This document shows positions 1 through 64,000 of a stretch of 64,000 nt of DNA, one piece after another (position 1 is the first letter of the stretch; each line of letters opens with the position of its first letter). Source of the DNA: Savitreella phatthalungensis (Eukaryota); contig AP039704.1 of the NCBI GenBank assembly GCA_051599415.1, positions 1 through 64,000 on the forward strand, given 5' to 3'. A program made the position numbers and the translations under genes. The notes under the pieces are model-generated. The model was not told where the DNA came from. It was given only the letters and a program-made list of their open reading frames with translations, and did no database searches.

Positions 1-4
1 GTAC

Positions 5-66
5 TGTACTTCGTTCAGTTACGTATTGCTAAGGTTAAGACTACTTTCTGCCTTTGCGAGAACAGC
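5..66 (+). other. Oxford Nanopore ligation adapter + native barcode (NB06-type); sequencing artefact
   Basis: TGTACTTCGTTCAGTTACGTATTGCT (5-30) is the ONT adapter top strand, AAGGTTAA (31-38) the native barcode flank, GACTACTTTCTGCCTTTGCGAGAA (39-62) a 24-nt barcode, and CAGC (63-66) the start of the CAGCACCT flank. Barcode number is from memory. Confidence 0.95.
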
Positions 67-180
67 TAACCCTAACCCTAACCCTAACCCTAACCCTAAC
101 CCTAACCCTAACCCTAACCCTAACCCTAACCCTAACCCTAACCCTAACCCTAACCCTAACCCTAACCCTAACCCTAACCC
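66..180 (+). repeat. Telomere, (CCCTAA)n, about 19 copies
   Basis: Perfect CCCTAA array directly after the adapter, C-rich strand at the 5' end as expected for a left chromosome end. Confidence 0.98.
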
Positions 181-785
181 TTTTGAGCCTTGAATGCTGC
201 CCTGATTGGCAGGCATTCTTGTTTCGACTTACATTCCTGGCGTTTTATACCTCCATTCTACCGCATTTGGTTCGTCCCTGCATTTTGGTGCTTCACTTGT
301 TCTCTTTGATTGCCTCTGTCCACTCGATAGCTCAAATAGCTCTAATAAGCGCGCTGCCAACTCATGTGTCCTTTTGCCTGTGTCCGGCATTCTCATTGCC
401 ACACTTATTTTGTCGCCGATCTTGCCTCCTCTATCCCACAGCATGCTCTTTCAAACTCCCTGGTCGCCAACTTGCTCACACAAACACGTGGTACCACATT
501 TGATAAGATTGGCGACCCGCACTGGAGCGGTCAAATAGATATCATCATGTGCTAGGTGACGTTTCGAGCGCCGCCTGTAAACAGCATGTCACTTCGTTTG
601 CGTCTGGACCTTGTCTTGCAATCTGCCGCGTCCTCAAGCTCGAGACATTGCGCAGAGATAGCTACTCATATAGTTTGAGTCATGTCCGTGCTCCCGATCT
701 TTCATGCTCACGACGGCTCCACGCCCCAAATGGCATCATATCGAGTCACTGCTCCATACGCGCGCATCCTGGTGCACGCAAAATA

Positions 786-950
786 CACCTGTCACAAGCC
801 GATTCTTGACAACATCAGCACTTTCAGACGCCGACTGTCCCCAATTTTGCACCTGTCACAAGCGGGTTCTTGACGATTTGCGCACTTCAAAGGTCCCCCA
901 GTCACAGACCAGTTCTTGACAATTCCGGCACTTTCAGACGGTCGCTGCAA
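786..950 (+). repeat. Degenerate subtelomeric repeat, about 3 copies
   Basis: Core (CACCT)GTCACA..(G/A)TTCTTGAC..GCACTT(T)CA recurs at about 786, 850 and 899. Confidence 0.6.
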
Positions 951-2224
951 TTGGAGACGACACCAATGAGACGCTTGACTAAACTGCCCTGCATGACTCG
1001 CACAGGTTCTGTCACAATTGCACATTGTTGAGGACGCCTGCAACTTTGTGCTTCTCTTTGGCCCCTGAAGCTATCCTCGTTTCTTTGCATGACTGTACGC
1101 AAAGCTTTTCATCACTGGATGCAAATCTTTTTGTGACTGGAGCTGGCATGATGTATTAAGGAGCTATCTGCTTAAATTCCTTTACCGCTCAGGGTTGCAA
1201 CGAGCGGTTCTGAATGCCCTGTTGAGGAAGGAAGAGTTGAAGACACGCAGATTGGACCCGGATGACATACCAGACAAGCTATTGTTTGAGATGAACCTTG
1301 TGGGCGGAGGCTAAGAGCGGAAACAGAAGAGGCCAATGAGTGGCCATGATCCAGGCAAGCAAGCAAGAGGAGGACAACAAACTGACAGGAGACGCCAAAA
1401 GAACTTTTCCGCATTGCGACGTCCGTTAATCTGGACTTCATCAGAGCACCTGAGGTCCACCTGCTAGCGACAAGTCTTTGACGATCACCGCACTTCTGGG
1501 TACTCGCTACATCGAACGGACTACATATCAATATGTATCCCTTGACGACTTGCGCACAGATCCGCGTCTGCCGTCTCCAGAGAGTCCTACGCCAACCGGT
1601 TCTTGGGCAATTGTCGCGTTCCTAGAAGCCGAGAGGGATGATCAGCGAAGCGAGGATGAATCATTCGGTATGCCGGCAGAGCGTCGCGACTGGCAGGCGC
1701 AGCGCGGGGCTGCTTCCGACATTCGTGTACCGCGTCGACGAATCCACCTGTGGTTCGCTCGTCATGCTTCAGTTTCAACGCGCTTGCCTGCCGCCAGCTG
1801 ACCCTGGACTTGCTGCTGCTAGCTAAGAGCATCGGATCCATGCTATGGATCCTTGTCGCGCGCTTTCATGCTTGGGAGGACCTGACCTGACCCGTCCTTC
1901 AAGTCGACCAGCGCAAAGACTCCATCTTCCTACGCTTATCTGTCCTTTCCCAGTCGCCTTGCGCATCGTGAATTGCAGTCGCGCATCGTTTGCGGCTCTG
2001 TGCTTGCTACCCGAGACGATGAAGTCAGCGTCGATTGTGCTGCTAGGCAAATGAATGATTCATGGCATCCACTGTACGCAAAGCGTTGCTATAACACATG
2101 CCGTCGTCGATAGAATCTGCCCATGTATTTTTAATCTTTTCCCCTGAATGCGCTCATGTATTTTCTAACTTTGTCAGTACAATTCTTCGTCCTTTTGCTA
2201 AATTTCCTCGGTTATTTCCAAAAC

Positions 2225-2465
2225 CTTTTCACTATAATTCTCCATCTTTTCGCTAAACTCGTTCGTGTATTTTCTAAATTCCTCACTATAATTCTCCATC
2301 TTTTCGCTAAACTCGTTCGTGTATTTTCTAAATTCCTCACTATAATTCTCCATCTTTTCGCTAAATCCGGTCATCTATTTTCGAACTTTTTGACTATAAT
2401 TCTCCATCTTTTTGCTAAACTCGCTCGTGTATTCTCTAACTTTTTCGCTATGATTCTCCATCCTT
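2225..2465. repeat. AT-rich 54-bp tandem array, about 4.5 copies
   Basis: Unit CACTATAATTCTCCATCTTTTCGCTAAACTCGTTCGTGTATTTTCTAAATTCCT; two near-perfect copies plus diverged ones. Confidence 0.9.
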
Positions 2466-3025
2466 GCCGGAATTTTTTCCACAATCTTTGCCGAAATCTC
2501 TTTCTTTTCACGAATTGATCCCGGTCTGATGAGAACTAAATATTCCAAAAAATGAGCTCCTGTCAGGGTATCTGCGTAGGGTCAAAATTCGGGCCCCCAA
2601 TATCTCCCGCGTTTGGCCTAGCTGCGATCCAAGGGTTGCCGCTATCGGGTAAAACTCCAGCTCCGACAAATACAAATTGGACTTTCCGAATCGAGCACCG
2701 CAATTCATACTTAGCTGGCTGGCTATAGATACGAAACTTTCGATCGATCACCAAATCCACGTTTGGCAAAGTCACGCCCTCTCAATATGTATGATAGCGT
2801 TGCGCGACCTCGCGTGTGTCTGCCCTCTGTCTCATCTTGAGCTGCACCAGAAGTGTCGCGGTCGTGCGCAGTATGCAGATGTCACTGACTATATCATCGG
2901 TTATGGATGCCATGCCTTTTCTTGCTTCAACTTCCCTTTTCATTCCACTCGTATTTCCTTTTTGTCTTCCATTTGATCTTTTTGTTCCTCGGTATGGAAC
3001 AAATCTAGCGTTGAAGCGCTCGAGA

Positions 3026-3525
3026 ACGGCCGCGAGGGATCCACGCAGACACATACCTGGTACGCGAATTTGATGCTGGGCAACGGTAGCCAGCAGTCCT
3101 GGCCGATGCCATACGTCGTGTCTTGGGCTGGTGACGGATTTTGGGTGCATCACCCGGACAAGGCTGACCTGATGTTTGGACCGGATGCTCATACAGACCT
3201 GCCAAAGTACTTCTACGCGTCTGTGAATGTCCACAGTCTGAAGCTTGGCTTGGACAGCACTGTCGAGTTGTGTAACTTGCAGAGAATTGCAAAGCTGAAA
3301 GTGGAGATCCACGCGCGCACGGCGTCTAGGACCATTGTGTATCCGCTGTCAGTCGGCGCAGCCCGCATCACTGCAACAAACAAAAACAAGTCCCCGCCTA
3401 TAAAGTTGGAGATCTTCTTCCGGGCGCTCGAGGGACCACTGGCATGCGCACCTCCCCATCGCCTCGGCTTCTTCGACGCAACCTTGCAGTCAGCCGTCCA
3501 GCACAACTTCCAATTGATTTCTCAG
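3026..3525 (+). pseudogene. Truncated, internally deleted duplicate of the GH81 endo-1,3-beta-glucanase gene
   Basis: Aligns by eye to 50941-51350 and 51651-51740 (QTHTWYANLMLGNGSQQSWPMPYVVSW...). Lacks the N-terminus and the catalytic C-terminal domain. Confidence 0.93.
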
Positions 3526-4559
3526 CTTGTCATCAAGAAGAAGATGGCCGTCAGAGACACAGCGGTGCCACGAGAGAGCCTGACTTGATGAGCTGAGGCG
3601 ATGGGCGGCGCTGCGGACAGGTGAGACGGCCGCTATCGCACCAAGAGTCATCGGCGACGGTCAGGGCAGAGCCAATTCGACTTCCGATTTTCCTGTCTGC
3701 TGCCCCGGCTTGCGAGCACACTGCGAATCTCTGTCACCGTCGCGCTGGACAGTTGACCGACCAGCCGCCGACAGATCCGGCATCGAAAGGACCCGGCCCA
3801 GCCTTTCTGCGCGTGCTCGACGATGCGACTGACATGCCTACAAAAAGCGGAAGCTATGCGCACGGGTCCCGGATGACCGCTTGACGGCTGTGTTGCGATA
3901 CGACGAGCTCGACTGCTCCAGACACGTCAGAACTCGATCAGCTTTGTCGGTCCGGGTAGGCCGACAGGGGCCGGCCTGCAGCAGGCGCTCTCGACATGAG
4001 TCCAGCTGGCATGCATCGTCTCCTGGGCATGAGTCAGGCCGACACTTCTCGCAGATCTTCCCAGACAATCGCAAATAGGGCTCGGAGAGATCACCTTCTC
4101 TGTCCGATGATCAGATAGACAGATGCTTTTGTTTACAATCTCCTGAAATTGATTTCGACTCGACCGCACGTCGTAAACACGTGATTTCATTGGCTCTGTT
4201 GCCATGTCAGACGCTTTACTGTTTGTTTTGATGCATGAAATTGCCTCGTTTGCCACCATCTGGGCTTGCCCCGCGGTCCGCAAAAGTGATCGGCACTTCA
4301 TTTTTGTTCACGGTCAAGGCATCGTTCACTCACATCTGACCCATCCAGTGTGCGTCAACGTAGGCCTGCCCGATGGCCCTGGCCTGACGCTCTCGAGCGA
4401 TGACGTTTGATTCACGAGGACCAGGTTCCATCGGAGACGGGTTCGCGCTATGGTACGGTGCGAGTATACGTTCTACTGTCGCCCATATAGAATGCTACGA
4501 TACTATACTCCTGTTTACCCTCGTGAACATTGCAAGCTGAGATTTTGATGATCCTGTGC

Positions 4560-5078
4560 TAGTGTCTGCGTCGTACCGCGATCTGTGCAAGTATGGGTGC
4601 TCGTCTTGACGGGTACCCCTCGAATCTGCCAACCGCGTGCGCTTCACTTCAGCGCAGTGCTGGTATGCGTGGTCGACGTTTCGATCCGCGCTCATGGTCA
4701 TGTCTGTGTACGCTCTCGTGGCCATCCTTGTGCTCTTTGCTTGTGGTCGTGAAGTGCTCCTCTTCCCGTTCATGTCCGTATTCATCTTTGTGCGCATGCT
4801 CGTGCTCGTACCCATGCTCGTGAACGTGCTCGTACATGCATTCGTATGCTTCCGCGTCCCGATACGCGTGGTCGCCGATGCCGTGGTCCTAGATCTTGAT
4901 CGTGCCTTTTCTTTGTGCCCTGCTCGTATGCGTGTGCGTGTCGCCGATGTATCCGTACCTGTGTTCGTCCTCATGTTCGTCCTCGTACGCCTGATCGTCA
5001 GGGTAGTCGCTCTCGTGTGGGTATTCATGATCGCTCTCGCGTGGGTATTCGTGATCGCTCTCGTGTTCGTGATCGTGA

Positions 5079-5117
<39 letters not shown>

Positions 5118-6000
5118 TTCGTGCCCGTCCTTGTTCTCGTCCCCGGATGTGTGATCGAGTCGGTGTGCGCGATCGTGTTCTTCTCTTTGCAGTGCTCGCG
5201 TCTGGATTGCTTTGGTGCCGGCGGTTGTACCCGCGATGCGCGTAGTCGTTGACGAATTCGCTTCCAAATCCGTGATCGTGCTCTCGTGTCCATGCTCGTC
5301 TTCGTAAGTGTGGTCGTGGTGACGTCCATGATCATGCTCTCGCTCGTGCTCATGCTCGTCTTCGTATTTGTTGTCATGTTTGTACACCGCGCTCGTGATG
5401 GTCTTTGTACCGTGTTCGTGTGCAGAACATTGCTTGGATCGGAGAGGGCTCTGGTTGTTGCACAAGTTTTTGTATGCTTGTGCGCGCCTACATGGGAACT
5501 CATGACGTCGACGTTTCCTCCGCTCTCGCCTCCGTATGCGCGCTCGTGTCTGCCTATTCCTTTGCATCAGTGCTCACACTTGCGCTCGTGTCCGTGCCAA
5601 TGCTGTCCTTTCCGATCCGTGAGCATAGACATATCCACGTTGCTGAGCGTGTTTGTGTCTATAAGTGTACTCGACTGTGTACATGAGCGCTTGCTTGCAT
5701 GCGAGCTCGTCTTTGCATCCGCGGTCATTTGTACGCGTCCCTGTGAGCGCGCTCGGTCTGATCTTCATGCTCGTCTCTGTACACGCGCTCATGATTGTTC
5801 GTGTGACCCTGGTACGGATGATGACCATGTTCACCTTCCGGTCCGTACGCGTCTTTGTGTTCGTGGTCTCACTCTTCTCTGTATGCAGGCCCTCGTCCAT
5901 ACTAGTGTTTCCGATCGTGTCCGTGCGTGTGGTGATGATGAGGATACGTAGGAGTGCTTGCGCGCCTTCAATTCGATCCTTGCTTGCGCTTTCATTCGTC
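4560..6000 (-). repeat. Low-complexity CACGAG/GAGCAC-rich tract; His/Glu-rich reading broken across frames (possible relic gene)
   Basis: HEHEHD-type peptides appear in several minus-strand ORF fragments (4649-4837, 4889-5503, 5025-5567). Internal 24-bp repeat at about 5007-5075 and (CTCGTGCT)n at about 5081-5115. Confidence 0.6.
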
Positions 6001-6644
6001 CTACCTTCCGTGAATGCTCTCTTGAGCCTGAGGATGCATCGGTTCCGATCGATTTTCAGGATGCAGGTTCATGTTCGGATTGACGTCTATGCTTGGACCG
6101 TCATACTTGGTTGGCCCGGTCGCGTCGGGGGTGCTCGTGTCCGGTGTCCGTCACACCGGCAACGTCCGCGTTCTGTGGCTGGATGCGTCCTCGTTCTTGT
6201 GTGTGCGTATGTGCTCGTCGATCGCGCATCGATCTTGTGGATGCGTGAAAGTTGTGTGTTCGTGACTGCAGCTCGTCGAGCTTTCGATCGCATCTGCGCA
6301 TGTAGCGGTGGTGCTCGAAGCATCCACCTGCTTCCACGCTCGTGGGCATCATCCGTGCTGGCTGTTTCCTGAGCTCTCGCGTCACGACTTGTGCTCGATG
6401 CTGGCGTCTGTGCTTGTGCCGCTTCATTCCTTGTTCCTTTGTCGACGGACAAGGCTCGAGGCAGCGATGAAGAGAACAATATGTATGCATATGATTGACT
6501 ATTTCTTGAGAGGAAGAGCGGCGATCAAGGATCGAAGGATGTGAATGATTGGGATCAGGGACCGACAGTCGTGAACGGCGCGGGACCACAGTTGCGAGCG
6601 GCTAGGATGGACCGATAGTCGTGAATGGGTAGGATCGGCTAGGA

Positions 6645-9600
6645 TCATGGACCGAATCGGAGTGCAGATCTGATGTTCATGAGCGAGCGGCACAGAAGGC
6701 GAATCTGAGGATAGTCTTGCACGCGGATCAGTATGTCTCTGTTGGCGGAGGACAACGGCAGCTGTGACAGGACGCCAACCCCCAAGCGCCTCCGGACAGA
6801 GTCTAGACTCGCAGTGGTGTGAGCATAGACCGACCGATCGGGCCGGACCGGAGTCTCTCCGTAATGAACTGCGCCTGCTGTGTCGATCCAGCGCTGCTCA
6901 AGGTCGGGATGGGGAGCAAGGACGACGTACCTCAGTCGACGTGGATTGTTGGTACCAAAGTTGACGCGCAGGACCATGGGACTTGTCCTGAATCGCTGCA
7001 TGAGGCGGTCACGGTCGCCGCCCGCGGAGAGGTCGGCATGAATCCCAGCTGTGTAGGCAATCTCCCCCTGCAGAGGGCGCAGACTGAATTGACCGAGTTG
7101 AAGGGGATGTTCGATAGCTGCTGCATTGGCCAATGTAAAGGGGGTGTCAAGGAACTCTTCGATTGCCGCCTGCTCAATCATACGCGGTCTCTCTGTCGCA
7201 AGGCGCAGCTCCGTGCATCGTCCCGCAGCCGCGGACTCTACCACGATCCTTGACAACGAGGCCTCAAGATCTGTGTTGGGCTCTGGCGCAGCTTCTGTCC
7301 GAGGCGAGGCCAAATGAATCCTTTCCTGATGCTCCTGTTCCTCAGCGCGAGGTGGAGTAGCCTCTGCTCTTGTCGTGGCCTCATGATGCGGCCGCTCCAG
7401 CTCGATTGCATGCTCCGCGACTGTTGCGAGTCGGACGCGACGGCTCTCTGCTAGCACTATGGCAGTGCTGCATGCGCTTGAACAATCTCGCAGTTCCTGT
7501 ACGGCAGTGGCGAGCTCGACGCGACGACTTTCAGCGAGCTTGATGGCTTCGTCCAACGCAGCCGTGCGGTCACGCAGGTCCTGTGAGATGGAGTCGAATG
7601 CAGCCGTGCGGTCGTGCAGGTCCTGTGAGATGGAGTCGTACGCAGCCGTGCGGTCACGCAGCTCTTGTGAGATAGAGTCGTAAGCAGCCGTGCGGTCATG
7701 CAGCTCCTGTGAGAGGGATTCAGCTTCAGCACGACGACTTTCAGCGAGGTTGGTGGCTTCGTCGTACGCGGCTGTGCGGTCGCGCAGCTCTTGTGAGGTG
7801 GAGTCGAACGCAGCCGTGCGGTCGCGCAGCTCCTGTGAGATGGCGTCAAATGCAGCCGTGCGGTCACGCAGCTCCTGTGAGATGGCGTCGACTTGGGCAT
7901 GACGCCTTTCAGCAAGGTCGACGGCAGCGTCTCGCTCGTTCATGCGGTCACGCAGGTCCTGTGAGATGGAGTCGAACGCAGCCGTGCGGTCACGCAGCTC
8001 CTGTGAGATGGCGTCGACTTGGGCATGACGCCTTTCAGCAAGGTCGACGGCAGCGTCTCGCTCGTTCATGCGGTCACGCAGGTCCTGTGAGATGGAGTCG
8101 TACGCAGCCGTGCGGTCACGCAGGTCCTGTGAGACGGAGTCGTACGCGGCCGTGCGGTTGCGCAAGTCCTGTGAGATGGAGTCGTACGCGGTCGTGCGAT
8201 CACGGACCTCCTGTGAGATAGCCTCGACTTGAGCACGCAGATCCTGTGAGATGGCGTCGACTTGAGCACGACGACCTTCAGCGAGGTCCACGGCTGCGTC
8301 TCGCTCGGTCGTGCGGTCTCGCAGCTCGTGTGAGATGGCCTCGACTTGATCACGCAGTTCCTGTGAGGTGGATTCGACTTGAGCACGACGACTTTCAGCG
8401 AGGTTCACGGCTGCGTCTCGCTCGATCGTATGGTCTCGCAGCTCCTTTGAGATGGCGTCAACTTGAACACGACGTCTTTCAGCAAGATCGACGGCTTTGT
8501 TGCGCTCGGACTTGACATCTCGCATTGTTTGAGCGATGACGGTGGCTTCATGTTGTCGTCGTTGAGCACGCTCGGTTGCTCTGTCTCGAGTAGCCAAGCT
8601 GTCCTGGAGCTCTCGCGTGAGGACCGCAGCCTCAGCCTGACGAGTCTTGGCAAGCTTCAATGCTTCGTCACGAGCGGCTGTTCTGTGGCGGAGGTCCTGC
8701 TTGACGGCGTCGGCCTCAGCACGACGAGTCTCGGCAAGCGCTGTGGCAGTATCTCGTGCGGCCGAGCAGTCCTGGAGCTCTTGCGCGAGGGCAGCATTCT
8801 CAGCACGACGAGTCTCAGCAAGCTCCAATGCTTCGACGCGCGCGGCCGTTCTGTGGCGGAGGGACTGCGTGACGGCTTTGGCTTCAGCATGGTAAGTCTC
8901 GGCAAGTGCTGTGGCGGAATCTCGTGCGGCCGAGGTGTCCTGGAGCTCTCGCGTGAGGACAGCAGCCTCAGCACGAAGAGTCTCGGCAAGAGCTGCGGCG
9001 GTGTCTCGTGCAGCTGTGCACGTTTGAAGGTCCTGTGCGATGGCGTCGGCTTCAGCACGGTGATTCTCGGCAATCACTGTACAGTCCCGAAGCTTCTGTG
9101 CTGTGCCGAGTACTTCATTTTGTCGTTGTTCAGCAAGATTGAGTGTTTCGCCAAGGACGGTCAAGCAGTCCTCAAGGTGCCCTGCAACCACAGCAGCTTC
9201 ATCTCGATAGGTGTCGACAGCGCTGAGGGCATTGTCGCGTGCAGTTGTGCAGTCTCGGATCTCACGCTCCAGCGTCGCCTTGTCCTGTGCTGCGGCCTCT
9301 GCTTCACGCTCGAGCGTCGCCTTGCTTTGTACCGCTGCTTCTGCATCGCTTCGACAGGTCTCAACAGCGCTAAGGGCATTGTCGCGCGCAGTCGAGCATT
9401 GCTGCAGGCTCTGCTGTAGCTCCTCAACGTGTCCTGTGAGACCTCGGAGCCTCTCCTCAAGTGCTGCCTTGTCCTGTGCTGCAGCTTCTGCTTCTGTTCG
9501 ACAGGTCTCGACAGCGCTGAGGGCAGTGTCCCGAGCAGTCGTGCAGTCCCGGACCTCGCGCTCAAGCGTTGCCTTGTCCTGTGCTGCAGCCTCTGCTTCA

Positions 9601-10502
9601 CTTCGACAGGTTCCGACAGCGCTGAGGGCATCGTCGCGTGCAGTCGAGCATTGATGCAGGCTCTGCTCCAGCTCCGCGGCTTGCTCCGTGAGGGCCTCAC
9701 TCTCGACGCGCCAGGTCTCGGCGAGGGTTTTGCAGTCTTCGAGCTTCCTCTGCAGCGCCGCCTTGTCCTGTGCTGCGGCCTCTGCTTCACCTCGATAGGT
9801 CTCGACAGTGCTGAGGGCATTGTCGCGTGCAGTCGTGCAGTCTCGGATCTCACGCTCCAGCGCCGCCTTGTCCTGTGCTGCTGCCTCTGCTTCACCACGA
9901 CAGTTCTCGACAAGACCTAGTGCTGTGTCGCGCGCAGCTGTACACTGCTGTAGTCTCTCTTCTAGCTCGGCAACCTTCTCTCTGGCTTTGTCTCGTTCTC
10001 TCTGATACTCCTTCAGCCAGCCCGTGACGCGCGTCAGCTGCTCGGCAAGATCCTGCAGGCGAGAAAGCATTGTGCTGCTTTGACTCTCGTCGTCGGTGCG
10101 TCTGCGCTTCTGTGTGCAGGTGATGCCTCTCTGCAGCATTGCAAAGCTATCGCGGATGACTTGCTCCATGTGCTCGTTCCTGCCAGCACAAAGCCTGATG
10201 AGCATGTTGCACAGTTGAAGCTGAGGCGCAGTGATGTCTGGCCAGACCTCACGCAGGGTCTGCATGATGTTGTCGGATGAGGGAGCCAGTACTGTGTCCG
10301 AAGCATCATCGCTCGCATCTTCTGAGTCGCGAGCTCCGAAGGGAGTGAGGTCTGGACGGAACACCTGGTGCGCTCTCAGCTCTGCGGCGTCTGAATCAGA
10401 TAGACCTTCGTTGAGGTCGCTGATGACAGAATTGGCTAGTCTGGTTCGACGTGCCGGCATCTTGTGCGAGTCATGTGACCATGGCCGATGGGACTCCTGC
10501 AT
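6645..10502 (-). CDS. Orphan 1285-aa coiled-coil tandem-repeat protein
   Basis: Uninterrupted 3.86-kb ORF with ATG start; repeat units of 35, 28 and 14 aa (105/84/42 bp); non-repetitive N- and C-termini. Confidence 0.8.
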   Translation of the reverse strand: MQESHRPWSHDSHKMPARRTRLANSVISDLNEGLSDSDAAELRAHQVFRPDLTPFGARDSEDASDDASDTVLAPSSDNIMQTLREVWPDITAPQLQLCNMLIRLCAGRNEHMEQVIRDSFAMLQRGITCTQKRRRTDDESQSSTMLSRLQDLAEQLTRVTGWLKEYQRERDKAREKVAELEERLQQCTAARDTALGLVENCRGEAEAAAQDKAALEREIRDCTTARDNALSTVETYRGEAEAAAQDKAALQRKLEDCKTLAETWRVESEALTEQAAELEQSLHQCSTARDDALSAVGTCRSEAEAAAQDKATLEREVRDCTTARDTALSAVETCRTEAEAAAQDKAALEERLRGLTGHVEELQQSLQQCSTARDNALSAVETCRSDAEAAVQSKATLEREAEAAAQDKATLEREIRDCTTARDNALSAVDTYRDEAAVVAGHLEDCLTVLGETLNLAEQRQNEVLGTAQKLRDCTVIAENHRAEADAIAQDLQTCTAARDTAAALAETLRAEAAVLTRELQDTSAARDSATALAETYHAEAKAVTQSLRHRTAARVEALELAETRRAENAALAQELQDCSAARDTATALAETRRAEADAVKQDLRHRTAARDEALKLAKTRQAEAAVLTRELQDSLATRDRATERAQRRQHEATVIAQTMRDVKSERNKAVDLAERRRVQVDAISKELRDHTIERDAAVNLAESRRAQVESTSQELRDQVEAISHELRDRTTERDAAVDLAEGRRAQVDAISQDLRAQVEAISQEVRDRTTAYDSISQDLRNRTAAYDSVSQDLRDRTAAYDSISQDLRDRMNERDAAVDLAERRHAQVDAISQELRDRTAAFDSISQDLRDRMNERDAAVDLAERRHAQVDAISQELRDRTAAFDAISQELRDRTAAFDSTSQELRDRTAAYDEATNLAESRRAEAESLSQELHDRTAAYDSISQELRDRTAAYDSISQDLHDRTAAFDSISQDLRDRTAALDEAIKLAESRRVELATAVQELRDCSSACSTAIVLAESRRVRLATVAEHAIELERPHHEATTRAEATPPRAEEQEHQERIHLASPRTEAAPEPNTDLEASLSRIVVESAAAGRCTELRLATERPRMIEQAAIEEFLDTPFTLANAAAIEHPLQLGQFSLRPLQGEIAYTAGIHADLSAGGDRDRLMQRFRTSPMVLRVNFGTNNPRRLRYVVLAPHPDLEQRWIDTAGAVHYGETPVRPDRSVYAHTTASLDSVRRRLGVGVLSQLPLSSANRDILIRVQDYPQIRLLCRSLMNIRSALRFGP

Positions 10503-10546
10503 GCTTTGTTTTTAGGTGAATTGACGTTTCAGATTGAGTGACGAGA

Positions 10547-11920
10547 ATGACGTCCACAGTCAAAGAGCTGCACGACGTGCGTCCAAGGCAGTGGTGCGAG
10601 TCTGACAGCAAGCTGAACGTCCTCAAGGGTACTGCGACGTCTGTGGAGACGCTGATTGTCACTGGCGGCCCTCCAGATCCCGCTGCACCTGCACAGGTGG
10701 CAGAACACAGGCGCCTCTGGAAGAAGGTGTGCGAGGTCGCGAGACTTGATCCTGCTCACCAGCAGTATCATGAGGCCTTCTCGTTGCTGCAGCCCTTTGG
10801 ATCGACCGCGATGCTGAAAGCGATACTCAACGCTCACGAGGTCTCTCAGGGAACAATGCCTGCCAGCGAGGCCGCTGAGCTGCTGGATGATCACAAAGCG
10901 CTTGCGAGATCGTCCGAGGCCCCGCGGGATGCGCTCGCACGCCTCCAGAAGGCACAGGACGAGGCGCTGGGTGATCGACGTGACCTCAGCGTCGACGGTG
11001 GCGGTTACGACTATAGCGTCGACAGTGGCGTTGCTGCAGCAGTGTACTTCTCCTGTTCTTATGTCGCGCGAGAGAGCTCTGAACCGTCACACAGGCGATG
11101 CAGACGGCCGCGCTGCTTTGACAGCACTCTGAGGACGTATGCTGGTGCGACGTGGTCGCTCAAACGCCGCAGCCGATACCCAGCCAGATTCCTCGCTCAT
11201 TCTGATTTGGCGGTACGCGATGCGGACGACGACTCGCTCTGGCAGCACATTCTGAGGTCGCGACTGCCAGGACAGAGGCACAGGCATGTGGTGTTTGTCG
11301 CGCTGTGTGCGAGGCATGGTTGTGGCCGACAGGTTGCGCAGCAGCCACTGTTGCCGCCTCCGCCTCCACCGAAAGGTTACGAGTTTGTTGATGCCGCAGA
11401 GACGCTCGTTTGTGCGGCTTCGAAGTCGTTCGCACCCTGGAGCGGCGGTGGCAACGCAGAGCCGTGCCACTTTGATGTGAGCAGGTACAGGTCGGATGCC
11501 AGCGTGGCGGAGGCGGAGCCCTCATGCTGCTTTCCACTGTTGTCGGTGCCTCCGACGTGGGAGTCGCCAGTCACGCTCCCGATCGCGCGCCAGATCATCT
11601 ACAGCGCCTCGAGACTGGAGGACGATGGTGCCAGACATGTGAAGCTGACGGCCGTGGAGCGTGAGTACTACCGTCGCTCGATGCTGATGGCGACGATGCG
11701 CTACCACGCCGAGGCGAGTGATCGCGGCTTGACCGGAGATGAGATCGCGCAGATCATCGGCTGTAGGCGGCTGATGAAGAGCACCTGGGCTTTCCAGAAC
11801 GATAATGGGTCTGCCGAGATGCGCAGGCTGCTCGCCGAGCACGTCGCTGTGCGACCGACGATCAGCAGTACAAAGCGATGCGAAGAGTTCATCGATTCCT
11901 GGGTCAGAGGGCGCTTCTAG
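10547..11920 (+). CDS. Hypothetical protein, about 457 aa, no family recognised
   Basis: Long ORF; first ATG at 10547 (track start 10538 is GTG); divergent from the coiled-coil gene. Confidence 0.6.
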   Translation: MTSTVKELHDVRPRQWCESDSKLNVLKGTATSVETLIVTGGPPDPAAPAQVAEHRRLWKKVCEVARLDPAHQQYHEAFSLLQPFGSTAMLKAILNAHEVSQGTMPASEAAELLDDHKALARSSEAPRDALARLQKAQDEALGDRRDLSVDGGGYDYSVDSGVAAAVYFSCSYVARESSEPSHRRCRRPRCFDSTLRTYAGATWSLKRRSRYPARFLAHSDLAVRDADDDSLWQHILRSRLPGQRHRHVVFVALCARHGCGRQVAQQPLLPPPPPPKGYEFVDAAETLVCAASKSFAPWSGGGNAEPCHFDVSRYRSDASVAEAEPSCCFPLLSVPPTWESPVTLPIARQIIYSASRLEDDGARHVKLTAVEREYYRRSMLMATMRYHAEASDRGLTGDEIAQIIGCRRLMKSTWAFQNDNGSAEMRRLLAEHVAVRPTISSTKRCEEFIDSWVRGRF

Positions 11921-12484
11921 TCGGCGGAGATGAACGTATATGTATCCAGCGCTGCGCATGAAACCTCGCACGGCGCGTGAGCCAACGTGACCGTGTCACA
12001 GTCATTTCCCCTTACTCTATCTCGTACGTGCCCCTTGGCGAGTTCACGCCACCTGGGAACTTTTTCGGGAGGAGGACTTTGCAGATAGTGATAGGATGCA
12101 CAAAACACACTCACTCACACTCACACACATCTACACGCACACGCACCAAGGTCGCCTCTCGGACCGCCATGAAACCATTCAATTCAGGCTCGCCGAAAAT
12201 GGGTCTTCAAGCGAGATGACTGGTTTGCAAGAGCGTGAGCGGCTGACGCACGTGGTTGTACCGTCCGAGTTACTCCGCGCGCTCCAGACGCTTCCATCTA
12301 CAGATAGCGATCGAATGCACGGACGGCAGTCACAAACGTAAGGAGTACATATGCTCATCTCGCGGGTGAGGAAGAGGTTCGTCGACTCTGAGGATCAGAG
12401 GATAATATGATCGTGATTCATCACTACGGCGGAGGTGCTCGCTCGTCCAGAAGACATGGGCGAGTAGAGGGCGAAAGGTGAGGT

Positions 12485-12850
12485 CTAGACGCATGGGATC
12501 CAGTCGCCCGAGCCGCCCTGACGGTAGCCGGCGAGCTCGTACTCAAAGTCAAAATTGCTGTGAATGTCGTCCACATGATCGACGTATCCCGGGACGGCGT
12601 ACTGGACGTCTGTGGTGTCGTCGAGGAAGAGCTTCTGGACGTAGTCGCCGGGATGGTCGACACTGTCGGGCAAGGTGAAGCCGATCGAGGCTGCGTCGGT
12701 GGCTGAGAGCTGCTTGAACTGTGCTACTTGTCCGCCGGTGATGGTGCGGTCGCTGCAGGTGACGTTTCCGCCGTTGAAGAAGTACTCTGCCGTGGCATAC
12801 GCAGAGGCCCCCCGAGAGGCCGAGGTGGCGAGGAGGAGCGCTCTGAACAT
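12485..12850 (-). CDS. Small, possibly secreted protein, 121 aa
   Basis: ATG at 12850 preceded by AAAA; signal-peptide-like MFRALLLATSASRGASA; GC3-rich codons; two Cys; TATAAA about 90 bp upstream. Confidence 0.65.
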   Translation of the reverse strand: MFRALLLATSASRGASAYATAEYFFNGGNVTCSDRTITGGQVAQFKQLSATDAASIGFTLPDSVDHPGDYVQKLFLDDTTDVQYAVPGYVDHVDDIHSNFDFEYELAGYRQGGSGDWIPCV

Positions 12851-12867
12851 TTTTGGGGGAACGAAAA

Positions 12868-13938
12868 TCAATATCGTCTACGCTTTGCGGCTCTCGGGTC
12901 GAGCTCTTGCGTGTCCTGCTGTAGCCAGGGTGCCGTCGGCTTTATAGAGGGTCGGTCTGGTTCACGTGAAGTGTCTGTGACTGTGCCGCGTGCCGGTCGG
13001 AATGTATCGGGTCGGGAGTATGTGTGGTGTGAACGGTCGTGGTGATTGTGAGGGGGACGTTCGTACCCTCCAGAGGGCTCGGGACGGCGCTCGTACCCTC
13101 CAGAGGGCTCGGGACGACGCTCGTTCCACTTTCGGAATTGGGGGCGACGGTCGTGCTGTGGAGAGGATTGACGGACGTGATGAGAGGAGTGTGCAGAGCG
13201 ACGGGCGTCATGGGAGTCTTGTGCAGAGTGACGGACATGATGGGAGTCTTGTGCAGAGTGACGGACGTGATCGGAGTGATGTGAGGAGTCACGGAAGTGC
13301 TGGGAGTGATAGGGGGGGTGACGGACGTGCTGGGAGTGATGTGAGGAGTGACGGACAGGTTGCGGAGCTCCCCTACGGGCCCTGCCGCCGAGACCACCGC
13401 CCAAGCGCATCGGCAACCAGCCCTTCACGGTGCGTCCGCGCTCGACGTCCAGCAGGACCTCTCTACCCCTGATCTCGATCGTGCTCCCCAACACGTCACG
13501 CATGTCGCGCTCCCGCCCAAAGACCACGAACGCGTACCCTTTGGAGTTGCCCGCGCTGTCACGCACGACGCGGACCCGCTCGACCACACCGTAGCGTGCA
13601 AACACGCCCTGTAGCTCTTCCTCGTCCGCATCATAGTGTAGTCTGCCCACGAAAAGCGTGCTGTACGGGTCGCCTGAGTGTCTGGGGTTGTACTCCTCCA
13701 GCTGCCTCCGTCTTGCTGCCTCGTGCGCCTCTCGCTTCTGCCTGCGCAGCCGGTTGATGCGTTCCTGGGCCGTCTCCGTCTTCGTGTACGCGTCATCACC
13801 ACCGGCATCAAAGTGGGAGAGGTACTCGCCAACTCCCGAGGGACGTTGTTCGCGTCTTCGGAGGGGCTCTTCGAGATACCTGAGGGGTGGACGGGCCTTG
13901 AAGAGCTTGAGGAGCTGCGGCGGCAGTGCGGACGTCAT
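12868..13938 (-). CDS. SNP1: U1 snRNP 70K protein
   Basis: U1-70K N-terminus (LPPQLLKLFKARPPL), RRM (TLFVGRL, KGYAFV), DVERGRTVKGWLPMRLGGGLGG. Confidence 0.96.
   Translation of the reverse strand: MTSALPPQLLKLFKARPPLRYLEEPLRRREQRPSGVGEYLSHFDAGGDDAYTKTETAQERINRLRRQKREAHEAARRRQLEEYNPRHSGDPYSTLFVGRLHYDADEEELQGVFARYGVVERVRVVRDSAGNSKGYAFVVFGRERDMRDVLGSTIEIRGREVLLDVERGRTVKGWLPMRLGGGLGGRARRGAPQPVRHSSHHSQHVRHPPYHSQHFRDSSHHSDHVRHSAQDSHHVRHSAQDSHDARRSAHSSHHVRQSSPQHDRRPQFRKWNERRPEPSGGYERRPEPSGGYERPPHNHHDRSHHTYSRPDTFRPARGTVTDTSREPDRPSIKPTAPWLQQDTQELDPRAAKRRRY
13060..13360 (-). repeat. 30-bp coding tandem repeats in the U1-70K tail
   Basis: About 6 copies of HVRHSxxxSH and 2 copies of RRPEPSGGYE. Confidence 0.85.
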
Positions 13939-13986
13939 GCGTCGTGTTTAAAAAAAGAATCCCTGCGCACGGCTCCACTTCTCTTC

Positions 13987-16404
13987 ATGAACACGCAAAA
14001 GCTCATCCCGTCGCCGGTGGTTCTGGCGGTGCTGGACGGGGTTGTGGTGTTCAAGGATAGGGCGGTATGGTACGAGAGACCATGGCGGGAGGTCCACTCC
14101 AGGGATCTTGAGAGACCTGTCCGCGCTGCCACTCTCTTTGATGGGGATCTGGCGGTGGTGGACGAGGACGAGGTGCTGGCGCTGCGCGACATACGGAGCC
14201 GCATAGCCGATGACGCGTCCCCGACCGTCCAACTCGTACAGCTGGGGTCGAGCCTCTACAGACTCCACATGAACGGCCTGCTGACGCGCTACCTGGTCGG
14301 CGAGGACGGCCTGCTGGAGAGACACGACGAGAGGCTTCCTGCGGGGTCGCGCATTTTGGGCATGGATGACGAGCTGCTCGTGTTTGACGGCTCTTCCGTC
14401 CATCGACTGGGTGACCCTCCAAAACCGGTCGTCGAGCCTTCTGTCTGCCTCGGGATGACCCGCGTGGGCAAGACGATCGTCGTCGCCCTCCCCAAAAAAA
14501 TCCTGTGCATGCCGCTCGACGAGTTCTCCTCAAGCATAGACCCACACGTGCGGGAGTACGACGTGAGGGGGGTGGCCGGGGAGTATGTGCTCGTTCCCGG
14601 TGGGTACGTGCACATCGACGAACAGGGCGAGCCCCTCCAGAAGGTCTCCCTGGGGTTCTCCCCGACACTCGCATCCCACGGAGTCTTTGCGGACGGGGCC
14701 GGGAATCTGGAGGTCGACGGGGAGTCGGTTGGCGGACCGGCGCTTCTGCTGGACGGGATAGCGGACGATGACAAGCTGGTGGTGTGCGGGAGGGACCACG
14801 TCGCCGTCATGAGGAAGGGACTGGACACGCGTACGAGTGACGTGGTGCCGATGGATCTGAGCGGCGCGCTGGACGTCTTCTGCGTTGACGTGCTCGGCGT
14901 GAGGGAGAACGCGTACATCCTGATCAGCTTCCCATGGGCGTCGCTCGTGCTCGCCTCGTCGGACGACGGCCTGGAGGACGTGAGCGAGCAGCTCGACATC
15001 ATCAGGGAGCCGACCCTCCTGTTTGCCGAGTTTGGTGACGGCTTCGTGCAAGTCTGCCCGAGCGGCGTGGCCACGATCACGAAGAGCGGAACGACGCGGC
15101 TGGCGGGTGGAGGAGGCATCACGGCGGCTGCGATCTGGGGGAACGGTCTCGCCCTCGCACGAGGGGACATGCTCGAGGTACACCTGATCGATGGGATGCG
15201 GCAGATCTCGCTGGGGGGTGAGGCGCTCTGCATGGCGTCCTCTCAGATTCCCGCGCGAGGAAGTGAGGTGCTCTGTACGGCGTCCTCGCAGACGCGCGCG
15301 CTAGGTCCGGCGAGGGATCAGACCCTCTTGGCGATCGGATTCCTGGGAGAGATACGTCTCTATACAGGGGAGCTCTCGCTCGAGCGCGTCATCGCCGTGG
15401 ACGGACACCCGAAGAGTATCTCGGGCTGTCACGTCTGCATGAGGGACGGCACCCTGCAGAGTTTCTGGGGTGGCTCCCCTAGGTCCGTCGGGGAGGGAAG
15501 ATCGGGATTCGCACGCGTGGCATACGGCTATGCGGTGGACGAGCGAGGTGAACTCTGGAGGCTCCAGGACATGTCGCCTGTGATCGGAATATCTGCAAAG
15601 GGCTTTGTCGCGACCATCTCGCCCTTTGACAGCACGCGTCCGTCGGGCCTGCTGCACTACACCGAGGAGTCGCTCTCGTTCAGCGCAGTGGCGGTCGATG
15701 TGACGTACGTCAGACGGACGGTGTCGCCTGGAGGGAGACGCATCCGAAGGTTCATGAATTACTACATCGTGGGGGGCGAGGACATTGCCGTGCTGGACGT
15801 CGCCACGCTCGCCCGGCTGAATGGGCCAAACATTCAGAAGGAGAGATCGCTGCTCCGCGCGGACGAACGCATCTACGGACTGTGCATCTGGCAGTCGTTC
15901 GTGGTCGTCTGCGTCGGGGATGCGGCCGGAGGCAGGCTGCTCGTGCTCCAGGTCAAGGACAACGGTACGCGGCTCAAGCTCGTCTACAAGCGCCGATTCG
16001 ATGCCGGGGTCTACGCTGCTTGCGCGCACGGCGAGCTCCTTGCCATCTCGCACGGCAGACAGGTCGACGTGCTTCGTCTCGAGGAGAATCGGCTGGTGGT
16101 GGTCGAGACGCACGTCGTGAGATCCCTTGCTGTGGAGATATGCTGGAAGGACGGCCCGAGGGCGCTGACGCAGCTCGACGGGGTCTATCCTGGTGGACGA
16201 CCGCTCCTGGCCACTTGCATGTCCGGTGACATCCTCGCGGACAAACACAGGTGGCTTCACAATGGCGACGAGAAGGTCAGACTCACTTCCGTCGCTACCC
16301 GCCTCATAGATACTCCTGAAGGCGTCCTCGCCATATGCCTCGATGGTAGTGTTCACCGGATCTGCGGGGTCCCCAGATCTACACGTATTGACGTCATCCA
16401 CTAA
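13987..16404 (+). CDS. Mms1/DDB1/CPSF-A-like beta-propeller protein
   Basis: First ATG outside SNP1 is 13987 (MNTQKLIPSPVV); all-beta composition; YILISFPW...EPTLLFAEFGDGFVQVCPSGV and GRLLVLQV...LKLVYK resemble DDB1/RSE1/MMS1 propellers. Confidence 0.7.
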   Translation: MNTQKLIPSPVVLAVLDGVVVFKDRAVWYERPWREVHSRDLERPVRAATLFDGDLAVVDEDEVLALRDIRSRIADDASPTVQLVQLGSSLYRLHMNGLLTRYLVGEDGLLERHDERLPAGSRILGMDDELLVFDGSSVHRLGDPPKPVVEPSVCLGMTRVGKTIVVALPKKILCMPLDEFSSSIDPHVREYDVRGVAGEYVLVPGGYVHIDEQGEPLQKVSLGFSPTLASHGVFADGAGNLEVDGESVGGPALLLDGIADDDKLVVCGRDHVAVMRKGLDTRTSDVVPMDLSGALDVFCVDVLGVRENAYILISFPWASLVLASSDDGLEDVSEQLDIIREPTLLFAEFGDGFVQVCPSGVATITKSGTTRLAGGGGITAAAIWGNGLALARGDMLEVHLIDGMRQISLGGEALCMASSQIPARGSEVLCTASSQTRALGPARDQTLLAIGFLGEIRLYTGELSLERVIAVDGHPKSISGCHVCMRDGTLQSFWGGSPRSVGEGRSGFARVAYGYAVDERGELWRLQDMSPVIGISAKGFVATISPFDSTRPSGLLHYTEESLSFSAVAVDVTYVRRTVSPGGRRIRRFMNYYIVGGEDIAVLDVATLARLNGPNIQKERSLLRADERIYGLCIWQSFVVVCVGDAAGGRLLVLQVKDNGTRLKLVYKRRFDAGVYAACAHGELLAISHGRQVDVLRLEENRLVVVETHVVRSLAVEICWKDGPRALTQLDGVYPGGRPLLATCMSGDILADKHRWLHNGDEKVRLTSVATRLIDTPEGVLAICLDGSVHRICGVPRSTRIDVIH

Positions 16405-16490
16405 TAATCACGCACTTTACGCATGCATATATATAATTAGGGTCCTCCCCACTTCAGATTCTCCCCCTTATCCACCCCGCGCCCCCATCA

Positions 16491-16783
16491 ATGTCGACGA
16501 AGAAGCTGTCTCAGTCGCCCATCAAGAAGCCAGACTCGCCGCATGCTGCCATGGGCGTCGGCGAGAGGACTGCAAAGGGTAGTCCAGCACCTGGTAAGTT
16601 TCTAACGATCTCTATCTACCCTTCGCCCTCAGTATTCGCTGACCAGCTACAGGACAAGGAAAGGCGCCGCCTGCAGAGATCGGTGAGCCGTCTGAGCCAT
16701 CGGCCATGTCACCGGAAGAGAAGCGTCAACTCCAGGCGGATGATCCTACCCTGTCTGGACCGAAGCCGAAGCCAAAGTTGTAG
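16491..16783 (+). CDS. Small spliced protein, 77 aa (exons 16491-16593, 16653-16783), ending KPKPKL
   Basis: 59-nt intron GTAAGT...GCTGAC...CAG (16594-16652); splicing gives a clean ORF; TATA-like ATATATAA at about 16428. Confidence 0.65.
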
Positions 16784-17031
16784 TGGACCGTTACGGTGAA
16801 TTTGATATAATTTACTAGTACTGTGCGGCTATACTTCTCTACTTGCTTGCTCGTGAATCCGCGATCAAAAAAAGAAATTCACTCGAATGCGCTGTCCCAT
16901 ACCTGTACGTACGATCGACATCTTGATACTGTAAGTTTATGCTGCATCCAAAAGCAGCCGCACTGTATGGACCATACTTAAGGTATAATTCTCCGACAGG
17001 TCGAGCCCGTTGAAGGTGCCGACACCGATCG

Positions 17032-18681
17032 ATGAACCGGACTCGAAAGGCGCACATCCGCACCTTCACGGGATGCGCCCAGTGTCGCAAGCGTCATGTA
17101 AAGTGCGATGAAGGCAAACCACACTGCGACAATTGTGTGCGGATGGGCCTCGAGTGCGATGGCTATCCGTTCAAGGTGGACATGAAGATCTTCACTCCAG
17201 AGTCGATGGGCGGTGCTTCATCGGGACACAGCAATGCACGGCGGCGGCGGAAGACGCGCGAGCCTTCTGGGGGTGAGATGCCGGGGCGCGATACTTCTGG
17301 GGTTGCCGTCGGATACTCACACGAGGTTCAGGAGATCGGGGAGGACGGCGAGGTGATACCCGGTCAAATCGTCCTCCATCCGCTTCGCCCGCGCGTCACC
17401 GTCACTGATCCAGACTCGAGGTTTCTCTCGCACTTCCTTGGCACGGTCTCGAAGCTGCTGATCGTCTACGACGTCCCCTACAACGTAAATCCCTACAGAT
17501 CCGTCTTCCCAAAGCTGGCCGCCAGCTCGGGTCCGCTCCAGGAGGCGATGCACGCGCTAGGCGCACTGCACCTCTCCCAGACGACGGACGAGGCGCTCCG
17601 CGCGGGCGCCCTCCAAAAGTACAACAGCACGGTTACATCCCTGAGGCGGACGCTGATGAATGATACGAAGCCAAGGCTGGCACACCTCGCGACCATCCTC
17701 CTCCTGGCATTCTACGAGATGATGGACAGTGGTTCGACCAGCGGGTGGCTGCTCCACCTGAAGGGTGCGAGGGACGTCTTCGAGCGGCTGTTCTCGGCTT
17801 CGACTGGGGCTGCAGCGGACGATCCCAACTTCACCCTCGCCAAGGACTTCCTGATATCGTGCCTGACGTACCTGGACATGGCCGCCGCCGTCTCGACCGC
17901 ACAGCCCACCTTGATACGCGGCGACTACTGGCAGAAGGTCGGCGGCGGATGGCAGTACAATCTGGGTGTGCCGTCTGCGGGTGCACAGTCCCCGTCCGAG
18001 GGCAGGCTCGAGATGCTGCGGCAGACCTGGTCGCAACTGATGCTCATCCAGTCCGACGTCGGCGGCCTGAACGCTGCGATCGAGCGCGGCGCACTCTCGG
18101 CGGCGCAGTCGCGGCGCAACGACCTCGAGGGTAGATTCGCCGACTGGCAGCGGACGTTGCCGGACATCTACCACGACATGGTCGGTCTCGAAGCCGACGT
18201 GGTCGAGGGTGCGTCGTGCGTGCTCGCATACGCCGCCGCCACCTTTGTCTATTTCCACCAGATCTGTGGCAGCCCTTTCCAGGTACTCACGGACACGCTG
18301 CCCAACATCCTGATAGCACCCGAGATCTGCCCCGGCATGACGCTGGACGAACGGATCTCCGCCGCGATCGCCTACATCCTCGCCAACTTTGAGCGCTTCG
18401 GCAAGGGCAGCAACGGCTTCGGGATGCTCTGGGCCTTCTTCGTCGCTGGCACGGCCCTCGAAGACGCAGCGCGACAGTCGTACGTGGACGGCAAGCTCGG
18501 TGACATGACCGCGTTTGGGTTTGGCAACGTGGAGCGTGCGCGGGAGCTGTTGCAGATCGTCTGGCGTCGCCGAGCACAGAATCGCAACCGGCTGGGTCTG
18601 CCGATCGAGCTCTCGGGCCTGCTCGAGGACCGCTGGTGGAAAGTACAGGAGGAGCTCGGACGTCCGATATTCCTACCATAG
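17032..18681 (+). CDS. Zn(II)2Cys6 transcription factor with fungal-specific TF domain
   Basis: GCAQCRKRHVKCDEGKPHCDNCVRMGLEC; ILLLAFYEM..GW..HLKGA. Confidence 0.95.
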   Translation: MNRTRKAHIRTFTGCAQCRKRHVKCDEGKPHCDNCVRMGLECDGYPFKVDMKIFTPESMGGASSGHSNARRRRKTREPSGGEMPGRDTSGVAVGYSHEVQEIGEDGEVIPGQIVLHPLRPRVTVTDPDSRFLSHFLGTVSKLLIVYDVPYNVNPYRSVFPKLAASSGPLQEAMHALGALHLSQTTDEALRAGALQKYNSTVTSLRRTLMNDTKPRLAHLATILLLAFYEMMDSGSTSGWLLHLKGARDVFERLFSASTGAAADDPNFTLAKDFLISCLTYLDMAAAVSTAQPTLIRGDYWQKVGGGWQYNLGVPSAGAQSPSEGRLEMLRQTWSQLMLIQSDVGGLNAAIERGALSAAQSRRNDLEGRFADWQRTLPDIYHDMVGLEADVVEGASCVLAYAAATFVYFHQICGSPFQVLTDTLPNILIAPEICPGMTLDERISAAIAYILANFERFGKGSNGFGMLWAFFVAGTALEDAARQSYVDGKLGDMTAFGFGNVERARELLQIVWRRRAQNRNRLGLPIELSGLLEDRWWKVQEELGRPIFLP

Positions 18682-18812
18682 AGAAACGAAGTCACGAATG
18701 ATACAATAATTTCGGGAGTATCCCAGCGCGGATCCCACCTTTTTTTGACAAAATCGGACTGCCAAAGACAAGAGTAGCATAAGAACAGGTCACGCGGTGC
18801 TGGGCAGTCAGA

Positions 18813-21794
18813 ATGCTCCGCCGGGTACTCGCTTCGGCGAGCCCGCGCGACCTCACATTCGCTGACCTGAAGCCGATCATCCGGTGCGCGATCGCGAGCT
18901 GGATTGGACTCGTCCTCCTACTGATAAATCCCGTCGTTCAGCACATCGGCCAGGCGTCCTATCTCGTGCTGTTCATCGGTTGCGCACAGCCGGCGAGCGG
19001 GCCGATCATCAAGACGCTGTACGATGGCATCTTCACCGTCGTCTTTGTCTGCATCTCCTGGGCCTGGTGGGTGGTGGTCTCGAGGTGCGCGACAGCCGCA
19101 AGGGGAACTGGCCTGAGTCTCGAGGACTTTCTTCGGACGTCGGACTGCACTACGGAGGCATGCGTCTCGGATCGTGCGCTCAATGGGGAGTTCGTCGACG
19201 CGCGCTCCTCCCTTGTCTACATCTTCCTCCTCGGCGTCGGCGTCACCTTCTGGCTCTGGATCAAGGTCAAGTTCCCCGCTCGACTGATCTCCGTCATCTT
19301 CGGCCTCGTCGCTCTCATCGTCTCCACGCTCACCGGCGGACTCTACCCGTACTTCCTCCCGACCTTCACGAGGACGGTGTTCTACCCGATCGCGATCCAG
19401 ACGTCAATCAGCATCCTGGCAGCGTGCTTGATCTTCCCGCAGACGATGAACTACCTGTACGTGAGGCAGCTGCGCGGCACGATCGGCAAGATCAAGGAGG
19501 TCGCCCGTGCACAGCAGGCCGTGCTCGAGGCGCCCATCACTTGTCTGGAGGATTGGCGCGGATACGCCGGGATCAAGGCGCAGGTCGGCGGGCTGAGGGC
19601 GTCGCTTGCCGGCTTGGCGCCCAACTCCGTCATGCTCGACCAGGAGATCCACTTCAGCCGCTTGCGCGCAGCCGACCTTCGCCTGCTCACCTTGCTCTGT
19701 CGCGATGTGGTTCTCAAGGCTGGTGGGTTCTCCCTCTTCTACGACCTCGTCGAGGAGACGTTGACGAAGCACGAGTCGGATAGCAAGCCACCGAGCAGGC
19801 CGTCCACGCAGCCGACTTCGCGCGCGAACTCACACGACTCCCCGCACTCCATCCGCACCCTGCTGCACGATGCCCTCCACCACCGGTACAAGCCTGTGGC
19901 CGTGTTCGAGATGTACCGCTACGACCAGTGGCAGAGCAGATTCCCGCACACGGCGGAGGTGTCGAATCTCCTGCGCATGCTCGCGCTCTGCGGCAAGTCG
20001 ACGGGACGTCTGTCAGCCGCGGTCGAAGCAGCGCTCGACGCCGCCATGATCTTCCTCGAGAAGGTCAACGACGACCGATTCGGCGCGAGGCTCCTGGGTA
20101 GGAAGATCTTTCCGCAGGACAAGCTCCTGTCCGAGAGAGCGCTCGAGCTAGGGGATGCGATCGCCGCCTGGCACGCGCACGACAGAATGGTGGCGCTTCG
20201 ACCGTATGAGGACGAGCGAAGTGCGCCTCACAGGCCGCTGCTGCGCATGATGTACGTGCAGTTCCACATCGGCCGGTATGCAGAGAGTGTGCTGAAGCTC
20301 GTGCGTGCGTGCCACGAGCTCGAGACGTCCAAGTCGACGAATCGTGCACGCTGGCATCTGCCGTCGTCGCTCGGATCCTGGCACGCGGCCAAGGGAAGGC
20401 CGTCGGCTCCCGTCCCCCAAGAGGACTACGGCATCGTCGAGCAGGAGGACGAGCTCGAGTTTGAGACCGAGGTGCGCGATCCGGACGCCGACCCACCTCG
20501 TAATGTCTTCCACCTGCTCGGACGATCGATCGTGTCGCTCGGCCAGACACTGCGACACGACCACATCTGGTTCGCGATCCGTGGAGGTGTGCTGGTCGGG
20601 ATCGTCGCCATCCCGGCCTTCCTGTCGAGCTCCGCCGGCTGGTTCTACAGGAATAAAGGGCTGTGGGCGGTCATCATGGCAGCATTCTCGCTCGCGCCAT
20701 ACAACGGCGAGACGGCGTTCACCTTTGTCTGGCGTGTGGTCGGCACTTTCACCGGTGCCGTCACGGGTCTTGCGCTGTGGTACGTGGGAAACGGCGGCGG
20801 TGGAGGACAGCCCTACGGTTTCGCCGCGATTATGGCCATCGCGTTCCCGTTCATCCAGTACGTGCGCCAGCGCTGGGTGTTCAAGACCCCGCAGCCGGCC
20901 ATCATCTATGTCATGACGATCGCGCTGATCATTGGGTACAGCTGGCAGAACACGCACGTGCCATCGCAGTACGGGCTGGGTCACGGCTGGCCAGTCGCGT
21001 GGCGACGTTTTGTGGTCGTGTGTATCGGCATCTCCGCCGCATTCCTCTGGAGTTTCATACCGCCAGTGACGGGACGGCAGGTCCTCCGGAGGAGACTTGC
21101 AGCGAGCTCTCACACGATCGGGAGGATTCTGATGGCCGTCTCCAACTTCGCACGGCACTCTCATCAGACACGCGCAGACGAAGAGATCATTCGCGGGCTC
21201 GTCACAGATGCACAGGCGAGACTCGTCGTGCTTGACCAGCGGCTCGTCTTTGTCTCGTTCGAGCCTCCGCTCAGTGGTCCTTGGCCGAAGCACCACTACG
21301 TCGAGATGCTCGCAAGTCAGCGGCAGCTCCTCGATCTCCTCGTCACCTTCTGCAACATCCTCGTGGAGATCAAGGACGAGCGATGGAAGAAGGCGCTGCT
21401 CAGCCGGGCTGGCTGGCGGCAACGTGAACTCGCCGCAGGCGCACTCTCCTCCTTGTTCATGGCTGGCAATGCTGTGCGGACCGGCAGGCCGCTCCCACAG
21501 ATCAACATCAACACGCTCGACAAATTCTACCAGCACATCGCTCACGTCCAGGATCACAGGCTGGACGGCGCCCTGCCCTCACTCTTGACGAAGCAGGTAC
21601 TGGAGGATCGTGAGTACGCGCTGTTCGCGGTCGGCTCAGTCGTGACGTTTGCCATCTACCAGCGCATAGATGGGCTGATGCGGATCGCCAAGGAACTCGT
21701 CGGGGAACAGTGGCCATCCCTGCCGTGGGAGGAGGGTGATCCCGCAATGGATGATGTGGAGAGCACCATTCATACACGTGATCACGATCCTTGA
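18813..21794 (+). CDS. FUSC-like / aromatic acid exporter (ArAE) family membrane protein
   Basis: 993 aa with two TM clusters; WFYRNKGLWAVIMA, WRVVGTFTGA and FEPPLSGPWPK motifs. Confidence 0.85.
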   Translation: MLRRVLASASPRDLTFADLKPIIRCAIASWIGLVLLLINPVVQHIGQASYLVLFIGCAQPASGPIIKTLYDGIFTVVFVCISWAWWVVVSRCATAARGTGLSLEDFLRTSDCTTEACVSDRALNGEFVDARSSLVYIFLLGVGVTFWLWIKVKFPARLISVIFGLVALIVSTLTGGLYPYFLPTFTRTVFYPIAIQTSISILAACLIFPQTMNYLYVRQLRGTIGKIKEVARAQQAVLEAPITCLEDWRGYAGIKAQVGGLRASLAGLAPNSVMLDQEIHFSRLRAADLRLLTLLCRDVVLKAGGFSLFYDLVEETLTKHESDSKPPSRPSTQPTSRANSHDSPHSIRTLLHDALHHRYKPVAVFEMYRYDQWQSRFPHTAEVSNLLRMLALCGKSTGRLSAAVEAALDAAMIFLEKVNDDRFGARLLGRKIFPQDKLLSERALELGDAIAAWHAHDRMVALRPYEDERSAPHRPLLRMMYVQFHIGRYAESVLKLVRACHELETSKSTNRARWHLPSSLGSWHAAKGRPSAPVPQEDYGIVEQEDELEFETEVRDPDADPPRNVFHLLGRSIVSLGQTLRHDHIWFAIRGGVLVGIVAIPAFLSSSAGWFYRNKGLWAVIMAAFSLAPYNGETAFTFVWRVVGTFTGAVTGLALWYVGNGGGGGQPYGFAAIMAIAFPFIQYVRQRWVFKTPQPAIIYVMTIALIIGYSWQNTHVPSQYGLGHGWPVAWRRFVVVCIGISAAFLWSFIPPVTGRQVLRRRLAASSHTIGRILMAVSNFARHSHQTRADEEIIRGLVTDAQARLVVLDQRLVFVSFEPPLSGPWPKHHYVEMLASQRQLLDLLVTFCNILVEIKDERWKKALLSRAGWRQRELAAGALSSLFMAGNAVRTGRPLPQININTLDKFYQHIAHVQDHRLDGALPSLLTKQVLEDREYALFAVGSVVTFAIYQRIDGLMRIAKELVGEQWPSLPWEEGDPAMDDVESTIHTRDHDP

Positions 21795-22003
21795 CCCCGC
21801 GGGATATCCCATTCTGAACATATTCATTCTGTATACACACCAAGCACTGTAAATTCATATACCACCACAGGTCTCTTTTTCCGTCCCTCTCGCCCTTCCA
21901 TCCTTCCTCTCGTCTCTCGCTTTTGGAGAGGCGCACATCTTTTGTACAGTATCTGTGTCGAGGAGACGAGCCACGCAGCCACTTGCCTGAGCTCTCGCTA
22001 GAG

Positions 22004-22555
22004 ATGGGCAAGACACCAGTCTTCGTGGTCGGTGGACCGGCAGGAAGCGGCAAGACGACCGTGTGCGAGCGTGTGTCAGAACTCGAGCGGTTCGCCTTCA
22101 TCGAAGGAGACTCGCTACATCCGCGAGAGAACATCGACAAGATGACTGCGGGAGTCCCACTTACAGACGACGACCGTTGGCCCTGGCTTGAATGCATCGT
22201 CGAGCGTGCAAAGGAGCTTGCGAGGGATGACTCGAATCTCGGTGTCATCCTGACTTGCTCAGCACTCAAGAAGCGGTATCGAGATCGGCTACGGAAGGTG
22301 AACGATCAGGCGGACGTCTCCTTGGACTTTATCTTCCTACGAGTCAGCGAGGACGAGCTCAGACGAAGGATGGCCACGCGCAAGGGACACTACATGAAGC
22401 CCGGCATGCTGGAATCTCAATTGAGGGATCTCGAGATGCCTGAAGTCGGCGAGGAACCACACACGGAGATTTGTGACGCCGACCACGACATAGACACCAC
22501 CGAGCGGAACGTCTTGCGCATCATTGCGAAGGTCCTCGCGCGCGATCGGCAGTAG
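22004..22555 (+). CDS. Gluconokinase (GntK/IdnK type)
   Basis: P-loop GPAGSGKTT, IEGDSLHP.ENIDKM..GVPLTDDDRWPWL, CSALKKRYRD, HYMKPGMLESQ; ATG at 22004. Confidence 0.95.
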   Translation: MGKTPVFVVGGPAGSGKTTVCERVSELERFAFIEGDSLHPRENIDKMTAGVPLTDDDRWPWLECIVERAKELARDDSNLGVILTCSALKKRYRDRLRKVNDQADVSLDFIFLRVSEDELRRRMATRKGHYMKPGMLESQLRDLEMPEVGEEPHTEICDADHDIDTTERNVLRIIAKVLARDRQ

Positions 22556-22715
22556 CTAGAAAGCAGAGTAACGAATAGTACATGACGTATGATGATACAG
22601 CCCTCTGACGCACGCAGAAACCCCGTTCGGAGCTAAATGTGCCCCAATTCTCAGCACTTCATCGTGAGGATGACGTTCTGTGAGTGCTATACTCATGATC
22701 GTTGTGTAGAATGTG

Positions 22716-23756
22716 CTATGTATGTGAGCGTGCCGTCAGCTCTCGATACCTCTCCAGGTGTTGCTCGATGGTCAAGCCATTCCACTTGTTGTCGATCACG
22801 GACGGCAATCCGACCTGCTGGCACGCTAGGCCGGCAGCGACGCTGGCATTTGCAGCAGCCTCGCATAGGGAGTCAATATCAATGCGTCTGCCGACGAGAG
22901 ACCGGCCGAGCGCGCCACAAAAGGTATTGCCCGCCCCGGTCGTGTCCACAACATTTTGGGCATACGCCGGAAGCCAGCGAAGATCGTCACCGACGGCGAC
23001 CAGGCAGCCTTCCTCGCCACAGCGGACTACGACCTGGCGGATGTCGGCACGTTGCAGCAGCTCTCTCGCAAGTTCTTCTGGTGCTCCAGAATGACCGAGA
23101 ATGCCCCCAAGCTCGTGCAGATTTGGAGACACGACCGAGACGCGCTGCAGGGCGAGGACAAATTCTGCCCACCAAGTCTTCTCGTCCTCGCCGGCACCTC
23201 GGAAGCAGCCGTCCGGGATAGGTTCCCACACGGAAATCGATTCAGGAAGCTCGTCGAGAATGGCACAGGCTCTCTGAGGTGTGCAGACGAGATGAAAGCA
23301 CGCCGCGCGCATCATTCGCCCAGGAAGATCGGCAGGGGTGATCCGCTTCTTCGGAGTCAGGTAGCTGAACTCACGAACCCCTTTCTCCGTATACGTATTC
23401 AGGCCACGCGTGCACAGCCGGGACGCATCTCTCCGGACGAGCAGATCCAGGCCGTAGCTCCGAAGCTGTACCTCTACACTTGCAGGGGTATCTTGGCCAT
23501 AATCGACGATGAAGCCCACCGTGTCATCGTACTCGCCATCGTACGGACGAGAGAACATGCGTGCACCGATTGCTGCAAAGGTTCCAGCTCCGCCAATGAC
23601 GTCGTCGACCACCTTTCCATCTGCTTCAACGATGCGGTCAATGATGAACATGCCAAAGGTGGTGAAAGCGCTGCGAGGAGTGTACTCCTGATTCTTCTCC
23701 TTCCGTGGGATGTTCTTGGCGATGAGGCCGCCCACACCGAGCAAGAGTGCGGCCAT
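22716..23756 (-). CDS. MAK32: PfkB/ribokinase-family protein, Mak32-like
   Basis: FTTFGMFIIDRI, IGGAGTFAAIGAR, WEPIP, VVSPN, VVDTTGAGNTFCG. The only ATG upstream of the conserved motif is 23756. Confidence 0.85.
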   Translation of the reverse strand: MAALLLGVGGLIAKNIPRKEKNQEYTPRSAFTTFGMFIIDRIVEADGKVVDDVIGGAGTFAAIGARMFSRPYDGEYDDTVGFIVDYGQDTPASVEVQLRSYGLDLLVRRDASRLCTRGLNTYTEKGVREFSYLTPKKRITPADLPGRMMRAACFHLVCTPQRACAILDELPESISVWEPIPDGCFRGAGEDEKTWWAEFVLALQRVSVVSPNLHELGGILGHSGAPEELARELLQRADIRQVVVRCGEEGCLVAVGDDLRWLPAYAQNVVDTTGAGNTFCGALGRSLVGRRIDIDSLCEAAANASVAAGLACQQVGLPSVIDNKWNGLTIEQHLERYRELTARSHT

Positions 23757-23998
23757 CACAGATCGGCGAGTTCCTCGATCGTCCGAAGCGTCACCTCAAG
23801 ACTGTCGAAGAATGCGTTGAGGGATGTCCTGGCTAGACGAGCGCTGTCTGCGCGCATGTCCATGATGAGCGCATCGTCTTTGACTGAGATCTCCTTACTG
23901 ACTTGGCGAGGCTTGATCTCCGGATCAGGACGCAAGACTCTCTGACACACCTCTGCAACGCCTGGAGGAAGCGGCAGTTCTAGTCGGAGGGTGTGCAT
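23756..23998 (-). CDS. PCC1: KEOPS/EKC complex subunit Pcc1
   Basis: 80 aa; HTLRLELPL...L.PDPEIKP..VSK...A.SARLARTSLNAFFDSL matches the Pcc1 pattern. Confidence 0.85.
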   Translation of the reverse strand: MHTLRLELPLPPGVAEVCQRVLRPDPEIKPRQVSKEISVKDDALIMDMRADSARLARTSLNAFFDSLEVTLRTIEELADL

Positions 23999-24234
23999 CG
24001 TGGGTGCAAGCTGTGTGCGTGCGTGCGCGCCTGGGTTTACGCGTATCTCTGTGCGTGCGTGCTGAGCATGTCCAACCAGACGAAACGTAAAGTAAAAATG
24101 TCTAGTTCAAAGGCATCCAGAATGAAAGTGAAAGTGAAAGTGCACGGGTTCAAAAGTAAAATTTATAATATCTCGCACGACTCTGTACTCTATCTTCAAC
24201 TAGGCACGACCTTCTTCATCTCTCCTTCCAAGTC

Positions 24235-26079
24235 ATGCCACCGAAGAAGGCTCAGCAGGAGACGAGTGAGTCACTCACGCGTATCGCTATTGTCGACAAT
24301 GACAAGTGCAAGCCAAAAAAGTGTCGGCAGGAGTGCAAGAAGGGATGTCCTGTCGTGAGGACGGGAAAGCTCTGTATTGAGGTCACTCCGGACTCTCGTA
24401 TCGCATTCATCTCGGAGTCTCTATGCATCGGCTGTGGTATCTGCACGAAGAAGTGCCCTTTCGAGGCGATCCACATCATCAACTTGCCTACCAACCTCGG
24501 TAGCGAGGTCACTCACCGGTACAGTGCAAACTCTTTCAAGGTTCACCGTCTGCCGTCTCCTCGGCCGGGACAGGTGCTCGGACTGGTCGGCACCAACGGT
24601 ATTGGCAAGTCGACAGCTCTCAAGATCCTTGCAGGCAAGCTCAAGCCTAACCTTGGCAAATTCGATAGCCCACCGGACTGGGAGGACATCCTCAAGTACT
24701 TCCGTGGTTCGGAGCTCCAGAATTACTTCGTCAAGGTGCTCGAGGACAACTTGAAAGCGGTCATCAAGCCGCAGTACGTCGATCACATCCCGAGAGCCAT
24801 CAAGGGTCCCGTCAAACGCGTCGGAGAGCTCCTGAAGCGCGACAAGAAGGAGGAGGAATTGCCCTATGTGGACGAGATCATTCACGTGCTCGATCTGCAG
24901 GACTTGCAGGAGCGTGAGGTCGCCCAGCTTTCCGGCGGAGAGCTACAGAGATTCGCCATCGCCGCAACATGCGTCAACCCGGCAGACGTCTACATGTTCG
25001 ACGAGCCATCGTCCTACCTCGACGTGAAGCAGCGTCTCAAGGCCGCCAGACAGATCAGAGCGCTCTGCAAGCCGACGAACTACGTGATTGTGGTCGAGCA
25101 CGATCTCTCGATCCTCGACTACCTGTCGGACTTTGTGTGCGTGCTGTACGGCATGCCATCGTTCTACGGCGTCGTGACCCTGCCATTCAGCGTGCGTGAG
25201 GGTATCAACGTCTTCCTCGACGGACACATCCCGACTGAGAACTTGCGGTTTAGGCAGGAGTCTCTCTCCTTCAAGATCACCGATGCATCGACAGAGGAGG
25301 CCATCGAGCGGTTCCGCAACTACAACTACGAGGCGATGCGCAAGACGCAGGGCGACTTCCGCCTGTACGTCAAGGCTGGTGACTTCACCGACTCCGAGAT
25401 TATCGTCATGCTCGGCGAGAACGGCACGGGCAAGACGACGTTCGTCAAGATGCTTGCCGGCGCCACCCAGCCGGACGTCGGTGGCAAGATCCCGCAGCTG
25501 AACGTGTCGATGAAGCCGCAGAAGATCGCACCAAAGTTCCAGGGCACCGTCCGCATGCTCCTCCTGAAGAAGATCAAGGGTGCCTTCTTCAACCCGCAGT
25601 TCCAGGCAGACGTGTGCAAGCCGCTGGCGCTCGACAACATTATTGACCAGGAGGTTCAGGTGCTGTCGGGTGGAGAGCTGCAGCGCGTTGCCATCATCTT
25701 GTGTCTCGGCACGCCGGCCGACATCTACCTGATCGACGAGCCGTCGGCGTACCTCGACTCCGAGCAGCGTATCCACGCGGCCAAGGTCATCAAGCGCTAC
25801 ATCCTGCATGCGCGCAAGACCGCGTTCGTGGTCGAGCACGACTTCATCATGGCCACCTACCTCGCAGACAGGGTCATCTGCTACGAGGGTCAGCCTGGTG
25901 TGGAGGCAACGGCAAATGCGCCGCAGTCGCTCCTCACAGGTATGAACAAGTTCCTCAAGCAACTCGACGTCACCTTCAGGCGTGACCCGAATACCTACAG
26001 GCCGCGTATCAACAAGAGCGAGTCGCAGCAGGACCAGACGCAGAAGGCGAGCGGCGATTACTTCTTCTACGACGCCTAG
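24235..26079 (+). CDS. RLI1: ABCE1 ribosome recycling ATPase
   Basis: N-terminal Fe-S domain ([27 protein letters not shown]); two NBDs ([24 protein letters not shown]). Confidence 0.99.
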
Positions 26080-26105
26080 GTCTCTTCGTCTACGGCTCGA
26101 CTCTA

Positions 26106-27290
26106 TTAGATGTAGCCCCGAGCGACGGCCAGCTCGGCGTTCAGAATGCCCATGCCGGCAGCACCGAGCACCGTGTTGTGCACGAGGGCTACGAACCGGA
26201 TGCCCTTCAGGGTGTCGTCCGCTGAGCAAAGCGGTCTGAGTCGGCCGACCGACACGGCGTAGCCGTTGTCGAGCTCCCGATCGAGTCTCGGCTGCGGCCG
26301 GTCATCCTCCTCGTGCACAAAGATGGCTCTCTTCGGTGCAGACGGCATCACCACACCCGTCTCCTTCTCGACCTCTGCCAATGGCATGTACGACTCCCAG
26401 CACTGGCGGACCTCGTCCAGCGTCCTTGGAGCAGGTCTGTCAGCGGCAAATCTTAGGGAGACGCACATGAGGTGACCGTCGAGGACTGCGACACGGTTGC
26501 AGGATGCCGAAACGGTCATGCCGCGCTTCATATCCACTTGTAGAGCACCCTGTCTGTAGCCGCCCAGAATTTTGAGAGACTCCCACTCCATCTTCTCCTC
26601 TTCGCCAGAGATGTGCGGGACCACGTTGTCGAGGATGTCGAGCGACGGCACGCCAGGGTATCCTCCGCCGGAAATGGCCTGCATCGTGACCACAGATACA
26701 TCGAACAGGGCGTCCGGCCAGGTCTTCTGGAGTGCAGCGAGCGGGACAACCAGGCCAGATGTCGAGCAATTGGAATTTGTCACGATGAAGCCCTTGCCGC
26801 TGCCTGTTTCGCGCTGCTGGACGGGGATCATGTCGATGTGGGAAGGGTTGGCAGTCGGGACGACGAGGGGCACGAGCAGGTCCCTGCGGTAGTTGCGAGC
26901 GTTCGAGAAGATGCGGAAACCGGCCTTGCGGAAGGCGGCCTCGATCTCTCCTGCGACGTCGCTGTCGAGACCTGAGAAGATGATGTCGCAGCCGGCAAAG
27001 TGTTCAGGCGAGCATGGCTTGATGACGATCTGCCGTACGGCGTCTGCGCACGGTGTCGTCTGCTTCCACTTTGTCGCCTTGATGTATGGCTTGCCCGCTG
27101 AGCGTGCGCTCGCGCCGAGCGAGTGAATCTTTAGGTACGGGTGCCGGGACAACAAGGTGATGAATCGCTGACCCACCGTTCCCGTGGCACCGAGCACACC
27201 CACTTGGAGGCTGCTGCTGCCGGATAGATGACTCTGGATACTCTGTAGTCTTGTGCTCATCCTGTGGTGTCGTGGGATCAACTGGGACAT
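26106..27290 (-). CDS. HOM2: Aspartate-semialdehyde dehydrogenase (alternative ATG at 27260)
   Basis: VGVLGATGTVGQRF, TNSNCST catalytic Cys, TMQAISGGGYPG, HNTVLGAAG. Confidence 0.97.
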   Translation of the reverse strand: MSQLIPRHHRMSTRLQSIQSHLSGSSSLQVGVLGATGTVGQRFITLLSRHPYLKIHSLGASARSAGKPYIKATKWKQTTPCADAVRQIVIKPCSPEHFAGCDIIFSGLDSDVAGEIEAAFRKAGFRIFSNARNYRRDLLVPLVVPTANPSHIDMIPVQQRETGSGKGFIVTNSNCSTSGLVVPLAALQKTWPDALFDVSVVTMQAISGGGYPGVPSLDILDNVVPHISGEEEKMEWESLKILGGYRQGALQVDMKRGMTVSASCNRVAVLDGHLMCVSLRFAADRPAPRTLDEVRQCWESYMPLAEVEKETGVVMPSAPKRAIFVHEEDDRPQPRLDRELDNGYAVSVGRLRPLCSADDTLKGIRFVALVHNTVLGAAGMGILNAELAVARGYI

Positions 27291-27403
27291 CGAGTCAGAA
27301 ATAAAATATTATCTTCTTTTAACTGGTCTAGGCCTGTCTAGGCTGATCACGCAAGGATCAGATTTTTCGATCATTCGGCCGCCCAATTCACTTCAAAGCC
27401 TCA

Positions 27404-28660
27404 TCAACCGGACTTCTCGGACAACGCCTCAATACCTGGAAGAACCTTGCCCTCGAGGAGCTCGAGAGAGGCACCGCCACCTGTAGAGACGTGTGAGAGC
27501 TCCGACTCCTTCTTGTACTGTGCAGCGACGGTGGCCGTGTCTCCGCCACCGATGATGACGGTGTTTCCGGCCTTGCACGAGTCCACACACTCCTTGAGGA
27601 GGGCTTGCGTGCCGTGAGAGAAGTTCTCGAACTCAAAGACGCCTGCGGGACCGTTCCACAGGATCGTCTTGGCCTTGCGCACGGCGGCAGCGAATAGCTC
27701 ATTCGACGTCTTGCCTGCATCGAGTCCCATCCAGCCTGATGGAATGCCGTCCTTGTCGGTTGCGTAGCCGACCTGGGCGTCCTTGGCAAACTTGTCAGCC
27801 GTCACGAAGTCGTTTGGCAGAACGATCTCGACATTGTTGTCCTTTGCCTTCTGCATGAGTGACTCGACCTGCTTGGCGCCAGCATCGTCATACAAGGAGT
27901 TGCCAATCTCCATGCCCTCGAGCACCTTCTTGAAGGTGAATGCCATGCCACCGCAGACGATCAGGATGTTGACCTTTGTGAGAAGGTTGTCGATGAGCTG
28001 GATCTTGTCGGTGACCTTGGCTCCGCCGAGGATGGCGAGGAAAGGTCGGGATGGGCTCTCGAGTGCCTTCGCAAAGTACTCGAGCTCCTTGGCCATGAGG
28101 AAGCCTGAGGCGCGCTGAGGCAGCTCGACACCGACCATTGACGAGTGTGCGCGGTGAGCTGTGCCGAAGGCGTCGTTCACAAAGACGTCGCCGAGCGAGG
28201 TCAGCGACTTGCGGAACTTGGCCACGTCCTCCTTAGACGCCTTCACCTTGTTGCCGTCCTTGTCCTTGGACGAACCCTCCTCCTCAGCATAGTAGCGCAG
28301 ATTCTCTAGCAAGATCACCTCGCCCTCCTTGGGCGATGCACAGGCCTTCTCGACCTCCTCGCCAACGCAATCGTTCAGGAAGGTGACGTCTTTTCCGAGC
28401 AGTCTACTCAGCTCAGCCTGGACAGGCTTGAGCGAGTACTTCTCGACCTTCTGACCGTTCGGACGGCCGAGGTGGGACATGAGCACCACAGACTTGGCTC
28501 CATTGTCAAGCGCATACTTGATAGTGGGCACTGCACCGACGATACGCTGGTTGTTTGTGATCTTGGTGCCGTCCAGAGGGACGTTGAAGTCTACACGGAT
28601 CAGCACCCGCTTGTCCTTGAGTGTGAGATCCTTGATGGAGAGCTTCGATGAGAGAGACAT
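27404..28660 (-). CDS. PGK1: Phosphoglycerate kinase
   Basis: [45 protein letters not shown]. Confidence 0.99.
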
Positions 28661-28914
28661 GGCTTCTTGGAGGAATAAGGTTTGGTCAGTAGGTCACCGA
28701 TATTCTGGTGATCCATCTCTTCTGGTCTGCTGGACTTTACCTTATCGGTGCATTCCACCTCGTGGATATCGACCCGCACGTGCCCGACGCCGCCGTAACC
28801 CTCCGAACGCCACATCTCCAATCTGATCACGTGTACGCTGAGGTGCAGGTCTGTGGCTTGTGCATAAAAGAGACGCGTCACATGCACGAGCAAGCACCTC
28901 GCTCAACGAGACAC

Positions 28915-29165
28915 ATGTCGACCCCAGCGTTGGATGACGAGTTTGAGGACTTTCCTCATGAAGGTACGGTCGTGCAAAGAGGTCTGAATTAATGCCAGGG
29001 ACGTGAGACTGACAGACGACAGACTGGACTGATGCAGAGACTTCCCTCGGCGTGAAGAAGGAGTGGGAGGATTCGTGGGATGACGACAACCTGGACGATG
29101 ACTTTTCAAAGCAACTGGCAGAGCAACTGTCTAAGGCAGAGACGGAGACCAAGACCAAAACCTAG
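28915..29165 (+). CDS. SEM1: Sem1/Dss1 proteasome lid subunit, 63 aa (exons 28915-28963, 29023-29165); not in the ORF track
   Basis: 59-nt intron GTACGG...ACTGAC...CAG. Spliced product LDDEFEDFPHEDW...WEDSWDDDNLDDDFSKQL is the DSS1 signature. An in-frame upstream ATG exists at 28882. Confidence 0.93.
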
Positions 29166-29175
29166 GTAATATTAT

Positions 29176-32100
29176 CTACTTGGTGGGCTTGCGCTGCATG
29201 CGCTCATAGATGCCCTTGATCGCCTTGTGTGACACGGGTTTCGGCCAGAAGTAGGCTGCGAAGACCCAGAGGTGCTTGTCGAGCTTGTCATCCCGACCGG
29301 CCTCTTCTGAGATGAAGTCACCGACTTGCGAGATACATTCGCGCAGAGTCCGCTTCTTTTCGTCCACTGGCAGCTCGTCCACCTTTCGAAGCCGCTTCAG
29401 GTACCCCTTCATTGGCTTCATCTTCAGCTTGCACCCATCTTCGTCCATCGACTCGTACTCGCTGCCGGAGAACTCCGCAGGCTCGCGCTTGGGCTCCTGT
29501 GGGGCCTTCTTCTTGCTCTTCAGCTTCGGCGCGGTACTGGCTGGGCGTGATGGCTCGTTCTTGACCTTCTTTCCCTGTGTCTTGCCGGCCTGCTCTCTGA
29601 GGGCGAGGAGCAAGGTATCGCATCGTCTAGCTAGGTGGACTGGCCCTGGCGCCGATTTGTCGCCCTCATCCAGGTACAGTTTCCCCTGCATGTCGAGTTC
29701 TTCGTCCTCCTTGATCTGCTGCCATGCACCAAACCCATACCGGTCGATGCCGTACAGCAGCATTGAGTCCTCGCGCACGCCCCAGGAGCACGCCCACCCG
29801 GACGGCTGCTTCACCTGTGCCGTGACTCTGAAAGCCTTTGGGGTGGTGTCGCCGATGACCTTGCGCAGCATGGGCAGAGAAGCATGCCGCTCGAGGAAGC
29901 TCTCTGCGTTGAGCGCCTTCACACCACGAACCTCGATCAGCAGCGCCTTCTGCTTCTTCTTCTCCGCAGGCGTTAGTGGATTCGCTCGCTCGCGCTCTTC
30001 CTGCTCTCGTACGGCTTTCTTGCATTCCGCAAGAAGTTCCGACAGGCAGTCCCTGACTTTGGTCTCCTCATGCGCCTCCAGATGAGCCTCTCGGACGAGC
30101 TCCGGGTAACGATCTGGACCGTACTTTCGGACAGCGTTGTAGAGGTTGCGGACGTCCCGTTCGGACATTTCCCTGTCCTTTGGAGTCGTGCGCTTCGTCG
30201 GTGGTTTTCGTCTGGTCGAGCCTGTCTCCGACGGTGCCGGCGAGTCCGTGATTGGCTTGCGCTTCCTCTCGGCTAGCGCCTGCCGTTCCTCTTCCAACCG
30301 AGCCTCCTCGCGCCTGGCTTCCTCGGCCTTGATCCGCGCGCGTTCCTCTGCCGGAATAATGTCGTCCCATGTAACGTCGTCCATCTTATAGTCCTCCACA
30401 GTGAATTGTCGGAGGAAGTCTTCACCTCCCATGGATGCTCCGCCGACTTCACCTGTGGTGTCGTGATCCTCGGCATGCGCGAGCACGTCATCCAGGTTCA
30501 TCTCCTCCAACTTCTTCTGGTTGTCGTTTGCCTTGAACATGGTAGATGCGCCGGCCTTGAGGATCTGTGAGAGCTCGTTCACGGAGAGATCGTTTGACTT
30601 GACCTTTGCCTGGTACGACTTGTCCGTGACACCGAGAGAGATGATGGCGTATTCGAGGATCATTTTCCGCCGAGCCTTCTCCAATACGTCCTCCTCGATC
30701 GTGTTCTTGCTCACCATCCGGTAGACGTTCACGTGGTTCTTCTGGCCGATGCGATGTGCGCGGGCCATCGCCTGTAAGTCTGCCTGTGGGTTCCAGTCCG
30801 AATCGAAGATGATGACCGTATCAGCCGTCATAAGGTTGATCCCAAGACCGCCGGCGCGGGTCGACAGCAGGAAGACAAAGTCCGGAGAGCCCGGTGCATT
30901 GAAGTGGTCGATCCGTACTCGACGCGTCGCTGAAGGCACCGTTCCGTCTAACCGCTGGTACTGCATGCCTCGCATTGCCAGATAGTCCGAGAGGATATCG
31001 AGCATGCGCACCATCTGGCTGAAGATCAACACCCTGTGGCCGTCCTTCTTCAACCGCGACAGTAGCTTGTCGAGGAAGACCATCTTTCCGCTGTTCATGA
31101 CCATGCCGCGCAGGACATCATCCCTGGATGCACCTTCGACGTGCGTCATGAATTGATCTTCCGAGCCGTCAAACAGGTATGGATGATTCGACGCCTTCTT
31201 CAGCTCGGCCAAGATGTTGAGCAGGTTGTGTTGCGCACCTGGACCGGAGGCTGCATTCAGGGCAGAGTAATTCCGCGTCAGGATGTTCTTGTAGTAATTC
31301 TGCTGCATGTCTGACAGGTCCACTCGGATAATTCGCTCGCTCTTGCCAGGCAGGGACTTCTCCACATCTTTTTTGAGTCGGCGAAGGATGAATGGCTGTA
31401 GACGCTTGTGCAGGTCGCGGATATATGCCTCCTGCTGTTCGTCGGGCTGCTCGAAGTTGATCTCTTGGGAGATGTCGAACTTGCCGGGCATGAGGAAGTC
31501 CACGAGTGCGGCCAACTCTTTGATGTTGTTCTGCAGCGGCGTGCCAGTGATGAGCAGTCGATTCGCCGTCCGGAACTCACGCAGGGCTTCGTAGAGCTGC
31601 GACTCTGCGTTTTTCAGTCGGTGTGCCTCATCGATGGCCATGTACGACCACTTGATGGCCCCGAGCTCCGCTCGATCTTTCAGAATGTACTCGTACGTCG
31701 TTAGGAGCACGTTGAATTTGGGTCTCCTCCGGGTCGCATCCATGAACCACTCGTACTCGCGCTGCGTCTCTCGAGCTTTCGTGTTACCGAGATAAGTGAT
31801 GCAGTTCAAGTCACTTGCCCATAGACTTAGGGTCTCCTGCCATGCAGGCACCGTGCTCAGCGGGACGACCACAAGGAACGGTCCGGTCAGCTTCAATGCA
31901 TGTACGAGATAGCTGAGGAAGGACACTGTCTGCACGGTCTTGCCCAGACCCATCTCGTCCGCCAAGATACCGTTCTCGTTCTTCGCCCACAGGTATGCCA
32001 TCCAGTTGAGGCCAGTGAGCTGGAAATCACGGAGCTCGCCTCCCGTGATGTATCGTGGCTGGGCGTCGAGCTTCTTGAACCGCGGTCGATTAGTCGCACT

Positions 32101-33144
32101 GTAGTGCTGCGATGCTCCGGGGGAGATTGCACTGTTGCTGCGATCCAGGAACGCGTCGATGCAAGCCTGGGCGTCTTCTGGCAGATCCGCTACGGTCTCC
32201 CACGTGCAACTGTCGTAATATAAGCCGCGCCACTTGATGAAATACTCCAACCCGTCATCGCCATCTCGTGAATCCACCACACGCTCGACCGTCTTGTACT
32301 CCTCAAGAGCTTCGAGCCTGCGCTCTCGCTCGATGTCCATCGCCTCGATGTCTTCGCGCGTTGTCGACGGATCCTCACGAATTTCCCGATCTTGGACAAC
32401 GAATTGCCGAATGTAGTTGTCCACGCGCTTGAATCCGCGGTAGCCCGACAGATACGCATAGGTCTGCCAGGTGTTGTGGAGATGTGAGCTCGACTGCCAC
32501 TTGACAAGGAATTCGCCCTCGGTCTTGGGATCAGTTACGTCACGTGGTCGGTGGTCGAGGACGAGCTCAATGCCGTCCGTCTGTACGGTCGGGGTGACGT
32601 ATGCCTCGCTCGCATCGGATGCGAGAAACTCCTCTTCTTCGTCTCCCTCGGCGTAGTTCACATTGCCCCGGCGGTAGGATGTCTCGTCCTCGGATGAAGA
32701 GGTCTGAACGCGCTTCGTCCGCTGCACCTTCCTTCGCTTCGTGGATCTGCCTGGAGTAAAGTCGCTATCTCCGTCATCACTAGCTATTCGACGTGTCTGC
32801 TGCTGGTGATGCTGTTGCTGCGGACGCTTGGGCGGTGGTGGCTTCACCTTGGCCTTTGCCTTTGCTTTAGCACGTGCTTTTGTCTTGGACTTGGCCGTGG
32901 GTATGTAGTCGTCGTCATCTTCATCTTCCCCTTCGGGCTCGTCGTCGTCCTCATCCTCGTCATCCGCGGCGGCATAGTCACTGCCGGCGTCCGAGGATTC
33001 CTCGAGATCACTCGGTGGCTCCGATAGTGATCCATCGCTCGAGATCTCACTCGCAGCCAGCTCTCTCTCCAGATCAAGAGCCATGTCATCGTCGCTGTCG
33101 TGAACGCGTCCGTTCGTCCCAGTATGGGACACTGCGGCGGACAT
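29176..33144 (-). CDS. CHD1: Chromodomain helicase CHD1/Hrp family remodeler
   Basis: Tandem chromodomains ([24 protein letters not shown]), SNF2 ATPase ([28 protein letters not shown]), SANT/SLIDE-like and C-terminal helical domain; ATG at 33144. Confidence 0.98.
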
Positions 33145-33595
33145 CACCCGACGACTTTGACTATGTGCTAGCCTGAGGTCCCTTACGCGTCGATACTATC
33201 CCGTGCAGTTTGTGTACCTCCTTCGTATATAATGCTATACTGTATCCCTGCTTTGGAAAGGAAAACGCTTACTTCGGTAGGCTCCACGCAAGATGCATAA
33301 GTGATCAGGTTCCAGCGGAGATTTGCGAAGGGATGGGATGGGGTGGACTTGTTGGGGAGAACAGTGTCTGAGCTAGTCAAGGAAGTGGACGTCGTCATGA
33401 TCATATATTCATAGCTGTCTACGTACTCGGGATGATGGCCTTGGCTGCGGCTACCACTTGATCTGGCTGGAGATGCGAGTCGAGATACGAATCGAGGTGC
33501 GATTTCCATATCAGAAATGGCTCGAGCTGCAGCTCACTCGGGCGGGTGCGCGAGGTCTCAGATGAAGCTTTAGTCGGGCGGTGGCAGGCAGGAAT

Positions 33596-34075
33596 CTAGC
33601 GGGCTCGCTCATATGCATTCGGAGAGGCTGCCCTTGCCTTGCCTTTTCCTTTGCTACCGGCGCCACCATCGCGACCCTCCGGAGTGCGCCGTTTCTGGCC
33701 CTCGTCACCGCTGCTCTCGCTCAGCGACGTCTCCCCTTGCGACTGGCTGGTACGCGTACGTTCATGCTCGTGATGACGGCATGGAGAATTCTCTGCATTA
33801 CTGTCATCGCTGTCGTCTTCCGAGGAAGATTCGTCAAAGTTGCGCGGCTTGTGGTAGATGCAGCAGATCTTGCTAGACTTCCTTCCGAGACCTTCGTTGT
33901 CCACTGTGCCAGTCGTCCACCTCACGCGCGGCCGAGCCGGCTGCCTTGAAGAACCTGCCTGTGCAATGGATGTCTCATCTGGCCTTAAGACGAGTCTGCC
34001 GACCGTTCGACCCTGCTGAGGGATGTCGGTGGACGTCGCAGTCTGCGATCCACCGTGAGCGCCTGCACGAGACAT
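33596..34075 (-). CDS. YPI1: Protein phosphatase 1 regulator Ypi1/Inhibitor-3
   Basis: RVRW (RVxF-type) followed by TVDNEGLGRKSSKICCIYHKPR; C-terminal SPNAYER. Confidence 0.95.
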   Translation of the reverse strand: MSRAGAHGGSQTATSTDIPQQGRTVGRLVLRPDETSIAQAGSSRQPARPRVRWTTGTVDNEGLGRKSSKICCIYHKPRNFDESSSEDDSDDSNAENSPCRHHEHERTRTSQSQGETSLSESSGDEGQKRRTPEGRDGGAGSKGKGKARAASPNAYERAR

Positions 34076-34269
34076 ATGAAGGTTGAGCGCCGTAGGACTA
34101 CGTCACCCTTGACATGCGTGGATAGAGAGAACAGGTGTTTTTGATGGAAGCTCTTTTGTCTGTTTGGTTTAGCGATTGAGACCTCGAAATACTGATGCAC
34201 GTGATGATGGATCGATGACCTCAGCGTTGAAGATTAGCACACTTTGGCGTAGAGGACAAAAGACCAAGG

Positions 34270-34698
34270 ATGCTTAGATCTCGAGTCTTGCGTGCGGCAG
34301 AGTCATTTCCCTCGAGGCCGAGGGAGCCTCGGGGGCCAAAAATTCCCCTGATGCAGCCGCTGCCGCTGTACCGACTGATTCTGCGGACACACAGACTCAA
34401 GCTGCCTGATCACTTGCGCGCGGTCGGCGATCCATATGTCAAGTCAGAGTTCCGCCTGCACAAGGACATCGATAACCCCATACATATTGTCGGTTTCCTG
34501 ACGGAGTGGCAGAAATATGCTCAGGATCTGCAGGGTGAGGGTTGGCGCGGGGTCAAGATCGACAAGGACAAGGTGGACAAGATGAGCGACGAGCAGCTCG
34601 GTCAGCTGTACGAGCTCATGCAGGCTGCTCGTGATCAGCAAGAGGCCAAGGAGGTATCTGACGCTCACGAGCTCATCGACAGGATCATCTCGAAGTAG
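34270..34698 (+). CDS. SDH7: Succinate dehydrogenase assembly factor 3 (Acn9/Sdh7), LYR family
   Basis: PLYRLILRTHR..LP..LR.VGD.YVKSEFRLHK..DNPIHIVGFLTEWQ.Y; basic N-terminal presequence. Confidence 0.93.
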   Translation: MLRSRVLRAAESFPSRPREPRGPKIPLMQPLPLYRLILRTHRLKLPDHLRAVGDPYVKSEFRLHKDIDNPIHIVGFLTEWQKYAQDLQGEGWRGVKIDKDKVDKMSDEQLGQLYELMQAARDQQEAKEVSDAHELIDRIISK

Positions 34699-34745
34699 AT
34701 AATAAAGGTAGGTACAAAAATTGGGAGGGCACTCGCCGGACGCCG

Positions 34746-35678
34746 CTAAGCTGCTGCAGCCTCGATTTGCAAAGCACCCTCGGCTTCGCCTTCTGGCTGA
34801 CGCCAAAGTGTGATTTCGGATTGCTTGAAGTATCGACGATTCTCCTCGTCCAGGAGCACGAGGGAGAGTAGGTAGCGGGCGGAGAACTTCTTGTTGACAT
34901 CCCGGAAGGTCGGCGTGAGGTCGAAGCCGCCGAGGAAAAGTCTGATAGGGATAGTCTCGCCGCGCACGGGTGCACCATCCATAATCTCAAACTTTGTAAT
35001 GGTCTCTGACTCATTGTACTGATTCGGCGCCGTGCCCGTCGTCTCTCTGCGGATAATGGAAAGCTCCATGTGCTTGATCTTCAGCCGGACGAGAAGGAAG
35101 TAGATTTTGCCAACGATCACGTCTTTCAAGTGGTACTTTGCTTTCGAGTACTCGAACTCGATGTGCAGACAGTCCTCGATGCCGACGTCCATCTTGATGA
35201 CGGAGTTACCTTCCGGTGGCGCCTTGTAGGAGTACACCCAGATGTCCTTCTCCCTAACAACATCAGGCATACGCCGGCTGACTGTGACGCGTACAAAATA
35301 GCGTAGTCGTACGTTGATGCCGTGGTAGGACTCGTACTGCTTCTCTACGTTTTTGAACTCGAATGGGAAATCGACGGCGTTGCGCAACTCGCCTGGTGCT
35401 GCGAGCTCTTGCTGCTGTGATAGAAACTCGTAGTGATTACCGCGATCGAAGAAGAGCTCGATGCTGCCGATGAATTGCACCTTGATACCGTTGTGCTCTA
35501 GCCGCCGACCGTCCTTTGGCCGGATTGTAACCACACCCTTGACACTCTCTCCGTCCGCATACAATGGCGCCTTCTCCTTCCTGTCCTTCCCGACTTTCAT
35601 GTCCACGAGCTTCCGACCGTCCTCGCCATCCAGACGGATGTCGATGTCCAGCGGGGCCTTGAACAGGAGCGACGCCAT
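34746..35678 (-). CDS. VPS26: Retromer subunit Vps26
   Basis: KMDVGIEDCLHIEFEYSK, VGKIYFLLVRLKIKHMELS, MDGAPVRGETIPIRLFL, RRYFKQ. Confidence 0.98.
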   Translation of the reverse strand: MASLLFKAPLDIDIRLDGEDGRKLVDMKVGKDRKEKAPLYADGESVKGVVTIRPKDGRRLEHNGIKVQFIGSIELFFDRGNHYEFLSQQQELAAPGELRNAVDFPFEFKNVEKQYESYHGINVRLRYFVRVTVSRRMPDVVREKDIWVYSYKAPPEGNSVIKMDVGIEDCLHIEFEYSKAKYHLKDVIVGKIYFLLVRLKIKHMELSIIRRETTGTAPNQYNESETITKFEIMDGAPVRGETIPIRLFLGGFDLTPTFRDVNKKFSARYLLSLVLLDEENRRYFKQSEITLWRQPEGEAEGALQIEAAAA

Positions 35679-35773
35679 GGCGTGCGTGTCGGGTCGTCAA
35701 GTGATTGTCGTCATAAATCTTGCATTCATTTCATTCATCCATTCATTCCAGGCGTGGGGTAGTAAAACTAAAT

Positions 35774-36985
35774 TTACAGGCGATTGGCTACGAGATCTTT
35801 GCCGAGCACAAACTCTGCACCACGCCAGCGGATCCTGTCACTCGCCATCGCTCTGGCCCATAGGACGATCGCAGTAAGCTCGCGACGCAGATATGCATGT
35901 ACCCAGGTCATCCAATCGTGCTGGAGTGTCGAGGTGAATCCTGCAGGCAGCTCATCCTGGCGGAACAGGTGCAGGTGACGCCACACCAGTGCATCTACCA
36001 CGAGTGAACCTCCCGTTATAAGGATTGTCAAGCCGAACGCGAGGCTGAGAGAGTGACGATAAGCAAGCGACAGGCAGCCAATAACTGCACTTGGGACGAC
36101 CTCGATCAGAGGCTCGACGAGGGTGGATGCGAGCTCCATGTACTTCCGGACGCGTACCCACCTAATTCGCCGCTCTGCAAAGTCGATGGCTGTGACGCGG
36201 GCCAAAGGCTGTCTGACAGGATCATTGGCGAGGACGTGAGTTCCTCTGCCGCGCCAGACAGAGCATGCGATCAGATGGTCTTCGGCAATGTACTTTGCGA
36301 ATGGACCGATTCCATCAGGGAGTGCATCTGCACGTAGCATGTTGCTCTTGCCCATCACGCACGGAGCAATGTTGCAGAAGTTGATGAAGGCGTACATCCT
36401 CGCGTGCATCGTGCCGAGATAGACGTCATCCAGTCGAGCGCCCACATGCTCTCGCTCGAGCGCATGCGCCAGAGGAATGTTGTGGACGAGATTCACGCGC
36501 GGGTCACGGAAGTGGACGACGGACCTACGGAGCGTGCCGGGATGGGTCCAGACATTGGCGTCCAGCATCCATCGGAGAGCATGCTTGGCCTGTTGCCATG
36601 GTCGCACCAGGTTGCACACCTTCGGGTTCGGTCCAACGTCGACATCGCCCACGCATAGCTTCGCATCGACCTCAGGAAACTCTGCAATGACCTGCTGACC
36701 GACTGCAGCGGCGGGATCGTCTGCACTCGCGACCGCCAGTATGATTTCGATTGGTCCGCTGTAGTCTTGAAGGAAGCATGAACGCAGACACTCTGCTAAC
36801 TTTGGATCTAGGCCTTTCATCGGTCGAATAATTGTTACACCAGGTGTCAGCAGTGCCTCTTCGCCAGAGTCATTGCGTGCATATGCGGTCAAGGTGACGA
36901 GTCCTGAGATCAGCCGTAATGTGGTTGTGAAGGCGTACCAGGCGAGCCCCAGACCACAGATGACATCCCAAAAGCTGACCGTCAT
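35774..36985 (-). CDS. Glucosylceramide synthase (GT21)
   Basis: N-terminal TM; VTIIRPMKGLD, VGPNPKVCNL, PCVMGKS, YIAEDH, RRIRWVRVRKY. Confidence 0.93.
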   Translation of the reverse strand: MTVSFWDVICGLGLAWYAFTTTLRLISGLVTLTAYARNDSGEEALLTPGVTIIRPMKGLDPKLAECLRSCFLQDYSGPIEIILAVASADDPAAAVGQQVIAEFPEVDAKLCVGDVDVGPNPKVCNLVRPWQQAKHALRWMLDANVWTHPGTLRRSVVHFRDPRVNLVHNIPLAHALEREHVGARLDDVYLGTMHARMYAFINFCNIAPCVMGKSNMLRADALPDGIGPFAKYIAEDHLIACSVWRGRGTHVLANDPVRQPLARVTAIDFAERRIRWVRVRKYMELASTLVEPLIEVVPSAVIGCLSLAYRHSLSLAFGLTILITGGSLVVDALVWRHLHLFRQDELPAGFTSTLQHDWMTWVHAYLRRELTAIVLWARAMASDRIRWRGAEFVLGKDLVANRL

Positions 36986-37382
36986 CGCAGCAAGCCTCGC
37001 GTTGTTTCCAAGAATGATTAGACCTGAAGGAACCTTGCTCTTACATGGAGCCTCGTCCCATAATCATACACACAGAGAGCCAATCCGTACGTCCTGTTCT
37101 ATCGTTCCAGGTCCATATGTGACGTTCTTGTGAGTGTTATGGTGTGTCTCTGAAACAAAATGCTAATGATGTAAATTCTGAAATCACGTGATCTTAGCCC
37201 ATTTTTTTTAGCTCTCTGTGGAGTCATGCAGGCAGAGTTGATTTTTGCTACCTTGAGGGTTATAATTCATGCCAAGCTGTCACTCGACCGTCCTCGCAAG
37301 CACATACTGTCCCTGTCGGTCTCCCGTTCACAAGGAACAGTAGTCGATCGTATTGATGGGGTCGCACGGATACCGCTAGACG

Positions 37383-38984
37383 ATGACTCATACAACTTCG
37401 TGTTGTCGGCCGGAAACGCCGCCGCTGTCATGCGATGGATGTGTTCCGTGTGAGGGCGAGGACTGCAGCCCGTGTGAAGCTGGCAATTGCGACGGTGACA
37501 ACTGTGAGGGCACAGTCATCTGCTGTGAGGGCGACGACTGTAATTTGAACGATGCGCCATGTCTGGACGATTGTCACGAGTGGGGGGCTGATGGCCACGG
37601 GACGGTGATATACCACGACCATGCTCACGCAAACCCGACTGCTTGCTGCTTCCATGAGCACAATACTGATTTCCACGGAATGACAAACTTCGCTGCGTGC
37701 TGCGGGACGCTGGATGTGCTGTCGCAGGGTGCCTCAGCCGCGAGCACGCCGAGTGGGACACTCTACGGAGGGTCGACTGCGACGACACTGACGCCTTCGA
37801 CGCCACAGGAAGAGCCTATGTTCGAGCCACCGCTGCCATTCCACTGCCACTGGGACAGATGCGACCTGTCGTTCTTTGACGCTCTCCAATTCGACGAGCA
37901 CCTGCTGACGACGCACATCAAGCCTACCGACACGGTCTTGCCTTCGTGCGCTCCTCCTGCACCTCCAGTCCCAACCCCATCGCTCGTCGCGTGCGAGTGG
38001 GACCATTGCCACAAACGCCCTGCATCCCCGAAGGCGCTGTTCGAGCACCTGAAGCAGGACCACGTCTCTGTGAGCGAGGGACATCACCACCTGTGCCGAT
38101 GGCTTGTGGCTGACGCTGTGAGTGGGAAGATCACTCCGTGCGGTGCATGCCTGCCTTCTGCAGAGGCACTGACGAAGCACGTGACCGAACTCCACATCCC
38201 CACCCGGCAGAAGAGCTACGTGTGCTACTGGGACGGATGCACGCGCGAGCACCGTAAACCATTCACCCAGCGTCAGAAGATCCTCCGTCACCTGGTCTCC
38301 CACACGGGCGACCGGCCATTCGCCTGCCCCTACGACGGCTGCACCTACCGGTGCTCCGACCCACTTGTCCTGCGGCAGCACGAGCGCACGCACACAGGCG
38401 AGCGGCCTTGCGTGTGTGGTGTGTGCGGGAAGGGTTTTGCGGCATCGACTGCTCTGTCAGTGCACATGCGGACGCACACTGGGTACAAGCCGCTTGTGTG
38501 CAAGTGGCCTGGCTGCACTCGCCGCTTTGCCGAGTCCTCCAACTTGGCCAAACACATGCGCGTCCACGAGCGTGCAGCCGAACGTGAACGTTCTTCCTCC
38601 ACCACCACCAAACCACTCCGCGTCAAGCGCCGCCGCACCGCAGGCTCCCCATGCTGCAGCGACGATGGGTGTGTCATGCAGCCTCCACCGCCACTCACTT
38701 CGTCCTCCTCCTCTTCGTCCTCGTCCATGTCGGGGTTGTCAGAGGTGATTTCAGGTCCGATGATTGGGTTACAGCCCGTGCCTGCGCACCTGGCAGCGCA
38801 CGCCTTCACGATGCCTGTCTCCGAGAGGCCGCTGTTGGAAGGTCGAGTGATGTTGCCACTCCCGAGAGCGCTTCTGACGTCACCCACCAAGTCGGAAGAC
38901 AAAAAGACAGGGTCAAATGGAGCACAGGACAACGGAGACGTCATGCTACCTCCACTTCTCATGCCCACGCCAGCCACCCTCTAA
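37383..38984 (+). CDS. Seven-finger C2H2 transcription factor, Zap1/ZafA-like
   Basis: Seven C2H2 fingers (several CxW-type, HTGDRP/HTGERP/HTGYKP linkers, ESSNLAKHMRVH) and a Cys/His/acid-rich N-terminus. Confidence 0.85.
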   Translation: MTHTTSCCRPETPPLSCDGCVPCEGEDCSPCEAGNCDGDNCEGTVICCEGDDCNLNDAPCLDDCHEWGADGHGTVIYHDHAHANPTACCFHEHNTDFHGMTNFAACCGTLDVLSQGASAASTPSGTLYGGSTATTLTPSTPQEEPMFEPPLPFHCHWDRCDLSFFDALQFDEHLLTTHIKPTDTVLPSCAPPAPPVPTPSLVACEWDHCHKRPASPKALFEHLKQDHVSVSEGHHHLCRWLVADAVSGKITPCGACLPSAEALTKHVTELHIPTRQKSYVCYWDGCTREHRKPFTQRQKILRHLVSHTGDRPFACPYDGCTYRCSDPLVLRQHERTHTGERPCVCGVCGKGFAASTALSVHMRTHTGYKPLVCKWPGCTRRFAESSNLAKHMRVHERAAERERSSSTTTKPLRVKRRRTAGSPCCSDDGCVMQPPPPLTSSSSSSSSSMSGLSEVISGPMIGLQPVPAHLAAHAFTMPVSERPLLEGRVMLPLPRALLTSPTKSEDKKTGSNGAQDNGDVMLPPLLMPTPATL

Positions 38985-39069
38985 ACAGACAAGCGAATAG
39001 CTTTTTCGCTTTTTCCTCTTCAAGATGTATACATTTCTCTTCTTACCTGACACTCTTCTAAAGAATTCG

Positions 39070-40647
39070 TCATCTGTACTTGTCCATGAACTTCTTGTGG
39101 AAGGCGGTGATACGACCTGCAAAGTCTCCCGGCGCTAGGAAAGTTGTTCTGAAGTGAAGCGTGTCTGGCTTCTGACCGAATCCTGAGCCTGGGACGACAC
39201 AGATGCCGGTGGACTGTAGGAGTTGCATGGCGTAGAATGCGTCTGGTGACTTGTTCTGCGACTTTGCCTCCTCGAGCGCTCCAGCAGGCAGGGTAATGGA
39301 TGGGAAGAGGTACATGGCGCCCATCGGTTTCTGACACGAGTAACCCTCCATCTTGCTGAAGGCGTCGTACAGCTGGTTGGCGCGTTGGTGGAGAGTGTCT
39401 GCGATGGCGTCACGTTCCTGCGCGTACTGCGCGAATGATTCATCTCCTTCCCGAGGCGGCTTGCACATCAGGTCCACGAGGATCTGACCAGAGACAGGCG
39501 GACACAGGTTGATCGACGCCACTTTGTAGATCTGCTCTCTTGCCTCCTTTGTGAAGTTCAAGTACTCGACGTATCCGCCACGCTGGCCGCACTCGCCCAC
39601 CACGCCCTTCGAGGTCGAGTGCATGGACGCGAGCTGAACGTCGTCCTTCAGCTTCTCGTCCGACAACAGGACCTTGCGGAATGATGTGAAGGGTGGGGAG
39701 TTTGGGAAGACGTTGACCTGGTAGACTTCGTCGGCCAGACAGACGAGCTCACGCTCCTGGCAGAACTCGAGCGTGTCGCGGATGTCTGCCTCGCGCAGGG
39801 ATGCGCCTGTGGGGTTGCCAGGGTTGATGACGACGAGTGCGCGGACGTCGATGCCCTTGGCGACGGCCTCGTCGTACGCTGCCTGCATCGATGCGCGTGA
39901 CGTCGACCAGTCAGCCTCTTCGTCGAGGTAGTAAGGGACTGCATGTCCGTTGTAGAGCGCGAGCGCGGCCGTGTAGAGTGGGTATTGTGGGATCGGGATC
40001 ATGACGCCTACATTGGGCGATGCGATCATGAGCTGACATAGCAGGTGGACTGTGGCAGAGGCTCCTGCGGTCAGGTAGATGTCTTCTGGATCTGCAGCGG
40101 GCAGGTTGCCTCCGTCTCTCCGAGTGATGTAGTCTGCGACGTGCTGCCTGATCTGGCCGACGCCAGGCGTTGCACTGTATGCGCCGACGGAACCAATCTC
40201 CTCCATCAGCTCCTTTGCCCGGTCGATAGCATCCTGTGGGTAGAGTTGCCGTGCTACCTGTTCATTCTTGAGCAGTTCAGGGTACTCGCACAGGGAGACG
40301 ACCTGCCTGAAGAAGGTGATGGGCTGCTGGTCGAGTTGTTGTGGGTTGCCGATGTTGGCATGAATGACAGAGTCGAAACCTAAGGACGATGCCTTGCCCT
40401 TCTTGAGCTCCTTCTTGAGCTCTTCTGCGCGGATTGCGAGTTCTCCGCGGACTGCGTACTCTGCATTCAGCACACACGGGTTGATGTTTGACTTGTCTAG
40501 TTTGCCGCGGGATGTTTTTGAGGTGGACAGATGCCGGCGTGACATGTCCAGTCTCTGGTGTGAGGCTGTGTCACCTGCGCCCTGGACCATGCGTAGACGA
40601 AAGGCGGAAAGGAGGGCTTTGGGGGTTGATGTCCTGAAGATGGACAT
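39070..40647 (-). CDS. ALT1: Alanine aminotransferase (class I PLP enzyme) with presequence
   Basis: YAVRGE, ANIGNPQQL, VINPGNPTG, LADEVYQ, HSTSKG..GECGQRGGY, VPGSGFGQ. Confidence 0.97.
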   Translation of the reverse strand: MSIFRTSTPKALLSAFRLRMVQGAGDTASHQRLDMSRRHLSTSKTSRGKLDKSNINPCVLNAEYAVRGELAIRAEELKKELKKGKASSLGFDSVIHANIGNPQQLDQQPITFFRQVVSLCEYPELLKNEQVARQLYPQDAIDRAKELMEEIGSVGAYSATPGVGQIRQHVADYITRRDGGNLPAADPEDIYLTAGASATVHLLCQLMIASPNVGVMIPIPQYPLYTAALALYNGHAVPYYLDEEADWSTSRASMQAAYDEAVAKGIDVRALVVINPGNPTGASLREADIRDTLEFCQERELVCLADEVYQVNVFPNSPPFTSFRKVLLSDEKLKDDVQLASMHSTSKGVVGECGQRGGYVEYLNFTKEAREQIYKVASINLCPPVSGQILVDLMCKPPREGDESFAQYAQERDAIADTLHQRANQLYDAFSKMEGYSCQKPMGAMYLFPSITLPAGALEEAKSQNKSPDAFYAMQLLQSTGICVVPGSGFGQKPDTLHFRTTFLAPGDFAGRITAFHKKFMDKYR

Positions 40648-40739
40648 GGTTCTGGGGCGGATCCAGGATGGAAAAGATAAAGTGTGAATAGGCGAGCTTG
40701 GGTGGAGGTGGGTGGTGTGGGTATGACGGTGTGACCTCC

Positions 40740-41357
40740 GGTGTGTGGGTGTGGGTGTGAGAGGTGAGTGCGTAGGTGTGAGTGTAGGTGTGGAGAGTGA
40801 GTGAGTGTGAGTGAGTGTGAGTGTGAGTGTGAGTGAGACTGAGTCAGAGTGAGTGAGAGTGAGACTGAGTAAGAGTGAGAGAGGATTACTCGGCTGAATG
40901 ACTCAACTCTCTGTGCAGTTGCTCTGACCTTTGCGGTTGAGCGGCTGAGTGGAAGGAGACTGTGGGATCGTATCTTCCCTTGATCTGTTTATCAGTCAGT
41001 CCTTCTCTCTTCCACAGAGAAGCTCCAGACTAGACTGGAGAGAACTAAAGCTGGAGAGGGACAGAGAGAGAGAGAGAGGATGACGGTGGACTGGGGTAAT
41101 GACTCTCCTGGAGAAAGTGACTGACTCTCTGGGGGGAAGAAGGAGAGGGAGAGGGAGAGGGAGAGGTGACTCCACAGGTGAGGTCACTGGATGCTGAAGG
41201 AGGAGAGTTTGAGCGGGAGGATGAGTCAACCTGGAAGGGGATGTGGTCTAGTGGGAGGGGGGATTGACCTGCGACAGAACCCCTTTCGGAGGTTGAGAAC
41301 TGATTGTGGAGGATGAGGGTGAGAAGCCGAGGATGAGAAAGAGAGAGCCAGGGAGAG

Positions 41358-41397
<40 letters not shown>

Positions 41398-41460
41398 AGA
41401 GAGAGTGGCTCTGACTCTGGCTGTGACTCTGACTCTGGCTCTGACTCTGACTCACTCAGG
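40740..41460. repeat. Purine-rich microsatellite region upstream of ALT1: (GTGA/GAGT)n, (GA)n, (GACTCT)n
   Basis: (GT/GTGA)n at about 40790-40880, (GA)n at about 41340-41405, GACTCT/GGCTCT hexamers at about 41407-41455. Confidence 0.9.
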
Positions 41461-41858
41461 CAGTCAATCAATCGTTGACTCCTAGCAGATTGCAATTGAT
41501 TGATTCATTGATTGCTCTTGGAAATGCAGGATGAACGAGTGGGAAGATCGAATGCAGCACAAGCTCCATGAACTTCCAAAAATCAACCTTCTACCCCAGT
41601 CATGAAAGCTGATATTGAAATGATCTTATCAATCTTGAAATTTCTGCTTTTATTTTTATCAACTTTGATTAAATCAATTTCGACATCTCCGAGTCAACAA
41701 TCACAGGATTTCCTCCACTTGAATCACGTGTACGCAGCCGATCCACGTATTTCTCGTCATCATGCATTTGTTGCACTACACACGTCCACAGCTATGTACA
41801 GGGACACGGATTTATAGTCTACACTTGCTCAAGTGGTGGAGGTAGATAGATGTAGATA

Positions 41859-44038
41859 TCACTGAGCGTTGCCTGCCTTGCCCCATCGTATTTCTCCCAC
41901 TCTTCTCCCCTTACTAGGAGCACCAATCAGCCAGCCGATCCCTGACGTAATCGTGACTCCACAGCCGCTGCAAGTTGGCTTCCGTACACGACCGTCTACC
42001 TGAATGTCCTGTACAGATCCACCACCGTTCCAACAGGTAGAGCTTGCCTTGCTGCTCTCGTTGCTGATCTCGCTGCTTCCAGAAGTGACTTGGGCGCGTC
42101 TGTGATGTTGCTCTGACGTGCGTACTCCGTACTTGCATCTCCACCCCCGGACACATCCGACGTCATCCGCCTGAGGAGCGGTGGTGCACGTGGGTGACTG
42201 GGCAGGGCTACTTCCCGTGCAGACTTCTCCAGCTGCCTGTGGAGGTCTAGCAGCCTTGCCATCTCGCTCGCGGGACACCTCGACAGCGCTCGTGACAGCA
42301 GCTCGATCTTCTGCCCGTCCATGGCAGACGATTCCGCCGGATACCTGCACACCTGGTAAATCAGCCGCCACGTCCCATCCTCAACCACCTCTGCCCCTCC
42401 AGTATCGTCCCCGCCTCCCTGATGCCGCTGCTCCTCAGCATCAATCAGCTCGAGCGCGAACGGGAGATTGTCATACGATAAGGCTGCGTTGACCACGAGC
42501 TCGTTGAAGGCCGGCTCGTTTGGCAGGGTTTCCAAAGCCACACATACGTTCTGGTACAGACCGAGTAGACGGACGTGCTTTCTGTATGCACCGCGTTCCT
42601 GGACGACCCTCCCAATCAGCGCCAGGACAGCGTCACCGTCCGGAGCCTCGAGGAACGCCGACGGTGTGAGAGCGTCTGCGCCCCTGAACCCGGCCAGCTC
42701 CAGTAGCGCATCGACTAGGAGCTGAAGTCTCTTGACACGCTCGCCTGCGTGCTTCGGATGGATGACGCTTAGCAGGTCGGCACACCTCACAAGCTTGTCT
42801 TTGTCCTTGGTAAGCGATCCGGCGGTCTTGATGACGTCCCCGAACGCATCGAGTACGGACGATTCGACTTCTGCCGCTGGGATCGGCCGCGTGGACGTGG
42901 CGACGTAGAGCTTCCTGGCGGCGTCGAGATCGCCTCGCTTCAGGAGCGCTCTCAGGACGAGCCCCTCGATCTGTGCGCGATCGATCTGTGGTAGCAGGTC
43001 GCCACCGACCAGCTCCGCTCGCAGACTACTCACATCCGCAGTATCGTCCAATCGACGAGCGAGGTGATCCCGCTGTACAACCTCGTCTGCGTGTCTGAGC
43101 GTGTACAACGTGTACAGGGATACCCCTGGCCCGAGCATGTGCCTGACGCTTGTCAGTCGGGAGAACAGATCGATGTTGCCCATACTCGGAAACGTGATGG
43201 AGTCGGTGTCAAGCAGGTGTGAAGGTTCAGTTCGTAGGACTTTTGGATTGTCGTCTTGACCATAGACGGAGGTTGTGAATGAGTGTGCTGTCCTGGTGAG
43301 GACAATCCCGAGCTGTTTGAGACTGTGTGCTTGCGACTGTGGGTCTGGGCAGGCATAGCTGGCTGCGAGTGCTGTGGCGACGATGGTGCGCTTGGGTCCT
43401 ACGGCTAGACCATCTGCCTGGACGACGTGTGTGACGATCCTGAGGACTTGATCTAGGCGATCGGTCGTCTTGAGGATGTACTGGGCGACGCGATCGAAGA
43501 CGCCGACGTCACGTCTGTACGATGCCAGCGGGACGAGGACGTCGCTGATCAGCAGATCCGTGTCGTCGCTCGCCTTGTCCAACGTCATGCCGAGTAGAGC
43601 GCCTTCATCCAGCGACTCCAGATCGTCCACAGTCACCTTCTCATTCCCGAGCGATCGAAGCCTCCGCAGCGGCTCCACCACACCCTCCAGCCAAGCTCGA
43701 TCACTAGCACACCCATCGTACAAGGCGAACACGCTGTCGAGGTCGCCTGTCGTCCTGAGCACGTTGCGCGCGCGTGTCTGGAGGAACTCGTCTAGAGTGA
43801 TGGACTTGAGTGTGGGAACATTTCCAACGAGATCATTGACTTCCGTCACGGGATTGATCTCGATGCGCTCTCTCTTCACCAGGGCAGTGACTTGTGCAGC
43901 AGGGATGTACTCCGGCAGGTAGAGGAGGACAACCAGATAGACATCCTGAAGCTTCTCTCGATGCTCCACCTCATACGCAGACAGTCGTCCGACGTCGCCG
44001 TTTGATGCATACAGGAGTGCACCCTTCACAGCGTCCAT
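41859..44038 (-). CDS. SEC39: Sec39 (Dsl1 tethering complex) subunit; 3' end frame-disrupted
   Basis: N-terminal VLLYLPE, all-helical body, NAALSYDN..FA, W..IYQV..Y, ELLSRAL..CP; terminal SGIGWLIGA lies in another frame. Main frame stops at 41996. Confidence 0.75.
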
Positions 44039-44201
44039 CACCTCATCACTCAGTCACTCCGACACCTCGAACAGCTGTGCTTTTGTCTCTGTGACGTAGT
44101 CTGTATGAGTGCATTTCGTGCATAATAATAGTATAAGCATATCGTTCATTAAAACGTACAGATACAAATGCTAGTAGAGTGTGAAGCTCGATAGTCGGAG
44201 C

Positions 44202-46664
44202 TTAATAGTCAATTTGTGGGTAGTAGAACTTGCCCTTTGCGTCGGCTTGGTGGTGGAGTGCAATCACCTTTCTTGCAAGATGACGACGCTCAGCGTAGGG
44301 GTCGTTCTGGACGGGGATCTTGTCTGGGTAATGGGCTCGGTAGCGGTAAGGGTGTAGGTAGCCCTGTGGGACTCTGACGGAAGACTGTGTCGTGTGCTGC
44401 TGACCACTTGGACTGATGTTTTGCATTGTGGTGGTGATAAGTCCCTGAGCCGCCACGATGACTGTGTTGACCGTCCCATGCGGACTCGAGAGCGATTGAG
44501 TTGTGACCGTGCCACCATCGACCCGGCTCGTCTGCACGTTTGAGGTCGTCGGCGTGTTGCAGAGCATGTAAGGGTCGGTCGTAAGAGACGTATGGTGGAC
44601 TGGGACGGCAAAGTTGCCAGGGTTGCCCGGCATGAAGCGTGTGTCGGTGCGCGAGGGGACATGTGTGGACTGGATGATTTCGTGCTTGGGAATATCGATG
44701 TACTCCTCGAACCCCCAGGCGCTCAACACCGGATACTGCGTGGCGACGTACGGCTTGCCGCGGCGACGCTCGCGCTCGTGACGACGACGCTCTCGCTCGT
44801 GATGCGCAGCGGCATCTTGCTCTGCGCTCGCTGATGGAACGTACCGGTACGGGTCGAAGTTGGCGGCCGAGTGCTTGCAGAATTGGTGCGGGCACGTCTC
44901 GTGGTTCGTACATGGCGCCATGACGATCGGCTCCTCGAAGCGGCCGAATCGACAGTCCCCGAGCGTTTGATAGTCCAGCCCGATCTCGTACAGCCGGAAG
45001 GTGGCGTCGGTCATCATGTGGTCCTGACGCGTCTCGTGCAGCTCGCAGTCACAATTAGGCACGAACCAGACCATGCCGGCCGTTTCCGCCGGTGTGTCAA
45101 GCGGATTGGTCGATTTGGCCTGAGCGGTGCAGTACCTGGGATTGGGAGCCAGATAAGGGACGAGCTTTGTTGTCTGCAGGTTGTGGACTTTGTCGGCAGA
45201 TTGACGACCGGCGTATGCTTTGCGATGTCCTTCAAAGATTGCCTTGTCAGCGGCACGCTCTGCTCGTCTGAGCTCCTCCTCGTGCTGCGCTTGAGCTTCG
45301 CGGAGCTCGCGCGCTTGGCGTGCTCGACGATCATAAGAATGCCTCTGCTCGGGCGGAGGGGACTGCAGTCGGACTGTCTTTGTCGATAGTTCCTTGGGAA
45401 CGTCGATGAAGCTACTGGTCTGGCTGTAGTCGACGTCTTCGGAGCTGTCCGAGTCGTAGTACACATTGGCACCGAAGACTGGGATCGTGGCAGGTCCAGC
45501 TTTGGCTTTACCCTTGCGAGCTCTGACGAGACGTGCTTGGTGTGCGGCTTCGGCGGCTAGTTGCTGGTGCGAGGTTGCTTGATTGGAAACCTCGGACAGA
45601 TTGTCGTCTTCGCTCCCACTCTCGCTCTCAGCCTCATCCGCTGCGTCGTACATACCAAAGACTCCCCTCGCGAGTTCGTCGATGTAAGCGTGTACTTGGT
45701 CTTTTGTCAGCGTGGCGAGGTACTCTGAGCGGCTGCTGACCTCAGTCGCGAGGACGAGGAGGTCAGCTGCAGGGATGCGGCCGAAGCTCTTCATCTGAGA
45801 AAGCTCGATAGCCATGTCGACAGCCTGGCTGCCCATGGTCTTGCGTAGCTGGGACTCAAACTCTTGCCTGCTGTGAAGGAGGCGGATCTCGTCGAGGGCT
45901 CCTTCGTCGTCGATGACGCCGAGTTGAATCGCGGCGCTACGTGCGAGCATCTCGCTCAATGCCTCAGCACTGGCTGAGGGCTGCATGTGCATCGGCAGCG
46001 CACGCTCGTGCTCCGCCTGCAGACGGGCGAGGTACAACGCCTTCGGGTCGATGCCCTGAGTAGAGGCAACCGTGATGCGCCTCTCCGGGATGGTGGTGGG
46101 CACTTGGACCGGCGGACGACGGAGAGACTCCTTGGTCGCCATGGCCGCGCGCGCCGCAGAAACAGAGTCGATCGACGTGCGAGCGGTCTCGGTTGAGTTG
46201 CGTGATGCTGAAAGCTTCGAGCGACGGGATTCCTGGCTGTAGCGCGAGCGCGCGCGGTCGTTGTCCTCAGCAAGCTCAGCGAGCTCGGAGAGTGTTAGAT
46301 TGGACTCGACAGGAGTCTCGACCCATGGCTTGGGAACCCTAGGAAGAGGCTTCTCGGAGGAGACAATGCGCTTGGGTTGAAGGACTGGCGAGGCGGCTGG
46401 GCGGCGCAAGGTCCTGTTGGCGAGTGTGTGGACGCGAGGCTCGAGGATTGTGGCCTTGGACTTCTTGTCCTTCTTGTCATTCTTGTCCTTCTTCGTCTTG
46501 ACTTTGTCGACGAGCTTGCTGAAGAACTTGGAGATCTTGTTCTTCTTGACGGCGCGGTCGGTATTGGTCTTCGTGTTGTTGGTCTTCATGTTGTTGGTCT
46601 TCATGTTGTTGGTCTTCGTGTTATTGGTCTTCGTGGTGTTGGTCTTGGAAATGTTAGCACCCAT
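44202..46664 (-). CDS. Orphan 820-aa protein, predicted N-myristoylated
   Basis: Long ORF with GC3 bias; MGANIS start, about 6 KTNN(T/M) 15-bp repeats at 46562-46646, Lys-rich patch, Cys/His clusters near the C-terminus. Confidence 0.8.
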   Translation of the reverse strand: MGANISKTNTTKTNNTKTNNMKTNNMKTNNTKTNTDRAVKKNKISKFFSKLVDKVKTKKDKNDKKDKKSKATILEPRVHTLANRTLRRPAASPVLQPKRIVSSEKPLPRVPKPWVETPVESNLTLSELAELAEDNDRARSRYSQESRRSKLSASRNSTETARTSIDSVSAARAAMATKESLRRPPVQVPTTIPERRITVASTQGIDPKALYLARLQAEHERALPMHMQPSASAEALSEMLARSAAIQLGVIDDEGALDEIRLLHSRQEFESQLRKTMGSQAVDMAIELSQMKSFGRIPAADLLVLATEVSSRSEYLATLTKDQVHAYIDELARGVFGMYDAADEAESESGSEDDNLSEVSNQATSHQQLAAEAAHQARLVRARKGKAKAGPATIPVFGANVYYDSDSSEDVDYSQTSSFIDVPKELSTKTVRLQSPPPEQRHSYDRRARQARELREAQAQHEEELRRAERAADKAIFEGHRKAYAGRQSADKVHNLQTTKLVPYLAPNPRYCTAQAKSTNPLDTPAETAGMVWFVPNCDCELHETRQDHMMTDATFRLYEIGLDYQTLGDCRFGRFEEPIVMAPCTNHETCPHQFCKHSAANFDPYRYVPSASAEQDAAAHHERERRRHERERRRGKPYVATQYPVLSAWGFEEYIDIPKHEIIQSTHVPSRTDTRFMPGNPGNFAVPVHHTSLTTDPYMLCNTPTTSNVQTSRVDGGTVTTQSLSSPHGTVNTVIVAAQGLITTTMQNISPSGQQHTTQSSVRVPQGYLHPYRYRAHYPDKIPVQNDPYAERRHLARKVIALHHQADAKGKFYYPQIDY

Positions 46665-46951
46665 GATGATGCTGATATACGCTTGAAACTGTGATGATAG
46701 CTTCAGTCTGGAGTGTGTTTGATGGATGGCTATGTCGAGGGCAAGGGCGACTTTTATAACGTTTCGGCGAGCGGACGATCGAGAAGAAGGACCAATGCGA
46801 TGGGCATTGACTGCTCATGGAGGTGGCTAGCATGCGCGTCATTACGCAAGAGGACGATCAATGTCAGGAGCATTGACTGCGATTGGATATGACTTGTATG
46901 CGTATCTTTGCGCAATTGAGATGTCAGGTCCCGCTGTCAAAAGGCCTAATG

Positions 46952-47032
46952 GTTGCCAAAAGTCTTCCCAATCGTGCAGTTGCCAAAAGTCTTCCCAATC
47001 GTGCAGTTGCCAAAAGTCTTCCCAATCGTGCA
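46952..47032. repeat. Perfect 27-bp tandem repeat x3
   Basis: GTTGCCAAAAGTCTTCCCAATCGTGCA at 46952, 46979 and 47006. Confidence 0.95.
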
Positions 47033-47084
47033 GTACAGGTGTAACGGTGGCTGGCCGTTCAGGAGGAGATGAGATACGAGATTC

Positions 47085-50060
47085 TCAAACGACTTTGTAA
47101 CGCGACCCAGATTCTGCATCATGGACAGCACCTTCGAGCAGGAGGCTCCGGAGTGCATGAACCGCGTCGCTTACGGCAGCTTCCGTCGTGCCCTCAATTA
47201 GCAGGTATAATTTCGGAATGCCCTCAGGGGCGACGGATCCCGGCTTCACGTATTGACCTTGTGTCGTGATACTCGTACCAGTGGACTCGAGCACCCTTGC
47301 GATATTGCTTCGATTTGTGACACCCCAACGAGCCTTCTGAGGATAGTCATTGATCTCGAGCATGGCTCGGAACTCAGTAGCATCGCCTGTGGACGCTGTG
47401 GTGGTGGCGGTTGGTGTCGCCAGCTGACCGCCAGTCCTGATCCTGTTATTGATGGCTTCGATGCGTGCACGAGCAGCGGCCACGGGGTCAGTCGCTCTAA
47501 CAGAGGTGGGCTGTGTCGCCGCAGGTGCTGGGCGCGCGTCACGAGCGATACGCTCGATCTTGACCGGTGCATCGGGCTTGATCGCAGTGATCTCCTGCTC
47601 TGTTGGCTCGGGCGCCGCATCTACAGCATCTTCCTCAGCAATGCGAGCCTCAGCCTCAAGCACATCACCTTCAGCGTCCTCGCCGTATTCCTTGCGCTGC
47701 TGCTTGAGCTCGGTGTCCCTAGCCGAGTCAAACTTGTCGAGACCCGTGCCACCGAAACCCCAACCGACCTTCTCTTGCCCTGCCTTGAGCTTCTGATCGA
47801 AAGCATCGGCCATGAGCTGGAGCTGCTCCGGAACTTCCTGCTTGCTCATCTTCAGTGCCTTTGAGATCATGTGTGCATAACGCTGCTGATCCGAACCGAC
47901 AAAGGTGACGGCTGTGCCAGTCTGACCCGCTCGACCTGTGCGTCCGACGCGATGCACGTAGTCTTCTAAGTGATTTGGACAGTCGTAGTTGATGACAAGC
48001 TTGAGCTGCCTGACGTCGAGACCTCTCGCTGCGACGCTTGTAGCGATCAGGACGGGAAAGACGCCGTTCTTGAAGTCGCGGATCGTGGAGTCGCGGTCGA
48101 ATTGGTCTTTGCCGCCATGTAGCGTATCGCACGGGTATCCACGCCGCATCAGCTGGGAGAGGAGCGACTCAGCTGCGTCCTGCCTCTCGACGAAGATCAG
48201 TGTGCGGACGTCCTCATCAATTTTGTACAGCTCCCCGAGGAGCTCAAGCACTCTGGCAAACTTGCCAGGGTCAGGATCGGGCGCACGCACCTCAACAATC
48301 TGCTTGATCTCGGGCGCAACGACGCTGCGGCCACCGACGACGATTTCGAGCGGCCTGTGTTTCAGGACCTTTTTTGCAAGGTTCTCCATCTGGCGGGGAA
48401 ACGTGGCAGAGAAGAGGATGGTCTGTCTGTCGGGTTGGATGTTGTCGACAATGCGAGTGACCTGAGGCTCGAAACCCATGTCAAACATGCGGTCTGCTTC
48501 GTCGAGAACGCAGTAGGTCACCCTGCGGAGATTGGTGACGCGGCCGTTGTTGGCAGCGAGTAGATCGATCATGCGGCCTGGTGTACACACGACGATCTCC
48601 GCGCCTCGCCTGAGGTCAGCGATCTGCTCTGCGATTGGAGATCCGCCATAGGCGCAAACAGCACGCAAATTGAGCGCTCTTAGGAATGGCCTGCACTCGC
48701 GGAAGATCTGCGTCGCCAGCTCTCGCGTCGGTGTCAGAATCAAACCGATCGGACCTTCATTCGCAGCCAAGGGTCGCTGATCCTTGATGTGGCGGAACAT
48801 AGGGAGGAGGAATGCGACGGTCTTGCCGGATCCCGTCTTTGCGACGCCGATGACGTCTCGGCCAGACATGATTGCTGGCATCGCCTGCGCCTGGATCGGC
48901 GACGGGTGATCGTAGCCCAGCGTGCGGATGACGTCGAGCGTTGTGCCTGGCAGACCGCATTGACCCCATGTCTGGACTGGTTTTGGACAATCCTTGCCTC
49001 GAATTGCGATGCCGTCTAGCAGCAATCTGACTCCATCTGCCTGCTCGTCTGTCATGGCTGCCAGCTCAGGCGGCTCGACGTAGAACTCCTTGTTGAAGTG
49101 CTCGTACACTTCCTTGGAGTGATCGACCGCAGGAATATCTTTGCGCCTAGCATTCGCAGCCTTTGCTGCTATCGCCATGATGTCTGTCGTCTCAGCCGGA
49201 GCATCCTCTTCCATAGCAAACTCGTCATCGTCCTCGATCAATGTTGGTTTGTCATCTGATGGTTGGTGCTTGAGCTTCTGTGCATTGTCCGCCATGAATG
49301 CCTCCAACGGGTCATCTTCGACATCCTCGACAGGAGCTACGGCCTTGGACGGCTGTCTATCAGACTCTTCGAAGTCGAAGCCCCTGCGAATCTCCTGATT
49401 CTTGCTCATCCCAATCTTGCCGAAGCCACGGCCTGTCATGACGGAGCTCGATGGGGCAGGCTTCGCGGGAACGGCTGCGACATTCGAGACTTGTCCCATG
49501 GGCGCTGCACCCTGTAGCTTCTGGCGCTTCCATTGCAGCAGACGTTCCTGTCGAGCTTTAAGCTTCTCATCAGTCTCCGTGCGTGAATCGACCGTAGTTC
49601 GTCCAACCGCAGCAGGATTCGGCTCTCTTGCCTGTCTCGGAGCGTCGAAGCGGGATCTGCGTGGTGCACTTGACTGAGCGCTTATCTCAGCACTTGGCTG
49701 AGCAAGTGGCTGGTTACTTGACTGAGCATCGGGCTGAGCTCTTGCATTTACGCTTGGCTGATCGAACCTGGATGCACGAGTGACTTGGCGCCTGTCCTCT
49801 CTCGGTTCTAGCCGACCGTACCTGGCAGACGTAGGCGAGCGATCGCGACCTCTGTCTCGGTCGCGATCATATCCGTGGTCCCGGTCACGGTCGCGCTGAC
49901 GGTCTAGATCCCTGTGTGACTCGTCCCGCCTGACACGCCAGTCGCGGTCATCATCGTCACGGGACGGGTATTGACGGCGCGGTCGATGGTTGGGATCACT
50001 TCCGCCGGCTGCTCGGGAGTATCGTCCCTGGTCTGGATGATTATTACGCCTATGAGACAT
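47085..50060 (-). CDS. PRP5: Spliceosomal DEAD-box helicase Prp5/DDX46
   Basis: RD-rich N-terminus, [42 protein letters not shown]-terminal [12 protein letters not shown]. Confidence 0.97.
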
Positions 50061-50531
50061 GTGTCTGACAAAGCATCGTCAACACAGCCTCCGATGCGAG
50101 CTCTATGCTACACATCGGAAATAAAGATGTCGTCCTTGTCTTTATGTTTGATCTGAGAATGAGGATACGTGGGATGTGTTTGGATGCACGGGAACGGACT
50201 GGAGGATTTGTTACATTCCATCCGACCCACGCTCAAGGGCACCTTCTACGCTTACGGTCAAGGTCACTACGACTCGTCTGATCGCGAGCGAGAGTGCTGA
50301 CAATTCGGAGTCACGCATCCACACGCGCATGCTGGATTAAGCAAGGGAGGACAAATATTTGCTTGTCTACTTGCTAAGGCACTTGCTCGTGATAGTGTCA
50401 TCTGCCTTATCTACCTGTTGTTGCTCCTGCCGATTGCGTCAGGGCAGTCACGGTCACGGTCTGACATCTGCGTCACAGTCACGGTCTGGGTTACGGCCGG
50501 TCAGGATGAACGGGATGCTGAGGGATGTCGG

Positions 50532-52904
50532 ATGTCGGATGCGATTGCGGGCGTAGATTCCGGTCGACGTAGGCCTTATAGCGCTCGAGGACGGCACTCT
50601 AGGGACCAGAACGATACGGGCGCTGCTGCTGCACGCGCCAGGCCAGTGTCGTCCCTCTACAAGCTGTCAAAGTACTTTGCGCTCTTCTCAATCATTGTAT
50701 ACAGCCTAGTGCTAGTCATGGGCAGTGGTCATGATCCTCCTCCGCCGCTCCCGCAGCGTACCAGGGCTTCTGGTGGCTGGCACGCTTCCAGTACACCGAA
50801 AGGCACGCCGCCGCCGATCAATCTGGCGACGAAGCCGCCGTCTTCAGTGTCGAATCTGTTCTCGGGCGACGGCCTCGGCTCTGACGATCCGCGGACATAC
50901 TTTGGTTCGCGTGCGCACACAGTCACGCCTGTGAATATGGACGGCCACAAGGGACCCATCCAGACACATACCTGGTACGCGAATTTGATGCTGGGCAACG
51001 GTAGCCAGCAGTCCTGGCCGATGCCGTACGTCGTGTCTTGGGCCGGTGATGGATTATGGGTGCATCACCCAGACGAGGCTGACCTGGTATTTGGACCGGA
51101 TGCTCAGACAGACCCGCCAAAGTACTTCTATGCTCCTGTGAACATCCACAGCCTGAAGCTCGGCTCGGCCAGCACCGTCCAGTCGTTCAACTTACAGAGA
51201 ATTGCGAAGCTGAGTGTGGAGATCCACGCGCGCACAGCGTCTGGAACCATCGTGTATCCGCTGTCGGTCGGCGCAGCCTTCATCACTGCGGTGTATGAGA
51301 ACGAGATCCCACGCGTGACATCGGAGGTGTTCTTCCGGGCGTTCGAGGGGCCAATGCAGTTGGGGCACAACACGAGCCGGTGGCGAGCGACGCTTGAAAA
51401 CGGGACGGTGTGGCACATCTACTGGAGTGGATCCTCCCAATTGCACCTTAGGAAGCAGGACAACGCGACCTTGACTGGCAGCGGCCGCCTTTCTGGGGTG
51501 CTGCAGGTGGCAAAGGTGAAGACGCCTGAGGCTCAAAAGGTGTTCGACCTGAACGCTGGCACGTACGTGACGACGATCACGCTGGGCGCAAGCGTCTCTG
51601 GCACTTCCGGCACCTACACCTACACCTTTCACAAGCAGGGTCTCGGTAAACCACTGGCATTCGCACTCCCCCATCATCTCGCCTCCTTCGACGCGACCAC
51701 GCAATCCGCCGTCCAGCACAGCATCCGTTTGATCTCCCAGACAAAGGGCAACATGACACTTGTCGCCTGCGGCCAGTGGACAATGGTGGAAGGCTCGCTG
51801 CCGGACGAAGATGCGATTGCGCTTGTGCCGAAGATGGACGATCGGACTAAAGGTGCGGTAAAGCGGTCACTGGATGCCGATCTCGCTGGTAATCAGACGC
51901 AGGCTGGCGCAGACTCGATGTACTACGCTGGGAAGGCGCTTGCGAGGACCGCACAGCTAGTCCTGCTAGCTCGCGCAGTCGGCCATGCCCAGGCTGCACA
52001 GGCCTTGAAGGATTTCGAGTCGAAGCTGATGGTGTTTGTCAACAACAAGCAGCAGTGGCCGCTGGTGTACGACACGACGTGGGGAGGTATCGTTTCGACT
52101 GCCGGGTTCGCCAACGGCGACGGTGCTGACTTCGGCGGGACGTGGTACAACGACCATCACTTCCACTACGGCTACCACATCTACGCCGCAGCCGCGTACC
52201 TCACGCTCGCTCCCAGCACAGCCGCAAACCGCGACAAGGTCCGCAAGTGGGCGTCCTTCCTCGTCAGAGACGCCGCCTCACCATTCACCGACACAGCCTT
52301 CCCCTTCTCACGCGCGTTTGACTGGTTCGTTGGCCACTCGTGGTCGACGGGTCTGTACGAGCGCGCTGATGGGAAGGACGAGGAGTCGTCGAGCGAGGAT
52401 GTGATGTTTTCGTACGGTGCATACGTGTTCGGGGTTGCGACGGGTGATGCTGCGCTTGCTGCGCGTGGTCGACTGATGCTCGCAATCCAGCGCCGGAGTC
52501 TGAACACGTACATGCTGATGTCGCCGACCGCGCATGTGATGCCTGGCAAGTTCGCAGACAACTATGTGTCTGGCATCACGTTCATGAATAAGGTCGACTG
52601 CACTACCTGGTTCGGCAACAACCCGGAGTACATCCACGGCATCCACATGCTCCCGCACGTTCCCACGACCTACTACATCCGCGACAAGCAGCAGGCCAAG
52701 GGTGAATGGGATAATCGGCTAGCTCAAGTGATCGAAACCGTCCAGGACGGTTGGCGGGGTGTGCTGATGGCCAACACGGCCATCTGGGACAAGTCCAAGG
52801 CTTGGACGTTCTTCTCAGACATGAACTTCAATAGGAACTTTCTCGACGACGGCGCTTCACAGTCGTGGTACCTGGCCATGGTGGGCCTGTCGCAGGCAGG
52901 ATGA
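50532..52904 (+). CDS. GH81 endo-1,3-beta-glucanase (alternative ATG at 50718)
   Basis: PIQTHTWYANL, ADFGGTWYNDHHFHYGYH, GKDEESSSED catalytic motif, EYIHGIHMLP. First ATG is 50532 (track start is TTG). Confidence 0.96.
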   Translation: MSDAIAGVDSGRRRPYSARGRHSRDQNDTGAAAARARPVSSLYKLSKYFALFSIIVYSLVLVMGSGHDPPPPLPQRTRASGGWHASSTPKGTPPPINLATKPPSSVSNLFSGDGLGSDDPRTYFGSRAHTVTPVNMDGHKGPIQTHTWYANLMLGNGSQQSWPMPYVVSWAGDGLWVHHPDEADLVFGPDAQTDPPKYFYAPVNIHSLKLGSASTVQSFNLQRIAKLSVEIHARTASGTIVYPLSVGAAFITAVYENEIPRVTSEVFFRAFEGPMQLGHNTSRWRATLENGTVWHIYWSGSSQLHLRKQDNATLTGSGRLSGVLQVAKVKTPEAQKVFDLNAGTYVTTITLGASVSGTSGTYTYTFHKQGLGKPLAFALPHHLASFDATTQSAVQHSIRLISQTKGNMTLVACGQWTMVEGSLPDEDAIALVPKMDDRTKGAVKRSLDADLAGNQTQAGADSMYYAGKALARTAQLVLLARAVGHAQAAQALKDFESKLMVFVNNKQQWPLVYDTTWGGIVSTAGFANGDGADFGGTWYNDHHFHYGYHIYAAAAYLTLAPSTAANRDKVRKWASFLVRDAASPFTDTAFPFSRAFDWFVGHSWSTGLYERADGKDEESSSEDVMFSYGAYVFGVATGDAALAARGRLMLAIQRRSLNTYMLMSPTAHVMPGKFADNYVSGITFMNKVDCTTWFGNNPEYIHGIHMLPHVPTTYYIRDKQQAKGEWDNRLAQVIETVQDGWRGVLMANTAIWDKSKAWTFFSDMNFNRNFLDDGASQSWYLAMVGLSQAG

Positions 52905-53074
52905 GTGGCACATATTCAGTGGCCGCCTGAGTGACACATAGTAGCGGCAAGCGAGTATTCACTAATGGCTGGGTGTAGAGATTTTTTTTATTCCTAACGA
53001 ACTCTTTTATTCTGCCGTCGAGCAGAAGCTCGAGATGCGAAGTGCGAGTTGCATATTTTTCGGGTGAAAGGTCT

Positions 53075-54160
53075 CTACAAGGTGTTGCTGGCACGGAAGT
53101 CCTTGAGCGACTGAGCCACACGAGCAGACATGGTTTTCTCTCCCTCACGGACCCAGACACGCGGGTCGTACTGCTTCTTGTTGGGCTTGTCTGCGCCTTC
53201 GGGGTTGCCGATCTGGGACATGAGGTAGTCCTTCTTGTTGAGGACGTAGTCACGGATACCGACCGTGTAGGCGAACTGGCAGTCGGTGTCGACGTTGACC
53301 TTGACGACGGCAGCGTCGATGGCGGTGTGGTAGTCCGACACGTCCGATCCAGAACCTCCGTGGAAGACGAAGAAGACAGGCTTGGAACCCTCTGGCAGCT
53401 TGAGCTGCTCTGCGCAGTAGGCGTTGTGCTTGGCCAGCAGCTCCGGGCGGAGCTTGACGTTTCCAGGCTTGTAAACACCGTGGACATTTCCGAAACCTGC
53501 GGCGATGGAGAAGTAAGGGGAGACCTCAGACAGGGTCCGCTGGATATCCCAGATGTCCTCTGGCTGGGTGTAGAGTGAGTTGTTGTCAACGTCCTCGTTG
53601 TTCACGCCGTCCTCCTCTCCACCGGTGATGCCAATCTCCATCTCGAGCCACTGCTTCATCGGTGCAACGCGCTGCAGGTATCGCTTCGTGTCGGCGATGT
53701 TGTCCTCCTTCGACTCCTCGGACAGGTCAATCATGTGGGAGGAGAAGAGAGGCTCTCCGTGCTGCTTGAAGTAGGCCTCGTCAGCGTCGATCATGCCGTC
53801 GAGCCAAGGGAGGAGCTTCTTTGCGCAGTGGTCGGAGTGCATGACGACGGGGATACCGTAAGATGGAGCAATGGCACGGACGAACTGTGCTGCTGCCACA
53901 CCACCGGCAATCGAAGCCTGCTGCTGGTCGTTCTTGACACCCTTTCCTGCAAAGTAGGCTGCACCTCCCTGTGAGACCTGGATGATGATTGGTGACTTCT
54001 GGTCACGGGCTGCCTCAAGAGCTGCGACGACGGTCGAGGAAGAGGTAACGTTGATGGCCGGGATGGCAAACTTGTGCTCACGAGCGTACTCGAAAAGCTT
54101 CATGACATCGTCGCCGGTGATGACTCCGGTCTTTCCTCCGAGATGCTCTAGAACGCCCAT
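53075..54160 (-). CDS. FBA1: Fructose-bisphosphate aldolase, class II
   Basis: PAINVTSSST, HSDHCAKK, EIGITGGEEDG, GNVHG, FHGGSG, YDPRVW. Confidence 0.99.
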   Translation of the reverse strand: MGVLEHLGGKTGVITGDDVMKLFEYAREHKFAIPAINVTSSSTVVAALEAARDQKSPIIIQVSQGGAAYFAGKGVKNDQQQASIAGGVAAAQFVRAIAPSYGIPVVMHSDHCAKKLLPWLDGMIDADEAYFKQHGEPLFSSHMIDLSEESKEDNIADTKRYLQRVAPMKQWLEMEIGITGGEEDGVNNEDVDNNSLYTQPEDIWDIQRTLSEVSPYFSIAAGFGNVHGVYKPGNVKLRPELLAKHNAYCAEQLKLPEGSKPVFFVFHGGSGSDVSDYHTAIDAAVVKVNVDTDCQFAYTVGIRDYVLNKKDYLMSQIGNPEGADKPNKKQYDPRVWVREGEKTMSARVAQSLKDFRASNTL

Positions 54161-55212
54161 GATGTGTAGTGGTGATCTTGTAGATGAGTGATTTGTGAAG
54201 AAGTTGGTCTGGCAGTGGTGATGTCAAAAGAGAACACAGGTTGATCGTCGGTGGCTGAGTGAGTGGATTGGTGAGCGAGTAACTGGCTGGCGGGCAGGCT
54301 GGCGAGTGACTGACCCAGTGAGTGAGTAGGGGATGTCGTTGGTGGACAGATGGTAGAATGGAGTGTTGGATGGTTGCCGTTGGTGCTGTGGATGCTGATT
54401 GACGTTGGATTGAATGCACGAACGGGATCGAAAGATCTGGGAGTTTGAGGATTGAATGAATTAGTGAATCGATCAAACTTAAATTTCTATACAATTCATG
54501 TTCTGATCCAGCTTGATTGAAGTATCTCAAATCAATTTTTCCCAATCTAGATTGTCCATTATCTTTTTTAATGATTCGCGACTGATTCCGAATTAATCCA
54601 CTTCGAAACGGAAAATTCCGCTGCATTCACACAATTTATACACGTGATCTGCAGTCACGAGCATTTACCGGTGGCAATCACGACCCCTCGCTCACTCACT
54701 CACTCGAACATTCACTCGACCGCAGCTCCAATCTGTCAAATTATAGTCCATTATGGGTCTATCTCTCTCACCTGAATAGAATCGTTCTCAAGTGAAGCTC
54801 AATACAATCCTTTCGATGTTCTGTGGTACACGCCATCGATGTGCATGGTACAGTGCAGCTCAGCTATACGTTGATTTTGCATTGCGTTGGCGATGTTTGC
54901 GATGACCGCTGCTCTTTCAAATTGTCACGGCTGGTGTCACTACCAGTCGTGGAGTATGAGCGTCACTCAGATAGGCTCGGAATCTGTTGACTGATCGATG
55001 CGCTGGCTGAGGACCGCGGTATAAGATCCGCCGATGATCCTTTGCTCGATGGACGTACTTTGACTCGACTACGATTTAGCGTGAGACCTGGAACCATCAT
55101 TTGACCATTCCCATTTGTGCCTCAATCGTGCATTCATAGCAAAATGTTGTGTATTCAGGGCGAGTGCAGTTATGCAGGGATCTAATCATCTCAGCGTGGC
55201 AAACAAGACACC

Positions 55213-56466
55213 ATGCCCGAGAAGCCGTATCTGGGGATTGGCCTGTCGCGCTCAGAAGTTCGACCACCATCTACACACATGATATTCTCACAGAAACGGC
55301 CTGCTGATACTGACAAGTTGAGCATGGCCAGGCAGCGCAACAAAGCTCCTTCTCCCAAATTCTCATACAGTGACGATGATGAAATACCATCGTTTGCGAA
55401 CCTTATGCCGCCGTCGCCCTCATCATCGACGACGCCTCGTGCGCTTGTGAGGAAGCACCTGGATCTGCCTGAGCCCGCTACCACGCCCGCCAAGACTTCC
55501 GAGGTGATGCCTCTAGATGATCTAAAGGCTGCGACGCCTGTCCCGACAGTACAGCCCTCTGTCGTATCCCTACCACAGCCACCGCCGTCACACTTGGAGA
55601 ACGAGATCAGAGCACTGGGCAAGACGATCGAGAGTCTGAATCGGAGTATCGCGCTGTGCACGGCATCGATGACCGGGTGTGAGCGACAGCTTGAGGCTGA
55701 GCGACTGACGAATGAGCGGCTGCGTGCGGAGATTGCTGGGATGCAGTCAAAGCACGTGGAGGAGGTGAGTGCTCTGAAACGCCGTGCAGCCGAGGCGGGT
55801 GACCTTGAGGTGGAGCTAGACCGCGTCAAGAGGCGAGCGGACGAGGATGCACGTGGCTGGCAGGAGGAGATTGATCAATTGAAAGATCGAGCTCACAGGG
55901 CTAACGAGGATCTCCTCAGCACTTCAAGCACACTCACCCAGCTGAAGCTCGAGCTCGAGAAGAAGGAGCATGGAGCATCCTCCCAACATCACAGGCCTGG
56001 CGAGCTCGATCATGCAGCGGGCGCTGGCCAGGAAGAGCTCGTGCGGATGGAGAGGTCGCTGAGGAAGTACTACGAGCAAGGCCGCGTGGACCTGGACAAC
56101 CGGGTCAAGACGAGCGAGAAGGTGGCTGCAGACACAGCTTCCGAGAACCTGAGTCTGCGGAAGGAGATTGAGGAGCTCCGAAAGAAGATCACTGATGCAA
56201 CTGGATACAAGAAGCTGCCTGGTATGCTCGTCGGCAATGAAGGCCAGCGGGTAAATTTGGGCACAAACAAGACCACGGTGATGGGCATGGGAGTGGTCAA
56301 GAACACGCCCGGTCGTGGGATTGGCGTGAAGAGTGTACCGAGCAGGACAAAGAGTGTCATGACCAATCCTGGAATCCACACTCGCTCACGCAATTCAACG
56401 ACGACGATGACCATCAAACGATCCTTCTCATCCTCCTCTGGATCGCCAGTCACATGGAACGAATAG
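55213..56466 (+). CDS. Hypothetical coiled-coil protein, 417 aa
   Basis: Long ORF; Pro/Ser-rich N-terminus and heptad-rich middle; no family recognised. Confidence 0.7.
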   Translation: MPEKPYLGIGLSRSEVRPPSTHMIFSQKRPADTDKLSMARQRNKAPSPKFSYSDDDEIPSFANLMPPSPSSSTTPRALVRKHLDLPEPATTPAKTSEVMPLDDLKAATPVPTVQPSVVSLPQPPPSHLENEIRALGKTIESLNRSIALCTASMTGCERQLEAERLTNERLRAEIAGMQSKHVEEVSALKRRAAEAGDLEVELDRVKRRADEDARGWQEEIDQLKDRAHRANEDLLSTSSTLTQLKLELEKKEHGASSQHHRPGELDHAAGAGQEELVRMERSLRKYYEQGRVDLDNRVKTSEKVAADTASENLSLRKEIEELRKKITDATGYKKLPGMLVGNEGQRVNLGTNKTTVMGMGVVKNTPGRGIGVKSVPSRTKSVMTNPGIHTRSRNSTTTMTIKRSFSSSSGSPVTWNE

Positions 56467-58002
56467 TACAGTATTCAATAAGAGGTTTTGCCAAGAGTTT
56501 TGTCGGTGCTCTCGTGTAGCTCGATTTGGCGTGGATCCACGGCTGTGCCCGTTCGGGAAAAGAGCGAGAGGGCTATATGAGAGGAGAGTGTGGGAGTGGC
56601 AGAGTAGAGGATCGCGAGCGCACAGGAATTTGGTTTCGATGGAGCGGGACTCGAACGTGAACTGCTGCAAGCGCTCTGACGTAGGGGTCGATTTCAAACA
56701 TATTTCTATTTATAGAGAGCAGATGAGTTCAGGAGTTACAGGAAGTTTTTGAAGCTGAAGGAGATGAACTTTCAAAGTCAAGGGGTTGGTGGGAGGGAGA
56801 GCCGAATTCTTGTCAGATTCTGTTTTAGATCTACTTTAGATTGCTGACGGGTAAATTGATGTGCGTACAAAACAGAATTGCAAGTTGTATCTGAGGTGGT
56901 TAGAATTATACAATTGACAGGAGGACTCTTCTTTTCTGGTAATTTGATGCTTCAAACGTGGTCGGGTGAATTCACAATGTAATTCAGGCTGCAACGAGTG
57001 AAGGATGATGTACCCGATGAACACGCGCCTGCGCACGCGTCAGTAACAGTTTCTGAGTGACGCCAATCAAATAGCACTCGGTGAGAGGTAGCACAAACTC
57101 GATGATAGTCCAGGCTAGATACAGTAAAGACAGGATCGAAGTTGTGAGCCAAATTTAGCAGCCAACCAGAATCATAGCCAACAACAGAGAAATATTGTCA
57201 TCGTCATATGAAGCCAGACTTGCTTGATCGCAATCAATGTGATGGAGGTCGGATGATTGAGGTGACTGTCTGAGTGCGTGATTGACGGCTGAGCATGACC
57301 TGCCTAACTATTTGCGCTGTGTTTGTCCCCCCCTGTAAAGAGAAAAGGAACAGTCAGATCAAGGTTAGGTTTGAGAGGAGCAGACTCGCCTTGCTCAAAA
57401 GAGCGTATCATCACGACAGGGAAAGGTAAGTACAGAGGCGAGAGTAAAGAAGAAGAGCAGCTGTACTAATGGTAGAGCAATAGCACAGAGAATAGTTCAG
57501 TATAGTAAGCGTAGGAAGTATAAGATTGGCGCAAGCAAATGTGAAGCACGAGTGCGGTATAGGACGCGCTCCCTTCCCGTCAAACAGCCTACCCCTGCAC
57601 CTGCACCTGCACCACCACCACCACCAACACAGTTCACGAACCCACAGTCAGTCAGGGATATCCGGTATCCTCTGAAAGTGCAGCAGACCCTTTTCTCGTG
57701 CACACACTCCTATCCTACAGTACTAGCACAGGCAAAGTGACGCGCGCGCTCCCAACCACTCACTTCATCTCCACCGAAATCAGCGCCTTACCTTGCTCTT
57801 CACCTCCGACCTCGTCCTTTCGTCCATCCGTCGTATTAGTTGTCGAAGGATAGCCTGAGCATCAGCGCACCGCCTCGCCCCGCTCATTCAGTCGCTTTCC
57901 TTCGAGGAACAGCCAGGACAACCTCGTCCAAAGCAGACAGACCCTCCTGGAGAAGTCGTCACAGGTCGCGCTCTTTACATCACACACATTGTCTATATCG
58001 CC

Positions 58003-59658
58003 ATGCAGCTGCTAGGCACTTTGCTCGCAGCAGCGGCGACGCTTCCTACATTGACACATGCATCTACAGCAGCAGATTGGCGGTCACGGAGTGTATACCA
58101 GCTGTTCACAGATCGATTCGCTCTCCCATCAGGAGGCTCAGGTCCATGCGTTTTAGGTGAACGCAAGTATTGCGGTGGCACGTGGAAGGGTATCACAAAT
58201 AAGCTGCAGTATATCGCAGATATGGGCTTCGACGCCATCTGGATCTCTCCAGTCGTCCAGAACATCAATACCTTCACACAGTATGGCCAGGCATACCACG
58301 GCTACTGGACGCAGAACATCAACAACCTGAATAGTAACTTCGGCTCCTCCTCGGACCTTAAGACGCTCGTGTCGACCGCACACAGCATGAACATGCTCGT
58401 CATGATCGACTTGACAGTCAACTCGATGATCTGGCCTGGATCTCACACGACCGTCGACTACACCACCTTCGCTTCCCCTTTCAATTCCGCTAGCAAGTAC
58501 CACGACTTCTGCTGGATCGACTACACTAATGCCACATCCATCCTGCTCTGCTGGCTCGGAGACGACAACGTCGCACTTGTCGACGTCAAGACTCAGGACT
58601 CCACGATTCGCTCGACCTACAACAACTGGATCGGCAATCTCCAGTCTACATACAACTTTGACGGCATGCGTATCGATGCTCTCAAGTCTGTCGAGATCGA
58701 CTTCTTCCCTGGCTTCCAGAAGGCATCGAACATGTTTGGTCTCGGAGAGAACTACCAAGCCGACCCGACAATGCTCTGTACATACCAGCCTTCCGTCGAT
58801 GGTCTCCTCAACTTCCCTCTCTACTATGGACTCCTGTTCGCCTTCAACGCTACTGGTGGCGGCATGCAGAACCTCGCGAATCTGATCGTTCAGAACCAGG
58901 GCAACTGCACGGACGTCTCTCTATTTGGCAACTTCATCGAGAATCACGATTTGCCGCGATACGCAGGTATCACCCGTGACCAGATGCAGCGTTTGAATGC
59001 GATCGCTTTCACCTTTGTCATCGACGGCTTCCCCGTCGCCTACTACGGTCAGGAGCAGGCATTCACCGGTCAGGTCGACCCGTACAATCGTGAGGCGCTA
59101 TGGACCTCCAACTACGACGAAACAAACGTGTACTTCCAGATGCACAAGACGCTGAATGCGATGCGCAAGCAGGTCATTAAGCTCGACTCCAACTTCCTCA
59201 CCACCAACACAAAGGTCCTCGGCAATGACGTCCAGTACATCGTTCTCAAGAAGGGCAGCCTGCTGTCACTCCTCTTCAACGATGGCTCGTACGGCTCGAA
59301 CGACACCTTGACGATCGCCAATGCCGGCTACTCCGGCGGGACGAAGTTGCTTGAGGTCATCTCCGGCAACACATACACGTGTGACTCGTCTGGCTCTGTG
59401 ACGGTGAAGCGTCAGGCTGGAGCGCCAATGATCCTCTATCCTGCCTCACAGTGGCCATCGACCTGGAAGAACCCAAATTTGGCAGTCTCCGTCGACACAC
59501 GAACGACGGCGACGACGACGGTGACCACGACCTACGTCTTTGCCACAGCCATGGTCAAGTCGGACGCCGTAACCCTCAAACCTAGTCACGATCTATCAAC
59601 ACTCATCGTCGCTGTCTCAGCAGCAGTCCTAGGTCTATCAGCCTTCTGCCTTACATAG
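58003..59658 (+). CDS. GPI-anchored GH13 alpha-amylase-like protein (probable alpha-glucanotransferase)
   Basis: Signal peptide, WRSRSVYQLFTDRF, AYHGYW, DGMRIDALK, GEN, FIENHD, Thr-rich linker and hydrophobic C-terminal tail. Confidence 0.93.
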   Translation: MQLLGTLLAAAATLPTLTHASTAADWRSRSVYQLFTDRFALPSGGSGPCVLGERKYCGGTWKGITNKLQYIADMGFDAIWISPVVQNINTFTQYGQAYHGYWTQNINNLNSNFGSSSDLKTLVSTAHSMNMLVMIDLTVNSMIWPGSHTTVDYTTFASPFNSASKYHDFCWIDYTNATSILLCWLGDDNVALVDVKTQDSTIRSTYNNWIGNLQSTYNFDGMRIDALKSVEIDFFPGFQKASNMFGLGENYQADPTMLCTYQPSVDGLLNFPLYYGLLFAFNATGGGMQNLANLIVQNQGNCTDVSLFGNFIENHDLPRYAGITRDQMQRLNAIAFTFVIDGFPVAYYGQEQAFTGQVDPYNREALWTSNYDETNVYFQMHKTLNAMRKQVIKLDSNFLTTNTKVLGNDVQYIVLKKGSLLSLLFNDGSYGSNDTLTIANAGYSGGTKLLEVISGNTYTCDSSGSVTVKRQAGAPMILYPASQWPSTWKNPNLAVSVDTRTTATTTVTTTYVFATAMVKSDAVTLKPSHDLSTLIVAVSAAVLGLSAFCLT

Positions 59659-59819
59659 AACTTTAAATCCAGACGGCAGACCTTCCGATCCACGACCTCC
59701 TTCAAAAATCCCTACAGTTCACACTCACAGACACTATACTTAGCATGCATGTCTTTGGTCTTTTCTTGAATGTGCGTACGTCGTGTGCGCGAGTGTGCGA
59801 GCGTGGGAGTGTACGATGA

Positions 59820-60851
59820 CTACGTGTCTGGTGATGACGGCCACTGCCGAGGCAACCGATGCGTGGTCACCGATGCCGTTTGCGCGTGCTTTCCTGAGAA
59901 TGCTCTGTGGATACGTGTCTCGAGCGACTTGTCCGACGTCCTCTTTGCCGTCATCGCCATCACCGCCGCCGTCTTACCCTTCTCATCTCTCCATCCATCG
60001 CCCATAATCCACGCACCAGCAGGCTTCAGTCCCAGCGCCTCCACCACTTCACGACGCTCACGCACCGTCAGTATCTTGTCAAACGACTCCACCAACCGCC
60101 TACACGCTTCCTGTCTGCTGACCCCTTTGTCGGAGATGACATTGGTCCGTCGTGGACTAGCTGGATCAATTGCCTTCTTCGGGACTCCCTCGATGTTGTC
60201 GGTGTGGTCGGTGGAGGTGGGACTGAACTCGACGATGTCCGTGAGCGTGGCGATTGTCGCTACAGCGCCATCGGACTTAGTCGGTCGCATCGTGCCGGAT
60301 CCTCGAACGCCTCCGCCAACGTCAACCTCCTGCGCGCCCACACGCGTCGCAGGCATCACCAACCGTTTGAGTCTAGGCGAGGTGCGAGCGTCCGTGGTAG
60401 GCGGGGCCGACGGATTCCGTGAAGGGTGAATGGCGTTGAGCTTGTGGGTCGGCGGAGAGGGAGGAACGGCACTGCGGGATATCCCTGCAGGCGGGCTGCC
60501 TGGACCGAGGCAGTAGGGCGAGACTGACCTGGCGATGTCTGATGGAGGAGCGAGAGGGCGTTGGGTGTGCACGTCAGGCGTGCGGAGGGACCGCGTGGTC
60601 GGAACGTAGCCGAAGTAGTCGCTCACCTCAGAAAGCGTCCGTGACAGTCGGTCGCCTACCTCACAGCCGTACCCACTCACAACGCCACAGGTCGCAGGTG
60701 AAGACACAGCAGAGCAGTCGAAGCATGTCCCCGACATGTGGTCTGCCAGTGTCAGCGGCATGGCGAACGTCGTTTCAGGGACGACTCGTGAGCGAGTATG
60801 CAACGCTGATGATGGGACGCTGATTGATAATTTGTTAGCCGTGACGTCCAT
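59820..60851 (-). CDS. Hypothetical Ser/Pro-rich protein
   Basis: Long ORF with first ATG at 60851; no recognisable domain. Confidence 0.45.
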   Translation of the reverse strand: MDVTANKLSISVPSSALHTRSRVVPETTFAMPLTLADHMSGTCFDCSAVSSPATCGVVSGYGCEVGDRLSRTLSEVSDYFGYVPTTRSLRTPDVHTQRPLAPPSDIARSVSPYCLGPGSPPAGISRSAVPPSPPTHKLNAIHPSRNPSAPPTTDARTSPRLKRLVMPATRVGAQEVDVGGGVRGSGTMRPTKSDGAVATIATLTDIVEFSPTSTDHTDNIEGVPKKAIDPASPRRTNVISDKGVSRQEACRRLVESFDKILTVRERREVVEALGLKPAGAWIMGDGWRDEKGKTAAVMAMTAKRTSDKSLETRIHRAFSGKHAQTASVTTHRLPRQWPSSPDT

Positions 60852-61401
60852 GGACAGCCGTGTCTGTTGGATCTGTAGTGACAAATGACGCCGCTGACAG
60901 ATCGAACGGAGTGTCAGAATGTCTAAGAACTGCGTGACTTCCAGTTGGCAAGCTACTGTGTCATGACGCTGGGCCTGCTCGGTACGGAGTTCTGGTGAGT
61001 TGGAATCACGCACAGTTCGATCTGACACTCTAGACGTCGAGAGCGTTCTGTCAGAAGCTTGTCACCCTCTTCAATGGCGTCTCTGAGAACTGGAACGTTG
61101 TTCTTGTGGCATCTGAGACGGTTGTCGTGTGACAAGGTGAAGTGACATGTGACAGCTTGACTGAGCAATCTACTTTGGAATTCTCACGTGCAACTCACTG
61201 GTTGCCACGAGAGCACGTGTTTTGGGATGATCTCAATATTGGCTCGAGCGTGATTGAAAAAGTGCCTTAAGACAGCAGGCCGTCATTTCACTCCGACTCT
61301 TCACTTCACTGGACTGGACTCGACTTGATCTGGTTTGTATTGAGCGCGGGATTGCCTAGTCCAGCTCTCCTTCTGTCGAAAATGACTATACGATATGCTG
61401 T

Positions 61402-62394
61402 ATGATGAGCGCAGCAGACGATATTTCTGAGCTACAGCTACAGCTGGAGCAAGTCCAGGGTGCGCTTCTGCATGATCCCGAGAATTCAGATCTGCTTACT
61501 CTTGTCCAGGAACTTCATGATCTTATCGATTTGACACGGCGAAAGGCCGAGCGCGACGAAGCGACACGCTCCTCCAAAACTGACAAAGCATCAGCGCGAT
61601 CTGTCACATCGGATGATTCCCTTTCTGCATCTTTCTCGCGGAATGTCGGCGATACGGTCCGTGCAAAGTGGGTTACCGGCGACCACCAATTCTACCTGGC
61701 AAGGATCCTGTCTGTGACAGGAAGCTCTGAAGATCCTGTGTATACTGTCAAGTTCGTCGATTACCCGGACAGATGCAGTGTCCTTGGACACCAGCTTCGG
61801 CCGCCGTATGAGCCGAAGCGCGGTGGTCGACAGTCCACACAAGCTGACAAGCAGTCTACACCGGCTGGTGGATTTGGCGTCATGAACCGCCGGTCGACTT
61901 CAGCTGCTGATGATGGTGCACAGGGAACACCACAGGACACACAGCCGCCGAAGAAGAAGGAAAACGCGCTGGACAACAAGAAGGCTTCGTGGCAGGCATT
62001 TGCATCTAGCGGCGGCGTGCGTTCTGGTGGTCTGAGTATCGGGCTGAAACCAGCTAAACCAGCGGTTCCCGCGACAATAGCATCGAAGACGGCCACGCAG
62101 CCTCCACCACCGCCGCCGCCGCCGCTCCGCTCGACCAGACAGCCTGTCATGGCAAGTCTGCCGAGACCACCAGTGCGCCAGCGGCATGTATTTGGTCGCG
62201 ATGATGACTATGATAGCCGGCACGGACATGCTCGCAGCAGAAGTAGAAGCAGGAGTCGGAGTCCAGGTCGGCACTCCACCAAACGGCGACACGAGCGGAG
62301 TGTTGACGAATGGCGTCACGAGAGGGATCATAACGAGCGGCGTCAAGAGCGAAATTATGATGAGCGGCGTCACGATGACCGTCGATGGCGTTAG
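61402..62394 (+). CDS. SPF30: Splicing factor SPF30/SMNDC1-like Tudor protein
   Basis: LQLEQV..AL..DPEN.DL..L..EL.DLI.L helix, Tudor VGDTVRAKWVTGDHQFY.ARI, KASWQAF, RS-rich tail. Confidence 0.9.
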   Translation: MMSAADDISELQLQLEQVQGALLHDPENSDLLTLVQELHDLIDLTRRKAERDEATRSSKTDKASARSVTSDDSLSASFSRNVGDTVRAKWVTGDHQFYLARILSVTGSSEDPVYTVKFVDYPDRCSVLGHQLRPPYEPKRGGRQSTQADKQSTPAGGFGVMNRRSTSAADDGAQGTPQDTQPPKKKENALDNKKASWQAFASSGGVRSGGLSIGLKPAKPAVPATIASKTATQPPPPPPPPLRSTRQPVMASLPRPPVRQRHVFGRDDDYDSRHGHARSRSRSRSRSPGRHSTKRRHERSVDEWRHERDHNERRQERNYDERRHDDRRWR

Positions 62395-62630
62395 CATCAA
62401 CGAAACTTTCACATCCTTGCATTTACGCATCACGACAATGTTCACGAACACTCCCGCTACGTCATCCCCACGTCTTCTAGGATGCCTCAGAATTGTATGT
62501 ATTTAGTGAGCCGTGTGCATGAGTGCACACATACACGTGGTGGTAACTGCCAGTGCAAGTGCTATCGTGAGGAGTTGCGATATTGCAATTGCGCTAGACC
62601 TGGATGGATGTGGAGTTTTGGAGATAATGC

Positions 62631-63304
62631 TCAGTGGTGGTGGTCGTCGTGGGCGTTGTGGTCACCGATAAAGTTGAGCTTGAAGACGGATCCGCACTCT
62701 GGGCATCGTGACAGCTTGCCCTCCTCGACCGTCACCCAGAGTGTCTCGTGTGACTCGTGCTCACCAGTGCAGCCGACGTACCGGAAAGTGTCGAGCGAGT
62801 CAACCATGATCGGCTCCTTCACCGTGCCGAGCTTCGAAAACCGGATAGGCTCCATGTCGAAGATGTCAACACCGGCCATCTTGCCCAAAATCTCCAAGCG
62901 CTCAAGACCAGTAGACTGCTCGAGGTCAGTCGGCACCGATCCAGGCGCAGCACCGGGAGGAAGCAGGTCAGAAGCCGACTTGATGTCTGCCAAGCCTATT
63001 GAAGAGAAAGAAAATGTTAGTAGATGGATCACGGCAATGGAGAGTGGATGAGCTGCAGGAGGAGAGCTAGACAATGAATGCATGAACCACAACTGTGATC
63101 ATGTGGCCCCTCATTCATCCTTCCGCTCAAGTGCCGTGAGCACTCTTGGAGTGACATACTCTTGCCAGCATTAGTGTTGGCGCCGGTGTTGGCGTTCATG
63201 AGGCTGGCGGAAGTGCGGAGACCACGGGACATGACCATGGTCGAGCTCATTGAGCTTCGACCAATGGTTGTCCGTGCTTGTGCGAAGATGTTGCGCGATA
63301 GCAT
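62631..63304 (-). CDS. COX4: Cytochrome c oxidase subunit IV (COX5B family), 169 aa (exons 63304-63160, 62995-62631)
   Basis: 164-nt intron GTATGT...TACTAAC...TAG; presequence in exon 1; PTDLEQSTGLERLE, VGCTG and CPECG zinc-site motifs. Confidence 0.95.
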
Positions 63305-64000
63305 GTGTGTGTGTGTTGTTGATCTTGATTGATTGACTCCCGAAGACGACCTTCTTCTTGTCGTTTGGAGGTTGAGAGGTACTGACGTCCGAGACTTGCT
63401 AGGACGGTTGTGCGGTTGTTGCTGTTGCTGTGTGACACGGGCAAGGCGGTCGCAGTGGATCGCTTGTCCGAGGTCTTCCACCTGCGAAAAAAAGATGCAA
63501 AAAGAGAATTTTAAGAAAATCTGAAAACTTTCAATGGATTTCTGTAAAGTCATTAATATTTTCTAATGATCAAGTCAACTTGCACGTCGAATGCACAAAA
63601 TCAAATCATCTTCCAAATGAATGCACACTTCCATCATAGCTCATCCATCCAACCCTAAGTCATCATCGTCCTACTCCTTCTCCTGCTTCTACAAGAGACG
63701 TGAGCAGCCGGTGAGGTGAGCTAGAAGGGTGCTAGAACGGCGGTAGGAACTGCTCATAGATATGCTCAGAAGGTCTCACATATTCGTGTGTAGATGCATC
63801 CATGTACGCCCTCTATGGTCTCCACATGAAGCCCGCATCCGTACTCGCTTCATCTCCCGTTCCATCCACATTGGGCGGCTCTCCCGTATGTTTATACCCT
63901 CAGGTACAGCTGTGCACAAGTCGGGAACAGAAGCAGGGAGTGGCTACAACCTCTTGTTCCGTGCAGGGCTCGTGAGACAGTCTGCTTCAGGGATATTCAC

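Follow-up and report, generated by a model that had tools for sequence, protein, structure and literature searches.

A Pcc1 gene and a MAK32-like kinase gene share one nucleotide in a compact fungal chromosome segment

Two adjacent protein-coding genes on the minus strand of the 64-kb stretch of DNA analyzed here (the window) overlap by a single nucleotide. The upstream gene encodes Pcc1, a subunit of the KEOPS/EKC complex (80 amino acids; 23998..23756), and the downstream gene encodes a PfkB-family, MAK32-like kinase (346 amino acids; 23756..22716). Both are genuine genes, and their overlap was correctly described in an initial reading of the same DNA (hereafter, the sequence-only reading), which suggested that one mRNA may make both proteins or, alternatively, that the kinase promoter lies inside PCC1. 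The locus is most likely one more case of overlapping neighbor genes in a compact eukaryotic genome, an arrangement of a known kind. The compaction of the window agrees better with an internal kinase promoter in PCC1 than with a stop-restart on one mRNA, and we put at about even the chance that Pcc1 and the kinase are independent genes whose transcription units came to overlap after spacer loss, the kinase transcript beginning within Pcc1.

The minus-strand letters at the junction are ...GAT CTG TGA TGG CC..., so that the Pcc1 stop codon (TGA, 23758-23756) and the kinase start codon (ATG, 23756-23754) have one A in common. This TGATG stop/start junction (23754..23758, minus strand) places the kinase in frame -1 (= +2) relative to Pcc1, and the 1-nt overlap leaves zero nucleotides of intergenic DNA; on the shared A, its coordinates and letters, and on the missing spacer, the sequence-only reading was right. 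The kinase AUG has a G at -3 and a G at +4, and is within the local norm, a purine being found at -3 in 19 of 26 genes.

The 80-residue product matches the Pcc1 family profile PF09341 over practically its entire length (E=6.3e-17, profile positions 2-75 of 75). Pcc1 is a small tRNA-modification subunit, and the 65 relatives recovered at E<=0.001 from among 1.84 billion representative proteins are mostly 76-115 amino acids long. Sixty sequences were aligned, namely 58 homologues of no more than 140 amino acids together with the window protein and the Pcc1 portion of P0050. The C-terminus of the window protein, EELADL, falls in an end column common to 20 of the 60 rows (the window protein included), and the extension beyond it is at most 5 amino acids in 45 of the 60. 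P0050, the closest relative at ~60% identity, terminates in an identical EELADL, and the window protein ends exactly where P0050, P0051, P0059, P0060 and P0064 end. Alignment of the C-terminus with the ends of homologues, P0050 above all, indicates that the Pcc1 stop sits at its natural, ancestral position, and this natural end, together with the full-length profile match, identifies the product as a member of the Pcc1 family. A near-length search of a public protein set with this sequence returned zero matches, the window's own protein included, and the 80-residue Pcc1 appears to be missing from that set. Upstream of the gene lies a divergent intergenic region of 236 nt (23999..24234) that contains a TATAAA-like element and has a GC content of 0.46-0.50, compared to ~0.58 in its flanks; it is presumed to be the promoter region for Pcc1, shared with the divergent RLI1 gene.

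The 346-residue product matches the PfkB profile PF00294 (E=1.9e-17), and 49 homologues were retrieved at E<=0.001; those with names are fungal, and some are labelled Mak32p or MAK32 by their sources. In a 15-sequence alignment (A1), the window protein retains 49 of the 49 invariant columns, and it is predicted to be a PfkB/MAK32-like kinase that includes both the N-terminal GMFIID block and the TGAGN motif. An identical 346-residue product is present in the public collection as P0001. The claim that a single ATG lies upstream of the FTTFGMFIID motif holds: the kinase frame is open for just 14 codons 5' of the ATG, with no ATG among them, and the next in-frame methionine, M36, is inside the invariant GMFIID block and after the invariant F31. 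A start at M36 was considered and rejected, as it would cut away the invariant F31 and G35 and truncate the conserved core; the ATG at 23756-23754 is therefore the sole usable kinase start that the conserved core would allow. The N-terminal 27 residues are not conserved, the first conserved position being at about R28 (RSAF), and the leader of 30 amino acids that precedes F31 is the longest among the 15 aligned sequences, the others having 2-21. This long, non-conserved leader looks as if the nearest upstream ATG was recruited once the spacer had been lost.

The surroundings of the pair are very compact. The window is fungal by content, with Zn2Cys6 and Fungal_trans_2 domains, and its convergent genes are separated by stop-to-stop gaps of 160, 26, 47, 85 and 170 nt. 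The 160-nt gap is that between the kinase stop and a small P-loop kinase (AAA_33/gluconokinase-like; 22004..22555, plus strand), the 26-nt gap that between RLI1 and an aspartate-semialdehyde dehydrogenase, and the 47-nt gap that between the LYR and Vps26 genes. Divergent gaps, measured between first-ATG calls, go down to 44 and 48 nt; a PDB sequence search for a relative of the gene at 13987, made to check its start, gave zero matches. The divergent neighbor of Pcc1 is an RLI1/ABCE1 orthologue (24235..26079, plus strand; ABC_tran and Fer4_RLI domains), and that a recycling factor should stand next to this junction is a curiosity, not evidence. With gaps as short as these, 3' ends and promoters must often fall inside neighboring genes. 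The 11 tandem junctions have stop-to-ATG gaps of 131, 209, -1, 113, 515, 451, 95, 1348, 163, 420 and 1536 nt, among which the Pcc1/kinase junction is the only one under 95 nt, a clear outlier and not the mere tail of the distribution; given the compaction elsewhere in the window, its gap of -1 can be seen as the extreme of a continuum.

A scan for TGATG/ATGA junctions, which the sequence-only reading had proposed for the whole genome, was carried out within the 64-kb window and yielded seven stop/start overlaps (of 1 or 4 nt) among 158 ATG-to-stop ORFs of at least 70 amino acids. Most of the seven pairs involve ORFs that are antisense to real genes or have no family support. With Pfam run on part of the 14 ORFs concerned, Pcc1/kinase is the only pair in which both ORFs belong to the non-overlapping gene set and are supported by Pfam. 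As a bare pattern, the overlap is not beyond chance; the unusual part is that both partners are conserved genes.

Under the reading that we favor, the spacer between two unrelated genes would have been lost while the Pcc1 stop remained unmoved, and the kinase would have taken the first ATG on offer, which by happenstance overlaps that stop. Transcription of Pcc1 would be driven by the 236-nt promoter region that it shares with the divergent RLI1 gene, and the 3' end of the Pcc1 mRNA probably falls just inside the kinase coding sequence, at a poly(A) site whose position we infer from the convergent gaps of 26-47 nt elsewhere in the window: these imply 3' ends inside neighbors, and the same is expected here. 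The kinase would be made by ordinary cap-dependent scanning of its own mRNA, the 5' end of which may lie within Pcc1, probably among the final ~100 nt of its coding sequence, a stretch that has no AUG. The last AUG 5' of the kinase AUG is at 23857, and the 98 nt that follow (23757..23854, minus strand) contain none in any frame; they are a candidate site for the kinase transcription start and 5' UTR, as a transcript starting there would present the kinase AUG first. Most genes in the window have a shorter AUG-free leader; an AUG-free run of 101 nt is found at 25% of coding positions, so that the stretch is permissive, not significant. No core promoter element such as TATA is recognizable inside Pcc1, which counts against an internal promoter; a TATA-type core element is absent from most fungal promoters. 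Read-through Pcc1-kinase transcripts may exist too, although little kinase protein would be expected from them.

The foremost alternative is that both proteins are made from a bicistronic mRNA, on which the ribosome would end Pcc1 at the UGA and the 40S subunit (or the 80S ribosome) would restart at the overlapping AUG, a coupling that would fix the kinase/Pcc1 ratio at a low value. We consider this unlikely, even though the ORF1 stop overlaps the ORF2 AUG by 1 nt in UGAUG, the classical stop-restart arrangement. Viral junctions of the UAAUG and AUGA types are described, and the mouse GAD and human SLAMF1 mRNAs are reported to have UGAUG (PMC5972666). A promoter spacer is absent, Pcc1 is short (80 codons), and the purine at -3 and G at +4 of the kinase AUG are favorable to the restart. 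Some cases of cellular termination-reinitiation (CASQ2 and others) are reported to have no TURBS-like element (PMC5972666), the replacement of UAA by UGA in CHV1 constructs is reported to leave coupling largely unaffected in the fungal host (PMC2699510), and Saccharomyces cerevisiae can, according to one account, be induced to 80S-mediated reinitiation (PMC11952965).

Against these points, UGGGA, the core of TURBS motif 1 (PMC5972666), does not occur between the RLI1 end of the leader and the junction (24234-23740). A pseudoknot-free fold of 121 nt around the junction has a free energy of -40.2 kcal/mol, compared to -37.85 +/- 3.79 for shuffled sequences (z=-0.62; 54 of 200 shuffles as stable), and neither the UGGGA search nor the fold thus revealed a 40S-tethering cis element, be it UGGGA with complementarity to 18S h26 or a structure. 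At 80 codons, ORF1 is far over the length that usually permits reinitiation in yeast: permissive uORFs are given as usually below 10 codons in yeast, below 16 in plants and below 30 in mammals, and reinitiation after long ORFs is described as presumably very rare (PMC5972666). Reported reinitiation efficiencies are 2.5-20%; for CHV1 in Cryphonectria the figure is 2.5-4.4%, with a requirement for upstream p40 sequence, and an EGFP-UAAUG-Fluc construct in the same host is reported to give zero Fluc activity, so that the bare pentamer is insufficient (PMC2699510). The account for S. cerevisiae states that the second cistron of a polycistron is not normally translated: from a three-cistron construct that was transcribed, cistron 1 alone was expressed until selection induced 80S reinitiation, unselected yeast leaving cistron 2 untranslated (PMC11952965).

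A selected operon-like unit might be kept in other lineages, and the sequence-only reading had named conservation of the overlap in related genomes as a check; the outcome in 80 distant loci was negative. A metagenome scan with A1 matched at least 586 stretches, of which at least 353 encode relatives of the kinase, and the best 80 of these (27-39% identity) were used. The nearest relatives (P0002, P0003, P0050 and P0051, at 50-60% identity) are outside this sample of 80 loci; taken by protein, the kinase relatives P0002 and P0003 are ~50% identical to the window sequence, and the Pcc1 relatives P0050 and P0051 49-61%. A Pcc1 HMM built from the 60 aligned sequences, which scores the window at 3.9e-28, found Pcc1 at 0 of the 80 loci, with flanks of up to 4 kb per side searched and a best E of 6, a count that could miss a Pcc1 split by introns; tblastn of Pcc1 against the same loci gave nothing below E=3.9. 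Upstream DNA before the expected kinase start amounts to at least 600 nt in 59 of the 80 loci, at least 1000 nt in 51 and at least 2000 nt in 42. The adjacency is thus not kept among the best 80 of at least 353 MAK32-like loci. Fused or paired gene models are likewise missing from the protein matches: a Pcc1 domain is found in none of the 49 kinase homologues, and the seven Pcc1 matches longer than 140 amino acids have no significant similarity to the kinase (best E=0.031, before the Pcc1 domain). The sole longer Pcc1 relative in a word-based search is P0050, the 106-residue extension of which is N-terminal and unrelated to the kinase. With Pcc1 at none of the 80 distant loci, the pairing appears to be neither ancient nor an old selected unit.

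An mRNA that carries a 1-kb 'UTR' after its stop codon, as that of Pcc1 would, is expected to attract nonsense-mediated decay. Read-through polycistrons of Arabidopsis are reported to be targets of this pathway (PMC9768141). Overall, the computational tests lean against a dedicated stop-restart device, given the absence of both UGGGA and a slippery site, the unremarkable fold, the 80-codon ORF1, the inertness of a bare UAAUG in a fungus and the lack of conservation of the pair. That one capped mRNA yields both proteins, the overlapping AUG being used for a natural restart once an 80-codon ORF has been read and with no TURBS-like element, seems to us rather unlikely.

It is distinctly improbable that the junction is not as read in the cell, either through an assembly indel near 23756 or through another 5' exon of the kinase. 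The best splice candidate runs from a donor-like GTGTGT at 23950 to a CAG at 23690 and would join the first 16 Pcc1 codons to the kinase; this pair keeps the frame, and the N-terminal 27 kinase residues are not conserved. A scan of 24234-23650 for splice signals detected three donor-like sites, two YAG acceptors (23690 and 23673) and one branch-like motif (23928). The assertion that the region has no branch point or acceptor was therefore largely correct, with the amendment that the two YAG trinucleotides are present and that the sole branch-like motif lies more than 230 nt upstream. Neither acceptor has a branch-like motif within 230 nt, the tract before the CAG at 23690 is purine-rich and has no pyrimidine tract, and by our estimate about 2 of the 6 donor/acceptor combinations would be in frame by chance. 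The genes of the window run as long ORFs without a break, which points to a genome poor in introns; an intron suspected at 16404-16491 proved to be simply the end of a gene (TAA TAA). An indel is not needed to explain either ORF, since the Pcc1 end matches those of its relatives and the same 346-residue kinase is found in the public collection as P0001.

Leaky scanning, in which some 40S subunits would pass the Pcc1 AUG on a bicistronic mRNA and start at the kinase AUG, is very improbable here. It has a precedent in natural green-algal bicistronic loci, some with an overlapping ORF1 stop and ORF2 start, that are reported to use it (PMC11291117). At the present locus, four AUGs would have to be skipped (23998, 23874, 23863 and 23857), the Pcc1 AUG has an A at -3, and AUGs are not depleted in Pcc1, three internal ones in 243 nt being about the coding background. 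The combination of a weak ORF1 start context with zero intervening AUGs is thus not found, and we rejected leaky scanning because of the four AUGs that precede the kinase AUG; in the green algae, a single AUG put back into ORF1 is reported to lower the output of ORF2 to the background level (PMC11291117). A Pcc1-kinase fusion protein made by a -1 ribosomal frameshift late in Pcc1 is barely conceivable: the kinase frame is -1 relative to that of Pcc1 and open for 14 codons before its ATG, but the pairing of slippery heptamer and structure that marks programmed -1 frameshifting is not seen, with no X XXY YYZ heptamer anywhere in Pcc1 (the ground on which the fusion was rejected), no stable structure 3' of the Pcc1 end (z=-0.62) and no fused homologue found.

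Among known systems, the plant CDC26-TTM3 bicistronic transcript, in which a small conserved protein is encoded upstream of an enzyme, resembles the locus in that the ORF of a small conserved subunit immediately precedes that of an unrelated enzyme. The CDC26-TTM3 pair is reported to be conserved across plants, whereas Pcc1-MAK32 adjacency is found at 0 of 80 distant fungal loci (the best 80 of at least 353). A parallel in gene spacing may be drawn with the microsporidia Encephalitozoon cuniculi and Antonospora locustae, which have very short or absent spacers, comparable to the convergent gaps of 26-170 nt and the tandem gaps down to 95 nt of the window; transcripts in compact microsporidian genomes are reported often to begin in the gene upstream or to end in the one downstream (PMC3629993). 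The window, by contrast, is not microsporidian: it is a GC-rich (~58%), free-standing piece of a fungal chromosome on which Zn2Cys6 factors occur alongside ordinary housekeeping genes, and its transcript ends are predicted. The calicivirus TURBS, the UAAUG of influenza B M1/BM2 and of the hypovirus CHV1, and the UGAUG of GAD and SLAMF1 share with it an overlapping stop and start and a downstream ORF in another frame; they differ in that the UGGGA core and significant structure are absent here, where both ORFs are conserved cellular genes and their co-transcription is hypothetical. The polycistronic transcripts of Agaricomycetes are similar in that adjacent same-strand nuclear genes could share a poly(A) RNA (Gordon et al. 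2015, PMC4503453); these cases are presented as read-through transcripts, the source leaving their translation open and reporting none in the ascomycete N. crassa. Green-algal polycistronic transcripts (PMC7896298, PMC11291117) also come from same-strand neighbors, some of the loci being reported to have overlapping stop and start codons and to be read by leaky scanning (PMC11291117), which the AUG content of Pcc1 disfavors here.

If the reinitiation reading were true, the locus would be a rare natural case of cellular stop-restart after a long ORF in fungi, notable in that it would operate with no viral element. It would then be a cellular counterpart of the stop-restart of hypoviruses and caliciviruses and a naturally occurring example of the 'hidden' ability for bicistronic expression recently induced in yeast, and would offer a small, tractable locus for the study of post-termination ribosome fate. 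The apparent absence of the 80-residue Pcc1 from the public protein set is a warning to annotators. If the ordinary reading that we favor is true, the pair shows clearly how far the loss of a spacer can be carried in a compact fungal genome, the promoter of one gene and the poly(A) site of the other both lying within neighboring coding sequence.

When the public protein collection was searched with the 80-aa KEOPS subunit Pcc1 (23756-23998, minus strand) at 'near' length, no matches were returned, its own product included. The adjoining PfkB/MAK32-like kinase, unlike Pcc1, is present in that collection (as P0001). The annotation of the source assembly probably lacks the Pcc1 gene. A 10-codon ORF (24069-24037, minus strand; ATG CTC ... 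TAA) begins at an out-of-frame ATG that precedes the Pcc1 ATG by 68 nt, and Pcc1 would lie behind this short uORF if its transcript starts upstream of it.

The closest relative of the Pcc1 encoded in the window, P0050, is approximately 60% identical to it and has the EELADL end in common. The gene call for P0050 is 186 aa long and includes a 106-aa N-terminal extension, acidic and of low complexity, which is followed by an internal methionine that aligns with the start of the window Pcc1; in that assembly the gene has probably been called too long. Another protein, P0052 (643 aa, from the representative library), contains eight separate stretches matching Pcc1 residues 17-54 (E = 1e-11, 26% identity) and looks like a repeat protein made of a Pcc1-like segment.

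The TGATG pentamer, through which the Pcc1 stop codon shares its A with the kinase ATG (23754-23758, minus strand), is also found at gene ends without a downstream gene. The stop of phosphoglycerate kinase (27404, minus strand) reads TGATGA, a pair of stop codons in the same frame; the ATG contained in this hexamer opens no ORF of at least 70 aa.

Elsewhere in the window, a 171-aa ORF (3073-3588, plus strand) matches the GH81 N-terminal domain only in part (profile positions 25-152 of 323), and a complete 790-aa GH81 glucanase is encoded 47 kb away (50532-52904, plus strand). This fragment could be what is left of a gene that has become a pseudogene, or it could be one exon of a second GH81 gene that is interrupted. 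Overlapping ORFs crowd the region around it (4495-6372), with no family matches among them.

Several neighboring genes are closely spaced. Among divergent pairs, 44 nt separate the predicted first ATGs of a 1285-aa coiled-coil ORF and a 457-aa ORF (10502-10547), and 48 nt those of U1-70K, whose start is backed by a Pfam match from residue 4, and an 805-aa RSE1/CPSF1-like ORF, whose start is predicted (13938-13987). In the convergent orientation, the stop codons of RLI1/ABCE1 and aspartate-semialdehyde dehydrogenase are 26 nt apart (26079-26106) and those of an LYR protein and Vps26 are 47 nt apart (34698-34746); the 3' UTRs of both convergent pairs must overlap the opposite gene.
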